Of a stretch of DNA of 64,000 bases, positions 1 to 64,000 are shown piece after piece (positions within the stretch are counted from its first letter, which is position 1; each line of letters opens with the position of its first letter). The position numbers and the translations under genes are program-made. A model generated the notes under the pieces. It did no database searches. It was not told where the DNA came from and saw only the letters and a list, made by a program, of their open reading frames with translations. The stretch lies in assembly GCA_029931905.1 (NCBI GenBank), contig JAOZRH010000001.1, forward strand, positions 19,031 to 83,030, written 5' to 3'. This stretch comes from Fidelibacterota bacterium (GTDB lineage: Bacteria; Fidelibacterota; Fidelibacteria; Fidelibacterales; Fidelibacteraceae).

Positions 1-1
1 A

Positions 2-910
2 TCAACACAGTTCAATGTTATACGCAATGCTTCCGGTTTTATAGAGTTTAATCACCCACTAACTTCAACCGAACTACATAAACTTAAGAAAAATAAACAA
101 AAATGTCATTCTAAAGAATTGATTCAGGACTTAGATTTGTCAGAAGAAGTAAAAAAGAGATATTATTGCCCTTATGACAAAGCAATAAAAACATGTAAAC
201 AAAAAGCACGAAATAAATTTAGATTAAGTTTAACTAATGAAGTTGTTTTTAATGTATATTTACAGGGATTTACAGAAATACAATATATTATTAAACATTT
301 ACAATATTTTAATGATTTGGCATTTGTCCACAAAGGGCATAAAATTCAAATATTTAAAAAAATAGATAGTGTTATTATTGGTGATATTGGATTTGGTGTA
401 GAGTATATGGTAAGTAGTGTGTATGACAAATTGTTATTAGAATATGTTGAAACTTTAAAAAATATTTATCCATTTACCCATTTTAATTTAACGAATTTAA
501 TATTTAATTTTTATTTAATTTACAAAAGTTCTAATAGTGATAGTAAAGAATTTTTAAGTTATTTAACATTTTTACATTTTGAATTGATTAAGTCTATATT
601 GGTTAATAAGTATTTTACTTCTTGTAAAACAGATGAAGTAGTTGAGCAATTTTATACAGGGAGATTAGATACAGTAGTGATGGACCAAACTGAGCTATTA
701 ATGGTTTTTTTAAATGGGATACATTCTTTACCAGATAATGATACTGAGTTTACAAGTTTTATGGTAGGGTATTATAAGATGTTTGTGTATATAAGGAATT
801 TATTAAACCGTGAAGTAAAGAAGTGTGCACAAGATTATTTTCATACTAAGATAAATCGGATAGACATAGTGAGTTATGATAAGGAGTATTGTGATCAATA
901 TGTGGGATAA
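2..910 (+). CDS. hypothetical protein, 5' partial
   Basis: Track ORF 119..910 starts at a TTG, but the same frame has no stop of any kind back to nt 2. It ends TAA at 908-910 and has no in-frame TAG. Confidence 0.6.
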   Translation, partial: STQFNVIRNASGFIEFNHPLTSTELHKLKKNKQKCHSKELIQDLDLSEEVKKRYYCPYDKAIKTCKQKARNKFRLSLTNEVVFNVYLQGFTEIQYIIKHLQYFNDLAFVHKGHKIQIFKKIDSVIIGDIGFGVEYMVSSVYDKLLLEYVETLKNIYPFTHFNLTNLIFNFYLIYKSSNSDSKEFLSYLTFLHFELIKSILVNKYFTSCKTDEVVEQFYTGRLDTVVMDQTELLMVFLNGIHSLPDNDTEFTSFMVGYYKMFVYIRNLLNREVKKCAQDYFHTKINRIDIVSYDKEYCDQYVG

Positions 911-1142
911 TAGATATAAGAAGTTACAATTTTTGGCTGAGTGTAAGCACAATGATAATGTAAGGGTGACGGAGTTAATGGAGAAGGGTCATATTACACA
1001 GAGTGAAGGTAAGGTAATTCATCAACGCATTTTAAATTATTACAATGCAGATATTAGCATAGGTGATATTAGATATGCTATTAATAAGGGGAGTAAATGT
1101 GGTGGACAAATATCAGAAGATGATAATGGAGTTACAAAATAA
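876..1142 (+). CDS. small hypothetical protein (alternative start ATG 900 preceded by AAGGAG at 881-886)
   Basis: Track ORF with TAA stop that overlaps the end of the upstream gene. It shares a '...YYN' C-terminal pattern with the next small ORF. Confidence 0.5.
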   Translation: MIRSIVINMWDNRYKKLQFLAECKHNDNVRVTELMEKGHITQSEGKVIHQRILNYYNADISIGDIRYAINKGSKCGGQISEDDNGVTK

Positions 1143-1314
1143 TATTAAGAAGCGTAGATCAGAGGCTATATTATTAAGAGATCAAGGTTTTATTACCACA
1201 GAGATGTTACAAAGGTTATATACTAAGATTAATGATTATTATAATCCTTCTATCGAAGCTATCAGAGAGCAGCAGAAAATATATTATAGAAAGACATGCA
1301 CAATAACCGAATAA
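1063..1314 (+). CDS. small hypothetical protein, paralog-like of 876..1142 (real start probably ATG 1120 or 1126)
   Basis: Track ORF with TAA stop. 'GFITTEMLQRLYTKINDYYN' resembles 'GHITQSEGKVIHQRILNYYN' in the upstream ORF. Confidence 0.5.
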   Translation: MILDMLLIRGVNVVDKYQKMIMELQNNIKKRRSEAILLRDQGFITTEMLQRLYTKINDYYNPSIEAIREQQKIYYRKTCTITE

Positions 1315-1440
1315 TAGCATGACAGAATAACCTAAATCTTATAGGAAATAAATGTTATAATATTGAGTTTAATTAATATGATATATCTATAGTAGGTATA
1401 TAGGATAATAAATATAACATGGAAGAATAGGGTTTATAAA

Positions 1441-1635
1441 ATGGTATTAGAAGAAGTATAGGGGCGTATTGAGAATGAATTGGAGAATGAGGGTCTAAAT
1501 ACAGAAGATATAGTTGATTATGAAGTTGAAATGGATTTAGGGGAGGTCTGTCATAATCAGGGTATTATAGACACATTTGAAGTAATGATAGATAAGAAGG
1601 ACCGGATAGTAAGGGTTATGATGGAGCTATATTAA
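1441..1635 (+). CDS. possible small acidic protein (64 codons) containing one in-frame TAG
   Basis: ATG at 1441, TAG at codon 7, TAA at 1633-1635 three nt before the helicase ATG. It is missing from the track because of the TAG. Confidence 0.35.
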
Positions 1636-1638
1636 TAT

Positions 1639-4600
1639 ATGTTTTGTTTAATACACAAGAATAAGTTTGATGGTAAGTTAAAGGGTATGGTTCATCAGGT
1701 AATATACGAGAATGATCATACCTTTTTCTTTCCAAGGCACATTAGACGTTATTATGATTATTCTTATATAGATGGTTGGGTAGATCCTAAGTTTAGTATA
1801 GTAAAGCCAAAGGAGTTTAAGTTTACATCTAAGTTAAGGGATGCACAGGTAGATATGAGTGCTGACATATTTGATTCCTTTGCAGAAACAGGATATATTC
1901 ATGGTATTATACAGGCGAGACCGGGAACTGGTAAATGTTTTAAGATTGATACACCTATATTAATGTATGATGGGTCTATTAAGATGGTTCAGGATATTAT
2001 TAATGGTGATCTTGTTATGGGACCGGATAGTAAACCAAGAATTGCATCTGGTGTTAATGTTGGGTATGGTGATATGTATGAAGTAATTCCTGATAAGGGG
2101 GATTCATTTACATGTAATTATGATCATATACTGAGTTTAAAAAGTTCATATCATGATAGTAAACAATATCCATTTGATTCTATAACAAATATATCTATTA
2201 AGGATTATCTTAAGCAGACAAATAGATTTAAAGCTAAGATGAAGTTATGGCGAACTGGTGTTGAGTTTCCTACAGTAGATATTCTGTTTGATCCTTATAT
2301 TATTGGTGCACATTTAGGTGATGGTACTAAGAAAGAAATTTGTTCAATTAGAAATGATTTTAGATTTTATGTAAAAGAACATTTAATAACTGAGAATAAT
2401 GAACGTAATATACCTAACGAATATTTAATTAATGATCGTGAAGTACGGTTACAGTTATTAGCTGGTATTATTGACACTAATGGTAATTTAAGTTCTGATG
2501 GATATGAAGTATTTTGTAAGGATGAACATTTTGCTGATCAGATTTGTTTTTTAAGTAGAAGTCTTGGGTATGCATGTTATAAAAAAGAAAAGGTTATAGG
2601 AACTGAAATCCATTATAAATGTTTTATATCTGGTTATATTAATGAAATTCCTTGTGAATATAAGAAAGCACCAGAATGTAAGCAAATTAAGGATGTATTA
2701 AAAACTGGTTTCGAAGTTAAATATATTGGTAAAGATAATTATTATGGATTTACATTAGATAAAGATCATCTATATTTGATGGGAGATTTCACAGTAACTC
2801 ATAATACAGTATTAGGGATTTATTTAGCACATAAGTTAAATGTTGTTACTTTAATAGTTATAGACAATAAGAAGATTGTTGAGCAGTGGATAGATGAAAT
2901 GCTTAGACATACAGATTTAGAAAGGTCTGACATTGGTACTATTAAGGGTGATGTATTTGATGTAGATGACAAAGTTATTATAGTGAGTACTCCACAGACT
3001 TTGAGCAGCAAATTTAAGAATGCTAATAAAACATTTTATCCTAAGTTCAGGGATATTGGTGTTGGTTTGGTGATATGGGATGAATGTAAGTCTGGTGATA
3101 CAGAATTATTAACGGAACATGGTTGGCAGCGGTTTGACAAATTGGATAAGAGTGTTAAGGTTGCACAATTCAATCATATTACCAGAGAGATTTCTTTTGT
3201 AAAGCCATTACGTTATATTGAGAATGATTATAAAGGTAAGTTGGTTCATCTTAAGAGTAGAAATATTGATGATTTATCAACACCAAATCACGAACAACCA
3301 TTATATCTTAGTGGTAAGTATGAAAAGAGAATAGTAGATAATGTAAAATTTAATTATTATACAAAAATACCTATACATGGAAAAGGTGTAGGGGATTTAG
3401 AGTTCACAGATTACCATAGATTCCTTATTATGTTACAAGCAGATGGTACCATTCAATACGAAACTAAAGATGGGGATCATTATCAAGTATGTTTTACTTT
3501 TAGTAAACAGCGTAAAATTGATAGATTAAAGCAATTAGTTGAGTCATTAGGTTATTCGTGGGGAATTTCCAATGATACTGGTTCTATTAATGAGAATGTT
3601 AAAGACCGTACTCGATTTATGATATATCCAAAAGACAGAATGTATAAGCATTTTAATGAATGGCTTGATATATCAAATATTTCATATGAGTTTGCTAATA
3701 AGTTTATTAATGAACTTGTATTGTGGGATGGTAGTACTAAAGGTGGTAATTTATATTATTCTACTACAGATAGTGGTAATGCAGATATTGTTCAAATAGT
3801 TGCATTATTTGGTGGTTACAAATGTTCACGTGGTATACAGATTGATAATAGGAAAGAAAGTTATAAAGATGTTCATAGGTTTTATTTTTATAAAGATGTG
3901 GATGCTGCTACACAGAGTATAAAAAAGGATTACGTTGATTATGATGGTAAAGTATATTGTGTGACGGTGCCAGATGGTAATATTATTGTAAGACGTAATA
4001 ATAAAGTTTCTATTACTGGTAATTGTCATGTAATAGCGAATGAGTGGGCAGCAGGATCTTTATTATTTAATACCCCTAATTTATTAGGTATGAGTGCAAC
4101 CCCATGGCATGGTAAAGACAAAGAGATTTTAATGTATTCTATATTTGGTGAAGTAGTGACTAAGTATGGAGAGTACGATTTTTCTCCTAAATATAAAATG
4201 GTTGAGTATGATTCTCTTACAGGTGACAAGGATGGTAAGAGGGTGAACTATTTATGGAAGAATAACTTTAATATGGCACGATCAGTATATAATAGGGTTT
4301 TATTAAAGAGTAAGGCGTGGGTTGATATATGTGTAGAGATTATGAAGTACAATATGGAAGCTGATCCTAATAATAGAATGATTGTTATAGTTTTTACAGA
4401 GAAGCAGATAAATGTGTTATATGATGCAGCAATTAAAGCTGGGTTAGAACCTATCAAATTTTATGCAAAGCAACGGGAAGTTGATAAGGATAAAGATAGG
4501 TTATTGATTGCAACAATGGCATATGGTAGTAAGGCATTTGATTATAAGCAATTAAATCGTATGTTATTGGCTATTCCTATATTAGGTAAGAAAGCAATGG

Positions 4601-4791
4601 TACAATCCATAGGGAGGATTTTGCGTGAATGTTCAGGTAAAGTAGATGCTGAAGTTTGGGATTTATATGATATGGGGTCTGGTTACCGGGGATTATTTCT
4701 TAATACTATAGATCAGAAGTTAAGAATTATTAACAATGAGTATGATGATGTAATCATTGAAAGAGGTAGCATAGAACATTTAACGAAATAA
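1639..4791 (+). CDS. SF2 DECH-box DNA/RNA helicase precursor with two inteins (spliced extein about 447 aa)
   Basis: Motif I is ARPGTGK|T, restored after removing intein 1. Motif II is VIWDE|CH, restored after removing intein 2. Motif III is MSATP and motif VI is QSIGRILRE. The 1050 codons contain no in-frame TAG and end in TAA. Confidence 0.9.
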   Translation: MFCLIHKNKFDGKLKGMVHQVIYENDHTFFFPRHIRRYYDYSYIDGWVDPKFSIVKPKEFKFTSKLRDAQVDMSADIFDSFAETGYIHGIIQARPGTGKCFKIDTPILMYDGSIKMVQDIINGDLVMGPDSKPRIASGVNVGYGDMYEVIPDKGDSFTCNYDHILSLKSSYHDSKQYPFDSITNISIKDYLKQTNRFKAKMKLWRTGVEFPTVDILFDPYIIGAHLGDGTKKEICSIRNDFRFYVKEHLITENNERNIPNEYLINDREVRLQLLAGIIDTNGNLSSDGYEVFCKDEHFADQICFLSRSLGYACYKKEKVIGTEIHYKCFISGYINEIPCEYKKAPECKQIKDVLKTGFEVKYIGKDNYYGFTLDKDHLYLMGDFTVTHNTVLGIYLAHKLNVVTLIVIDNKKIVEQWIDEMLRHTDLERSDIGTIKGDVFDVDDKVIIVSTPQTLSSKFKNANKTFYPKFRDIGVGLVIWDECKSGDTELLTEHGWQRFDKLDKSVKVAQFNHITREISFVKPLRYIENDYKGKLVHLKSRNIDDLSTPNHEQPLYLSGKYEKRIVDNVKFNYYTKIPIHGKGVGDLEFTDYHRFLIMLQADGTIQYETKDGDHYQVCFTFSKQRKIDRLKQLVESLGYSWGISNDTGSINENVKDRTRFMIYPKDRMYKHFNEWLDISNISYEFANKFINELVLWDGSTKGGNLYYSTTDSGNADIVQIVALFGGYKCSRGIQIDNRKESYKDVHRFYFYKDVDAATQSIKKDYVDYDGKVYCVTVPDGNIIVRRNNKVSITGNCHVIANEWAAGSLLFNTPNLLGMSATPWHGKDKEILMYSIFGEVVTKYGEYDFSPKYKMVEYDSLTGDKDGKRVNYLWKNNFNMARSVYNRVLLKSKAWVDICVEIMKYNMEADPNNRMIVIVFTEKQINVLYDAAIKAGLEPIKFYAKQREVDKDKDRLLIATMAYGSKAFDYKQLNRMLLAIPILGKKAMVQSIGRILRECSGKVDAEVWDLYDMGSGYRGLFLNTIDQKLRIINNEYDDVIIERGSIEHLTK
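1936..2805 (+). mobile_element. intein 1 (290 aa) inserted in the helicase Walker A/P-loop, with a LAGLIDADG-type homing endonuclease remnant
   Basis: Starts with Cys right after GTGK (CFKIDTPILMYDG). Block B-like TCNYDH is present. LAGLIDADG-like IIGAHLGDGT and LLAGIIDTNGN are present. Ends ...FTVTHN followed by Thr (+1). Confidence 0.85.
3085..4023 (+). mobile_element. intein 2 (313 aa) inserted in helicase motif II (DE|CH), with a LAGLIDADG-type homing endonuclease domain
   Basis: Starts with Cys after VIWDE (CKSGDTELLTEHG). Block B-like STPNHE is present. LAGLIDADG-like FLIMLQADGT and NELVLWDGST are present. Ends ...VSITGN followed by Cys (+1), which regenerates DECH. Confidence 0.8.
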
Positions 4792-4842
4792 GGAATGTCT
4801 TGTCTGTTCAGATTTGAATTAATTATAAAAGATTAACTAACT

Positions 4843-4858
4843 ATTGGTAAATTAAATG
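4843..4858 (+). promoter_or_regulatory. initiation-region motif ATTGGTAAATTAAATG (includes the start codon)
   Basis: The same 16-mer occurs at 24327-24342. Close variants lie at 15949-15965, at 32659-32673, and on the minus strand at 37611-37626. Confidence 0.5.
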
Positions 4859-6121
4859 ATATATTCAAGAGCAGACAAGGTTGAACAATATCTATCCCAT
4901 TATAATATCACTGGGGTAGAAGCTTAGAAGGGCAGTTGGAACACACGTCTTTATCTAACGAACATCCATACCAATAAGCCATATAAATTAGAGATCCAGA
5001 ATCCTCTTTATAATATTTTATCAGGGGAGGATAATCATCATGAGTTTGATCCAAAGTCATTAAATGGTCATAATTATTTATTACGAAATATGATATTTGA
5101 TTATACAGATGTTGGGATGACAGAGTTTATTGCTAATTTTCTTAACACAGAGTATTATAAGCGGTATGGTACATTAGAGCATGAAGCAGGGAAGAAATAG
5201 TCGAGTGAATATTTTTCTTTCTTAGAGATGAAAGATATAGAATTGATTAAAGGTTTAGCCGGTTTCAAGGATAATGTTATTACTGGTGTATATGGTAATT
5301 TCTTTACCATGGATGATGACACATTGAGATTTACATTTAAGCCTACCACACCTATTGTTGAGAATATTAACAAGGTTCATTTTGCCCAATCCTTTATATT
5401 TACCAAGGATGGATGGCAGTATCCCACATATTACATTATATATACTAAAAAAGGATCAACAGATGTTTAGTTTGAGTAGACTAATTTATTAGTTAATTCA
5501 ATTACTAACAATGGATCTGTTGTTGTTAATTTATCACAGTTATTTGGTGATAAGTGGACAGACATTTCATCTGATATGGATACATTATCTGGATTTGGTA
5601 CAGAATGGTTTATTGTGCCATCCTTATTCACATGTGCAATTATGCGGAACACACCTACTGGAATATTACGATACATTCCCATTAATTTTACAAAACAATT
5701 TTTTAATATTACATTTAATAATATGGATATTGAAGCAAAGGCTATAAGGGATGGTGATAGTGGTGAATAGATAAACACTGAACCCAATTTTAATGATAGT
5801 AATGCAGTATTAGAGGTAATTGATAACACTTCGTCGGAATAGACAGAATCAAAGAAGGCTTCCTTTGTATATAAGGATGATCGTATAGTTCCTTGGTCAA
5901 GTATGGAGCATGTTGAATTTTTAGATCAGTTATTAAAGTTGTCAAGTACAGCAGAATATTTTAATGATGTATTATTTTCATTAGAGGATTCGGAGTTTCA
6001 GTTTCCTATATATTTAATTACACCGATAGATAACGAAGTGAGTCATGGACCTTATGGCACTTAGTTTAATGACGATTATATTGACAATGTTGGTGTAGTA
6101 AGCGTGGGTGGTGGCGAATGA
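4856..6121 (+). CDS. hypothetical protein, 421 aa, 7 in-frame TAG
   Basis: ATG at 4856. Track ORFs 5228..5470 and 5576..5770 share the frame and are joined only by TAG. The terminal TGA at 6119-6121 overlaps the next ATG (ATGA). Confidence 0.8.
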
Positions 6122-6633
6122 TTTATAAATGGTATATAAATAATGATTTTAAGTTATTGGTAAGGACGTGGGTATTTTTAACAATGGATATGTACGTAAT
6201 GTCATTTAAAGATCCTAACACAGATTATTTCTATGATCAGTTGTCAAGTAAGTTATTTAATAATGAACAAGATATTGACGTTATGAAATATTGGTATAAT
6301 CCAGTTAAGATGGTGGATGTTGTTGAAAGTGTAACACAGAAGACAGAAACAGACATACATGTTGGTAAGAAGAATTATACAATGATTCACATTCAGTCAC
6401 ATGAAGATATTTATAATATGTCATTTTCTTCTGATATTAAGGATGTTTTCATAGTGTAGATGAAACGTTTTGATAAAGACAATTATCTGGCACCAGTATG
6501 TATAAGGGTTGATGAAGAATGGTTAAATTATTATGAGCACAACCTTGATTTAAGTAATTTATTACAAGAGAGAAGTAATGTAAGTGATGTCAACAATTTG
6601 TTATCTAATTTTAGAAAAGCAATATTCATATAA
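6118..6633 (+). CDS. hypothetical protein, 171 aa, 1 in-frame TAG
   Basis: Track ORF 6118..6459 continues past TAG 6457 to TAA at 6631-6633. Confidence 0.75.
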
Positions 6634-6645
6634 GGGAAAAATATA

Positions 6646-7275
6646 ATGCAAGAATTTAATGTAGATTTAGGGACTAAAGAGATTTACAGTCTTAAGAATT
6701 AGAGCTTTGATATTGCTAATAATGGATCAGCAGATTTATCAGTTGATTCTATTAACTTGTCAAGTGATAATATCGTTATGACATTTACAAAGACACCATT
6801 TTAGATTATTCAGAATATGACATATTCTTTATCGGGATATTTAAAGATATTGACATTTGAAGATTCTACTGCAGTAGATTATATTGAATGTGATGTATCA
6901 TGGTTAGACGAATATGGTGATACACAGACTGATGTTTACCGGTATTATTTAAATTACGTTGGTTCTATTAATCATCAGTATGTTCAGACCTTTGATATAA
7001 GGAATATAAACTACATTAAAGACATGTTGGTGATCCGAATGGATTTTAATGAGGCATTTCCAGATCAGAATTATCCAAATATGATAATAAAAGCAATTGA
7101 TTCAACTCCATATCATATATTCCCTAAGATATATAGAATGAGCGCAACGTCAATTGTGTATGTATATAAGGACAATGATATAAATAATATAATAATTGAT
7201 GACAAGATTCAGATGAATGTAATATTTAATCAACCTGAATTGGATATTCATAAAATTTCATATAGGTCAATATAA
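6646..7275 (+). CDS. hypothetical protein, 209 aa, 2 in-frame TAG
   Basis: ATG at 6646 preceded by GGGAAAAA. In frame with track ORF 6817..7275. TAA stop. Confidence 0.75.
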
Positions 7276-7276
7276 C

Positions 7277-10200
7277 ATGATAAGTTTTCAGTCAGATAAT
7301 TTAGATTATAGAATATACAAGGTGGATGATTTTGATATATCACTCCACATGAATAGTGAGAAACTTGATCATATTTTTAAAGAGTATCTATATTTCACAT
7401 TATCAGAGATGATTGGTGATGATGGTTAGGTGGCGTTTAATTATGAATTAAGGACTGATAAGCTTGATGATTTATATAAAGACGAAGTTCTTGGATCAGT
7501 TTTAATTTTTTGGTTAAGTTATCATTATATTTTAGATATTCTTAACATGTCAAAAATACAATTGATATCAAGTGTAAATCATCCAAATTTTGTTCATCTT
7601 TATTTTAACCAGAAAATAACAGATTCTACTTATGGTATATTAGCAAATTATAATAAGGGAACAGAATTTTATACAGATCACATTTTTGGTTTACGAAATC
7701 TTAAGTATAGTACATATGATGTACAGGAACAATCCAGATCTTGGTTCATGACAAACGAAAAGACTGAATTCACAAAGTATTTGGGCAATAATATCACTAT
7801 AATCACTGAAAATTTTATTACTGATCTGGATAAAGAACAGGCAATGGATAATATATTTGGTGCATATACTGGTACTGGTAATGATGTTACAATCATTTTA
7901 AAAGAAGATATAAAGAGTGCATTGCGGTTTGGTTTTACATTAACAATGAATGGACTTGAATATACAATTATATTCTCAACGAATTAGAACAATTACATTA
8001 TTGCTAATCGATTAAAAGAATTATTTAAGTTAATGGATACCAGAGTTAATAATGTAATCTGGAAATGGAAAGAAATTTCATATTTATATGTAGAAGACAC
8101 GGACTTTGTGACCGATTATATTGATCCTGAGTTTAAAGAAGGGAATATAATTGTTGCAAATTCATATGTAGATACATGGGTTAAGAATAAATATAATGCC
8201 GGATCTACTGTATTTAATTAGCAACCAACATTTGATAATGCTGTATTTGATATATTAGATGATATAAAAATGTTTGTTGATGAAATTGGTAAAGGGATTG
8301 TATATTTTGATTTTGATAATACAATGTTACATACTACTATTGGTAATCAAGATGATTACAGTTTTTTAGATATTTATGGATATGACGAAGAAAGACAAAG
8401 ACCGATCCTTCTTGGTATAAATAAGGACTATGAGAGCGCGGGTAGTTAGTTTAGATCAATTAAAGTTATATCAGGCGGTATTACAGCAATAAACAATGAC
8501 GAATTGGTTAATGACATGACATCGGCAGACTATGAATATCTAATGCAGACTACATTAGTAGATGTTAAGCACATTCATTATATGGACATGTTTGCTATGA
8601 TAGCAGATGTATATGGCTTTACACCACGAACACCAACAGCATTTCAGTTATTTAATCCAGTTGATAGTGATAGAAAATTCTTTTATAATGATGGTGAATA
8701 TGATGCAAAAGGTAAAACCATTGATGCATAGGTTTATAAACAAAGTAAACCATATGATCAAACTACAACCGAATCATTATACGTTTTTACAATGAAAACA
8801 TTTATAATTGAACCCTTATCAAATTGGAATGGTGATAGTAGTTAGGGTAAGATACGAGATATTGAATTTAGATTAAAAGGTGAGAAAGTCGAAATTCCAT
8901 ATGAACAAATTACGGATTTTGGATATGATGATATCAGACCTATTATTGTTAATAGTTATAAAACTGGCTGTCAGACATCATCATCAAATTATTTCAATTC
9001 ATATAATAATATGAGATCAGGTATTCATTTTGATCCCCCAATTCAATTCGATCAACTTATTATTAATAATTACCATTGTAATGGCGGTGATAGTAATTTT
9101 GGTATAGCAAATTGTAGATTTTTAATAGCAGATTTTAAATTTGAAGCAGATGGTTTTGAAGAATCTTCACATTTACTTGATTTAATATTTGAAGGAGAAA
9201 TAAGAGAACACATTCCATCTAATACCGCAGATGATATAATTATACCATTAACTATACCAGCTTCAATTACTGATAATACATCTGTCCCAATGTTTACATT
9301 ACTTGATGTTGCATCATTTGGATTAGATCAGACTGATACAAATTCATGTGCTATTCCATATGATGCCATTATATCACTATTTAACGATGTAACAGACGAA
9401 GGATCAATGTTAGAATTTATTCATGAATGGTTTTAGATTGATGGTGATTCAAATGAGATTTCGTTTGATGCAGTAGAATATAATAATTTATTTATAAAAT
9501 ATGTTCCAATTGTATCAGGAAATGGAATGTTTCATATTTCTCACAGAAATAGTGTTGTTGGTTATCGTACTATCAATGATAGATTGTTACATGCATTGTC
9601 ATTGGATGTAAAGAAAGATATATTAGAAGATCTTTGGAATGACACTGATAATATGGTCAAATATAAATGTTTAATAGGAACAGATGTTATTACACAGATT
9701 AATGATGATAGTGAATTTAATACAAATGTCAATTGGTCCCGTGATATATTTACTAATGGTGTTGAACTAAAAGAATTACATACATTGTCAAATTCAACTA
9801 AGTCTGAGTTCCTTTCAATGTTAATGAATGAAAATATGTATCATAGTGCCATAGAATTGTTTTCTGGAAGATATATATGCGCATTATTTAAATTAGAGGA
9901 TGTGATACAAAACTCATACAACAATTCTATTATTTTTAATAAGGTTATTGGTAGTGATTAGTATTCATATTATAGTTTGAAATCTACTGGTAATGATATT
10001 ACATTTTCTGGATATTTCATTAGTTCATATACGGATAATCATTATGCATGGTGGTTACTTGATCTTGATAATGGTAAGATTAAAAATATTGCAACAACAC
10101 CTTTTGAATTTAATGCCGGGACCACGAATCCTATTATTACAAATTTGGAAGTTATTGAAAATAGGGAATTGTATGTAGTTGATAAAGCAGACTATGATAC

Positions 10201-10348
10201 AATTTATAATAACTGGTTAAATGTTTTCAAGATTTATGATATTTTGCCAGTATATCAGATTGTATATGCAAGGAAACCATTCGATATTACAAAGAATCAA
10301 ATTTTCAACGTTTATGCAAACGAATACACATTAGTAAGTGAGGTATAA
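7277..10348 (+). CDS. large hypothetical (virion-type) protein, 1023 aa, 8 in-frame TAG
   Basis: Track ORFs 7430, 8033, 8504, 9011, 9527 and 9977 are all in one frame with only TAG between them. ATG at 7277, TAA at 10346-10348. Confidence 0.85.
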
Positions 10349-10351
10349 TCA

Positions 10352-10774
10352 ATGGATTATGGACAGTTAAAAGATATTGTTAGTGTTAAGAGTTTTAATA
10401 TTATTTAGAATTTGATCAATCGACCAAGATTAGAATTATATACAACTAATTTTACTAATTTAGATGATTCTATAAATGTAGATGACCCATATGATAATGA
10501 TGTGGTTGACATGACCAGTATCACACAGGATGAACTAACATTTATAAAAGAAGTGGATTGCATTTATACATATGACAAGGAAGTTATCACAAGCAATGAT
10601 GATAGTTTGGGGTCTATATATTCATTAATGATTTATATGAGATCTGATGATGTTCCATCTTATATTTTGAATAGTAAGAATTCTATTATAGTCAGGTTTT
10701 CGGGTATTGATTATAAAGCAACAAACTTTCAAAATGCATATGACATTATTGTTCAAGCAACCTTAAAAAGATAA
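10352..10774 (+). CDS. hypothetical protein, 140 aa, 1 in-frame TAG
   Basis: ATG at 10352, in frame with track ORF 10412..10774. TAA stop. Confidence 0.7.
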
Positions 10775-11749
10775 TGACATATTACAAATACTTTTATTTT
10801 TCATGATATGAATATGGTTGTATAGGTGCATATATCTATTTTTAAAGGCATGTGCTTCCCTATACCCAATTTTTTGTTTAATGAAGTCTATTAATTCAAG
10901 ATAGTTTGTTGTATATCTCAATTTTTCAATAAAGTCATTAGATAGATTAGTGTGTTTATTAGATTTAATGAATCTATGCATTAATTTCCATGATTTTAAA
11001 TATACATTGCTACAAGGGAAAGTCTTTTCTTTATCAAATCCAAACACGATCATATCATTATATATAAATGTATTAATCTAAGCAAAGTCAACATTACCGA
11101 TCAAAAATTCAAATGCAACTTTGTCATGCCATAGTGGATCAGTCTGAGATACCACCGATAATAGGTGTGATACATCTTTATGATAATGACCACAAATTGA
11201 AGTTGGATACATATATTGTAAATCTTTTGAAATATATGTAAGTTCATTGTTTACATTTCTAATTGTTCCATGTGCTAAGTGTGATAATCCTAATAATTTA
11301 GCAACAGCAAGTGCAGCCATTTCACGATATGCACTAAATCCTTTTAATCCAACATTCTAATTTAAATTCCCTGATAATAATTGATTAAACCGTTGATTAT
11401 ATTCAGCAATAGTAAGAAATTTGTTATTTTTATTTAATCCCAAATACTCATGTCCAAATCCTATTCTCTTATGTCTTGTAATTAGACCATCTGATTTTAT
11501 TGGTTTTGAATATGCTGTGACTATTTCATCAGTAGTTGGTGATATTAATTTTATTTTAAAACAGTTTGATCTATATGTTATTTTATCTGGTTTATTAGAC
11601 AATCTTCTGATCATATTTGATGTAGAATTTTCATAAAAATTAGGATCAATATCCTATGTACTTAGAATTGGATCAAGAGTTTTCCATATAAATGATTTAT
11701 CTGGATCAATATTAATACTTTCCATATAAGAGTGATCAATTATTTTCAT
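10763..11749 (-). CDS. hypothetical protein, 328 aa, 3 in-frame TAG; weak PI3/4-kinase- or HipA-like motifs
   Basis: Track ORFs 11357..11614, 11078..11320 and 10763..11053 share one frame and are joined by TAG. The upstream in-frame ATG at 11749 overlaps the end of the previous gene. Motifs SAYREMAALAVAKLLGL and FLIGNVDFA(TAG)IN are present. TAA stop. Confidence 0.7.
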
Positions 11750-11945
11750 GTTCAGCAAGTTCTTTTAATTCTTTTGTAAATAATTTTCTACATTTTACTC
11801 TTTTATTTACAATATTACATATTTCAAACCCAAGACATTCGTCTTTTAAATGTGGTTTACCATGAATACAGTGGTGATAGCAGTGTTCAACTTTTGTAGT
11901 ACAGTTACATACCACCATTTTATTATTAGATTTTGTGTGTGTCAT
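11736..11945 (-). CDS. small Cys/His-rich (probable zinc-binding) protein, 69 aa
   Basis: Track ORF with CNC...HCYHHCIHG...C...C...C pattern. TGA stop. AAAGGA lies upstream of the ATG. Confidence 0.6.
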   Translation of the reverse strand: MTHTKSNNKMVVCNCTTKVEHCYHHCIHGKPHLKDECLGFEICNIVNKRVKCRKLFTKELKELAEHENN

Positions 11946-12010
11946 ATAATTAATCCTTTATTTAATTTTGAAACACTATACCATATGATATGATATTAAT
12001 CAATATAAAA

Positions 12011-12040
12011 AAATGCTTTACTAATTTAAATAAAGCATTT
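12011..12040 (-). terminator. rho-independent-type hairpin after the 1282-aa gene
   Basis: Perfect 10-bp stem AAATGCTTTA/TAAAGCATTT with a 10-nt loop. It starts 2 nt past the TAA at 12042-12044 and is followed on the minus strand by a T-run. Confidence 0.6.
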
Positions 12041-12041
12041 C

Positions 12042-15000
12042 TTAAATGTATTTTGGTTTTCCAAGGTGATTAACCAAATTTTTATAATATTCAGCAAGTT
12101 TATTTTCAACTGATACTAATGGAGAATTAAAATCTACACCTAATCCATGTAAACTAATTTCTTTAATATAATTTCCATTATCAAAATCAAGTACAAGTGT
12201 ATTTGAAAACTCTGATATTCCATGTGGATAAAAATAAACGGGGATATCAAATGTCTGTGATGGCTATAAATTAATTGTCATATTTTCAAGTGATTGAAGT
12301 TCTACATCACCATTAGTATTAATATTCAATACAACTTTGTTAGTAGAATAATTTTTTACAGTAACTTCATCTGTTTTAAAATGATTAATCTGACAATAAC
12401 CAAAGTTTATATAGTCACTATTAAATGAGAAATATTCACGTTTAACGTCCGTTAGTTCGATTTTGACGATAATATCATATGTGAACATGCGTTTAGATTT
12501 TAAGTCTTGCATTTCGAATTTAAACATGTCTGTATAGACTGCTGTATTATTAGTAAGTTTTTTATTATTTAACTATATAGGAAGTTGAATGTTAGTATCA
12601 ACTTTAATTGGTAAATTTTGTCCTGCTAACGGAATCATAAAAGGTGAATCATTATCAAGTTTGGTTATACTGGTAATAATAAATGGGGTAAGACCTAAGT
12701 TTTTAATTTCAAATGTATCATATCTCATAGTCCTATCTTTTTTATCAATAGCAAGGAACCCAAAATCAACAACTGATTTACTAAACTAAGGAAGTGCATG
12801 ATCAGACATTGCATTACCCATAAGTTCTGCAATGATATGAGTATTTTGAGTTTTATATTGTTTTGTATAATCTGTATTACGGAGAACAAATGTTTCTAAC
12901 ATATCTTTAATTTTGATATCAACAAATCCAATTTTCTTACCAGTTGAAGTTGGTGTGAACATGGTTTCTACATAATTTATTGTATTAGGAAATAATATCA
13001 CATTATTTTCAACTAAGAATTCATTTTTGTCATACCCAAGTTTAATAACATCAATCAAACTCAAGTCTTCTCCAAAGTTTGTAAGTTTGATAAACTCTTT
13101 ATCAACAGAATTAAGTGGTGCAATAAATTCAATCCCACGTGCATTTTCCATAAGTACCATCACATCTTTTAATTTGGTATTTACAAAGATAACAACCGGT
13201 AAATATACTTCACCAAGATCTGTACTTAAAATAATAAATCCAGTACTTCTACCATATTCTCTTCCTTGAAAGTCAAAATCCATTTTAATAGGATTCTTAT
13301 TAGTAAGTTTATATGGTAATGTAATATTATTAATTTGTTCAGTCAACATATCGGTCATTCCTAATTGAGATGTTGGTAGATCAAATTTAATATCATTAAC
13401 AATAATGTCAATATCGGTTACATTTTTAATATTTAATGTTCTTGATTTTGGAACATTTATATTTAAAGATAAGAAGTATTTATTATTTCTTACATAAAAA
13501 TCAGATTCATCAAATTTAATAGCTTGTTCAGCATCAAGTGTGGTGCATATAATTTCATATGGCACATCAATAAATGGAATATTGGGAATATTTGTATACA
13601 ATCTAACCTTAAATTGATATAATCTTTCTTCCGTAAGATCGAGATCAAATGAAAACAGCGATCCTTTTTGTGATGATAATAAACTAAATGGAATTTTAGT
13701 TTTGTCAATTATAAATTCATTATCTGTAATATAAGTATCTTCATTATTATCATAGTTCATTAATTTGACATCAGTAATTGCACCATTGTTACCAAAATCC
13801 TTTCCTTTTATAATAGAGTTTGATGTTGTTTTAAATAATTTTAGGAATATAGTGGATCGCACCCTTGGTTTTACATATGTAATATCTTGTGATTTTTCAT
13901 ATGCAAGGGAAACTTGAGTATTTAATATTCTAAAACTGGTTTTTCCTGAATCAGTAAAAATGTATTTACCATCATTATATGTAATTTTAATAATAAATAC
14001 TTTACCAAGAACTTTATTTTCTGTTGGATTAAGTCTATTAACTTTCAATGTTAATATTATTGGATTAAGTCCATTAAGGTTGGTGTTTTCATTTTTTATA
14101 TTATCAATTTTAAATGATAAATAGTCTGTTATTTTACCTTTGTCATCATAATCAACTGGATCATACTCTTTATTACTATCAACATATTCACCATCTGGAA
14201 GAATTGCATATAAATATTTTAACGTATCTGCATGATGTCCCCCTAATAATACATTACATTTTAGAAGTGCATCCGCATCACCAGCAAACGCAGTTTCATA
14301 ATCATTGATATCAATAAATTCAACTTTATCAATTTTAGCATTGGTATTACCAGTATTATATAATACAAGGGAAAGATATTCAGTCTGACCAGTATGCCCA
14401 ATGTGAGTATTTAGTTTAGGCTAATTTGCCATATCTGCAATATCTTTTTTTTCTTGTTCACCACTTAAGTATATTCCTGAATCACTCTAATAGAAATCAT
14501 TTAATACCAATTTGGGATCAAGTGTTAAATTTGGATATATATTAATTGGCACTTCCCGTTGACCATCTACTTCATTATATGTAAAATCTACCATAATCGA
14601 ATTAGAATAATCTTCGGTTAGATTAATGGTATCAACGAATATATTGAATGGGTTTCTATCTAAATATTTTTCATCTTGTGGAATTATTTTACGTGATGGT
14701 ATGGCATCTGACGTAAGAGTAACATCATTATTTGCTGTATGTACATCTTCAGTTTTCTAAGAAACATCATTGATAATCATTTCTGTTTCTTCCTATGATC
14801 CTTCGCGAGCATAATTCTTAAATGGATACATAAATATTTTAACTTGTCCAGTATAATAATCAGATGGATGACTATGAATTTTCATTTTAGCAGGAGATGG
14901 CATTATCATATTTCTATTAAAACTTGGATCAAGTGTCATTTTAATGAACTCAGCAATTGCAGGTTCATCAGATACACCATTTTCATCAGATAGTGGCACA

Positions 15001-15890
15001 TTTGCAATGAAAGAAATATTAGTATACACTTTTAAATTTAATTTATAAGGTGTACGATGCTTTGGTGATAAATTTAATATAATTGACATACCAACAGGGA
15101 ATGTATATACTGGCAAATATAGTGGTGGTGCATTTGTAAATAATTCATGCTAATGTACTGATATCTTTGAAATTATTAAATTATAGATACTTCCACTTAT
15201 ACGAAGTTTGCACTATACATCATTTTCTTTTTGATCAATCTAAACTTTATAAGAACCATCAGAATTATCACATAAAGTAACAATGTCAGATGTAAATAAT
15301 TCAGGACAAACCATTGCACGTTTATATCCATATATCCCACATTCATCCGGTATGTCTTCTAATAATTCAGTTGCATGAATACCTTCACCATAGAATGCAA
15401 CTTCTTCAATTTCAAATTTTTCTAAATTAAATGTTTTGAGATATTTTTCAAGTTCAGTCCATTCATCAATACCTTTCATATTGAATTCTATATCAGTAAA
15501 TGTATTTGGATCAATATAACCACTTACTGTTCTACTATAGTTATCCAATTTTACCATAACAGGGCGTTTATTTAGATTATAATGCTATTTACTTAAATTA
15601 CCAAACTCACTATAATCATATGAATCAGTTTTAATAATTTGTTCAAATACAATATCACCATCAAATTTTGTTAAGTCATCATCTGGTTCAATGATAGTAA
15701 AGTATTCAGCATCTTGGAAAGGTTTTATTAATATTCCCAAATCATCATTAAAAGATGTATCATGAACAGCGAATTTATCATGAACAGATTCATTATCACC
15801 CGTCAATATTTGTTGTTCAAGATTATACAATTTGATTGGGTAATAATTGTGATTATAAATAGATGTGCGTAGTATCATATAATTTACCAT
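12042..15890 (-). CDS. giant hypothetical (virion-type) protein, 1282 aa, about 11 in-frame TAG
   Basis: Track ORFs 15585..15890, 15240..15557, 14793..15116, 12786..14048 and 12264..12527 are all in the same frame. I hand-translated every gap and found only TAG. ATG at 15890 with a TAA just upstream. TAA stop at 12042-12044. Confidence 0.85.
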
Positions 15891-15962
15891 GTCAATGTTA
15901 ATTTTATATAATTAATTACACAAATATACTACATTAAAATAAAAAATAATTGGTAAATAACT

Positions 15963-18900
15963 ATGCGTCTGACAAATATATATAAAAACATTATCACAAA
16001 CCTTGAAACGTACTTATTAAATTCTATAATAGAACCGATCAATGTTACTTTAAGAAATCTGTCTCCATCGCCATATAATTACTCAGATTCATCTTAGTAG
16101 AGAAAGTATGATGGAAAATACCAAGTGCAGATTGAAACAATGGACCATAGTCATATCATATATTGGTCACCTAAATATCAACAATATCAATATGTAGCAG
16201 TACGACCCATATATGAATCATTTGGAACACCAATTCCCACCGATCGTAGTATAACAAACCCCGAATATTCAATATTATTAAAAAACAATAGTAAATTATA
16301 TCAAGTGTGGAATCCTGAATAGCTGGATAAATATTATGATACCATATTCACTTATAATGAATTTGATTACGATAGAAAATTTGAGAATAGGAATTCGGAA
16401 TATCTTTAGAATTTCTTTGGTGATGAAATATTAGATCTTTTGATTATAGAGTCTAAAATTACTGTTACTGCAGAGAAATCTAATGAACATGATAGTATAA
16501 ATGAATATTTTGAATTATATTATAAGGAAACGATTAAAACTGGTATACCACAATACACACTTGATGACCCAGATACCATTAATAAAGGAATGGGTTCACT
16601 TACTCAAGTTGATTCATCTACATATTCTTATAACTTTGATACTACATATATAAAGATGCATTTAGGTGAAGTTAATATTTATAAATCATTATATAAAATT
16701 TATAACTATTTGACAGATCGGGATGAAGATTCTGTTGATATTGTATCTGTTAATAATGAATATAGTTTTCTATTTGCTTTGAATAGTGACAATCAATATA
16801 ATGCACTTCCTGCATTTTTTAATAATGGAGATTCAATTACACTAAATCCAGAAAATATTGAAGATGCTGAAACAATTCTTGGAACTGAATTATATAATCT
16901 ATTGATGTATGTTAATGAAATTGCTTTAGAAACTGGTTCACATAGATCATTGTCAGCAACCTCTGACGGAACAAATGTTTTAATAGATTTTAATTATGGC
17001 GAATATTTATATTAGGAAAAAATATTAACACATTTGGAATCATTTGCATTACGTTCAGTTGTATTAAGTAAAAAATATGATAATATTAATGAAATTTCTG
17101 AACCTGTAATATTTGATAGTTATGGCAATTGTCACATTAAAGTTGATACTAAATAGTTTATATTTAGGAATTCTACAAAACGTGATAACTCATTTTTTAA
17201 AATAAAAGAAAGGGATGTTGTTAAAATATTTGATTATAGATTTGAAAATAATCTTCCTACGTGGCATGAGGATTGGATTCCTGAGTATTTTGAAATTAAT
17301 CTTTCTGATGGAAATGGACCAGATGCAAAAGATGTTATATATTCAGTTACAGATTATGTGAGTGATACAACATCAATGATATCATTTGATTTAGACTATA
17401 AGCAGCATACAGATTTCATCGACTTTGTTCCAGTATATAGAAACATGTCATTATATAAAGATTTTTTAACATAGGAAGATTCTACAATTCATAATAGATT
17501 GGAATTGTTTAATTATGATTTACATTTTATTAACTTTAAAGTCAATGATAAAATATTTAATAATGTAATTATTGATGATTCGGAAAGATTTTCAATTTCT
17601 GGCATTGCAATTGATCTTGATAATTCTAAATCAAGTGCAATTGTAGAACTAATGGATAGTTCATTTTCTGGTGGTAAGGTATTAAGTACATTAAGAAGAT
17701 ATTCAAAAAATGACTCAATTAGATGTGAAGAATACCCATTACCACTATTATCAAATGAGATGAATAATTTCTTTAATATAAATTCTATTAATACATGTAA
17801 CACAATTCAAGTAGAAACACAATATACAAGCGAATTTGTTGATAATATGTGGCGTACTGGTTTTGATTTTATGACAGTTCGTAATGAATTAAGTGCAATG
17901 GTGGATGATACATCTACAACCATTGGTACATATGATAGAACAGTATATAACCTTTATAATAGAATGTTTGGTAATTTTGATTTAGCACAAATTAGAAATC
18001 AAAAGCACATGTATGTCATTTTCATGATTAAAGATAAGTATACTGGTAAAAAGGATTTCATGCAAGTTGATTTAATGAATGCGCCAGTACCAATTGCAAA
18101 TATATCTTCATTTACAAATGTTTTTAATGATAAAGAAAAAGAAATGTTTCTACATAGTAAAGAAAAATTCCAATATGAAACTAACAAACAACATAATGCA
18201 TTTTTTAGTAACTATGAAGAAGATCCATATACTGAGACAGTTTCATTTAAATCATCATTAATATCAGAATGTAATTATGATACAACCGACGTTATGCCAG
18301 TTTACATCACTGATATAAATATTAAAAATGGTAACTATTTAAATGGAAACATTGAAACCCTTTATATAAGAAATGCAAGAGCACTATCTGATGATATGAC
18401 CACAATAGTGAATCTTGATGCAACTATTGGTGCAATGGATTTCATTATTACTGATAGGGATATTGCAGTTGATCTTAGTACTATTTTTGGTACATATAAA
18501 GTTATGGATTATCTCGAAATTGAAGTTGTTTATAATAAATTCTATAAAGCATTTGATTATTTAGATACATTTTCATTACAATTCAATTTCAATCTTAAAA
18601 ATTTTCAAGTTACACAGCAATATGGAATTAATGCATCATTTGTTGCAGTTGGTGCAAATTCAATTAACTGGACCAGATTTAATATCAAACCACCTAAGAA
18701 TATAGAATGTCTGCCACAGGAAGTTTATAATGAATCAATGGCGCTGGAAGTTTTTGATATTGATGATTATGTTTGGGATTACGTACCAGATGATAAACGG
18801 TGTATATTATTAAATAACTTTGTTGGTAATAATTTTAATAATACATTGGATGTAACAGAATTTGATTCTACTACATTTGATACATCTGACCTTGCTATTA

Positions 18901-21900
18901 TTGATAGAATGAAATCTCCATATACTAAATATACTAATCAATATAAGAAATTGCCATTTTGGAAATCACATGATTCAGTTGGTAAATATGTAAGAGTTTA
19001 TGTAAATGCATACATTCCAAATGATTCTACTAATATATTTGAACAATTTGAGTTTTACAACCTATATAATCCATCATTAGTTGAATCAGAAGGAACTTTG
19101 ATGATGGAAGGGAAGATTTCGGATTATGAAGAAGGGATGGAATTTTCTGATATGCTTAAAATGTATAGAAATGAGCTTATATGGACGGTTTATCATAATG
19201 TGGTCAATACCATACAGACACCCTTTAAATTTGATATAACGTGTAAAATATACGCAAATAAGGCAGCATATGATTCTAATACAGATGCAACTATATTACC
19301 AGAGATAAATGATTTCTTTAATATCACCATATTTAATCGCGGGGATCATATCAAACAGAAACATGAATGGTATCCACGAATATTACAACATATGGAATAT
19401 TTTGAGATCAATCCTGAATATGATTGGCAAAGTCCGAAAGATTACATTTATAGAATTGAATATAATCTATTCTCTGATCATCAGGATATAAAGGTAAGTG
19501 AATTATTCTTTGATGTATTATTTATGACAGAAGATATGGCAGTTGGTATTCCAGTAGATTATACTAATGTAGATGATCAAATTAATGCAGTGGATGTTGA
19601 GTGGATAACTAATACAGAAGAAATATTACATTATTTTAATTGGTTAATTAGACACATATGTCCAAATTGCACAAATCTACATGTCACATTACGTGTTAAA
19701 ATAACACCAACGTTATTTGGATATAATATTGGGAATTTTACAATTGGTTCATATACATATGATGTAAAATTAGAAGAACGTATTCCATATATTTATTATA
19801 AAGAATCTGCTGATGCATTAATGATATTGGATAAGAAATCCGAATTTGATGTTGATAGAATTCAATTATCTCAAGAAATTAGAGAAAGTATGTGGACAGA
19901 TTTACATGGTGTATCACCAATGACAGGTGGTGATCCTGCATATACAGACCTTAATACATTTTGTGGTACGGTAAGTGTACCAAATAATACTAAGGCACAG
20001 TAGTTGATATTTAATTCATCAATTTATCCAAAGAAGATGCGGTTTACATTACAATCAAATAGTTCTAATAAAACTATACATAACACTGAACAAGAATTTG
20101 AGTTCCCACCATATGATTTTAGAGTTATTACACTTGAAGAATCTGTTATAACTACAGATTTTGTTAATGGATTTTCTGGTGGATTGGCTAATTATAAGGT
20201 TGAAGAAATTTCTGTACATTTGGATACCACAACAGAATTACCAAATGATATTCTACAATTAGCTATTCCTGCATATGATGAATCAATGTCACGTATCATG
20301 AGCTTTATGGATAAGTCTGCAAAATTAGTTGAATTTAAATATAAGAAAAATGAAGAAGTATCCATTATTCCACAACCAAAAAAGAATTCAGAAGTTATTA
20401 CAAATGGTATATAGATTAACCAATTTAAAAATGATATTACCGAATAGGAAAAATATGGTCAGTTATTAGATATTGATACACATTTTTATATTAATAGATC
20501 ATATGAAGTAATTTTGGATACAAAGGATCTGGAAAATTTCTTACCATATTTTGAATTATTTGAACCAGAATTACAATTGAGAATTCCTATATCAGAACCT
20601 AAATTTTTAATTGATGCATATATTGAAGATGGTAAATTAAATAAAAAAGATCACCCCAATTGGATAACTGTGACAGAAGATACAACTGGTATAAATGAAG
20701 ACTTTAATAATTACTATGATCTGGATAGACATTGGTTATATTTGGTTGGTAGACGAACAGATCTTAATAAATTTACATTTGAACTTACCGGATTTGTATA
20801 TTACCAAAATTCAGATTTCTTGGAAATATTGACAAAAGAATTTTATAAAGATGGACTTTAGAAATATTCAATGAGTTCTAAGAAAAATTTCATTAGACCA
20901 GAATTTGTAATCAATATGTTATTTGGAGCATATGGAATTGATTTAATAAACTATACAATAGATACATTTATTACTGGTGCACATGAAGAAATGTATGATT
21001 ATGATACATTTGTTTCTGGTTTAATAACAGAAGTTGGTGATAGATATAAAAATGTAACTGGGCAGAAAAATGCAGAACTTGATATAGTAATTGAATTTAA
21101 ATCAGAAACTATACTTGATAGAAATTTTACATTAAATCTTGTTGGAGAAGAAAAGTTAATATCATGGGAATCAGATCACGAATTGTACATGTCATCATTT
21201 GATAATTCCAATGAAGTATTGAGGGGAACATTTTCTACTCCACATATAACAACTGATCGCCAGATGATATTAAATGATGAATTTAAATTATTAAGATTTG
21301 TATTTTTTAAAAAAGAGATACCAAATAATAAACTTGTTTCTGCAATTACAACATTATCAGAAGAAAGTTATGAGTCACCATCAGATAATGTAAATGGTTA
21401 GGGTGATTGGACATTTGATGAAGTATATGATCTTATTAATAATACACAGGTAAGTACATTATTTAAAGCTGGTAATCGTATAACATTTAATACATTTATT
21501 TTAAGAAATAATTCAATCGCACAACCCAAAGTATATAATATTTCTGTTGATCATGATGGTTTAACTGATAATATTACATCTGCTTATATGGGAGATGTAG
21601 ATAGTGTAAATGACATTGGTTATATTGAACCCCGTGGTGATAAAGTAAAACTTTTAACTGCCAAAGTACCATTGCAGTTAGAAATGTCATCAATGGAATA
21701 GACTAAAATAAATTTAAAAATGGATAATCAGAGATTACGAATCACTAATAATATATATCCAGTTTATACAGAATTTAAACAACAGTTACTTGAATCACCA
21801 TTGAAAATATTAATTCATACTAAGAAATTTCAAATTATTCAAGATAGTAATTATAAACTATTATTTTCTATTCCAATTGAAATCTTTAAAGGTATTGAAG

Positions 21901-22490
21901 CATATATTTCAATTGATAAAATAAAAGTTGTAGATAATTACACATCATCGAATGATTTCAATGTAATATTTGGAACATTTAATGAACGTTATACAATTAG
22001 TGGATCGGGTGAACTTCAAATTAATAAAATTTTAAACAAATTTGAGGGTGGTCAGCGTATTAAATTAGAAGTTTTTAACATTGCGAATACAACAGGTGCA
22101 TATAATACTTCATTATTGATATACTATACATTGAATGGTACACAATATGTGGAAAGTACTGATATTGTTTATGATGTTGTATTACCGAAAGTATTAGATA
22201 ATGAATATTTATTAATTGACATTGATAGAATGGACTATTCACCACCAACATATAGTAAAAAAGTATAGGATATTATTAAACAGAAATGGGTATTAGAAGA
22301 AGCATATGTTAATAATACTATATTTCCTGAATATTATAATGTATATTTAGGAACACCCGGCTGTAATCTTAGTTTTCCAGACTATAATTGGCATCAAAGT
22401 GGTAATGTAGATGATTCACTATCACAATTAAATGATAGACCAACAGGAAATGGCTTAATTGCTAACCTTGAGGATTATGAGGATTTATAA
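15963..22490 (+). CDS. giant hypothetical (virion-type) protein, 2175 aa, about 14 in-frame TAG including a TAG-TAG pair
   Basis: Nine track ORFs (16125, 16440, 17499, 20004, 20514, 20871, 21720 and others) lie in one frame, separated only by TAG. ATG at 15963 preceded by ATTGGTAAATAAC. Ends with a double TAA TAA at 22488-22493. Confidence 0.85.
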
Positions 22491-22493
22491 TAA

Positions 22494-34848: not shown

Positions 34849-35460
34849 TTAACCACTAATAAGAGTTTTTGATAATGAATATACTTTATCTTGTGCACTA
34901 ACATGTAATGCAATTAATTTATTTCCTAATGAACCCCTTGCAAGGGCGGGGTAATATAATTTATAATTGTGAGAAGACGTTATTGACATTGTTGGATATT
35001 TTGTTGCTTGTCCCTTATTAGTATCTTGTACAATATTTATTATATTATCTGAACCAATATCTTTACCAGATTGTTTAGATACCAATAACATTTCTTTTGG
35101 TGAATATAAATTGTAAATAAAAGAATTTAAAATTTGTTCTGCAGGATAATAAAATTCATTATACTATATTGGTACTGGATCAAGTCCACCAGTATTAATA
35201 GCAGTTTCATCATCACGAACAATACCAGATGCTTTAAGTGTAATTGTAGTATTTAAAATATTAGGTCTAAATCGGGATGCCAAATATGATTGAACACCCC
35301 CTACACCAATATTCATAGAAAATTGAGTACGTTTATACATTCGAACATATGATAATGATTTAGTTATAAAGCTATTTGAATTCGATGCATTATACTTTTG
35401 TACTGTTTTATTTTTTAATTGCTATTTATCAATAAGTTCTGATTCGTCGTAAATTCCCAT
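34849..35460 (-). CDS. hypothetical protein, 203 aa, 2 in-frame TAG
   Basis: ATG at 35460 preceded by TAAGGGAAACTAA. In frame with track ORF 34849..35091. TAA stop. Confidence 0.75.
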
Positions 35461-35470
35461 TTAGTTTCCC

Positions 35471-36655
35471 TTAAAGATTATTTACTGCAACAAAATCGTT
35501 TTCATCAAACATAATATCATTGAAAGTAATAAGGTTTTTTGATATCAACACTTTAAATAAATCATATTGACTTGCATTTTTAAAACTTGCTAAGTCATAT
35601 GTTTTATAAAGTACAAATTCGTCCATATTATTAAGACTAATATCAGAGCTAGATGAAGACTATACACTTTCAAGTGTAAGTGTGTTATTTGTTAAATTAA
35701 TTACTTTTCCAACAGCAATAATGCTATCTTCATATACATTTTTTATATAAACCAATTTATCAACTGGGAATTTACTAAGTGTTATTTTTTCATATAATGT
35801 TAAATCATAATTTCCGGTTGGTGTAATTATTTTATCAGCACTAACGTTAATGTGATAGTTTACATTGATATCATTTTTATCAAGTAAATATTGTAATTCT
35901 CCAGTATCAACATAAATCAAAAATTTTAAACTAATCGTTGAATCATTTATCACACTAAATGCTTTATTCTTTGTGGAATATGTATCATTTCCCATATTTT
36001 CATCAACATAAACTGAAATGGGTATAGTATTATTACCAATGTTAATATCAATGGTTGCTGGCTTATAATTTAGTTTATCATTTAATATACTAAAATGTTT
36101 TATATATGATGGTAATTTAACACTACGAGATGCTTTACCATCTGATTTGGCATTCTAATTCACATCATTGATAGTAACACCAAGTAATTTAGATTCTAAC
36201 ATTATCTGTTGTTCAGCTTTAGATAGTATACCATCCATATTTTCATTTTCATAATCTAAAAACATTTGTGGATGAACCGACATAAAATCAACATTGGAAT
36301 CATTACTACAACCAGATGAACATGCAAATTCGGATTTTTTAAAAGAAAAACTTCTAATGAAGTCTTGTTTTATTTCAATGCGGGCAAGATTGCTACCAAT
36401 AAGTTCAAGTTCAATGTTATTACATATATGACCACCAGCATCAGTCCAATCTGTTTCAAATGCAGCATTTTGCTGATCGAACTTATACAAAATATCAAGC
36501 ATAGATTGGTTGAAGCATAAAAGTAAGCTACTTGTTCCCGATATACTTGCACCATTTTCATTTTCCTGTTGCATATAATAGGAAATGTCAAGCCAATCTA
36601 TATCACCTAAGACTGTGTTCAAAAAAGATTGTTTATTCTTTAAATTAAATTTCAT
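35471..36655 (-). CDS. hypothetical protein, 394 aa, 2 in-frame TAG
   Basis: Track ORFs 36155..36655 and 35660..35995 share a frame and are joined by TAG. The frame continues past TAG 35660 to TAA at 35471-35473. Confidence 0.8.
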
Positions 36656-36668
36656 TTATCAATACCTA

Positions 36669-37613
36669 TTACAAGATTAAATACATATAATCACTTTCAA
36701 CATTGTCATCCTGATCATATATGGTTGATTTGTCTTTTAGAGTTAATTGGAATACCAAGATTAATTTGTCTTTATCATATGATCTTGTATATTTAGTATG
36801 TTGATTAATTGTGTTAGTATTAAAGGTATATACATTTGTTTTTAAAAGTTGTTGTGTATAATGTGGCAATATTTTAGTTTGTAAAGATTTAAGTACACCA
36901 ATTATTCTATCATTTGATTCCAATGGTTTATTGGTTGCATTTTCTCCACTTTTAATGTCTGTGGAATATATATATTTGAAATCATTATAATCAAATGTCC
37001 ATATATTAAGATAAAATTTATCAATAATATTTGCGAATAATTTATTATCATTGGTAACTGCAAAATCAAATGTTACACCAATAGTAGTATCTGTTTCAGT
37101 TAATGTCACTTTTTCTAAAAAGTATTCTACGAAACTTCCATTATTATTAATATATTCAGTGTATTCTGATCTTTGTTGTCTTATATAATCAACTAATCCA
37201 TTGTTCTCATGCATGAATCGTTCATAATATGTATTATGTAGAATAGTAGGAGATGTATTCAAAAGTGAATATGGTGAAGTTCCAGTAATAATATCAATGA
37301 GTTTTAATGTGAATCGGTTACTTTCTATATGTGCTTCAATAATAAATACAGCATTATTATCATGGGTATATAGTAGATCACCAACATTAAACATTGAATT
37401 TATGTTAGATAGTGGGAATATATAGCAATTTATACTATCACCCTTTACCATATCAACAAAGTCAGTATTATCATCAGGTTTAGTATCCAATGTGATTATA
37501 ACTGAAAACTGTAATAGGTTTTCTTTGCAGGTAGCATAGATACTGTCATCAATTCTATTACTAAACCCAAGCTCTTTAAAATTCTGATTTATTAGCAAAT
37601 TGTATTTTTTCAT
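36669..37613 (-). CDS. hypothetical protein, 314 aa
   Basis: Track ORF with ATG preceded by TGGTAGAAATTA. TAA stop, no in-frame TAG. First gene of this minus-strand block. Confidence 0.8.
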   Translation of the reverse strand: MKKYNLLINQNFKELGFSNRIDDSIYATCKENLLQFSVIITLDTKPDDNTDFVDMVKGDSINCYIFPLSNINSMFNVGDLLYTHDNNAVFIIEAHIESNRFTLKLIDIITGTSPYSLLNTSPTILHNTYYERFMHENNGLVDYIRQQRSEYTEYINNNGSFVEYFLEKVTLTETDTTIGVTFDFAVTNDNKLFANIIDKFYLNIWTFDYNDFKYIYSTDIKSGENATNKPLESNDRIIGVLKSLQTKILPHYTQQLLKTNVYTFNTNTINQHTKYTRSYDKDKLILVFQLTLKDKSTIYDQDDNVESDYMYLIL

Positions 37614-37697
37614 TAATTTCTACCATTTTTATTAATCAATCTTTTTTTAATAAATTAATTAAAAAAAAAGGATTAATTTATATAAAAGGTTTACTAT

Positions 37698-38555
37698 ATG
37701 AATGTTACAACGTCAAATGTGTCCATTAAAGAAATTAATAACAATTTTAATAAAATCATTTCTTTAACCGATACAGTTTCGTAGACAAAAAATAATGATA
37801 CCAATGAAGTTATTGAGACTATTCAGGAGATTACAGTCAATGAGCCTATTGATAGTAATACAGGAATGGTTCCAAATCTTGACCCTATAACATTTGTAGA
37901 TGAAAAAGCATTAAAATTACGAACAAATACTAATTCTGATAGTAGAGGAATATATAGATATAATAGAATTAAAACTGAGAATTATTTATCTATAGAAGCA
38001 AGACGAACACCAGAGTTAATAAATCTTATTAGATTGTCAGCATTATCAAATACTTCCATTGATATACTGGATGACTTTGGAAGTATTATTAAAACAATTG
38101 ATGATGTAAATACTCTATTATTTTCATCTGATATATTATCACATATAATTAAAAATACCAATAATACATTTGATAATAAAGAATTAGAGAATTATGTATT
38201 GTTACCAAAGAATCAGGTGCCACTTAGTATAAATGGTACTGATATTAAAATTTTAGATACTATGTCATTGGAATTTTTATTTATAACATTGGCAAATATA
38301 AATTAGGAAAACATTTTAATAGAACAAAAGAAATCTGGATTAACCAAAATATACAGACTTGGTATTTCTTTAAGATTTAATATTGATAATATTAAAAATT
38401 TCCCAATACAATTTCCGTGGATTAACACAAACTTTAGTGGTGCATCCATTTTAAGTGAACCACTTAATATTGCGGTATTTATTAAAGTTACTGGAATAGA
38501 TTTATTAGAGAAGTTTGACAATGGTGAATTAACAAAGATATTTTTATATATATAA
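37698..38555 (+). CDS. hypothetical protein, 285 aa, 2 in-frame TAG
   Basis: ATG at 37698, in frame with track ORF 37866..38306. Continues past TAG 38304 to TAA at 38553-38555. Confidence 0.75.
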
Positions 38556-38566
38556 GGAATGATTAT

Positions 38567-38977
38567 ATGATTTTTTTTAACAATTCGACACTTGATGCAT
38601 TTGTATATGGTAACATAATCAAAGCAGGTGATGTATTTAGAATACATAATTTTAATTTGCTGATTAATATTATTAGGGGAAAAATTACAACCCCTGATAT
38701 TATTGGATAGCTTAATAAAATATTTACACCAATAAATCCAAAATTAGAGAATAAGGAACAGATTGAATGTATTAAGTTTGTTTCTATTTATGATAATATA
38801 ATGGTAACTAAGTTTGAAACTACAGATAAATTGATGATATATAATAATTCAATTTTATCAAGTGCAGATTTTGAAAATATGGTATTAAGTAATAAAATTT
38901 CAGCACAAGAACTATTAATAGTGGAATCAACTGTTCAATATACATAGGGTACATTAGAGAATGAGACACTTAGTTAA
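38567..38977 (+). CDS. hypothetical protein, 136 aa, 2 in-frame TAG
   Basis: ATG at 38567, frame open except for TAG, TAA at 38975-38977. Absent from the track because TAG splits it below 60 aa. Confidence 0.55.
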
Positions 38978-40787
38978 AGTTATATATGACATTTCTAATA
39001 ATAGAAGGGTTACAGTAGAAGTATCACCGGGCACATTTGGTACAGATGATTAGCTAACACAAAAGTTTTTTCCAGCAGATACAAGTGAAGTGTACTTTTA
39101 TTCATCTGCCCCAATTGTAGATGATCCAGATGAATGGTCAGATGAATCAAAATATTATTATTAGAAAACAAAACCATCTGGACAAGTTTATTCATTATTA
39201 AAATCAGAAGTTGAAGTTGGTATAGACCCATTATCAAATATTAATCCAACTAATGTAATTTCTGGAATTATTCCTATATTAGAAACTGCATACTATTCTG
39301 CAGCAGATCTTAAAAACTTTGGATTTCGTTATGGTTTAATTTATAAAAATTCAATATATGAAAGCCAAATGAGTCAACTTAGTACTGAAATGTTGACTGA
39401 TATTTGGGCTGGGGAAGAATGGGTGGTATCTATAAATAAACAGCGTAGTTTAGAAGACTACATATTTGTTGTTCGTGGAAAAGTGTTACAAGAAAAAACT
39501 GATTACAATTTTTCAGATAAAGGTGTATCAATTATTGGAACAAAATATCATTCACCAAATTTATACAATATTGATTATTATAATGATACGATTATACCAA
39601 CATTAACCAAATCGACTGCAAATCAAGAAAATGGAAGGTTACTTGTTACTGGTGGATTTATTGGATTAGCACCAGAAATTGGCGAAGTTGATTTATTATT
39701 TGAATCAATAACAGAAGATAAATTTATTTATGAATATGAGGGAATAGATCCTTTGATATCAGAACACCATTTAAAAGTGACAAAAGTTATGCCACTTGGT
39801 ATTAATCAAAATAATTTTCGAATTATTGTATAGGTTACTAATAAGGATACAGTATCTGCCGTACATATTGTTAATTATGTTGGTTCTGGTGGACCCCATG
39901 ATGGACCAGATGACACGGGGAATGGTCATATTGCAATAAGTAATAGGTATACATCATATGGCTATACTAAACAAAGTGTGGGAGATGTATCATTTTATAA
40001 AATGAGAACCAAAGTAAACTATAATATAGAGAGTTGTATTCAAGTATCATATGCAGGAATGACGTTTACATATCCATGTTCAAAAGGAATGGGAAGCTTT
40101 GAACAATTGCATAGAGCATTGTCAATGGGAAATATGTCTGCACTTGTCAAACAATTTAGAAGTAGTCCAGATATCATAGGACTTGATACGGGTGAGACAT
40201 CATCATATGAAATTTCATTAGGTGGAAGACTATGGAATTTGGCAGAGATTATAGAAATAACACATGATTCCGGTAATGCTACCGGTATAGGAAGACTTGG
40301 AGATCTTGGATGTTATGACATTACATCATAGGTAAATGCAACAATAAATGAAGTAACAACAAATAAAATACATTCAACGCACATACCAAATGGTAGGAAT
40401 AGATCAGTTGTAAATCAAATTTCTACTAAAGTAACACCAATAGGAATTGATGTTGATGAAAAAACAGTTTTGGGTGGTGGTATACAATTAAAAACAGAAG
40501 TTCATCCAGATAGTGTTGTTAAAATTGTATTAGGGGAATCTGGATTAATAAAAAATATTAATGTTGAAGGAACATTTGCTACAGTAGGTGAGTTAGAGAT
40601 TGTGGCTGAAAATTTTTATGAAAACAATAAGTCACTGAATACAATAACAATTACTACAAAAGGTTATATTGATCCAAGTCAAGATCTTGGTTCTTTATTA
40701 AATGTAGATGATTATGTTATAGACAAAGTAACGTATGATTATGCATCCAATGGAACAATCATTGTATGTAAGGCAATAATTGACTAA
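38961..40787 (+). CDS. hypothetical protein, 608 aa, 4 in-frame TAG (start approximate)
   Basis: Track ORFs 39369, 39978 and 40470 share one frame and are joined by TAG. The frame is open upstream to ATG 38961. TAA stop. Confidence 0.75.
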
Positions 40788-40814
40788 ATTAATTAAATAA
40801 AAAAGGAAATATAC

Positions 40815-41960
40815 ATGTTAATTAGAACACAGGGAAATGTTAATGATACGTTTGACAGTCCATTATAGATGGATTGGAATGATATAATATTTTGTAATGA
40901 AGGTGGGAAACAGAATATGTCATTGGCTGCAAAGAATATTCCACCCATGGTAAGTGGATCTATTCCAAGTGAAATATAGATCAGAAACACACTTGATTCA
41001 GAATTATATTATAAAATAAGAAGCTTTGATTCAATCTGTTATTCAAATATGGGATGTACGGTTGAAACTCCATTATTTAGATTTCAGGTTATATATGATG
41101 GATATGATTTCTTATATTATCCAGAATTCAAGTTATATGAAAGACCATATCTTGTATTAGAAAGAAATTATTCAATTGGTACTGATAGTCTGACATTTTC
41201 GGGATTAGAATCATCTACACATGATAATGCAGACAATATTCCTCTTATTAATGTTGGTGATATTCTAAGATTTCTTGATACCGGTGATTCATATACTATT
41301 ACACAGCGTGAAATAATTGGAACTGATACAGTATACATATTTAATTCTCCATTAAGCATGGAACACCTTATAAATGACGTTCTTGTGGTTGAAACTAAAA
41401 AGTATGTAGAAAAATCTGACTCTAATATAATGGATAATACATCAACATCATGCTTTAAATTTAAATTTGTTGATCCTACATCAATGAATGCAAAAGATTA
41501 TGCAGTTACAATAGATGCACAATTGAGCACAGAATTTTCAACATTAACGAATGATAATTTTTCTGATATCACTGATATATGGGGTGATGATAAAATTGTA
41601 TCATTATCACATTCAATGGAAATAGATGCTGCTACAATCGTTATGAATAATGACATTGACACAGTTGATGATGAAATTGAATTTAATGAAGAAATTGTAT
41701 CATTATTAGAAATTAATTCATATTTTTCATTAAAAAATCCTACTACAGTTGAAATTGTAAGGGTGGTTGAAATCCTAAGTAATATTCGTGTTAGAGTAAT
41801 GAGAGCACAATTGGAATCAATTGCAGGTGATTTTACTGCTGCAGGTACTACAATTTATTTTCCTAAAAACATTTATTTTTGGATGATGCCAGTAAATAAT
41901 TATATTGATTTCAGATATATCATTTATAGAAATATTGATTTTGTATTAACATGGGTTTAA
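40815..41960 (+). CDS. hypothetical protein, 381 aa, 2 in-frame TAG
   Basis: ATG at 40815 preceded by AAAGGAAATATAC. In frame with track ORF 41049..41960. TAA stop. Confidence 0.75.
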
Positions 41961-41966
41961 TTTTAA

Positions 41967-43856
41967 ATGGATATACAATACCAACCAAATGACAATCTTG
42001 TATTAGATAGTACAATAAATGAAGAATATAGTAATTGGTCACCAACTACTATTATTGAAGAAATTATTAAACCAGATCTATCTAAAGAGTATACGATTCA
42101 ATATAATGAAGAATATCCTAATGGGTCTGACATAACATTTATTGACACTACTGGTACGATTATATATGTGGATGAAGAAGAAACCACACCACATCATAAG
42201 ATTACATCTGGTACGGTTACCATATTAAAGATTCCGTTTATTAATGATAAAATAAAAGAAGTGGCAGATATATATTTTACAGAAACAGAAGAAAAATATA
42301 GATTGACAGATTGTCAATTAAAACTTACATCTGCCAAAGCTGCTGCATATGACGAAAATCTACTACTTTTACATGAAAAGATTTATAACACAGAAGATGC
42401 TAATATAATAGACTATATATTAGATCCTGATTCTGATTTTGAATCACATGAACAAATTTATATATAGGACAGTTTATAGGGATCAGTACAACGTGATATA
42501 TATTTATCCCCAAGACCCGAATAGGTACCATCTTATATATTTGAATGTATAGATAGTACAGGTATTGCCACATATAAACAAATATATTTAGAAGAATTAC
42601 CACAGTCATTTGGAACACTAAGTAATTATTATGAATTCAAAGTAAATGATATGACATCATATGATTCAACTTCTATGGTAGATATCACAGAATTACCAAT
42701 GATTATGAAATCTCCAATATTTCAGAGATATTGTATAGAAGTATTTAGTTTATATACAGAGATTAACATTTTGATGTTAATTGATAATGTAGAAACTGAA
42801 CCAACATTTCAAGAAGATGTAATTTTTTAGGAAGAGGAATTTTTATAGAAGTGGACTGGGTGTTGTATATTTCAAATAGATGTAGAGCTTGATCAATTAC
42901 AGGCTATAAAAGATAGATATTCAGAATCTCTTGTTATATTATCAATTTCTGGTAGTGAATTTGTTGCATATTATGACATTGATACAATGAACATGCAAGT
43001 TAAAATTGCAAATAATGATACCGAATTTAATTTAGTAAATGTTACAGATAATTAGCTTAGATTCAATTCAACAAATTATTTCAATTTAAATAATAATATC
43101 ACAGTCTTTCCATTTGAATATACAGATGAAACTACTGTTCCTGTAAAATTTATATTACCAAATGTAATGAATGGTAAGGTATTTACATTAAAAGATGTTG
43201 GTATGACAATTTCCCGTAAACAAAAAACACATAATCATAGATCATTAGTATATTCAGAAATTGCAGAAATAAGAAGGGATATTCGTCTTGAGAAATATTA
43301 TGTCACAGAGCTACCATATACAATCTCCACTGATGTAATCATTAATCTTAATTTATTAAATAGTTCTAAATTCTTTTAGGAAGAAACAACTATTACTGGA
43401 TTGATGGAAGGAGATATATTACATGCACTTGATTTAATTAAGAATGTGACGGTTGATTTATTTTATAGAAATATTAATACAATTGATACATTCTTTTATA
43501 TAAAATTTACAAATGATCAGACTATATAGTATTTAAAACGATTTTTAGAGAATGATGTTATACTAAACATTCTTAATACAATGTCAATTAGTGTCAATTG
43601 TATTAATGAATCTGGCACCATGATCAAAGAAATGATTTATTTAGATTTTGATAATATTGTTACACGATATGTTACTGAGATTGATATTGTATATGTAGTC
43701 AAGTACACAACCCAAAATCAAATTATTAATATTAATGGAATTTTTGATAAACGGACTATTGATATGTTAAAATATCAAGTAGAAAAACCTACATTGTCGG
43801 ATTCATATATCCCTACTGATATGATCATAGTCAATAATACTCAAAAAACAAATTAA
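41967..43856 (+). CDS. hypothetical protein, 629 aa, about 8 in-frame TAG
   Basis: Track ORFs 41967, 43167 and 43581 share one frame. The 700-nt gap at 42468-43166 contains only TAG stops in that frame. TAA stop. Confidence 0.8.
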
Positions 43857-43890
43857 TTAAACATAATACAAATATTAAAGGCAAATATTA

Positions 43891-45132
43891 ATGAGAGTAT
43901 ATTATGAAAAATTAATCAATCCCATTGAACAGACTTATGAAAATAAAAGTACTGTTGAAAATGTATTGTTTTTGGAAGACATTGTAAAGGATATTAGTAA
44001 GGACATATATGTTCAATACAAATCCGTTGATTCCAATACAATAAATTATGAATATGGAAATCTTGAAATAGAAGGAGTAATCAAAACAAAGAACCATATA
44101 TATTTCATGAATTGGCACAAAGGTACATATTATAACTATGGGACATTTGATAATTTAAAAGAGAATACCATAAAGGTTATGGTAGCCAATAGTAATCTAA
44201 CGAATGGAGACTATGCAATTAACGTATATGTTAATGATGTATTGGTAGAAGAACACACCTTCACAGACCTATATTCTTTATATAATAGAAAATTTATAAC
44301 AATTGATTCTGTTATTCTTGGAACACAATTGACAATCACTTAGCCATTGAAGCTGAATACTGGTGAGTTTGTGACCTATAAAGTGTATACCATAAATATC
44401 ACATCTGAACCCGCAATGCATAGATTTCTTGCAACATTCGATTCAATAAATAATGCTATAATATTTGATAGAAAATATTTTGATTCTGAGATAAGTATAA
44501 TTCTACAAACATGTGGGTCAATATTAAGATCATCTACGATCAATGATCTATATAGATTAAATGCTGGTAGCTTTGTTCAATATGATGAAGCAACTAATAT
44601 GATTACAATTCCAAATGAGCAGGTATATAAGACTGGCAACACTATAAAATATATCAAGACACAGGATGTATTACTTGATCCACAATTTATGGATGCTGGA
44701 TATAACTTAATTGGTATATACTTGGATACATCTGATCAGTTAGCATATGACATTGTAACAAGTGATGCAAGTTATTCAACTCTTATTGCAAGTACAAATA
44801 ATTATCAACTTGATTTAGTAAAACAAGCGCGATCATATGTTGGTTTTATAATTGGATTAAATAACATTTCAAAATTCATTCCAACTGATGTATGGCTTTA
44901 TAATGTTGGTACTGGTGATGGTGGTGGTGGTGGTTCGGCAAAAATCGTTCAAGATTTTACAAACTTAGAAGAATTGAATATAGATTTTGTTGCAGCAACT
45001 CAAGTCCCAATGATTCAGGTATATGATGAAAATGGTGATATTGTTGAACCTGAGAATGTACATTATAATTTAAATAATAAAATCACAATTACGTTTGGGG
45101 CACAATTAACAGGATAGGTTGCAATCATATGA
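43891..45132 (+). CDS. hypothetical protein, 413 aa, 2 in-frame TAG; Gly-rich linker GTGDGGGGGS
   Basis: Track ORFs 43891 and 44347 share a frame. The TGA at 45130-45132 overlaps the next ATG (ATGA). Confidence 0.8.
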
Positions 45133-46751
45133 AACATTTAGGTTTACATGAATTTCCACAGAATATGACCGCACATGATGCACTTGTGTATAGTGTAGCA
45201 TTAATGGATAAATTAAATATCCCATTTCATAAATCCCTAAGTGGTTTTGAATTTGGGGATTTATTTACAGAAAGTAATGTTGTTAAATTTGTTAATAACG
45301 AAGGTGATATCAATCCATTACTTGATCTTAATAATGATGACCTTATTAAAAGTTTATTATTAAGTGAGATGATGTTCGATGACTTCTTTAACTATGGTAC
45401 AGAATTACAAAATTCAAATTCATTTCATACTAAACTTGAATTAGAGCAAGATGTATTTCAACATGATATTAACTTTGTAACCGATGCCACCGTGTATGTG
45501 GATAGTACAACATCAGTTAATATAATTGAATTAAAATTTGATGATAATGCAATGGCAACATCAATAGGAACAACCCTTACATTATATTTGTCATCTGGAT
45601 TACCACTATTTACAAAATTTAATGATTCTGTCGATTCTACTGTCATAGAACTAATGATAACATTTACTTCAGTTGATATAGTTGATGATGTTGTTATATT
45701 AGTGATGTCAGATTCTATCACAATTGACACACTATTGTCAACTGATAGTATCGAAATCATCACATTTAAATTCATTGATGTATTAACAGAAGATCCAACA
45801 ATTACATTACCTCCACATTATCACACTTTATCACAAATAAGTAATTTGGTAGAACAAACAAATGTAGAAGATGGGTATCTCAAGTTTAGTGGGACAGATA
45901 TTAAATTTGGATTTGATTGGTCATTGTAGTTAGATAAAGGAAGGATTGTAAATTCTGTATTTGAAAAAAATTAGAGTCGCCAATTAGAACGAGAAACGCA
46001 TTTCGTGGTAAATTCCAGCAATAGTACATTTGAAGACTCTGTTGGGTATACATTAACGGAAATTGATTTAGGTGGTGGTGTATTTATAAATGAATATGAT
46101 TCAACATCAGTTGATATTATTTTGAGAGACAAAATTGAACTCATTACAAATCGTGGTTGGCTTGCTGCAAACAATACAGTAACATCATTATCAGATTTTA
46201 CAAATTTTCAAAATAGTTATTTGGTTGAAATCGTTGAATTTAATTATGATTATATTTTTGGAATAGAAAATACTGAAAATGTTGGATCTCTCATTAATGT
46301 TAAATATGAATAGGTTGATAAGACTTCAATCAATACTATTACATCATATGAAATTGATATTGATTTAAATAAAATTACAGCAATTGCCGGGTATTAGGAT
46401 ATAACCATTATTCAACCAAACATTAATACCATTCCAACCACGGCATCTCAATATTTTCCTATAATGAAAGATGCTAAATCAGATATATTATTAATAAAAC
46501 CAACTAAGTTTGAAAATAACAATTCTGATACGAGATTGAATTTAGTAGATAGAAGTCTATTATCAGTCACCTTAAATGATTCCACTAATACAACAATTGA
46601 ATTAATGATTGAAGAATTTGATTATATTTTAAATGTATAGACTACTGTAATGGAAACATTCACAACTGACACTAAGATTATATTAGACGCTGGTATGTAC
46701 AAAATAAAAACAAACACTGACATGTACACATATAATGTCATTTATTATTAA
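45129..46751 (+). CDS. hypothetical protein, 540 aa, about 5 in-frame TAG
   Basis: Track ORFs 45129 and 46005 share a frame. The frame continues past TAG 46311 to TAA at 46749-46751. Confidence 0.8.
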
Positions 46752-46765
46752 GGGAAAAAAATCAT

Positions 46766-47599
46766 ATGGCAACTTTAATGGTTAAAAAAATAGACAATCC
46801 AATCATTGTTATATCCGGTGATCATGGTACGGGAAAATCATATATACATAGTAGAATATCAAAATATATTCAATCATCTGTTAGTTTAAACAAATTTGAT
46901 TTTATAACACGTAAATTGTTGTATATTATGAATATACATCCATTACAAATTGGATATGTGTTGGTTGATTCTGATACAATTGATCGAGAACTATATCAAT
47001 CTAATTCTAAAATGATATATTTACGTGATCAAATTGCTAAAGATAAGATGATATCTCCTGCAATGGTATCGTATTTTATAGAGCATATTATGGGAGTGAG
47101 TCCAAGTGTATACACTACTGATGATATGAATGCAGTTAGAATATTTATGAATGAATTATATATTGCTAAAAATGAAATGTCATTAAAAATAAAGTTTTAT
47201 GAACTGACAAAGCAAATATTTAACACTATCATTATTAAAGGATTTAGATAGAATATTAAAGAAAATGTATTTAGTTATCTTGATAGTAGATTTCCTGATT
47301 TTAAAACAATATATGATGTTCATCAGAAACGTATAGTTTATTATGCATATGGAATAAATGAATTATTATATTTCCAAGAACGCTATAATGCAAAGAGTAT
47401 TTTCGTTACAATGAAAAGTCATATCCAATCTCAGTTGTTATTAAAGAATGGGAGATATGAAAGTGTGGATGATATTATTACACATGCACAAAAAGAAAAT
47501 GTTCAACAAATGCGAGTTGCCAGTGATTTTGTTGTGGAAAATGATCTCGAAATGGATCAAAAGTTAATCAATAAGATCATGGGTGCTATAAATATATAA
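46766..47599 (+). CDS. P-loop NTPase/kinase-like protein, 277 aa, 1 in-frame TAG
   Basis: N-terminal Walker A VISGDHGTGKS. Track ORFs 46766 and 47411 share a frame and are joined by TAG. TAA stop. Confidence 0.7.
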
Positions 47600-47610
47600 T
47601 AGAACGAAGA

Positions 47611-47633
47611 AAATGCCCTCTTAAAGGGCATTT
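47611..47633. terminator. bidirectional hairpin terminator between convergent gene blocks
   Basis: 9-bp stem AAATGCCCT/AGGGCATTT with a 5-nt loop and T-rich flanks on both strands. It lies between TAA 47597-47599 (+) and TAA 47643-47645 (-). Confidence 0.65.
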
Positions 47634-47642
47634 CTCTTTAAA

Positions 47643-49853
47643 TTAATACAATCCTATCACTATGCCATTACCGACATTTCTGACCCCTTCCTTGAAGTCA
47701 TATAGTATAAAATCTTCCACATATCTATTCTTAAAATCGAAATCACCAAATGTAATGGAATATTGACTATCTATACCAGATACAATATTCACATTACTTA
47801 CATTCATTTCCTAATGATCTTTTAAGTTATATGCAAATGTGAATGATGATGTTTTATAATCATATTCAAGTTCAGTATTAAGTGAAATATTTATAAAATC
47901 GGCTGTGATTTGACCATAATAGTATCTAATGGTTACTAAAAATGTTTGAGTTGTATTATTAGCATATTGAGAATGGATAGTTCCATTTTTATTAAATTTG
48001 TTATAACGAAGTTGCTTATCAAATATGGAGTTGAATTCTCCAATATCATTATTAAATACATACACATTACCACGATCAACTTTTAAAAAATCTCCAATTC
48101 TAAAAAATTCATCTTCTTCCATAGATTTACACTTAAATGTAAATGACATAGTGAATTCATCACAATCATTAGAAATATTAGTTTTCATTGTTGTTGATTC
48201 TTGTAGTTTTGGTCTGGTCACACCAACGTCATTATCATATGTATTGTAATTAAAATTTGTATAATAGGATATACCATTTGCTAATCCACCAACTAAAACT
48301 TCTGCATCAGATGGGTTTGGGTATATAGTTTGATATTTATACTATTTTAGTGAAGTTGGAATCACAATATTCTCAGAATCAATACTAATGGAATATGTAC
48401 TAACTGTGTTTAAATTTATAAAGCCATCATCCAATATTGCATTTTTCTCAATCTATACTGGATTATTTGCTTTCCAAGTTTTCATATTATTAGTTTTTGT
48501 ATCATAAATTAAAAGGTGTGGAAATGTTGTTGGTTTATGTAATATTTTTTTCTAAACAATATACGATTTTAAACATACATCAATTGGATTAAATTCATTA
48601 TCATCTTCATTTATAGGTGCATCAATTTGAACAATTGTAGTATTTAATGAATTCTGTTTAAATAATGCTTCATTATTTTCATACCAGTTTGTCATTACAT
48701 TTTTATATTTCGAATCCTTATCATAAAATATAAATTGTTTTATTATTTCATCATCTTGACCTTCTTCGTATTTAAGTGTTAAGTTAATATTATTACCATC
48801 GGTTGTAGTAGAATAGTTTAAGTGGAGAATATTAAGAATATAGTTTGTTAAATTGTCATAATCCTCAATACCATTTGTTAGCATTGATCTAAATTTCAAT
48901 GAGTTTATAATATTAAAACTGTTATAATAAAAATTTGCAAATATATAATTTCTATTACTAAAAATATTATTTATACTATTTTCAATGCCAGTATCTTTAA
49001 TATTTGCTGGTAAGATATTGCTATATGACAAAAAATTAAAAGAATTTTCATCTCCTGATTTAAAATCTATAAAATATACAAAATCATTATACAAGATCTA
49101 ATTAGTTATAGCGGTATCAAATGTCGTAATTACTGTACTATCTTGTTTACTAATAATTGTGGTATATGGTTTTGCAATCTTATCATTTTCGGAGAATAAT
49201 AACTTATTATATCTAAATGTAATTGGGTTGTATATTCTATTATTAATAAAAAACTCTAATACATGATCTGTTTTAAATTTTTCATATATGACAATGTCAT
49301 CAAATAATATACAATTCATTTTAATAACAAGATCTGTTACAATATCATCTATATTAGCAAAGTTAATATCAACATCAGTAATTGATTTAAAATGTAGCTT
49401 AAAACTAATAGTTGATTTAAATGGTAGATTATTTACCTATGTTTCATCATAAATATGAACGTTTGATAAGTAATTTTTTGCTAATTTTTTGTCATATACA
49501 TAATCATATACATCTAAAATGACATCCATTGTAATATAATCGTCAACTTCATTATAGTTAGAAACAGAATTAAATTTATAAAAATATTTTTTAGTTAATG
49601 GTGTATATCCTATGTTATAATAAAATGCTAATTCATTATCAGACGTTATCATATGTGGTACAAAAAATCTTATATATAAATCAGAATAATCATCAACCAA
49701 TAACGTTGTATTAACCTATGAATAGTATTTTTCTACAGTATTATTGATTGTAAATTGTTCTTCAGAGTACATAACAATATTAAGCTTATTTATATATTCT
49801 TCTTTTAGGAAACCTGATTTGGTTGACCCAATTGGTATATAGTTTAATTTCAT
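47643..49853 (-). CDS. large hypothetical (virion-type) protein, 736 aa, 7 in-frame TAG
   Basis: Track ORFs 49437, 49098, 48552 and 47811 share one frame; I hand-checked the gaps. ATG at 49853 preceded by GAGGGGTAAAA. It overlaps the upstream stop as TAATG. TAA stop. Confidence 0.8.
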
Positions 49854-52048
49854 TATAATTTTACCCCTCTATCTAATTTATAAAATGCTACATCGTCACG
49901 ATTAAATTCTGCTTCTGCTTCTGCCATACTATTTACCATTATAGTACGAGGAGCTGTTGTCTAATATTTAAGTTCTACAGTCAGTGCTCTATAAATAGAA
50001 GCTTGAGTAACATTATATGCTTTCGAACCATCAGATCCTTCTGGTTTTGTCAATATCTTTACAATGAGATATCTGGTATCATCATGCATATTACCATTAA
50101 GCTGTTCATAAAATGAGTTATATAAAGTATAAGAACTTGTTGATTCACCATCCTGCTATTTATTCTAAGTTAAAGTAATTGCATTACTCTAATCTAATTG
50201 TTCTGGATAATAATTATTTTGTAAAGAAAACAATGCACTTTTATGTACTGGTTCGATTATATTATTGCCATTAGAATAATGTCTGGCTAATATTCTATTA
50301 CCATCACATTCTACAATTTCAAACATAAATTGCTATAACTGTGAACCTCGATATAACCAATCCCTTTCTTTATTAAGACCAATTAAAGTATCAACTTGTG
50401 CACCATAATCAACATTTTTTAATAACAGTTTAAAACCACCAAGATGATTATATTTTGTAATATTAACAGTATTGACCGCAGTCTTAGTAACAACTTTCAG
50501 CTCTGGTCCACTAAAAGACGTAGTCTATACTGTTAGTTCCTTTGGCTATATATCACTCATAGTTGATTGGTTTGGAAATTTGAAATTGTAATCATAATTG
50601 TTTATTACTTGATTTACTTTAATACTTTCCACACTATTTTGTGAAAATAATGTTTCATATTTATCTATGTCGTATAATAGTTCAAATTCTATATTATATG
50701 TTTCAATTTCATACAATTCTGAATATGCTTGATCTATAATAAAGTTTATTGTTTGTTTTGTATCTGGAATTGGCACATATATTTCTTCTATTATAGTAGA
50801 ATCATTTAATTCAGAATAATTGTTAATGTCATATGCAACTACCCTAACATTCATACCAATTATTAAATCACCATATTTAAAAGACCATTTATATAATGGA
50901 TTTACTTTACATGAAAAATGTGTATTTCCACTAACATATTCAACTTTAAAATTAGATAAAATGGTATTTCCTGATATATTGTTATTTGAAGATTTATATC
51001 TATAACTGATTTGTTTAATATCAGAAATTACACTTTCTAATGCATTATCATTCATATAGTATGCGTAATTGGTTTGATAAGACTGTATTACATCTGCATA
51101 TCTTCCAAAATTCTAAAATGACAATGTATTAACAGCTTCAGATTCTACTACCATTTTATAAGTAGTAAATACCTTATTATTTCTAAATATCTTATTTGAC
51201 CATGTTAAACCATCATAATTGTAACGCTGATATGATATGTGTTGCATTCTATACCACCGACTACTATACCATTTTCGTCCTCTAACGCGGTATCCATCAT
51301 ATAACAATTCCTATTCACCACTAACATCGTCAATGCCATAAATTTTAACATTTGTACTTGGTTTATATGCATCTGTTCTCTAATAAGCAACATTTGTAGC
51401 TCTACAGATTTCATTTAAATTGTCTGGATTATCTTTAATTAATAATTTGGCAGTGGGTGTAAGCTCAACTGCTTCCATTTCTAATGAAAATGTATTTATA
51501 TATGTTGGTTTTGAGAATGTACAGGTTAATGTAAAATTATTTTTTTCTCGATTTGATATTCCATATTGAACATTACCACCATTTGAAATTGGGTATATAA
51601 ATCTGGTAATCCGATTTTCTGATACGTTTTTAAATGTTTGCTACAATTCATTTTTTAATTTTGTAACTGATTCATATTCAGTACATCCAAAATCATAATT
51701 AATTGCAAGTTCTGCAAATGTGGAATTATTTTGATTAATTGATGATGGTATAACTAAAGGTTCTTTATCAATAATTGGTTCGGTTTTAAAAAAATCTGAT
51801 GTAATATTTGTAAATAAATCGTGATTTATTGTATCAGATGTTATTGGGTTTATATTTATATTAACTGTTCCAATTGGTGGACTATCTATTACCGGGATAA
51901 TATATTGTTCTAATTCACTTTTACTTATAACAAATGTTAGTTTGTCAAAATCGTGATTTAATACATTAGTAACATCAGTTGATTGCACTTGTTCACTTAT
52001 ATCTTTGAATTCAACTTTATTATTATTTATTATGAATTTATTTTTCAT
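49853..52048 (-). CDS. large hypothetical (virion-type) protein, 731 aa, about 11 in-frame TAG
   Basis: Track ORFs 51641, 51113 and 50546 share one frame. The 690-nt stretch 49856-50545 has no track ORF but is open except for 7 TAGs. TAA stop. Confidence 0.8.
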
Positions 52049-54501
52049 TTAATATACCATGTGCCATCTTGGTTTTGTTTTATTTTCATTGGTGTCAAAA
52101 TGGTAGCCGAAACGTCATCATCACTACAAATACCATTTGGTCTAAATTTAATATTATTAATTGGTGCATTAATAAGTGATTTTATTGTAATTGGATCTAC
52201 ATGTACATATGTATCATTCATAACAACAAACTTTTTTTCAAGATCTGATTTTGGTATTATATCATTCTATACATACTAATATGGATGCAATTCTAAAGAC
52301 TATGACAATGGTGTCTATTGTAAAGACTGTGTAGACGAATAATATTTTAATAGTATAAAATTATCATTTGTACTAATAGCTCTTTTTTGATCAAATGATA
52401 TAATTACATCTGACATGTCATTTGACAATTCGGTAGTTATGTTTACATTATCACCAATAATTTCATTGGTTTGTGAAATATTACTTGATCCAATAATCTT
52501 AGGTTGTAATTGTAGTTTATCAAATGTTGATAGAAAATATTTTGTCCCATCAATTTGATATACCATAATTAAACATATATTATTCATTAAATAATCAAAT
52601 GTGAAATTTTCAATGATTGTTTCATAAATAGATGCAGCATCTATATTTACTAAATCCATTTGTAATAAAATAGTTCCGTCTGTGGTTTCTAATGTAAAAT
52701 AATCCAAATTTGATATACTCTATTCATTTATAGAAGAATATGTATCTACAAGGTTAAATGGTGCTGCCCCTGATGATACTAAATGATCTAATGTTGATAA
52801 TCCTATATCATAATTAATGAGCATTTCATTTGGGTCAATAAGTGTGTAAAATTGGGCTTGTGATGATGCATATACTACAACATCACCCTGTGCTTGTTCA
52901 TATGTTAAGGCACCATCTACAACATATTTAGATAGGTCTGTCTGTACATATTTAAGCACATTTTTGTAATATATTGCCATTCCGGTATCAGATATCCCAA
53001 TTGCATGATGTCTTGAAAATGTAGTATATGAATAAAATATTTGTTTTTCAAGATCAGTTTTAAAATTGGAATCATTAAAATTGGAACCAACTATACAAAA
53101 ATATGTAGGATTTACACTTGAAACTTGAGGCTTAATATCATTTCTCTGAATTGTATCAAAATTTATAGTTAAACCTATTGTATACTTAAATGATTTATTA
53201 GGAACAATGTTAATATTTTTTACATTAATTCCAATTGAATCATATTGTTTGATCAAATCATTAATAATGTTAGTAAAATTCAACCAATTATTAATATATA
53301 AGGATTCTGAGTTATCTGTATCAATGGTATTTGTTATCTAACCTTTAAATATGTCCTATAATGAAATTAAATTGTTAATTGATTCAATATCTTTAAGTGC
53401 AATGTTAAATGGTTCTACATTAAAATCTGCTGTGCTATCATTATGAAATCCAGTAATAACATATTTATCTTGCTAAAATTCAACATTTTCTGAATCTATT
53501 GGTTTTTCAACATCAATTTTTAATATTGGAAAAATTTTACTAGTAAATTCTTCATTATACTCATGCTGTACATTTAAATAAAAAACGCTATCATCAATGA
53601 TATCAGATTCTTTTGTATCATACATGTGATTGATTTGTAATGTCGCTGTATGAACATCGCTAATTTTATAATTAACACCATCAGAACTTTGATATGTCTA
53701 ATTTACTTGACATTTTTTATTATCTCTATTATGGTATGTGATTCCATCAAAAACATATTTTGAATTTTGAGTTATATTCTCGGGTAAACAATTATTTTGT
53801 AAATCAATCTTATATGCAACATCTTTAAATATTTTAAAATAATCTAAATTTCCATATAATGTATTTTTATATGTATAGCTATTATAAGAATATGTTGGAA
53901 CGCGTTCAGCATAACCAATGGTAATATTTCCAGTATCATAAATATCTAAATCGATTTCATTTGGTGATGTAAAAAATGATTTATCTCTATATACCGATGT
54001 ATATTCAGAAGCCAAACCACTACCAATATCAAGACCAAACTCATTACCATCTCTACTTAAAATGACATTAAATGTTGTATTTGGTATTGTTGGGAGTTTA
54101 GCTGTTAAATGTATGAGAGGAACGTCACTCATATCATTTATTAACCAGTGTACAAACCCTCTATAAATGTAACATGCATGTGTATTGTAAAAATATGATT
54201 TTGTATCTTTATTAAAATGGTCATATAATAATATTGGATTATATGTAAAAATTGGAAAAAATGCATCATCTTCTGTACTCTACTATGATGTATCAAACAT
54301 ATCATTTCCATTTTTCTTAAATAGTGATGCATAATCAACTACAGAGTGATTATCAATTTCAGAATTTTCATCATATTTAGGATATGGTGATACCCTAAAT
54401 ACAATAGAAAATGCTCCGGTCCCAAGTTTCATATCAGAATGGGTTGTATTTACGTCAATTTTACGCAACTGCTTATATGATAATACTGGTTGAATTTTCA
54501 A
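52045..54501 (-). CDS. large hypothetical (virion-type) protein, 818 aa, about 11 in-frame TAG (start uncertain: TTG 54501 or ATG 54432)
   Basis: Track ORFs 54283, 53698, 52720 and 52315 share one frame. The TGA at 52045-52047 overlaps the next ATG (ATGA). A TAG-TAG pair lies at 54280-54285. Confidence 0.75.
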
Positions 54502-54544
54502 TGTTTATTAACCTATATAAATCCTTTTGTTAATTAATTTGATA

Positions 54545-57500
54545 TTATAGTAATATCTAATCATCAGGATAAATTCTTGGATAAAAACTCACATCAGGAT
54601 ATACATTATCTAAGTCATATGCTCTAATAATAAATGATGTTCCCTAATACGAATCATCTATGGTATCCGACGAACTTCTGTCTATCATAAAATATCCACA
54701 AAAATTATTATATGACCAGAAATTATAATTTGAATGAAGTCTTAATTTTGTAACACCATATAGAACAGCATAAAATTGCTATCTTTTGTGATATTCGGGC
54801 ATATGATAATAGTTATTTGGAAATATTCCAAGTGGCATTCTACCACTACCAATTGCACGTACTGCTGCACCAAATTCCCATAGTTCATATTGTGTATTCT
54901 AAAATCTATAAAAAACTACAATAGGAGCAATTGGTGCTTCTTCATTTTGAAGTTCATATGAATATGGAATAGTAACAATACGTTTGTGTTCAGCAATCTC
55001 AGTATTAAATTTCGAAGTTTTATAGTATTGTGTATCAGTATCAATTACATTTTTATTGAATGCTATACCATTTAGATTTATAGGATATTCTACACATGTC
55101 ACATCAAACTCTATCACATTTGTATTAGGATTATAATAATTTCCTTGTTGACATAACTATAGTGGGGGCAAATCTGTAGTAAATCTAGATCTAAAATACC
55201 GTTCACCATAATGTTGATATCGTTTATGCCCTTGTAAATCCTGTAGCAATTTACAACCAGTTTCACCACTATATGACAACCTAACATCCCATTTATCATA
55301 TCCAGATGTTGCAAATGGATCTGCTATTACATGAAGATGTGTAGTTGGTGTGGGTGAAGAAAAATTACAAAATTTAGAATATTCATTATTTATAATTACT
55401 TCAACTGATTTTTCTAATGTATCATCATTACCAAACATCATTAAATTGTGTAATACATAATTGTTGGTTGTTGATGTATGTAAATTAACATTAATAAGTC
55501 CAACATTAGTACCAGTAATCACAGTAGTATCAATTGATGTATTATCGATATAACACGTTTGGTCTGTTATAAATGTATCGATTGCTAATTTTAATTTTCC
55601 ATCAATACCATCTGTTCCATTTAAAGCAATATTACCACCCGATAACAGTATGGTTGGACATACACAAATATGCATATTGATTGGTTCATAATTTTGAAGA
55701 ATTGGATCTGTAAATGGTATGTCTTCCCAATCAGTACTATAAGTAAGGTGTATTGCTATACTACTGAATCCTTGATCACCGAGATCTGAATTTACAAGTT
55801 GCGGAATTGGCATATTTGCTAAATGGTTTGTAAAATTAAATGTTTCAACATGAGTACCTGACGTAATCACAATTTTTGAAATATTCATGGCATTTAAAAT
55901 AAGATCTTTATCAACACTATTATTTATATTATAATACCAATCGTTTTTAGCACCTTCATAATTATTACCCAATTTGTCAAAAAACCACATATGTGTTAAT
56001 TCAATATCAAATTTTGATATTAAAATATCACTATCTATTAATGTTGTAAATTGATCTTTATATAATGAGGATTCAATGCTATCTCGTTTTGTATATTGTA
56101 TTGAACCAACACTAGATTGTCCAACTTGTAAAATTCCATTTCCTAATGGTAGCATATGACCATAATAATCATGATAAGAACTTTTACCAATGCCATCCAT
56201 TAATAACATTTTATCATCTCGTATAATTCGTGTATCTAATGAATTATATGCATTCAAAATGTCTTCATTAGATTTTACTTTACCAACTTCATCAATAAAA
56301 AATGCCATATCAAGTTGAAGTTCATTCCCAAATCTATAAGATCCATCATAATCCACAAATCTATCAGTTATTAATTGAATTATTTTAATAACATTTTGAG
56401 TATTTAAAAGTGGAATAATATCAACATTAAATGTTGTAGTATCGGTAGAATTAACTTCAATTCTTCCCTCAATATCATCTGTAATAACATTATACGTATT
56501 ACGTTTTAGATTACCTGTTTGGTTTAATATTTGTTTTGATTTTTCAGATGAACCAAGAAGAAATCTTCGTTGACGTTTTTCATTTTCAATAGATGAATAA
56601 TCTAAGATTGTATATAATGGTGATGAATATTTCTCAGTAGAATTATATAAATAATTCATGTTATGTTCATGGAGATCTGTTAGCCACGGGAATATCCGTC
56701 TTGATATAATTATTGCAGATTCTGCTTCCTCTAATAACCCCATTGATACGAATGCTTCCATAGAACACAATAGTGATGTACAATCAATTTCAACAGTTTT
56801 CGTTGTAATGGGATCAACATCATTTGAAAATTTAATAAAATCTAATATTTCTCTATTTAAATCTATAACTTCATAATCAACTACAGTATCAAATGTAGTA
56901 GTATCTTGGTGTAATTTATATACTAATTTCTTAGCCAATGATGATACTGTAACCTTAATTTTACCATTTGTTATAATAGGATCAATAATTGGTGCATTCG
57001 GTAACATGTTATAAGCATGGGATTTTGACATAAGTGCATGTTCTCTACTTGATGAACTTATTCCATTTAATTTGATATGTAGTTTAATATCACCAAAAAG
57101 TATAAATTGATATTGTTGTTTACAATAAAAAGAATACTATGAAGGTAAATGTACAGTATCACTCTAACCCCATTGATCAGTTAGTGTAATTTCAAAAATG
57201 TTATTATCTTTATCATCTTGACTATGACCAATATGTAGATCATCTGTATAAAATAATATAGTTGGATGTTCGAATATGTAACTATAATATTTATTATTAT
57301 AATATGTTAATATATCAGGGACTTTGTTTTCTTGAGGTAATATATCAACATGATCATAAACCACATTAGACATCCACGTTATGGGATTTTGTAACACAGC
57401 ATTGCGTAATCTTGATATAAATACATTTCTACGGGGTAAACTTTCATGAGTTCCCCCGTACACAATAATATCATGCGTACCATCGGGTGCCTAAGCATTT

Positions 57501-57991
57501 GTCCAATATCTATCACGGATAAAGTCATCTTCGTCAATATGATCATATTTATTAAAGTCAGTTGATGTGATGGCTTTATTAAAAAATTCCCAAGGAATAA
57601 AATATTGGGACTGATAAAATAATACAGATGAATTTGTGTGATCTGACATTGCTATATATATTTCATCAATATCACTTTGATCTGGTGTAATACCGGATGT
57701 AGTATCAATAAAATCATTAGTAAGTGTATTTGTATATGTTATGGTAAATGGAATTGATTCAATTTCACCAAGTGGAGAATATTTGTCTTCCAATTTAAAA
57801 ATATAATAATTACATATACATGTACTATGGATAAGGATTGTTGTACTTTGTTTTTTTATATGATTCTATACATTTGGACTTATAGAATATGCAATTCCAT
57901 ATTCGTTTAAATTATCACCGGTTAAAGTAAGGTTTAATGAAATCGAATTTACATATGACCCAGTTGTATGTGAAGTTGTTATTTGTATCAT
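54545..57991 (-). CDS. giant hypothetical (virion-type) protein, 1148 aa, about 9 in-frame TAG
   Basis: Track ORFs 57491, 57164, 55157 (624 aa) and 54899 share one frame. ATG at 57991 preceded by AAGGAATTTTAA. TAA at 54545-54547. Confidence 0.85.
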
Positions 57992-58002
57992 TTAAAATTC
58001 CT

Positions 58003-60132
58003 TTAGTTAATATAGTTAGGATTTACCCACACAATATGCAGAATATATTGTCGTTCAGTAATAACATCAGTTGTTAGATCCCACACCCACTGTACATCTT
58101 CTGACCCTGCATAAAATTCATCAAAATTAGCATCTGATGGTGACAAACTAAAATAATCACCCTCTGGTTCTGTATAAAATCGTATATAACTAAGATCTGA
58201 AATGTCCTGACGTATATTACCATCTTTATCCACACCAATTCTAAATGTAAGTTTGGCATTCCCAGATACACCATCATACATAATTAAAATAATTGGTGTA
58301 TCATTGGTTGTATTTGTTGGTGTACATGAACCTAATGGAAGATCATCATCAAAATCAAGTACATATCCAGTTTTATTAAATTCCTAATATGCCATATCCA
58401 ATTGATGTGTAGTTTTAAAAACTGCATCCTATGTATTAACTGGTTCTACATAATCAACCTAATTAATATTAACCTATGCAATCGTTATAGTAAATGATCC
58501 CTGTGGTATACGACTGGAACTATCAGTTTCCTAACTCCAATATGCAGTATTATCAGAAGCCTCAAATAATGTTAAATTATCTGTATATGATGGGATTAAT
58601 GTGAGATCATATCCATCGCCTTTAATTTTGATATCACGGATTGCAACCTGTGTTTGGGGTAAATCACCATTTTCATTTTTATAAATACATATGAAATTCT
58701 CATATTCATTATTAGATTCTAACTCATAACTACCAATTTCTTTAATTTTATAACCATTGTAGGTTTCATTATTATCAATACTCCCATGTGTATTTGTCAT
58801 ATATTTGATTAATGTGGCATATTCTGGATCTACAATGGTGGTAAAATGGTGAACAGTATATATAAATTCATCCTAAGTATTTACAATAGCTTGTGGTGTA
58901 AGGCTTATAATTTCGCCACTCATTGGTGCTGATATAATTTCCCCTTCACCCTCACCATTATCTAAATCAATTGGATTAATATTTGTTGGTTTATTTGCTG
59001 CTTTAGTACTGATTTTAAATGGTGAAAATTGAATAACAGTACCATTGATAAATTCATTATCTGAACCAACTTCCTATTCACATTGTGGAGATGGGGTTAT
59101 ATCATTTCCATTTACTAAATTATTTCCAACATTAAAATTCCCAAAGATGGTATTCTACCAACCATGTTTCATTAATGTATATTCATCTCCGATATAATAT
59201 CTTAATATATTTTCAGTATAATGACTTTTTCCAACTGAATTTAATGCATTGATTTTTAATTGTGAACATTCATAATCTAAATTACCACCCACACCATCAT
59301 AATCCGCATATGCAGATCCACCAAGTATAATCAATTGTGGAATTGTTTCATGTTTAAATTTTACATTAACATTTTCATTATAATAACTGAAATATGTTGG
59401 TTGTAGTTTTGTAAAAGATCCATCTAATACCAATATTGGCGTTACCTGATTATTAATCTGTATAGTCTAATCAATACCAATCACATCCTATGAAACATCA
59501 CATGGGCGATCATATACAGTGGAATCTGCAGTTAATAAGCTATCATATATATTTTGGGGAATGGTAGTGTGCTCTTCTGGATTATCATATAAAAGAAGTG
59601 CATCTTTATATTTCATAAAAACGTTTTTAAATGCCTGATAATATAAACTACTATTTCCTTCATTAGTATCACGTTCAAGTACATTATGATTGGTTCCAAT
59701 AATATCAACTGCCAAATTGAATACCAGTGATTCATCTATAATAAAACGTGAAACTTGTGCAAATTGCGGTGCAGTTAATGTATTATTTGTTTCTAATTCC
59801 TATAACTATTTAAAACAATTACCAAATGAACCCCATTTAATATACAATTCTTCAAATGGAAATTCTTTTAAAGGAATCGTCATATCTTTAGTTACATCTT
59901 TAACAGAATAAAGAAATTCAAGTTCTGTAAAACCATTTTCTGTAAATAATTTATTTGGTGCGTATTGATATAGATATGTTCTCATTGCATTAGATCCTTC
60001 ATTATGAAGAATACTAAATTCTACATGATTTGATAATTCAGTAGTAGAATCTGCATCTATTCCAAATATCATACCATGTGCAGTTACAGCGTTGCTCATG
60101 TATACATTGAATGTATTAAAGTTATAAAACAT
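58003..60132 (-). CDS. large hypothetical (virion-type) protein, 709 aa, about 12 in-frame TAG
   Basis: Track ORFs 59806, 59488, 59155, 58531 and 58003 share one frame and are joined only by TAG. ATG at 60132 preceded by TAGGGAAATATAA. TAA stop. Confidence 0.85.
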
Positions 60133-60145
60133 TTATATTTCCCTA

Positions 60146-63100
60146 TTAACAGTATGTTTGATTAAATTCTGAAATAACATTTTCATTTTTTATAATACGA
60201 ATTACTTTATCACCAAACCATCTATTTCCAAATAACCTAATTTTTTCTAAATTAATCACATTGTTAATTATTATTTTAGAATATAAATGTCCATTAATTG
60301 AAATATAAAGGTGATTATCCAAATTTTTAATAGTAATGATTAAATTTTTTCTACTTACATCATTAAGTGAATCTTTTAATTTGGTTGAAATCACATTTGC
60401 ATCATATACACTGGACATTTGATTTTTACTAATCATTCTTGCTAAATCATATTTACTTTCAGAATTGATATAGTCTAACTCCGTTTGTGTTAATTCGTAA
60501 TTATAATATGCAATATATTTATTATGAAATCCTGCAATTCCACCATGACACTTTTCAACATATGATGTTGGTTCATGTGAATATGCACATGTAGTATCAA
60601 ATGAAATTTCTTCAACTAAATGGTCATAACTTGTATTATCCAATGTCAATCTCATCATCTCAGGACTTTTTTTCTTTTCTCTATTAATAATTAAAGAAAG
60701 TGCATAGTGATTACTATTAGGAGTTTCCGTTGGTACTATTTGTAAATTTGATAATTTAATTCCATAAAATTTAGAATCTTTGTAATCCTAAAATACTTCA
60801 CCTGCACCTAAGTACCAATCAGGATATGTCGAAGTATTATAAATTTTATCACTACTTAATCGTAAAATTCCAAATGCACAATCCATATACATTGCGTGAA
60901 ATGCATATAATTGGCGATTTTGACCCACTTTACCATATGAATGAAACATGTTCTAATATGCTAATATAAGTGCACTTCCAGCATCCCAATTTGATAACTA
61001 TGTAATTGCAGTAGATGTAAAATTTGTTACTGATTTATGTTCATAATTATATTTTGTCTATGACCAATTATCTTGTACACCTGTCTATTCACTTTCACTA
61101 TATAAACATAGGGGATCGAGCATAGCATGTATATCGATATCTGGCAGTTGCTCTGCTGTGTTATCAAGAAAAAAGGTTTTTCCCATCATAGTTGTCTAAT
61201 ACATATGTTTGTTAGATTGAGTTACATTAGTATTTTTTTGAAGTGCATTTTCAACTAAATTAAAAAATCTTATATCTATTGATGGTTCCATTATCATAAA
61301 TGCAATACATTTATTTGAATATTCACCATATTGCCATATATCAAAATTTTTGACTAAATGAGTATTATCTTTAAATAAATCAATATCTCTTGAAATTAAA
61401 TCATAATATAAAGTATTAAATGTAACAGAATCATTGAAAGATACTGAAATTCCGTCATTATTTAATACATTATCAAATATATTTTTTTGTCCAATTTCAT
61501 TTTCAATATTACCAACCGAATCACATAAAATATTTATAGTAAGTTCTTCTTTATCTAAAATAGTATAATTAGAAATGTCAATCTCAAGTGTATGGTCTAC
61601 ATTATCAGTTGCTGCTATGTTTAATGCCGTTGTATCAGAAACTGATGCTGTAGCATTCAATTCGTCTGAAATAGCATTAGATAGCATATTTTCATACGAC
61701 ATTTGTGAATTATAGAAAGGAATCACATTTGTAAATGTATTTAATGAATAATCAACAAATGTATATGCAGATTTTGAAGAAGATGACATTACATTTTTAT
61801 CTGCAATGATTGTTAAATTTATATCCAATACATCGATTGTAATATTTGAAGTAATATAATCAATGGATGCTTTACTATATGTGGTACCATCATCATCAAC
61901 AAAATGGTCAATTTCATAAGACGAAATGATTCCATTCATTACTGGTTTTAATCTATGATAGTGTCTAACTTGTTGATATGGAAATTTGCATAATGTATAT
62001 TCATTTGCACCATCAACAACAATTGCAGACAATGTTTTTGGTATTGTATTTTGTGATGTTATAAGATTTGTGATAAATGTATTATTATTATTATCAAGGG
62101 TGTCTAAGTCAATATTGTTATATTCAGTAATATCCTTTAATGTTATATATGGATCAGCTTTAAATGCTAATAGATCTTCTATAACCTTACCACCGACTGA
62201 TATATTAAACCGATCTGTCCCAGTTAATTTAATAAATGTGTCATTATTTATAAAATCGATCATATCATTCTATTTAATATAAAATGGCATTCTATAAACA
62301 GATGCATAATCATCTACAGTATTTCCTTTAAATTTGGTAATTAGCTTTTTATTTGTTAACGTATTTGTATTAAGTGAATCCAATGATATAAAGTTATTAA
62401 CAATACCAAAATGTGAAAGTTCAAATGCACCAGTAGAATCAACATCTACATCTATTGTCATTAAGGTTTTAAATGAATACATTGTTGTAGTAGAATCTAC
62501 TTCATTAACTTTAATTACATTACCAGAAATTTTATTAATTGAACCATTAATATCCTGTATCTCAACCAAATTAACATTTTTGTCAACTGAGTATAAATAT
62601 GTAATATTTTGATCAGACCCATTTTTAATAATTGAACTTTTCAAAATGTCATTGGAATTAGGTAAAATAATATTATGATTTGGGAAAATAACCCAATTAC
62701 CAACTTCTAAATATAATGGTGCAACATTTTTAATCATCGTTGCATTATGGGTAAGTGCATTTATCTATGTAGAATATTTAACTGCCATTTGATAATATAA
62801 TAATTTTGTGTTATCACCATTGTCATATATGCAATATGTTGATGGAATTTCTCTATAACCAACAACATCTACAATTGTATTATCAATCTACAATCTTCTT
62901 GAATTATCATTAAAAAAATAAGACGAATATCGCCAATCCATTGTTATATCAGATTGATTATAACTGGCAAATATGAGGTTGGTATCAATAGTTTCTTCAC
63001 TAAAATGAATACCATTATATACAAAATTTGTTAAATTTTTTAAATTTAAACCATCTATATTAGTTTCTATTTCAATAAAGTTCACAAACTCAAGTTTAAT

Positions 63101-64000: not shown

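What the first reader, a model, noticed from the sequence alone, without database searches (positions are those of the whole stretch)
2..4791. The replication-type module is nearly free of in-frame TAG, unlike the structural genes
The helicase precursor (1050 codons, including both inteins) and the partial upstream gene (about 300 codons) contain no in-frame TAG. Downstream genes carry roughly one per 100-200 codons; for example, the 421-codon gene starting at 4856 has 7. This asymmetry fits the published idea that recoded phages keep early genes readable under the host's standard code and confine the reassigned codon to late genes, as a timing or lysis-control device. The switch occurs within 65 nt (4792-4855).
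Basis: partly seen in the sequence, partly recalled or inferred. Interest (0 to 1): 0.6.

Follow-up and report, generated by a model that had tools for sequence, protein, structure and literature searches.

The report
TAG-free helicase in a recoded phage
In a very large sediment phage that reads the stop codon TAG as an amino acid (most likely tryptophan), the helicase and the other DNA-replication genes avoid TAG completely while the neighbouring virion-type genes use it freely, a pattern already published for other recoded phages.

Summary
The intein-bearing SF2 helicase (1639-4791, 1050 codons) has 0 in-frame TAG against 13 TGG. The next gene (4856-6121) has 7 TAG, and the window averages 0.78 TAG per 100 codons (P about 3e-5).

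Two caveats apply. The partial upstream gene has no Trp codon in the window, so it says nothing. A conserved 64-codon ORF (1441-1635), ending 3 nt before the helicase start, has TAG at codon 7.

I walked a near-identical 271-kb scaffold to cover about 36% of the genome. The split is bimodal:
- SF2 helicase, UvrD, PolB, NrdG and NrdD: 0 TAG / 55 TGG.
- Virion-type genes: 144 TAG / 101 TGG (Fisher P 1e-18).
- No gene with six or more Trp codons falls between a TAG share of 0 and 0.33.

Relatives keep PolB and UvrD TAG-free. The helicase is TAG-free in two relatives, but has 1 TAG in a third and 4 in a fourth.

Three relatives carry a tRNA(CUA) 1.3-3.8 kb upstream of the helicase. One also has an RF2 gene there.

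TAG aligns with Trp, not Gln.

The published model (standard-code early genes, recoded late genes) fits. Expression timing, the host's code and this phage's own suppressor tRNA remain untested.

The parts
2..910 (+). 3' part (302 codons) of a 374-codon gene of unknown function. It has 0 TAG and 0 TGG in the window, so it is uninformative for the TAG/TGG comparison.
   Evidence: The full gene is L001 607-1731. Orthologues in L002 (339 aa) and L029 (347 aa) also have no Trp codon. No Pfam, PHROG or NCBIfam hit.
876..1142 (+). Small ORF of 88 aa (called as 80 aa in other assemblies), 0 TAG / 1 TGG, function unknown.
1441..1635 (+). Conserved 64-codon acidic mini-ORF with TAG at codon 7 (1459-1461). 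Its TAA stop lies 3 nt before the helicase ATG.
   Evidence: Orthologues of 63-67 codons sit in the same position in L002, L005, L029 and L028. Codon 7 is TAG in four of the five genomes and TTG in L028.
1639..4791 (+). SF2 (ResIII/DEAD-like) helicase precursor, 1050 codons, 0 TAG / 13 TGG. It is the last TAG-free gene before the TAG-using block.
   Evidence: Pfam ResIII, Hom_end_hint and LAGLIDADG; phrog_16 DNA helicase. Codon counts. Orthologue alignment A4.
1936..2805 (+). Intein 1 (290 aa) inserted in Walker A (GTGK|C...HN|T). 0 TAG / 1 TGG.
   Evidence: Intein-less orthologues read GFGKT at this position.
3085..4023 (+). Intein 2 (313 aa) inserted in motif II (DE|C...GN|CH). 0 TAG / 4 TGG. 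L002 has the same intein.
4792..4855 (+). 64-nt intergenic gap where TAG use begins. It contains AATTAATTA followed by ATTGGTAAATTAAATG. The second element recurs directly before the starts at 15963 and 24340. Both elements appear in diverged form in the L005 gap.
   Evidence: (9 copies of TTGGTAAAT against 2.0 expected; no shuffle reached 9). Its function as a promoter or ribosome-binding site is inferred, not shown.
4856..6121 (+). First TAG-using gene: 421 codons, 7 TAG / 5 TGG, first TAG at codon 24. Function unknown.
   Evidence: No Pfam, PHROG, NCBIfam, PDB-profile or GenBank-phage hit. The AlphaFold model had pLDDT 42 and was unusable. In homologues, Q (a TAG read as Gln by the database) alternates with W at conserved columns.
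6118..10774 (+). Four co-directional, tightly packed TAG-using genes of unknown function (171, 209, 1023 and 140 codons; together 12 TAG / 17 TGG). They are syntenic in all relatives.
10763..64000 (.). The rest of the TAG-using block, with giant proteins of 1282-2771 aa and an Ig-like domain protein. Together with g1314 just beyond the window end and the collagen-like fibre further on, this class totals 144 TAG / 101 TGG.
   Evidence: The virion label rests on protein size, the Ig-like domain and earlier notes. I identified no capsid, portal or terminase.

Best explanation
The window lies in a roughly 271-kb, AT-rich phage from hydrothermal or marine sediment. The phage decodes UAG as a sense codon, most likely Trp.

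Its genes fall into two sharply separated classes.
- DNA-replication and nucleotide-metabolism genes (SF2 helicase, UvrD, PolB, NrdD, NrdG and several neighbours) encode every Trp as TGG and contain no TAG. A cell that still terminates at UAG can therefore translate them.
- Virion-type genes use TAG for about 60% of their Trp codons. They can only be completed once UAG is suppressed.

The helicase at 1639-4791, with both its inteins, is the last standard-code gene before a TAG-using block of about 62 kb.

In relatives, a suppressor tRNA(CUA) lies 1.3-3.8 kb upstream on the same strand. One relative also has an RF2-type release factor there, which terminates at UAA and UGA but not UAG. The gene order is therefore: standard-code replication genes, then code-change genes, then the helicase cluster, then recoded genes.

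What is shown: the codon partition, its conservation in relatives, and the tRNA and RF2 in relatives. What is inferred: that selection keeps TAG out of genes needed before, or independently of, the code switch; that the host uses the standard code; and that this phage carries the same tRNA and RF2.
For: 1. Helicase 0 TAG / 13 TGG against a window TAG share of 0.55.

2. About 97 kb of the near-identical scaffold gives these counts:
- UvrD 0/7, PolB 0/10, NrdG 0/4, NrdD 0/21.
- Other genes outside the virion block: RlaP 0/3, 183-aa 0/6, 693-aa 0/6, DUF1937 0/4, T5orf172 0/3, DUF3228 0/3.
- Virion-type class 144/101; Fisher P 1.3e-18.

3. Bimodality: genes with six or more Trp codons have a TAG share of 0.00 (6 genes) or 0.33-0.92 (20 genes).

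4. General codon bias does not explain it. Genes 4856-7275 have the same G-ending codon share (0.41-0.51) as the helicase (0.40), yet 10 TAG / 10 TGG.

5. Conservation in relatives:
- In L017 and L018, the family-annotated non-virion genes (PolB, UvrD, RlaP and others) total 0/21 and 0/13, while nearby ORFs read through TAG.
- Helicase orthologues in four relatives total 5 TAG / 25 TGG, against 86/26 in their five downstream genes (P 2e-9).

6. Code-change genes in relatives:
- tRNA(CUA) in L002, L028 and L029 (ARAGORN; Rfam 58-59 bits).
- An RF2 with SPF and GGQ motifs in L028.

7. 35 of 60 sampled genes (58%) carry TAG. That lies inside the 26-71% range reported for recoded phages of standard-code hosts and below the roughly 90% reported when the host shares the code.

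8. TAG behaves as Trp:
- Residues opposite TAG in orthologue alignments mirror those opposite TGG. W makes up 11% of them, against 1.6% opposite Tyr; Gln is about 1%.
- TAG+TGG is 1.41% of window codons, a normal Trp level.
- TAG in L002 falls on invariant Trp columns of the helicase.
Against: - Nothing here measures when any gene is expressed.
- The host is unknown.
- This phage's own tRNA(CUA) and RF2 were not found. There is none in the window, none in the tRNA island and none within 606 nt upstream of the 374-codon gene. The 41 kb upstream of the window could not be fetched.
- The helicase is not strictly protected. It has 4 TAG in L002, two of them at conserved Trp columns, and 1 in L005. 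P0003 probably has two or more.
- A TAG-bearing mini-ORF ends 3 nt before the helicase start, so TAG-using and TAG-free genes are probably co-transcribed here.
- Inside TAG-using genes, TAG shows no bias towards the 5' end. It behaves as an ordinary synonymous codon, not as a placed gate.
- The genes right after the helicase are of unknown function, and I identified no lysis gene.
- Only about 36% of the genome was examined.
Confidence: 0.7

Rival explanations
1. Efficiency or fidelity, not timing. UAG suppression always competes with termination, so catalytic and intein-bearing proteins that must be full-length avoid TAG whenever they are expressed. Structural genes tolerate some truncation.
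For: The TAG-free set is rich in long enzymes, three of them with inteins (helicase, UvrD, NrdD). TAG shows no positional 'gate' pattern within genes. The TAG-bearing mini-ORF is probably on the same transcript as the helicase.
Against: The longest and presumably most abundant proteins carry the most TAGs (14 in 2175 codons, 12 in 1314 codons, 11 in 1282 codons). An efficiency cost should hit those hardest. Small TAG-free genes of no obvious catalytic role also exist.
Confidence: 0.15
2. History, not selection. The replication genes were acquired recently from standard-code phages or hosts and have not yet drifted from TGG to TAG.
For: Replication genes are the ones with recognisable homologues elsewhere. 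Inteins are mobile elements.
Against: The same genes sit in the same synteny and stay TAG-free in relatives at only 43-54% protein identity. Synonymous sites would be saturated at that distance. TGG-to-TAG change at conserved Trp columns did happen in the L002 helicase, so the path is open. The helicase's GC content (0.308) matches its neighbours.
Confidence: 0.07
3. Local mutational or codon-usage bias. A G-rich coding strand at the left end of the window favours TGG over TAG.
For: GC skew is +0.35 over 1-4000, and the share of G-ending codons is raised over 876-7275.
Against: Genes 4856-7275 share that bias but have 10 TAG / 10 TGG. PolB, NrdD and UvrD lie in regions of ordinary skew and are also TAG-free.
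Confidence: 0.03
4. The host itself reads UAG as Trp, and the TAG-free genes are unrelated to any code conflict.
For: No suppressor tRNA was found in the sampled part of this phage.
Against: A shared code gives no reason for 0 of 55 Trp codons in the replication genes (and none in the other TAG-free genes outside the virion block) to be TAG. Relatives carry their own tRNA(CUA) and RF2. Only 58% of genes carry TAG, against about 90% reported for phages that share a recoded host's code.
Confidence: 0.05

Closest known systems
Stop-codon-recoded phages with standard-code replication genes and recoded structural and lysis genes (crAss-like, Agate, Jade, Garnet and others; Borges et al., bioRxiv 10.1101/2021.08.26.457843)
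   Same: - In-frame stop codons are confined to one class of genes.
- The replication machinery stays in standard code.
- The genome is low in GC, and TAG is not used as a stop.
- Relatives have a phage-encoded suppressor tRNA and RF2 next to the boundary. This resembles the Jade 'code change module', which is itself written in standard code.
   Different: - TAG aligns with Trp here. That paper reports only TAG to Gln and TGA to Trp for phages whose code differs from the host's.
- The source is hydrothermal or marine sediment, not gut.
- No lysis cassette was identified.
- The virion-block proteins have no PHROG, Pfam or GenBank-phage homologues.
Lak megaphages (TAG-recoded, some with RF2)
   Same: Very large genome, TAG recoding, and a phage-encoded RF2 (in the relative L028).
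   Different: In Lak phages the replication genes are reported as mostly in the alternative code. Here they are strictly TAG-free. I found no sequence relationship.
Genetic code 15 crAss-like phages validated by metaproteomics (Peters et al., PMC9523058)
   Same: TAG is read as an amino acid in phage genes.
   Different: Code 15 is TAG=Gln. Here Gln accounts for about 1% of residues aligned to TAG. No proteomic data exist for this phage.

Membership tests
Recoded phage with a standard-code early class and an alternative-code late class (Borges et al. model) | Many genes are interrupted by one in-frame stop codon that restores long ORFs when read as sense | tested here: met
   Under table 11 the ORFs are fragmented. 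With TAG read as sense, 35 genes tile the window.
Recoded phage with a standard-code early class and an alternative-code late class (Borges et al. model) | The recoded codon is absent from the replication machinery and frequent in structural and lysis genes | tested here: met
   0 TAG / 55 TGG against 144 / 101, with a bimodal distribution. The structural label is only partly verified, and no lysis genes were identified.
Recoded phage with a standard-code early class and an alternative-code late class (Borges et al. model) | Phage-encoded suppressor tRNA for the recoded stop codon | tested here: inconclusive
   A tRNA(CUA) is present in relatives L002/L003, L028 and L029, upstream of the helicase cluster. 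None was found in the roughly 36% of this phage that I could read.
Recoded phage with a standard-code early class and an alternative-code late class (Borges et al. model) | Complementary release factor (RF2 for TAG recoding) | tested here: inconclusive
   An RF2-type gene with SPF and GGQ motifs is present in relative L028.
Recoded phage with a standard-code early class and an alternative-code late class (Borges et al. model) | The host uses the standard code | not testable with these tools
   The host is unknown; the samples are sediment and vent metagenomes. Indirect support comes from the TAG-free class and from 58% of genes carrying TAG.
Recoded phage with a standard-code early class and an alternative-code late class (Borges et al. 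model) | TAG-free genes are expressed before TAG-using genes | not testable with these tools
   No RNA runs hold this sequence, and there is no cultured host.
Genetic code 15 (TAG = Gln) | TAG positions align with Gln in homologues | tested here: not met
   Residues opposite TAG are TAG 20%, Tyr 17%, Phe 13%, Trp 11% and Gln about 1%. The profile matches the one opposite TGG. TAG falls on invariant Trp columns.
SF2 helicase (ResIII / DEAD-like) | Walker A and DExH motifs plus a C-terminal helicase domain | tested here: met
   Removing the inteins restores GTGK|T and DE|CH. Pfam ResIII and phrog_16 match. Intein-less orthologues align end to end.
Intein | Hint domain with an N-terminal Cys, a C-terminal Asn and a +1 nucleophile, inserted in a conserved host motif and absent from orthologues | tested here: met
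   Pfam Hom_end_hint, Hom_end and LAGLIDADG_3. The boundaries are C...HN|T and C...GN|C. Orthologues lack one or both inserts.

The most novel reading that the evidence does not exclude
This lineage performs a UAG-to-Trp code switch during infection, a reassignment not reported for phages whose code differs from their host's. The gene order mirrors the programme: standard-code replication genes, then RF2 and tRNA(CUA), then a transition zone, then recoded virion genes. The transition zone holds an almost Trp-free gene, a mini-ORF whose codon 7 is UAG, and the SF2 helicase.

A more speculative add-on (about 10%): the UAG-bearing mini-ORF, which ends 3 nt before the helicase start, couples helicase translation to the state of the switch.
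Probability: 0.5. Interest if true: 0.65.

Novelty: new variant of a known kind. Interest (0 to 1): 0.45.

Why it matters
The partition itself repeats a published pattern, so it mainly adds an independent, unusually clean example. The split is all-or-nothing, and it comes from an unrelated, non-gut, jumbo-phage lineage.

Three things add value.
- The recoded codon seems to mean Trp, not Gln. The 'early genes stay standard' rule would then hold regardless of which amino acid is inserted.
- In relatives the suppressor tRNA and RF2 sit right at the boundary. That gives concrete parts to clone and test.
- The helicase's variable TAG content among relatives marks it as a boundary gene. It could help date when the code switch acts during infection.

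For annotation, such genomes need a mixed reading: TAG as Trp, with a TAG-free class of genes.

Tried and rejected
- The scaffold was never served for the helicase or the 374-codon gene. The 41 kb upstream of the window stayed unread.

**Function of genes 4856-10774 and most of the virion block: no result**
- PHROGs, Pfam and NCBIfam.
- PDB profile searches.
- tblastn against GenBank phages.
- An AlphaFold model of the 421-aa protein reached only pLDDT 42, so I ran no fold search.

**Searches that found little**
- The single-sequence helicase and PolB scans of IMG/VR and GTDB contigs found nothing close.
- The sigma-70 promoter and terminator scan is uninformative in this AT-rich DNA.
- Rfam found nothing but tRNAs.
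- The L002 tRNA(CUA) had no match in E. coli genomes.

**Ideas rejected**
- A helicase's TAG count tracks its distance from the tRNA. L002 and L029 both have the tRNA about 1.3 kb upstream, but 4 and 0 TAG respectively.
- TAGs are placed early in genes as gates. There is no positional bias.
- The upstream protein is special because it lacks Trp. The full gene has one TGG.
- G-rich codon bias explains the TAG-free state.

Full report
**1. Checking the observation**

Under table 11 the first 12 kb break into short ORFs, except 2-910 and 1639-4791. Reading TAG as sense restores long, tightly packed genes over the whole window.

I tiled 35 genes. They hold 163 in-frame TAG in 20,984 codons (0.78 per 100) and 133 TGG.

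- The helicase, 1639-4791, has 1050 codons, no TAG and 13 TGG.
- The gene 4856-6121 has 421 codons and 7 TAG.
- The gap between them is 64 nt.

Pfam and PHROGs confirm an SF2 (ResIII-type) helicase with Hint and LAGLIDADG inserts. Removing residues 100-389 and 483-795 restores GTGKT and DECH. The exteins have 0 TAG / 8 TGG and the inteins 0/5.

The chance of zero TAG is 2.9e-4 by codon number. By Trp codons at the window's TAG share it is 3e-5.

Two caveats apply.
- The partial upstream gene has no Trp codon of either kind inside the window. The full 374-codon gene has one TGG. It tells us nothing.
- A conserved 64-codon ORF (1441-1635) has TAG at codon 7 and ends 3 nt before the helicase ATG. 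It has orthologues of the same size and position in four relatives, three of them with TAG at codon 7.

Inside the window, the 'module' is therefore one informative gene.

**2. What TAG encodes**

I made three-way alignments of nine orthologue sets (window, L002, L005).
- Residues opposite TAG are TAG 20%, Tyr 17%, Phe 13%, Trp 11% and Gln about 1%.
- This matches the profile opposite TGG.
- It does not match the profile opposite Tyr, where Trp is only 1.6%.

Other evidence agrees.
- TAG+TGG is 1.41% of codons, a normal Trp content. TGG alone is 0.63%.
- In the helicase alignment, TAG in L002 falls on invariant Trp columns.
- In the 421-aa family, database proteins translated with TAG=Gln show Q exactly where others have W.

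So TAG is most likely Trp. This agrees with earlier notes from this scan. It also makes TAG/(TAG+TGG) the right statistic.

**3. The wider genome**

Instead I used the look-up of encoding contigs to walk a 271,481-bp ENA scaffold. It differs from the window at 4 of 15,998 overlapping bases. Together with the window this covers about 97 kb, or 36% of the genome.

| Genes beyond the window end | TAG / TGG |
|---|---|
| UvrD with intein | 0 / 7 |
| PolB | 0 / 10 |
| NrdG | 0 / 4 |
| NrdD with inteins | 0 / 21 |
| RlaP | 0 / 3 |
| 183-aa gene | 0 / 6 |
| 693-aa gene | 0 / 6 |
| DUF1937 | 0 / 4 |
| T5orf172 | 0 / 3 |
| DUF3228 | 0 / 3 |
| 734-aa gene (adjacent) | 12 / 2 |
| 1314-aa gene (adjacent) | 12 / 7 |
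| Collagen-like fibre | 7 / 8 |

Pooled, the five replication or nucleotide genes have 0 TAG / 55 TGG. The virion-type class has 144/101 (Fisher P 1.3e-18).

For genes with six or more Trp codons the TAG share is either 0.00 (six genes) or 0.33-0.92 (twenty genes), with nothing between. 35 of 60 genes carry TAG.

Two controls:
- G-rich codon usage does not explain the zero class. Genes 4856-7275 have the same G-ending share as the helicase, yet 10 TAG / 10 TGG.
- Within TAG-using genes, TAG is spread like TGG (mean relative position 0.50 against 0.52, P 0.62).

**4. Relatives**

PolB homologues at 50-54% identity lie on 276-kb and 166-kb JGI contigs, L017 and L018. There, PolB, UvrD, RlaP and the other family-annotated genes total 0/21 and 0/13. 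Neighbouring ORFs read through up to 7 TAGs.

| Genome | Helicase TAG / TGG | Five downstream genes TAG / TGG |
|---|---|---|
| window | 0 / 13 | 19 / 22 |
| L028 (51% identity, both inteins) | 0 / 10 | 32 / 13 |
| L029 | 0 / 4 | 22 / 1 |
| L005 | 1 / 7 | 12 / 6 |
| L002 | 4 / 4 | 20 / 6 |

In the four relatives alone, the helicase totals 5/25 against 86/26 downstream (P 2e-9).

The depletion is therefore conserved across relatives, but not absolute. The helicase behaves like a boundary gene.

**5. Code-change genes next to the helicase**

ARAGORN finds a tRNA with anticodon CUA upstream of the helicase cluster, on the same strand, in three relatives.
- L002/L003: 1.27 kb upstream.
- L029: 1.3 kb upstream.
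- L028: 3.8 kb upstream.

Rfam scores these tRNAs at 58-59 bits, and the L002 tRNA folds as a cloverleaf.

In L028 a 376-aa TAG-free gene lies 1.1 kb before the tRNA. It is an RF2-type release factor.
- It has Pfam PCRF and RF-1 domains, and SPF and GGQ motifs.
- Its PDB matches to RF2 reach E 3.6e-75, against 1e-57 or weaker for RF1.

Further upstream are TAG-free genes, including a DnaB-like helicase.

The order in relatives is: standard-code replication genes, then RF2 and tRNA(CUA), then the almost Trp-free gene, the mini-ORF, the SF2 helicase, and finally the recoded genes.

In this phage no such tRNA exists in the window, in the tRNA island (Gly, three Met, Lys, Glu, Gln, His) or within 606 nt upstream of the 374-codon gene. 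The region further upstream could not be read.

The L002 tRNA(CUA) is most similar to annotated phage tRNA-Trp genes, but only weakly (E 3e-4 and 4e-3).

**6. Interpretation**

Borges et al. (10.1101/2021.08.26.457843) report the following.
- Recoded phages of standard-code hosts use the alternative code in structural and lysis genes.
- Use of the alternative code in replication genes varies by clade.
- 26-71% of their genes carry in-frame stops.
- Some encode suppressor tRNAs, release factors and tRNA synthetases.
- Only TAG to Gln and TGA to Trp were seen.

The present locus fits that model in every respect I could test. The exception is the residue, which looks like Trp.

The best explanation is selection against UAG in genes that must be translated before, or independently of, the phage's suppression machinery.

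I consider the rivals less likely.
- An efficiency cost is contradicted by the many TAGs in the largest virion proteins.
- Recent acquisition is contradicted by conservation of the TAG-free state at about 50% identity.
- Mutational bias is contradicted by the G3 control.
- A recoded host is contradicted by the zero class and by the tRNA and RF2 in relatives.

Still not shown: expression timing, the host's code, the function of genes 4856-10774 (no hit anywhere; the AlphaFold model had pLDDT 42), any lysis gene, and this phage's own suppressor.

**7. The boundary**

The 64-nt gap contains AATTAATTA followed by ATTGGTAAATTAAATG.
- The second element recurs immediately before the start codons at 15963 and 24340 (9 copies of TTGGTAAAT in the window against 2.0 expected).
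- Both elements appear in diverged form in the L005 gap.

This may be a shared promoter or ribosome-binding signal for TAG-using operons. That reading is inference only.

**8. Verdict**

The phenomenon is a new, clean instance of a known pattern. It comes from an uncharacterised sediment jumbo-phage lineage (PolB about 25% identical to T4-like and huge-phage enzymes; vent and sediment samples). The one unusual feature is the apparent TAG=Trp assignment.

Noticed in passing
L002 275-350; L028 6162-6237; L029 8616-8689: The three tRNA(CUA) genes share C1-G72, discriminator U73, an encoded CCA and the anticodon loop CUCUAAA, but differ widely in their D and T arms. From memory, U73 is not the usual bacterial tRNA-Trp discriminator (G73), so which synthetase charges them is an open question.
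   Followed up: partly
L028 3917-5047: A phage-encoded RF2-type release factor (SPF and GGQ motifs), written without any TAG, lies 1.1 kb upstream of the suppressor tRNA in the closest relative that has long flanks.
   Followed up: partly
window 2691-2824 (compared with L006 3055/3056): A near-identical strain (JGI 3300005264) lacks 134 nt at the end of intein 1. This splits the helicase call into 353-aa and 671-aa pieces. It is either an assembly error or a degraded intein allele.
   Followed up: no
L001 1-606; L012 1-150; L016 1-131; L002 1-385: Several independent short-read assemblies all break 130-600 nt upstream of the 374-codon gene or its orthologue. This suggests a repeat or a strain-variable region just left of the window.
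   Followed up: no
window 876-7275: These genes use G-ending purine codons far more (share 0.40-0.52) than the rest of the sampled genome (0.09-0.35). This codon-usage domain does not coincide with the TAG boundary at 4792-4855.
   Followed up: partly
window 4844-4852, 15950-15958, 24328-24336: ATTGGTAAAT(T/A)A sits 4-5 nt before three start codons of TAG-using genes, each with AATTAATT 18-31 nt further upstream. This is a candidate shared expression signal.
   Followed up: partly
L014 22855-23084; L017 5581-6129: The phage and a relative both encode a PTH2-type peptidyl-tRNA hydrolase, TAG-free. It might matter for a genome that relies on stop-codon suppression.
   Followed up: no
L014 14030-18414: The tRNA island has eight tRNAs, including three tRNA-Met(CAT), but no CUA anticodon. 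Free-standing endonuclease-type genes (T5orf172, HNH) are interspersed.
   Followed up: partly
L028 9808-9999, codon 7: The mini-ORF of L028 has TTG (Leu) where four other genomes have TAG, a one-base difference. So the TAG in this ORF is not universal.
   Followed up: partly
L029 300-1196: In relative L029 a Vsr/DUF723-type endonuclease gene carries 4 TAG inside an otherwise TAG-free stretch. This recalls the published case of a preferentially recoded homing endonuclease inserted in an early gene.
   Followed up: no

What the first reader, a model, noticed from the sequence alone, without database searches (positions are those of the whole stretch)
1936..2805. Intein splitting the helicase P-loop (GTGK | T)
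The Walker A motif reads ARPGTGK, then Cys, then a 290-aa insert ending THN, then Thr. Excising the insert restores GTGKT. The insert has the intein hallmarks: N-terminal Cys, a TxxH block and a C-terminal HN followed by a nucleophile. It also has two LAGLIDADG-like motifs only about 50 aa apart, which suggests a compact or decaying homing endonuclease.
Basis: partly seen in the sequence, partly recalled or inferred. Interest (0 to 1): 0.6.

Follow-up and report, generated by a model that had tools for sequence, protein, structure and literature searches.

The report
P-loop intein with decayed homing endonuclease
A self-splicing protein insert (an intein) does interrupt the ATP-binding loop of a phage helicase, but it is an ordinary member of a very common intein family; the modest point of interest is that its homing endonuclease was caught half-deleted.

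Summary
Window 1936-2805 encodes a 290-aa class 1 intein (Cys1, Asn61-x-x-His64, His289-Asn290, Thr+1). It sits between the Lys and Thr of the Walker A motif (ARPGTGK|T) of a 1050-aa SF2 helicase precursor (1639-4791).

Evidence that it is an intein:
- Pfam Hom_end_hint scores 70 bits against a cut-off of 32.
- An AlphaFold model (pLDDT 94) matches PI-SceI (Foldseek E 1e-21).
- Intein-less homologues of 436-443 aa read ARPGxGK[T/S] without interruption.
- The same intein family sits at the same GK|T/S site in thousands of phage and giant-virus ATPases.

Evidence that the endonuclease is decaying:
- A 94%-identical sister helicase carries a 343-aa version of the intein.
- The window's copy has lost 53 aa in frame. 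This includes a 135-bp deletion between TCAATTA repeats that removes the beta strands and one helix of the first LAGLIDADG half-domain.
- The second catalytic Asp is Asn.

The splicing residues are intact and the exteins are under strong purifying selection, so the intein most likely still splices.

This "classic" P-loop insertion is well described in the literature. It is a new member of a known kind and of low interest. A second intein splits DE|CH in the same gene, and the phage reads TAG as a sense codon.

The parts
1639..4791 (+). Helicase precursor gene: 1050 codons plus TAA, with no in-frame TAG or TGA. The spliced product would be a 447-aa SF2 DNA helicase.
   Evidence: The in-silico spliced extein matches Pfam ResIII at 3.2e-20 over one continuous stretch and PHROG 16 'DNA helicase' at 1.8e-42.
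1639..1935 (+). N-extein (aa 1-99), ending in the first part of Walker A, ARPGTGK.
   Evidence: It aligns with ARPG[YF]GK of the intein-less homologues.
1936..2805 (+). Intein 1: 290 aa, Cys1 ... His289-Asn290, of the PI-SceI/VMA type.
   Evidence: Pfam PF05203 70 bits. PDB phmmer: Prp8 intein 3e-12 and PI-SceI 3e-11. AlphaFold pLDDT 94.3, pTM 0.91. Top Foldseek hit PI-SceI 1dfa, E 1.4e-21, TM 0.70.
1936..2253 (+). N-terminal part of the Hint splicing domain (intein aa 1-106). It holds block A (CFKIDTPILMYDGSIKMVQD) and block B (Asn61, His64).
   Evidence: Invariant columns C1, T6, M10-Q19, N61 and H64 in 45 family members. Beta-rich in the model.
2296..2325 (+). LAGLIDADG motif 1 (YIIGAHLGDG). 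The catalytic Asp129 is retained.
   Evidence: Helix 120-129 in the model.
2344..2350 (+). Deletion scar: a single TCAATTA. The sister allele has two copies 135 bp apart, and the 45 codons between them are missing here.
   Evidence: The BLAST segments overlap. The repeat sequences were read directly.
2455..2484 (+). LAGLIDADG motif 2 (LLAGIIDTNG). The catalytic position is Asn182 (codon AAT, 2479-2481) instead of Asp.
   Evidence: This position is Asp in P0001, P0003, P0004 and in 47 of the 49 family members whose endonuclease is full length. It aligns with FLAGLIDSDG of PI-SceI.
2698..2805 (+). C-terminal part of the Hint domain (blocks F and G): ...DNYYGFTLDKDHLYLMGDFTVTHN.
   Evidence: Invariant G271, F272, H289 and N290. 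It aligns with the C-terminus of PI-SceI and of the Prp8 intein.
2806..3084 (+). Middle extein (aa 390-482). It starts with Thr390, which is both the Walker A Thr and the +1 splicing nucleophile, and it ends in Walker B/motif II ...VIWDE.
3085..4023 (+). Intein 2: 313 aa, Cys1 ... Gly-Asn, followed by Cys+1. It splits DE|CH.
   Evidence: Homologues P0046, P0126 and P0128 carry it at the same site. P0001 and P0122-P0125 lack it and read DE[VA]H. PHROG profiles of intein-bearing RNR and PhoH match it.
4024..4791 (+). C-extein (aa 796-1050), starting Cys-His of DECH. It holds the helicase C-terminal domain and the stop codon.

Best explanation
Window 1936-2805 is a class 1 intein of the PI-SceI/VMA1/Prp8-like family (Pfam Hom_end_hint). 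It is inserted at the classic P-loop site, between the invariant Lys and the Thr of Walker A, in the SF2 DNA helicase of a TAG-recoded phage from marine sediment and hydrothermal vents.

The whole 1050-aa precursor is translated. The proposed splicing steps are inferred from the intact catalytic set, not demonstrated:
- Cys1 makes a thioester with Lys99.
- The Thr+1 hydroxyl attacks that thioester.
- Asn290 cyclises, helped by His289, and releases the intein.
- An O-to-N shift leaves GTGKT.
Until this happens, and until the second intein in DE|CH has also left, the helicase cannot bind or hydrolyse ATP.

At the DNA level the element originally spread by homing, using its LAGLIDADG endonuclease. 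In this lineage the endonuclease is decaying. A microhomology-mediated 135-bp in-frame deletion removed the beta strands and one helix of its first half-domain. Three further small in-frame deletions occurred, and the second catalytic Asp became Asn. The intein is therefore most likely immobile. It is inherited vertically and kept in frame only because the helicase needs it to splice.
For: Intein identity:
- Pfam PF05203 scores 70 bits against a gathering score of 32.1.
- PDB sequence hits are all inteins: Prp8 3e-12 and PI-SceI 3e-11.
- The AlphaFold model has pLDDT 94.3, and the 13 best Foldseek hits are PI-SceI and TliVMA inteins.
- C1, N61, H64, H289 and N290 are invariant in 45 family members and all present here.

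Insertion site:
- Intein-less alleles P0122-P0125 (42-46% identical, 97-99% coverage) and P0128 read GK[T/S] contiguously.
- ResIII matches the spliced sequence as one stretch at 3e-20. In the precursor it matches only a fragment at 2.5e-9.

Same family at the same site elsewhere:
- Helicases of Vibrio, E. coli (Bas95, annotated 'similar to intein') and Klebsiella phages carry it.
- 4478 proteins were found in DnaB, SNF2, UvrD, AAA+, Clp and PhoH-like hosts.
- 73 of the 80 IMG/VR loci show a GK|C...HN|T/S context.

Decay of the endonuclease:
- Sister allele P0001/L004 (exteins 92-97% identical) has a 343-aa intein. The window lacks 45+5+1+2 aa, all in frame.
- TCAATTA repeats flank the 135-bp deletion.
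- The model of the full-size allele has strand 137-141, helix 145-156 and strands 160-168 and 171-178, exactly the residues deleted here. The window's model goes from helix 120-129 to the next helix with no strands.
- In the family, all 13 members with 52 or fewer residues between the catalytic positions have lost at least one Asp. Only 3 of 49 with 85 or more have done so (Fisher p 7e-11, not corrected for phylogeny).

Splicing is probably retained:
- Extein dN/dS is 0.06-0.23, so the helicase is under purifying selection.
- The sequence is reproduced without any difference in two independent studies.
Against: - Splicing was not and cannot be tested here.
- PF05204 (Hom_end) falls just below its cut-off (20.6 against 21.1 bits). 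This fits decay, but it also means the endonuclease assignment rests on alignment and on the model.
- dN/dS of the endonuclease remnant is 0.54. That is higher than in the exteins but is not demonstrably 1 (120 codons, and the comparison mixes both lineages). Some constraint may therefore persist, for example on folding that must not disturb splicing, or on a residual function.
- Motif 1 keeps its Asp and the second half-domain is complete, so a residual DNA-binding or nicking activity is not excluded.
- The family correlation is not phylogenetically independent.
Confidence: 0.87

Rival explanations
1. The 290-aa insert is a compact but still active homing endonuclease intein. The short spacing between the LAGLIDADG motifs would then be a streamlined design rather than decay, and the element would still be mobile.
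For: Motif 1 keeps its catalytic Asp129, and the second half-domain has the full helix-strand-strand-helix-strand-strand topology. dN/dS of the remnant is 0.54, not clearly neutral. All deletions are in frame.
Against: The deleted 45 aa are exactly the beta strands and helix of the first half-domain, which are present in the sister allele and in all full-size relatives. The second catalytic Asp is Asn. From my own knowledge, Asp-to-Asn changes at the equivalent Asp218 and Asp326 of PI-SceI abolish cleavage. Every family member with comparably short spacing has lost at least one catalytic Asp, and shorter relatives grade down to 151-153-aa mini-inteins. In-frame deletions are expected anyway, because a frameshift would destroy the helicase.
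Confidence: 0.08
2. The insert is a dead intein and the helicase gene is a pseudogene or makes a non-functional protein. Either splicing has been lost, or the gene is broken as in the JGI contig L005.
For: A near-identical JGI contig (L005) lacks window 2691-2824. That removes blocks F and G and Thr+1 and shifts the frame. Two inteins in one gene double the risk of failure.
Against: The window's intact version is what two independent runs assemble, with zero differences. One X2 contig runs without a difference through the left junction of that deletion, to 2853. All splicing residues are present. There is no stop or frameshift in 1050 codons of a 28% G+C genome. Extein dN/dS is 0.06-0.23 against the sister lineage.
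Confidence: 0.04
3. The insert is a native accessory domain of this helicase family, or a non-splicing Hint/BIL-type domain, rather than an excised intein.
For: None beyond the fact that splicing has not been observed.
Against: Homologues of 436-443 aa lack it entirely and have a contiguous P-loop. A P-loop cut between Lys and Thr cannot bind nucleotide. The same element occurs at the same dipeptide in unrelated ATPases. It has the complete Cys1 / His-Asn / Thr+1 set, whereas BIL domains typically lack the +1 nucleophile context (my own knowledge).
Confidence: 0.01

Closest known systems
PI-SceI, the Saccharomyces cerevisiae VMA1 intein (PDB 1VDE, 1DFA, 1LWS), and the related TliVMA intein (7QSU)
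   Same: It is the best structural match (E 1.4e-21, TM 0.70 on the query) and shares the Pfam family Hom_end_hint. The Cys1 and C-terminal His-Asn, the insertion in an ATPase, and a LAGLIDADG endonuclease nested in the Hint domain are all shared. Motif 2 aligns with FLAGLIDSDG. From my own knowledge, PI-SceI also has Asn rather than Thr in block B.
   Different: PI-SceI has 454 aa, an extra DNA-recognition region, a complete two-half endonuclease with both catalytic Asp residues, and Cys at +1. The intein here has 290 aa and Thr at +1. Its first half-domain is deleted, its second Asp is Asn, and its host protein and site differ (the Walker A Lys|Thr of an SF2 helicase).
'Classic' P-loop inteins: mycobacteriophage TerL1-a, bacterial DnaB-b, archaeal MCM-a and RFC-a (PMC5050341, PMC4760082)
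   Same: The insertion point is identical, between the invariant Walker A Lys and the Thr/Ser that serves as the +1 nucleophile. PMC5050341 calls this the 'classic' P-loop intein insertion. The hosts are replication or packaging ATPases of phages and prokaryotes.
   Different: The host proteins differ: terminase, DnaB and MCM there, an SF2 ResIII-type helicase here. I did not test whether those particular inteins belong to the same sequence family as this one. DnaB-hosted members of this family do exist (PF03796 hosts).
Helicase inteins of cultured phages: Escherichia phage HelliStehle_Bas95 (Bas95_0045, annotated 'similar to intein'), Vibrio phage 489E54-1, Klebsiella phages MEW1 and JD001
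   Same: The intein is homologous (34-40% identity over the aligned N-terminal half of the precursor, intein included) and sits at the same GGGK|C...THN|T site of a ResIII-type helicase.
   Different: Those inteins are about 330-350 aa with a full-length endonuclease and Asp in both motifs. Their exteins are only distantly related to this helicase.
P-loop-to-P-loop intein transfer described in Anaeramoeba (PMC10710043)
   Same: One intein clade is found in the Walker A motifs of non-homologous proteins. That is what searches show for this family in phages and giant-virus MAGs.
   Different: That is a eukaryotic genome with intragenomic spread. Here the carriers are viral genomes, and spread was not traced.

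Membership tests
Class 1 intein (Hint-domain protein-splicing element) | Nucleophilic Cys/Ser at intein position 1 | tested here: met
   Cys100 of the precursor is intein Cys1. It is invariant in 45 relatives.
Class 1 intein (Hint-domain protein-splicing element) | Block B (T/N)xxH | tested here: met
   Asn61-Tyr-Asp-His64. N61 and H64 are invariant in the family. His64 aligns with the block B His of the Prp8 intein.
Class 1 intein (Hint-domain protein-splicing element) | C-terminal His-Asn followed by Cys/Ser/Thr at +1 | tested here: met
   The sequence reads ...FTVTHN|T. H289 and N290 are invariant. The +1 residue is Thr or Ser in the 78 related loci where the C-terminal junction was recovered.
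Class 1 intein (Hint-domain protein-splicing element) | Hint fold | tested here: met
   PF05203 scores 70 bits against a gathering score of 32.1. The AlphaFold model has pLDDT 94.3. Foldseek hits with E below 1e-3 are inteins, BIL domains and the hedgehog Hint domain only.
Class 1 intein (Hint-domain protein-splicing element) | Insertion interrupts a conserved host motif that is contiguous in intein-less homologues | tested here: met
   P0122-P0125 and P0128 read ARPGxGK[T/S] or GGGKT without an insert.
Class 1 intein (Hint-domain protein-splicing element) | Autocatalytic excision with ligation of the exteins | not testable with these tools
   This is inferred only, from the intact catalytic residues and from purifying selection on the exteins (dN/dS 0.06-0.23).
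PI-SceI/VMA-type intein (Pfam Hom_end_hint PF05203 plus Hom_end PF05204) | Score above the Pfam gathering thresholds | tested here: inconclusive
   PF05203 is met (70 against 32.1 bits). PF05204 is just below its threshold (20.6 against 21.1 bits) and matches only profile positions 1-60 of 110. This fits a truncated endonuclease.
Active double-motif LAGLIDADG homing endonuclease | Two LAGLIDADG helices | tested here: met
   YIIGAHLGDG forms helix 120-129 and LLAGIIDTNG lies in helix 168-182.
Active double-motif LAGLIDADG homing endonuclease | Acidic catalytic residue at the end of each motif | tested here: not met
   Motif 1 has Asp129. Motif 2 has Asn182 where 47 of 49 full-length relatives and the sister allele have Asp.
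Active double-motif LAGLIDADG homing endonuclease | Two half-domains, each with a four-stranded DNA-binding sheet | tested here: not met
   The window model has no strands between helix 120-129 and helix 168-182. The sister allele's model has strands 137-141, 160-168 and 171-178 there. These lie within the 45 residues deleted here.

The most novel reading that the evidence does not exclude
The two inteins may be more than selfish passengers on their way out. They could be retained as post-translational gates on the two ATPase motifs (Walker A and DExH) of an early replication helicase in a TAG-recoded phage. Helicase activity would then appear only when conditions such as redox state, metal or temperature in vent or sediment hosts permit splicing. 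This would be conditional protein splicing of the kind shown for mycobacterial DnaB inteins (PMC6195587). The endonuclease-less intein 1, with nine Cys residues, would then be maintained by selection for regulation.
Probability: 0.06. Interest if true: 0.55.

Novelty: new member of a known kind. Interest (0 to 1): 0.22.

Why it matters
It matters mostly for correct annotation. The gene encodes a 447-aa helicase plus two inteins, not a 1050-aa multidomain protein, and profile searches see the helicase properly only after in-silico splicing.

The set of natural alleles found here is a neat illustration of the homing cycle (invasion, endonuclease decay, possible loss):
- intein-less alleles;
- full-size alleles of 341-344 aa;
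- two independently truncated alleles of 290 and 276 aa;
- mini-inteins of 151-153 aa elsewhere in the family.
The deletion breakpoints are mapped to a 7-bp repeat.

The set could also supply a compact P-loop intein pair (full-size and truncated) for comparing splicing rates. It does not change what is known about inteins.

Tried and rejected
- PHROG and Pfam scans of the ten largest table-11 ORFs elsewhere in the window gave no hit at all. This is explained by TAG recoding, which fragments the genes and by the phage being very divergent. It gave no help in naming the phage.
- NCBIfam gave only sub-threshold hits to intein-bearing models such as XPB, the Rv2578c intein and RNR.
- ARAGORN found no tRNA in the window, so no suppressor tRNA is present there.
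Whether the 134-bp deletion variant exists in reads therefore stays open.
- I considered that the lower synonymous divergence of the intein (dS 0.13) than of the N-extein (0.41) means a recent homing or gene-conversion event between the two lineages. There are too few sites to conclude.
- I considered and rejected a native-domain reading and a pseudogene reading; see the rival explanations.
Full report
**1. What is in the sequence**

The + strand ORF 1639-4791 encodes 1050 aa with no in-frame TAG or TGA. The Walker A motif reads ARPGTGK up to nt 1935. Cys follows at 1936, then a 290-aa stretch ending FTVTHN at 2805, then Thr at 2806. Deleting 1936-2805 gives GTGKT.

A second insert of 313 aa (3085-4023; Cys ... 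Thr-Gly-Asn, followed by Cys-His) splits the DExH box.

With both inserts removed in silico, the 447-aa product matches Pfam ResIII as one continuous stretch (3.2e-20) and PHROG 16 'DNA helicase' (1.8e-42). In the precursor, ResIII matches only a fragment.

**2. The insert is an intein**

- Pfam Hom_end_hint (PF05203) matches at 70 bits (gathering score 32.1, E 3.8e-19). Hom_end (PF05204) is just under its threshold at 20.6 against 21.1 bits.
- Against PDB sequences, all nine matches with E below 1e-6 are inteins: Prp8 (3e-12) and PI-SceI/VMA1 (3e-11). Alignments cover the N-terminal block, the second LAGLIDADG motif and the C-terminal ...YYG(F/I)TL...HN.
- An AlphaFold2 model built on 45 family members has mean pLDDT 94.3 and pTM 0.91.
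- Foldseek against the PDB returns PI-SceI (E 1.4e-21, TM 0.70), then the TliVMA, Prp8 and PI-PfuI inteins, and further down only inteins, BIL domains and hedgehog Hint domains.
- The catalytic set is complete: Cys1, Asn61-x-x-His64 (block B), His289-Asn290 and Thr+1. All of these are invariant in the family alignment.
From my own knowledge this is also the case in PI-SceI.

**3. The site is a true interruption of the P-loop**

A search with the in-silico spliced helicase found four full-length homologues of 436-443 aa (P0122-P0125; 42-46% identity; 97-99% coverage). They read ARPG[YF]GK[TS] without any insert. It also found P0128, which carries only the second intein and reads GGGKT.

**4. 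The intein belongs to a very large P-loop family**

- tblastn against cultured phages found the same intein at the same GGGK|C...THN|T position in helicases of Vibrio, Escherichia and Klebsiella phages. Phage Bas95 already annotates it as 'similar to intein'.
- A search of the 5.8-billion-protein collection with the intein region alone gave 4478 hits at E up to 1e-5. The hosts carry ResIII, DnaB_C, SNF2, UvrD, AAA, Clp, AAA_5 and PIN/KH (PhoH-like) domains.
- Of 80 IMG/VR loci fetched, which are jumbo-size phage contigs and giant-virus MAGs, 73 show a GK|C ... HN|T/S context.
- The literature calls the Lys|Thr position the 'classic' P-loop intein insertion (PMC5050341). It documents intein clustering in P-loops of DnaB, MCM and RFC (PMC4760082). 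It also describes transfer of one intein clade among the P-loops of non-homologous proteins (PMC10710043).
- An earlier agent of this scan reached the same 'ordinary member of a very common family' verdict for a related case.

**5. The endonuclease is decaying**

- *Sister allele.* The closest relative, P0001 (contig L004, an NCBI MAG), is the same helicase. Extein identity is 92-97% at the amino-acid level and 90-95% at the nucleotide level. Its intein is 343 aa, and it has no second intein.
- *Deletions.* Relative to P0001 the window has lost 45, 5, 1 and 2 codons, all in frame. Outgroups have the longer form, so these are deletions in the window's lineage. The outgroups are P0003, P0004 and the distant phage and giant-virus inteins.
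- *Mechanism.* The 135-bp deletion lies between two TCAATTA repeats in L004, and one copy remains at window 2344-2350. That is the signature of slippage or microhomology-mediated deletion.
- *Structure.* A second AlphaFold model, of the 343-aa allele (pLDDT 93.5), has strand 137-141, helix 145-156 and strands 160-168 and 171-178 after the first LAGLIDADG helix. Residues 137-181 are exactly those missing in the window. The window's model passes from helix 120-129 through a low-confidence loop to helices, with no strands until after the second LAGLIDADG helix. One of the two DNA-binding half-saddles is gone.
- *Catalytic residue.* The catalytic residue of motif 2 is Asn182 (AAT, 2479-2481). The sister allele has Asp there, as do 47 of 49 unique relatives with a full-length endonuclease.
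- *Family pattern.* Across 62 unique endonuclease-bearing family members, all 13 with 52 or fewer residues between the catalytic positions have lost at least one Asp. Only 3 of 49 with 85 or more have done so (not corrected for phylogeny). Two relatives are 151-153-aa mini-inteins. The window's copy is the least eroded of the short class.
- *Independent events.* In the extein tree the window groups with P0001, P0046 and P0003, and all four carry intein 1 (290, 343, 276 and 344 aa). Truncation therefore happened at least twice independently. P0004, which has intein 1, is sister to the intein-less P0123, so the distribution is patchy as expected for a homing element.

**6. Does it still splice?**

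This is inferred, not shown. All splicing residues are intact and every indel is in frame. The exteins evolve under strong purifying selection (dN/dS 0.12, 0.06 and 0.23 for the three extein segments), against 0.45 for the intein and 0.54 for the endonuclease remnant. A helicase whose P-loop stays split cannot work, so a conserved helicase implies a working intein.

**7. Reliability of the sequence and its context**

- A 17.9-kb Logan contig from a hydrothermal-vent metagenome covers 1600-4850 with zero differences. Two contigs from a marine-sediment metagenome of another study do the same. A third run holds the P0001-like allele.
- One JGI contig (L005) is identical except for a 134-bp deletion (window 2691-2824). 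That deletion would remove blocks F and G and Thr+1 and shift the frame. Its right edge coincides with a contig break in run X2. I could not test whether it is an assembly artefact or a defective variant.
- The genome reads TAG as sense: long-ORF coverage rises from 60% to 99%, in line with earlier notes. The helicase itself contains no TAG.
- The intein's G+C (28.2%) equals the window's (28.5%), so it is not a recent arrival from a compositionally different source.

**8. Verdict**

This is a canonical P-loop intein of a very abundant family, with a half-deleted and probably inactive LAGLIDADG endonuclease. It is a new member of a known kind and of low interest. Its modest value lies in the clean natural series of alleles and the mapped deletion.

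Noticed in passing
window 3085-4023: A second intein (313 aa, Cys1 ... Thr-Gly-Asn | Cys-His) splits motif II DE|CH of the same helicase. Homologues P0046, P0126 and P0128 carry it at the same site, also ending TGN. The 94%-identical sister P0001 lacks it and reads DEVH, and intein-less alleles read DE[VA]H. The penultimate residue is Gly instead of His in all copies seen.
   Followed up: partly
L005 (JGI 3300005264 contig) against window 2691-2824 and 5050-5072: A contig otherwise 100% identical to the window has a 134-bp deletion. It removes the intein's C-terminal splicing blocks, Thr+1 and six more extein codons, shifts the frame and splits the helicase into two called genes. It also has a 23-bp deletion further downstream. 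This is either an assembly artefact or a defective variant; raw reads could not be examined.
   Followed up: partly
whole window: TAG is almost certainly a sense codon. Stop-to-stop frames of 150 aa or more cover 60% of the window under table 11 and 99% if TAG is read through. None of the ten largest table-11 ORFs outside the helicase hits any PHROG or Pfam family.
   Followed up: partly
window 1639-3084 against L004 2161-3765: Synonymous divergence from the sister phage is lower in the intein (dS 0.13; 0.03 in its last 54 codons) than in the N-extein (0.41) and the middle extein (0.23). This could reflect gene conversion or homing between the lineages after they split, or just small numbers.
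   Followed up: no
L022/L076 (IMGVR_UViG_3300032268_000688) and L023/L042 (IMGVR_UViG_3300034198_014417): Each of these two viral contigs carries two inteins of this family in the P-loops of two different ATPases (contexts VGTGK|C...|TCSAI and PCGRGK|C...|TVMAL). This is consistent with P-loop-to-P-loop spread within one genome.
   Followed up: no
P0039 and P0047 (781-aa helicases): In these relatives the residue after GFGK is Ser, not Cys (GFGK|SAPAGTKVIMYDGSIK...). The intein may therefore use Ser1, or start a few residues later than in the rest of the family.
   Followed up: no
L048, L064, L065, L037, L039: A few members of the same intein family are not in a GK|T/S context: GNPLAR|C...HN|TTAGR, GNSLAQ|C...|TTAGR and RRQGK|C...|TYRGG. 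The family is therefore not strictly confined to Walker A sites.
   Followed up: no

What the first reader, a model, noticed from the sequence alone, without database searches (positions are those of the whole stretch)
3085..4023. Second intein in the same helicase, inside motif II (DE | CH), with an atypical C-terminal Gly-Asn
VIWDE is followed by a 313-aa insert that begins with Cys and ends ITGN, followed by Cys-His. Excision regenerates a DECH box. Two inteins hitting the two ATPase catalytic motifs of one protein is a notable density of selfish elements. The penultimate residue is Gly rather than the usual His, which in other inteins affects Asn cyclisation. LAGLIDADG-like motifs (FLIMLQADGT, NELVLWDGST) lie at normal spacing, so the endonuclease may be active.
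Basis: partly seen in the sequence, partly recalled or inferred. Interest (0 to 1): 0.6.

Follow-up and report, generated by a model that had tools for sequence, protein, structure and literature searches.

The report
Phage helicase intein ending Gly-Asn
The insert is a real, apparently intact mobile intein sitting in the DExH box of a phage-type helicase, and its odd-looking Gly-Asn ending is the normal signature of a large, already described phage intein family, so it is an ordinary new member and not an anomaly.

Summary
Window 3085-4023 encodes 313 in-frame residues that start with Cys and end ITGN. They lie between VIWDE and CH of a 1050-aa SF2 (ResIII) helicase. That helicase also carries a VMA-type intein in its P-loop.

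The insert is an intein. Full-length homologues (E down to 1e-114) sit inside unrelated host proteins. Intein-free orthologues of this helicase are colinear across the site. An AlphaFold model (pLDDT 96) matches intein homing endonucleases such as PI-PfuI, PI-SceI and TliVMA.

The "atypical" Gly-Asn is the family rule: 223 of 225 surveyed relatives end in GN. Two relatives have published biochemistry. Both splice efficiently, and changing Gly to His slows or abolishes splicing. They are mycobacteriophage Bethlehem gp51 and the AceL NrdHF intein (PDB 6zgq).

The DE|CH site is also this family's favourite junction (131 of 225). The two-intein layout recurs in at least five other metagenomic helicases.

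One thing is worth noting. Every member keeps both Cys1 and a block-F Cys, and the closest solved relative uses that block-F Cys as a class 3 nucleophile. The splicing route of the Cys1-bearing members is therefore an open question.

Verdict: new member of a known kind, modest interest.

The parts
1639..4791 (+). Helicase precursor ORF: 1050 aa, made of a 447-aa SF2/ResIII DExH helicase extein plus two inteins
   Evidence: The spliced 447-aa extein gives one contiguous ResIII match (profile positions 3-162 of 164, E 3e-20) and a phrog_16 DNA helicase match at E 2e-42. The unspliced protein gives only a partial ResIII match (E 2.5e-9). There is no in-frame TAG.
1936..2805 (+). Intein 1 (context only): 290 aa in the Walker A motif, GTGK|C...THN|T
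   Evidence: Pfam Hom_end_hint E 5e-18. The segment is absent from the intein-free orthologues P0128-P0131 and from P0008/P0009 in the alignment.
3079..3084 (+). Asp-Glu of motif II / Walker B (N-extein residues -2 and -1)
   Evidence: Read directly from the sequence. DE precedes the intein in 92 of 120 family members.
3085..4023 (+). Intein 2, the finding itself: 313 aa, Cys1 to Gly312-Asn313
   Evidence: Full-length homologues sit in unrelated host proteins. The boundaries are shared precisely. AlphaFold model pLDDT is 96.3.
3085..3396 (+). N-terminal half of the splicing (HINT) domain, about residues 1-104. Block A is CKSGDTELLTEHGW (3085-3126). Block B is TPNH (3280-3291; Thr66, His69).
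   Evidence: In the family alignment C1, G13 and H69 are invariant and T66 is 99% conserved. The model is all beta-strand over this stretch.
3397..3897 (+). Nested double-motif LAGLIDADG homing endonuclease domain, about residues 105-271. Motif 1 is FLIMLQADGT (3421-3450; Asp120 at 3442-3444). Motif 2 is NELVLWDGST (3709-3738; Asp215 at 3727-3729).
   Evidence: D120 is conserved in 119/121 members, D215 in 120/121, K144 in 120/121 and K188 in 119/121. Foldseek matches the core to I-DmoI (TM 0.55-0.60 on the target). Pfam LAGLIDADG_3 is below threshold (E 0.006).
3898..4023 (+). C-terminal half of the HINT domain, about residues 272-313. Block F is VYCVTVPDGN (3952-3981; Cys292 at 3958-3960). 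Block G is SITGN (4009-4023; Thr311, Gly312, Asn313).
   Evidence: C292, G312 and N313 are each conserved in 121/121 members, R303 in 119/121 and P296 in 114/121. This stretch aligns to FH(C124)LSVPG...SVTG(N) of the AceL NrdHF intein 6zgq.
4024..4029 (+). Cys+1 and His+2 of the C-extein. These are the x and H of the DExH box, and Cys+1 is the splice-junction nucleophile.
   Evidence: The +1 residue is Cys in 108, Ser in 10 and Thr in 2 of 120 members. Intein-free orthologues read DE-AH, DE-VH or DE-MH at this position. Intein-bearing orthologues read DE-CH.

Best explanation
Window 3085-4023 encodes a functional, mobile, endonuclease-containing intein. It belongs to a large phage-borne family defined by Cys1, block B T-x-x-H, an invariant block-F Cys, a V-P-x-G kink and a C-terminal Gly-Asn. 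It is translated in frame inside the helicase, between the Glu and the x of the DExH box.

While the intein is present, the Walker B / motif II strand is interrupted by 313 residues. The P-loop is interrupted by intein 1. The precursor should therefore be inactive as an ATPase.

I infer that splicing follows the standard four-step route:

1. Cys1 forms a thioester with Glu-1.
2. Cys+1 takes over the N-extein.
3. Asn313 cyclises and releases the intein. It does so without the usual penultimate His, because this family's active site is built around a Gly at that position.
4. An S-to-N shift gives VIWDE-CHVIAN.

The invariant Cys292 lies between the two junctions and assists.

At the DNA level, the nested LAGLIDADG enzyme cuts intein-free DExH alleles of related helicases in co-infecting phages, and the intein is copied in by repair.

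What is shown here: identity as an intein, the boundaries, family membership, retention of every conserved residue, the existence of empty alleles, and discordant intein and extein histories. What is inferred: actual splicing, the route of splicing, and endonuclease activity.
For: - Different hosts. Full-length homologues at 30-34% identity (E down to 3e-47) lie inside ribonucleotide reductase alpha and beta, NAMPT and DNA primase in deposited phage genomes. Further records hold it in RtcB, PhoH and a phosphoesterase, and the Lak-C1 copy reads as a ClpX-like ATPase. The metagenomic protein set gives 290 hits at E<=1e-5. The representative library gives 3016 hits at E<=1e-10.
- Boundaries. 120/120 members start with Cys, 120/120 end in GN, and the +1 residue is C, S or T in 120/120. 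An independent set gave 105/105 Cys1 and 103/105 GN.
- Extein restored. The spliced 447-aa protein gives a single full-length ResIII match and a phrog_16 helicase match.
- Empty sites. Orthologues P0128-P0132 (44-51% identical) are colinear across both insertion points and read DEAH, DEVH or DEMH.
- Mobility. Intein and extein identities disagree. P0034 is 63% identical in the extein but 42% in the intein. P0009 is 39% in the extein but 60% in the intein.
- Fold. The AlphaFold2 model has pLDDT 96.3 and pTM 0.93. Foldseek gives TliVMA E 2e-12, PI-PfuI 4e-11 and PI-SceI 1e-9, with the endonuclease core matching I-DmoI.
- Intactness. The window copy keeps the family consensus at every position conserved at 85% or more, except F107 where the family has Leu.
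- The GN ending works. Bethlehem gp51 (block F/G VWCLRVPNG...LTGN|S) splices to completion, and G316H causes precursor to accumulate (PMC5050341). In AceL NrdHF, G145H abolishes activity (PMC7891396).
Against: - No experiment bears on this copy.
- Curated profiles barely see it. Pfam Intein_splicing scores 17.5 bits against a cut-off of 35.8. TIGR01445 and TIGR01443 give E 0.12 and 0.37.
- The Arg at block B:11 that compensates for the missing His in AceL NrdHF is Glu70 here. That position is variable across the family: E 48, D 29, R 22. How Asn313 cyclisation is catalysed in this copy is therefore unknown.
- The closest solved relative uses the block-F Cys, not residue 1, as its first nucleophile. 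The class 1 route is an assumption based on the presence of Cys1.
Confidence: 0.6

Rival explanations
1. It is the same intein, but the invariant block-F Cys292 is a covalent nucleophile. Either it attacks the Glu-1/Cys1 bond directly, as in class 3 inteins, or it receives the acyl group from Cys1 and relays it to Cys+1. In the second case splicing runs through three successive thioesters.
For: - Cys292 is conserved in 121/121 members and is never Asp, which is the usual class 1 residue at F:4 (PMC4031507).
- The HINT-only profile of the family hits the AceL NrdHF class 3 split intein (6zgq) as by far the best solved structure. E is 2.2e-15 over the whole domain. The next hit, KlbA, is at 7e-7.
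- Foldseek also ranks 6zgq first among mini-inteins, with TM 0.83 on the target.
- AceL NrdHF has Ala1, an M-C-T triplet and a TGN ending. Its C124A and C124S mutants are dead (PMC7891396).
- The family's commonest residue at B:12 is Met (32/121) and at G:5 is Thr (67/121). This is the same M-C-T pattern.
- In a FastTree of HINT halves, AceL NrdHF nests among Cys1-bearing RNR-beta members, with local support 0.82-0.83.
Against: - Cys1 is equally invariant (225/225). A pure class 3 route would not need it.
- The class 3 Trp at B:12 is absent; this copy has Gln71.
- The +1 residue is Cys, whereas class 3 inteins typically have Ser or Thr.
- Kelley et al. treated the related Bethlehem gp51 intein as class 1 (PMC5050341).
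- The tree is short (about 140 columns), AceL sits on a long branch, and deeper support is weak (0.3).
Confidence: 0.3
2. It is a decaying or splicing-dead intein. The helicase gene would then be a pseudogene, or would yield only an inactive precursor.
For: - A near-identical metagenome contig (L007) carries a 134-bp deletion across the C-terminal junction of intein 1. The deletion frameshifts the gene, so disrupted versions of this gene exist or are assembled.
- No splicing data exist for this copy.
Against: - All family-conserved splicing and endonuclease residues are intact in this copy.
- The ORF runs 1050 codons without a stop in 28.5% G+C DNA, p about 7e-42.
- The deletion affects intein 1 in another assembly. 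It does not affect intein 2 in this window.
Confidence: 0.06
3. The insert is a conserved non-splicing accessory domain of this helicase family.
For: Orthologues P0008, P0009, P0010 and P0034 carry the insert at the same place.
Against: - Equally close orthologues lack it entirely (P0128-P0132).
- The same 313-aa unit, with the same termini, occurs in at least ten unrelated host protein families.
- Its fold is HINT plus LAGLIDADG.
Confidence: 0.01

Closest known systems
AceL NrdHF-1-1 class 3 split intein (PDB 6zgq; Hoffmann et al. 2020, PMC7891396)
   Same: - It is the best solved-structure match to the family's HINT profile, E 2.2e-15 over the full domain.
- Block B is S/T-P-N-H.
- Block F is x-x-C-x-x-V-P-G.
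- The ending is T-G-N.
- It has no His at F:13 or G:6.
- It comes from a phage-like metagenome contig.
- It nests among RNR-beta-hosted members of the family in the tree.
   Different: - AceL starts with Ala, not Cys.
- It is naturally split and has a separate GIY-YIG gene instead of a nested LAGLIDADG domain.
- It has Ser+1.
- It has Arg at B:11, where this copy has Glu70.
- It lies in NrdF, not in a helicase.
Mycobacteriophage Bethlehem gp51 (RDF/metallophosphoesterase) intein (Kelley et al. 2016, PMC5050341)
   Same: - It has Cys1.
- Block F/G reads VWCLRVPNG...LTGN followed by Ser.
- It has a penultimate Gly and a nested LAGLIDADG endonuclease.
- It is about 317 aa.
- It is experimentally splicing-competent, and G316H is slower.
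   Different: Only the last 30 residues align by BLAST (40% identity, E 3e-6). The N-terminal half and the host site (GNHD|C) differ.
Mycobacteriophage cluster A1 TOPRIM/primase intein (for example BillKnuckles gp54)
   Same: It is a full-length homologue at 29.8% identity (E 1e-25). It starts CLRGDAEVLT, contains VYCVSVP and ends SVTGN|C. It is catalogued in PMC5050341.
   Different: The host is a primase active site (EGE|CD), not a Walker B motif. As far as I could read, its splicing has not been tested.
Cyanobacterial DnaX (PolIII gamma/tau) Walker B intein
   Same: It is inserted immediately after the Walker B acidic residues of a P-loop ATPase (PMC4760082).
   Different: It belongs to a different intein lineage. 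The Spl DnaX mini-intein 7cfv matches only the N-terminal half, at E 0.0024. Its host is an AAA+ clamp loader.
PI-SceI, PI-PfuI and TliVMA (intein-encoded LAGLIDADG endonucleases)
   Same: The overall two-domain architecture is the same. Foldseek gives E 2e-12 to 1e-9 and TM 0.61-0.68 on the query.
   Different: Sequence identity is 9-15%. These proteins are larger and carry extra DNA-recognition regions. They have a penultimate His and Asp at F:4.

Membership tests
Intein (HINT splicing domain) | N-terminal nucleophile (Cys or Ser) at residue 1 | tested here: met
   Cys1 is TGT at 3085-3087. It is conserved in 225/225 relatives.
Intein (HINT splicing domain) | Block B T-x-x-H | tested here: met
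   Thr66-Pro-Asn-His69. In the family T is found in 120/121 and H in 121/121.
Intein (HINT splicing domain) | C-terminal Asn followed by Cys, Ser or Thr at +1 | tested here: met
   Asn313 followed by Cys+1. In the family N is found in 121/121, and +1 is C, S or T in 120/120.
Intein (HINT splicing domain) | Penultimate His (common but not obligatory) | tested here: not met
   The residue is Gly312, which is invariant in the family. Published relatives with Gly splice well (PMC5050341, PMC7891396).
Intein (HINT splicing domain) | HINT fold | tested here: met
   The AlphaFold2 model has pLDDT 96.3. Foldseek hits are solved inteins. This is a prediction, not a solved structure.
Intein (HINT splicing domain) | In-frame insertion at a conserved host site, with colinear intein-free homologues | tested here: met
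   Alignment with P0128-P0132. A contiguous ResIII match appears after in-silico splicing.
Intein (HINT splicing domain) | Self-catalysed protein splicing | not testable with these tools
   This needs a reporter assay or junction-peptide mass spectrometry.
Double-motif LAGLIDADG homing endonuclease | Two dodecapeptide motifs, each ending in an acidic residue followed by Gly, at the ends of two packed helices | tested here: met
   The motifs are ...LQAD120G and ...LWD215G. Model helices 109-120 and 201-215 end at these residues. The Asp residues are conserved in 119/121 and 120/121 members.
Double-motif LAGLIDADG homing endonuclease | LAGLIDADG alpha-beta-beta-alpha-beta-beta-alpha fold | tested here: met
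   Foldseek matches I-DmoI over about 168 columns, TM 0.55-0.60 on the target, E about 2e-5.
Double-motif LAGLIDADG homing endonuclease | Site-specific cleavage of the intein-free allele | not testable with these tools
   The only support is indirect: discordant intein and extein identities and the existence of empty alleles.
Class 3 intein | No Cys, Ser or Thr nucleophile at residue 1 | tested here: not met
   Cys1 is present and invariant.
Class 3 intein | Trp at block B:12 (the W of the WCT triplet) | tested here: not met
   The residue is Gln71. The family has M 32, Q 29, L 24 and I 21 at this position, and never W.
Class 3 intein | Cys at block F:4 | tested here: met
   Cys292, conserved in 121/121. 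It aligns with C124 of AceL NrdHF.
Class 3 intein | Thr at block G:5 | tested here: met
   Thr311 in this copy. Only 67/121 family members have Thr here.
Class 3 intein | Block-F branched thioester intermediate | not testable with these tools
   This needs mutagenesis and trapping of the intermediate.

The most novel reading that the evidence does not exclude
The Cys1 / block-F Cys / Gly-Asn inteins, including this one, may be a dual-nucleophile family in which the block-F Cys is covalently involved in splicing. It could act as a relay or as a parallel class-3-type route. If so, this family is the living intermediate from which at least one class 3 intein (AceL NrdHF, Ala1) arose by simple loss of Cys1. 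That would bridge class 1 and class 3 chemistry. It would also bear on the published suggestion that class 3 inteins have a separate, protease-like origin (PMC7664689).
Probability: 0.3. Interest if true: 0.55.

Novelty: new member of a known kind. Interest (0 to 1): 0.3.

Why it matters
**Annotation.** The 1050-aa ORF is an intact 447-aa DExH helicase carrying two inteins. It is neither a giant novel protein nor a broken gene. Standard intein profiles (Pfam, TIGRFAM) score this family below threshold, so such inteins are easily missed in phage metagenomes.

**Biology.** The helicase cannot bind or hydrolyse ATP until both inteins leave. Helicase activity in this phage is therefore gated by two independent splicing reactions.

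**The family.** It is large: about 3000 clusters at 50% identity score E<=1e-10. It prefers the tetrapeptide DE|CH in unrelated ATPases and a similar acidic-Cys-x-His site in RNR beta. It always keeps two cysteines around the N-terminal junction. Its solved relative splices within minutes. Members with Cys+1, like this one, could therefore be useful starting points for protein-ligation tools and for testing how class 3 splicing evolved.

Tried and rejected
- **Curated profile searches.** Pfam and NCBIfam searches of the insert gave only sub-threshold hits: Intein_splicing E 0.004, LAGLIDADG_3 E 0.006, TIGR01445 and TIGR01443 E 0.12 and 0.37.
- **Origin of the window.** Megablast of the gene against 50,697 phage records found nothing.
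- **Single-sequence search of solved structures.** phmmer of the insert against the PDB found only the Mja KlbA intein weakly. The link to AceL NrdHF appeared only with a HINT-only family profile.
- **Literature.** Tori & Perler 2011 on class 3 variants is not held. A search for the WCT-plus-Cys1 intein that I half-remembered returned nothing, so I make no claim from it. I found no paper describing a DE|CH allele in a phage ResIII helicase.
- **Thiol distances.** Model coordinates are not exposed, so I could not measure the Cys1-Cys292-Cys+1 distances.
- **Explanations rejected.** The accessory-domain and chance-ORF explanations are rejected (see rivals). A class 3 assignment is rejected on membership, because Cys1 is present and the Trp is absent.
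Full report
**1. The observation**

The ORF at 1639-4791 (+) encodes 1050 residues. The reading at the site is:

- GAT GAA (Asp-Glu) at 3079-3084
- TGT (Cys) at 3085-3087
- GGT AAT (Gly-Asn) at 4018-4023
- TGT CAT (Cys-His) at 4024-4029

At the window's composition (28.5% G+C, stop frequency 0.086 per codon), an open run of 313 codons has p about 5e-13.

**2. The host protein**

I cut out both candidate inteins in silico: residues 100-389 and 483-795. This leaves a 447-aa protein. It gives one contiguous Pfam ResIII match (profile positions 3-162 of 164, E 3e-20) and a phrog_16 DNA helicase match (E 2e-42). The uncut protein gives only a fragmentary ResIII match (E 2.5e-9).

A search with the spliced extein found orthologues of 436-443 aa (P0128-P0131) and a shorter, partial one of 328 aa (P0132), at 44-51% identity. 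They carry neither insert. In the alignment they run straight through both sites and read GxGK-T/S and DE-AH, DE-VH or DE-MH. Orthologues that carry the second insert (P0008, P0009, P0010, P0034) read DE-CH. The Cys is therefore the x of a DExH box, and it co-occurs with the intein that needs it as a nucleophile.

**3. The insert is an intein**

Curated profiles are nearly blind to it. Pfam Intein_splicing scores 17.5 bits against a cut-off of 35.8. LAGLIDADG_3 gives E 0.006. TIGR01445 and TIGR01443 give E 0.12 and 0.37. Homology is decisive.

- tblastn against 50,697 phage records finds 382 records, 277 with at least 80% coverage. Identity is 22-34% and E reaches 3e-47.
- In those records the unit lies inside ribonucleotide reductase alpha and beta, NAMPT, DNA primase, RtcB, PhoH, a phosphoesterase, a nucleotidyltransferase and DNA polymerase.
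- PHROG families for RNR, PhoH and ThyX match the insert because they contain the same element.
- I read five of these copies directly. Each begins with Cys, and each ends x-Gly-Asn followed by Cys or Ser.
- The metagenomic protein collection gives 290 hits at E<=1e-5.
- An exhaustive scan of 1.84 billion cluster representatives gives 8213 hits at E<=1e-3, 3016 at E<=1e-10 and 397 at E<=1e-30.

An AlphaFold2 model built on 94 relatives has mean pLDDT 96.3 and pTM 0.93. Foldseek against the PDB returns endonuclease-containing inteins first: TliVMA 2e-12, PI-PfuI 4e-11 and PI-SceI 1e-9, with TM 0.61-0.68 on the query. It then returns I-DmoI for the endonuclease core.

**4. The Gly-Asn ending**

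Among the 120 best relatives:

- 120 start with Cys and 120 end in Gly-Asn.
- The +1 residue is Cys in 108, Ser in 10 and Thr in 2.

In 105 further representatives from the independent scan, 105 start with Cys and 103 end in Gly-Asn. The penultimate Gly is therefore a signature of the family and not a deviation of this copy.

It is also already in the literature. Kelley et al. 2016 noted that mycobacteriophage class 1 inteins often lack the penultimate His. They showed that the Bethlehem gp51 intein, with a native Gly, splices to completion, whereas G316H accumulates precursor (PMC5050341). I read gp51 directly. Its block F/G is VWCLRVPNG...LTGN|S, the same type as here.

Hoffmann et al. 2020 showed that G145H abolishes activity in the AceL NrdHF intein. 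The introduced His clashes with a block B residue, and a Pro-Gly kink in block F rearranges the site (PMC7891396). This copy has the same V-P-x-G.

**5. The insertion site and the two-intein layout**

DE|CH is the commonest junction of the family: 67 of 120 and 64 of 105. It occurs in many proteins that carry the ResIII/DEAD/Helicase_C Pfam domains. Other hosts carry AAA+/clamp-loader-type, RuvB_N, PhoH, AAA_30/RecD-type and SNF2 domains, by precomputed Pfam accession. An unannotated ClpX-like gene of Prevotella phage Lak-C1 carries it at IVFLDE|...TGN|CD. In RNR beta the junction is usually RDE|C-x-H.

Inteins just after Walker B are known, for example in cyanobacterial DnaX (PMC4760082). ATPase motifs are recognised intein hot spots.

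The pairing of a VMA/Hom_end_hint-type intein in or next to the P-loop with a GN-type intein at DE|CH recurs in P0034, P0031, P0078, P0017 and P0047. I found no paper that lists this specific phage helicase allele. The allele may therefore be uncatalogued, but it is not a new kind of site.

**6. Is it alive?**

The window copy has the consensus residue at every family position conserved at 85% or more, except F107 where the family has Leu. This includes:

- C1, G13, T66 and H69
- D120 and D215, the acidic residues that close the two LAGLIDADG motifs
- K144 and K188
- C292, P296 and R303
- G312 and N313

Intein and host histories disagree. P0034 has the most similar extein (63%) but a 42% identical intein. 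P0009 has a 39% identical extein but a 60% identical intein. Intein-free alleles occur at comparable extein distances. This is the pattern expected of an element that still moves by homing. G+C content is unremarkable: intein 30.1%, extein 33.0%, window 28.5%.

**7. Mechanism**

I commit to the ordinary reading, at 0.6. Cys1 forms the first thioester. Cys+1 takes the N-extein. Asn313 cyclises without a penultimate His. The DExH box is then re-formed. The helicase is inactive until both inteins have left.

One feature is not explained by that reading. Position F:4 is Cys in 121 of 121 members, never the Asp usual in class 1 inteins (PMC4031507). A profile of the HINT halves alone finds the AceL NrdHF class 3 split intein (6zgq) as by far the closest solved structure. 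E is 2.2e-15 across the whole domain, and the next hit is KlbA at 7e-7. Foldseek agrees, with TM 0.83 on the target.

That intein has Ala1, an unusual M-C-T triplet, no His at F:13 or G:6, and a T-G-N ending. Its block-F Cys124 is the essential first nucleophile (PMC7891396). In the family studied here the commonest residues at B:12, F:4 and G:5 are also M, C and T. In a FastTree of HINT halves, AceL NrdHF nests among Cys1-bearing RNR-beta members with local support 0.82-0.83. The branch is long and deeper nodes are weak.

This intein fails the class 3 definition, because it has Cys1 and lacks the Trp. It nevertheless belongs to the lineage in which a class 3 intein arose. Whether Cys292 is a covalent participant here is open, and I put that at about 0.3. 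The Arg (B:11) that helps Asn cyclisation in AceL is Glu70 here and varies across the family. The compensating group in this copy is unknown. The near-invariant Arg303 is a candidate, by inference only.

**8. Context and side observations**

Earlier first-stage notes say this genome reads TAG as a sense codon in late genes and that the replication module avoids it. I confirmed only that the helicase ORF has no in-frame TAG.

A JGI metagenome contig (L007) is 100% identical to window 1-2690 and 99.7% identical to window 2825-10814. It lacks window 2691-2824. These 134 bp span the C-terminal junction of intein 1, and their loss splits the gene into two called ORFs.

**9. Verdict**

The features flagged as unusual are normal for a large, partly characterised phage intein family. 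This is a new member of a known kind. Interest is modest, apart from the open question about the conserved second cysteine.

Noticed in passing
window 2691-2824 versus L007 3055/3056: A near-identical JGI metagenome contig (sample 3300005264) lacks these 134 bp. The deletion removes the last 115 nt of intein 1 and 19 nt of extein. It frameshifts the helicase into two called genes. The junction shows only short A/T-rich similarity (ATTAA / ATTTATT). It could be a real defective variant or an assembly artefact.
   Followed up: partly
window about 5050-5075 versus L007 about 5281: The same contig comparison shows a second difference of about 23 nt (an indel or substitution) in the intergenic stretch downstream of the helicase.
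   Followed up: no
window 12786-62263 (ten ORFs of 303-878 aa): None of the ten largest other ORFs matched any PHROG or Pfam family. The gene also has no megablast match among 50,697 phage records. Together with earlier notes of TAG recoding, this points to a very divergent, low-G+C (28.5%) phage lineage.
   Followed up: partly
L008 (Prevotella phage Lak-C1, MK250029.1 61116-62060, minus strand): An unannotated ClpX-like AAA+ gene of the Lak-C1 megaphage carries a member of the same GN intein family in its Walker B motif: IVFLDE|CFDGNTEVMT...VTVTGN|CDKIARK.
   Followed up: partly
L009 (Klebsiella phage fENko-Kae01, ENKO_296): A gene annotated as a hypothetical protein is a metallophosphoesterase-like gene split by the same intein family at PGNH|C...SITGN|C. 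The site is analogous to that of the Bethlehem gp51 RDF intein.
   Followed up: no
family-wide (P0008-P0245): The same intein family sits at the same short peptide, Asp-Glu | Cys-His, in non-homologous hosts: SF2 helicases, AAA+ ATPases, PhoH, RecD-like proteins and ClpX. In RNR beta it sits at Asp-Glu | Cys-x-His. This suggests either ectopic spread guided by a short GAYGAR-TGYCAY-like target or a splicing preference for Glu-1/Cys+1/His+2.
   Followed up: partly
window 1936-2805: Intein 1 (Hom_end_hint type) has relatives at slightly shifted P-loop positions in other double-intein helicases: GK|C...HN|T, TS|C...HN|TGKT and TA|C...HN|SGKS. One intein lineage therefore occupies neighbouring sites within the same motif.
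   Followed up: partly
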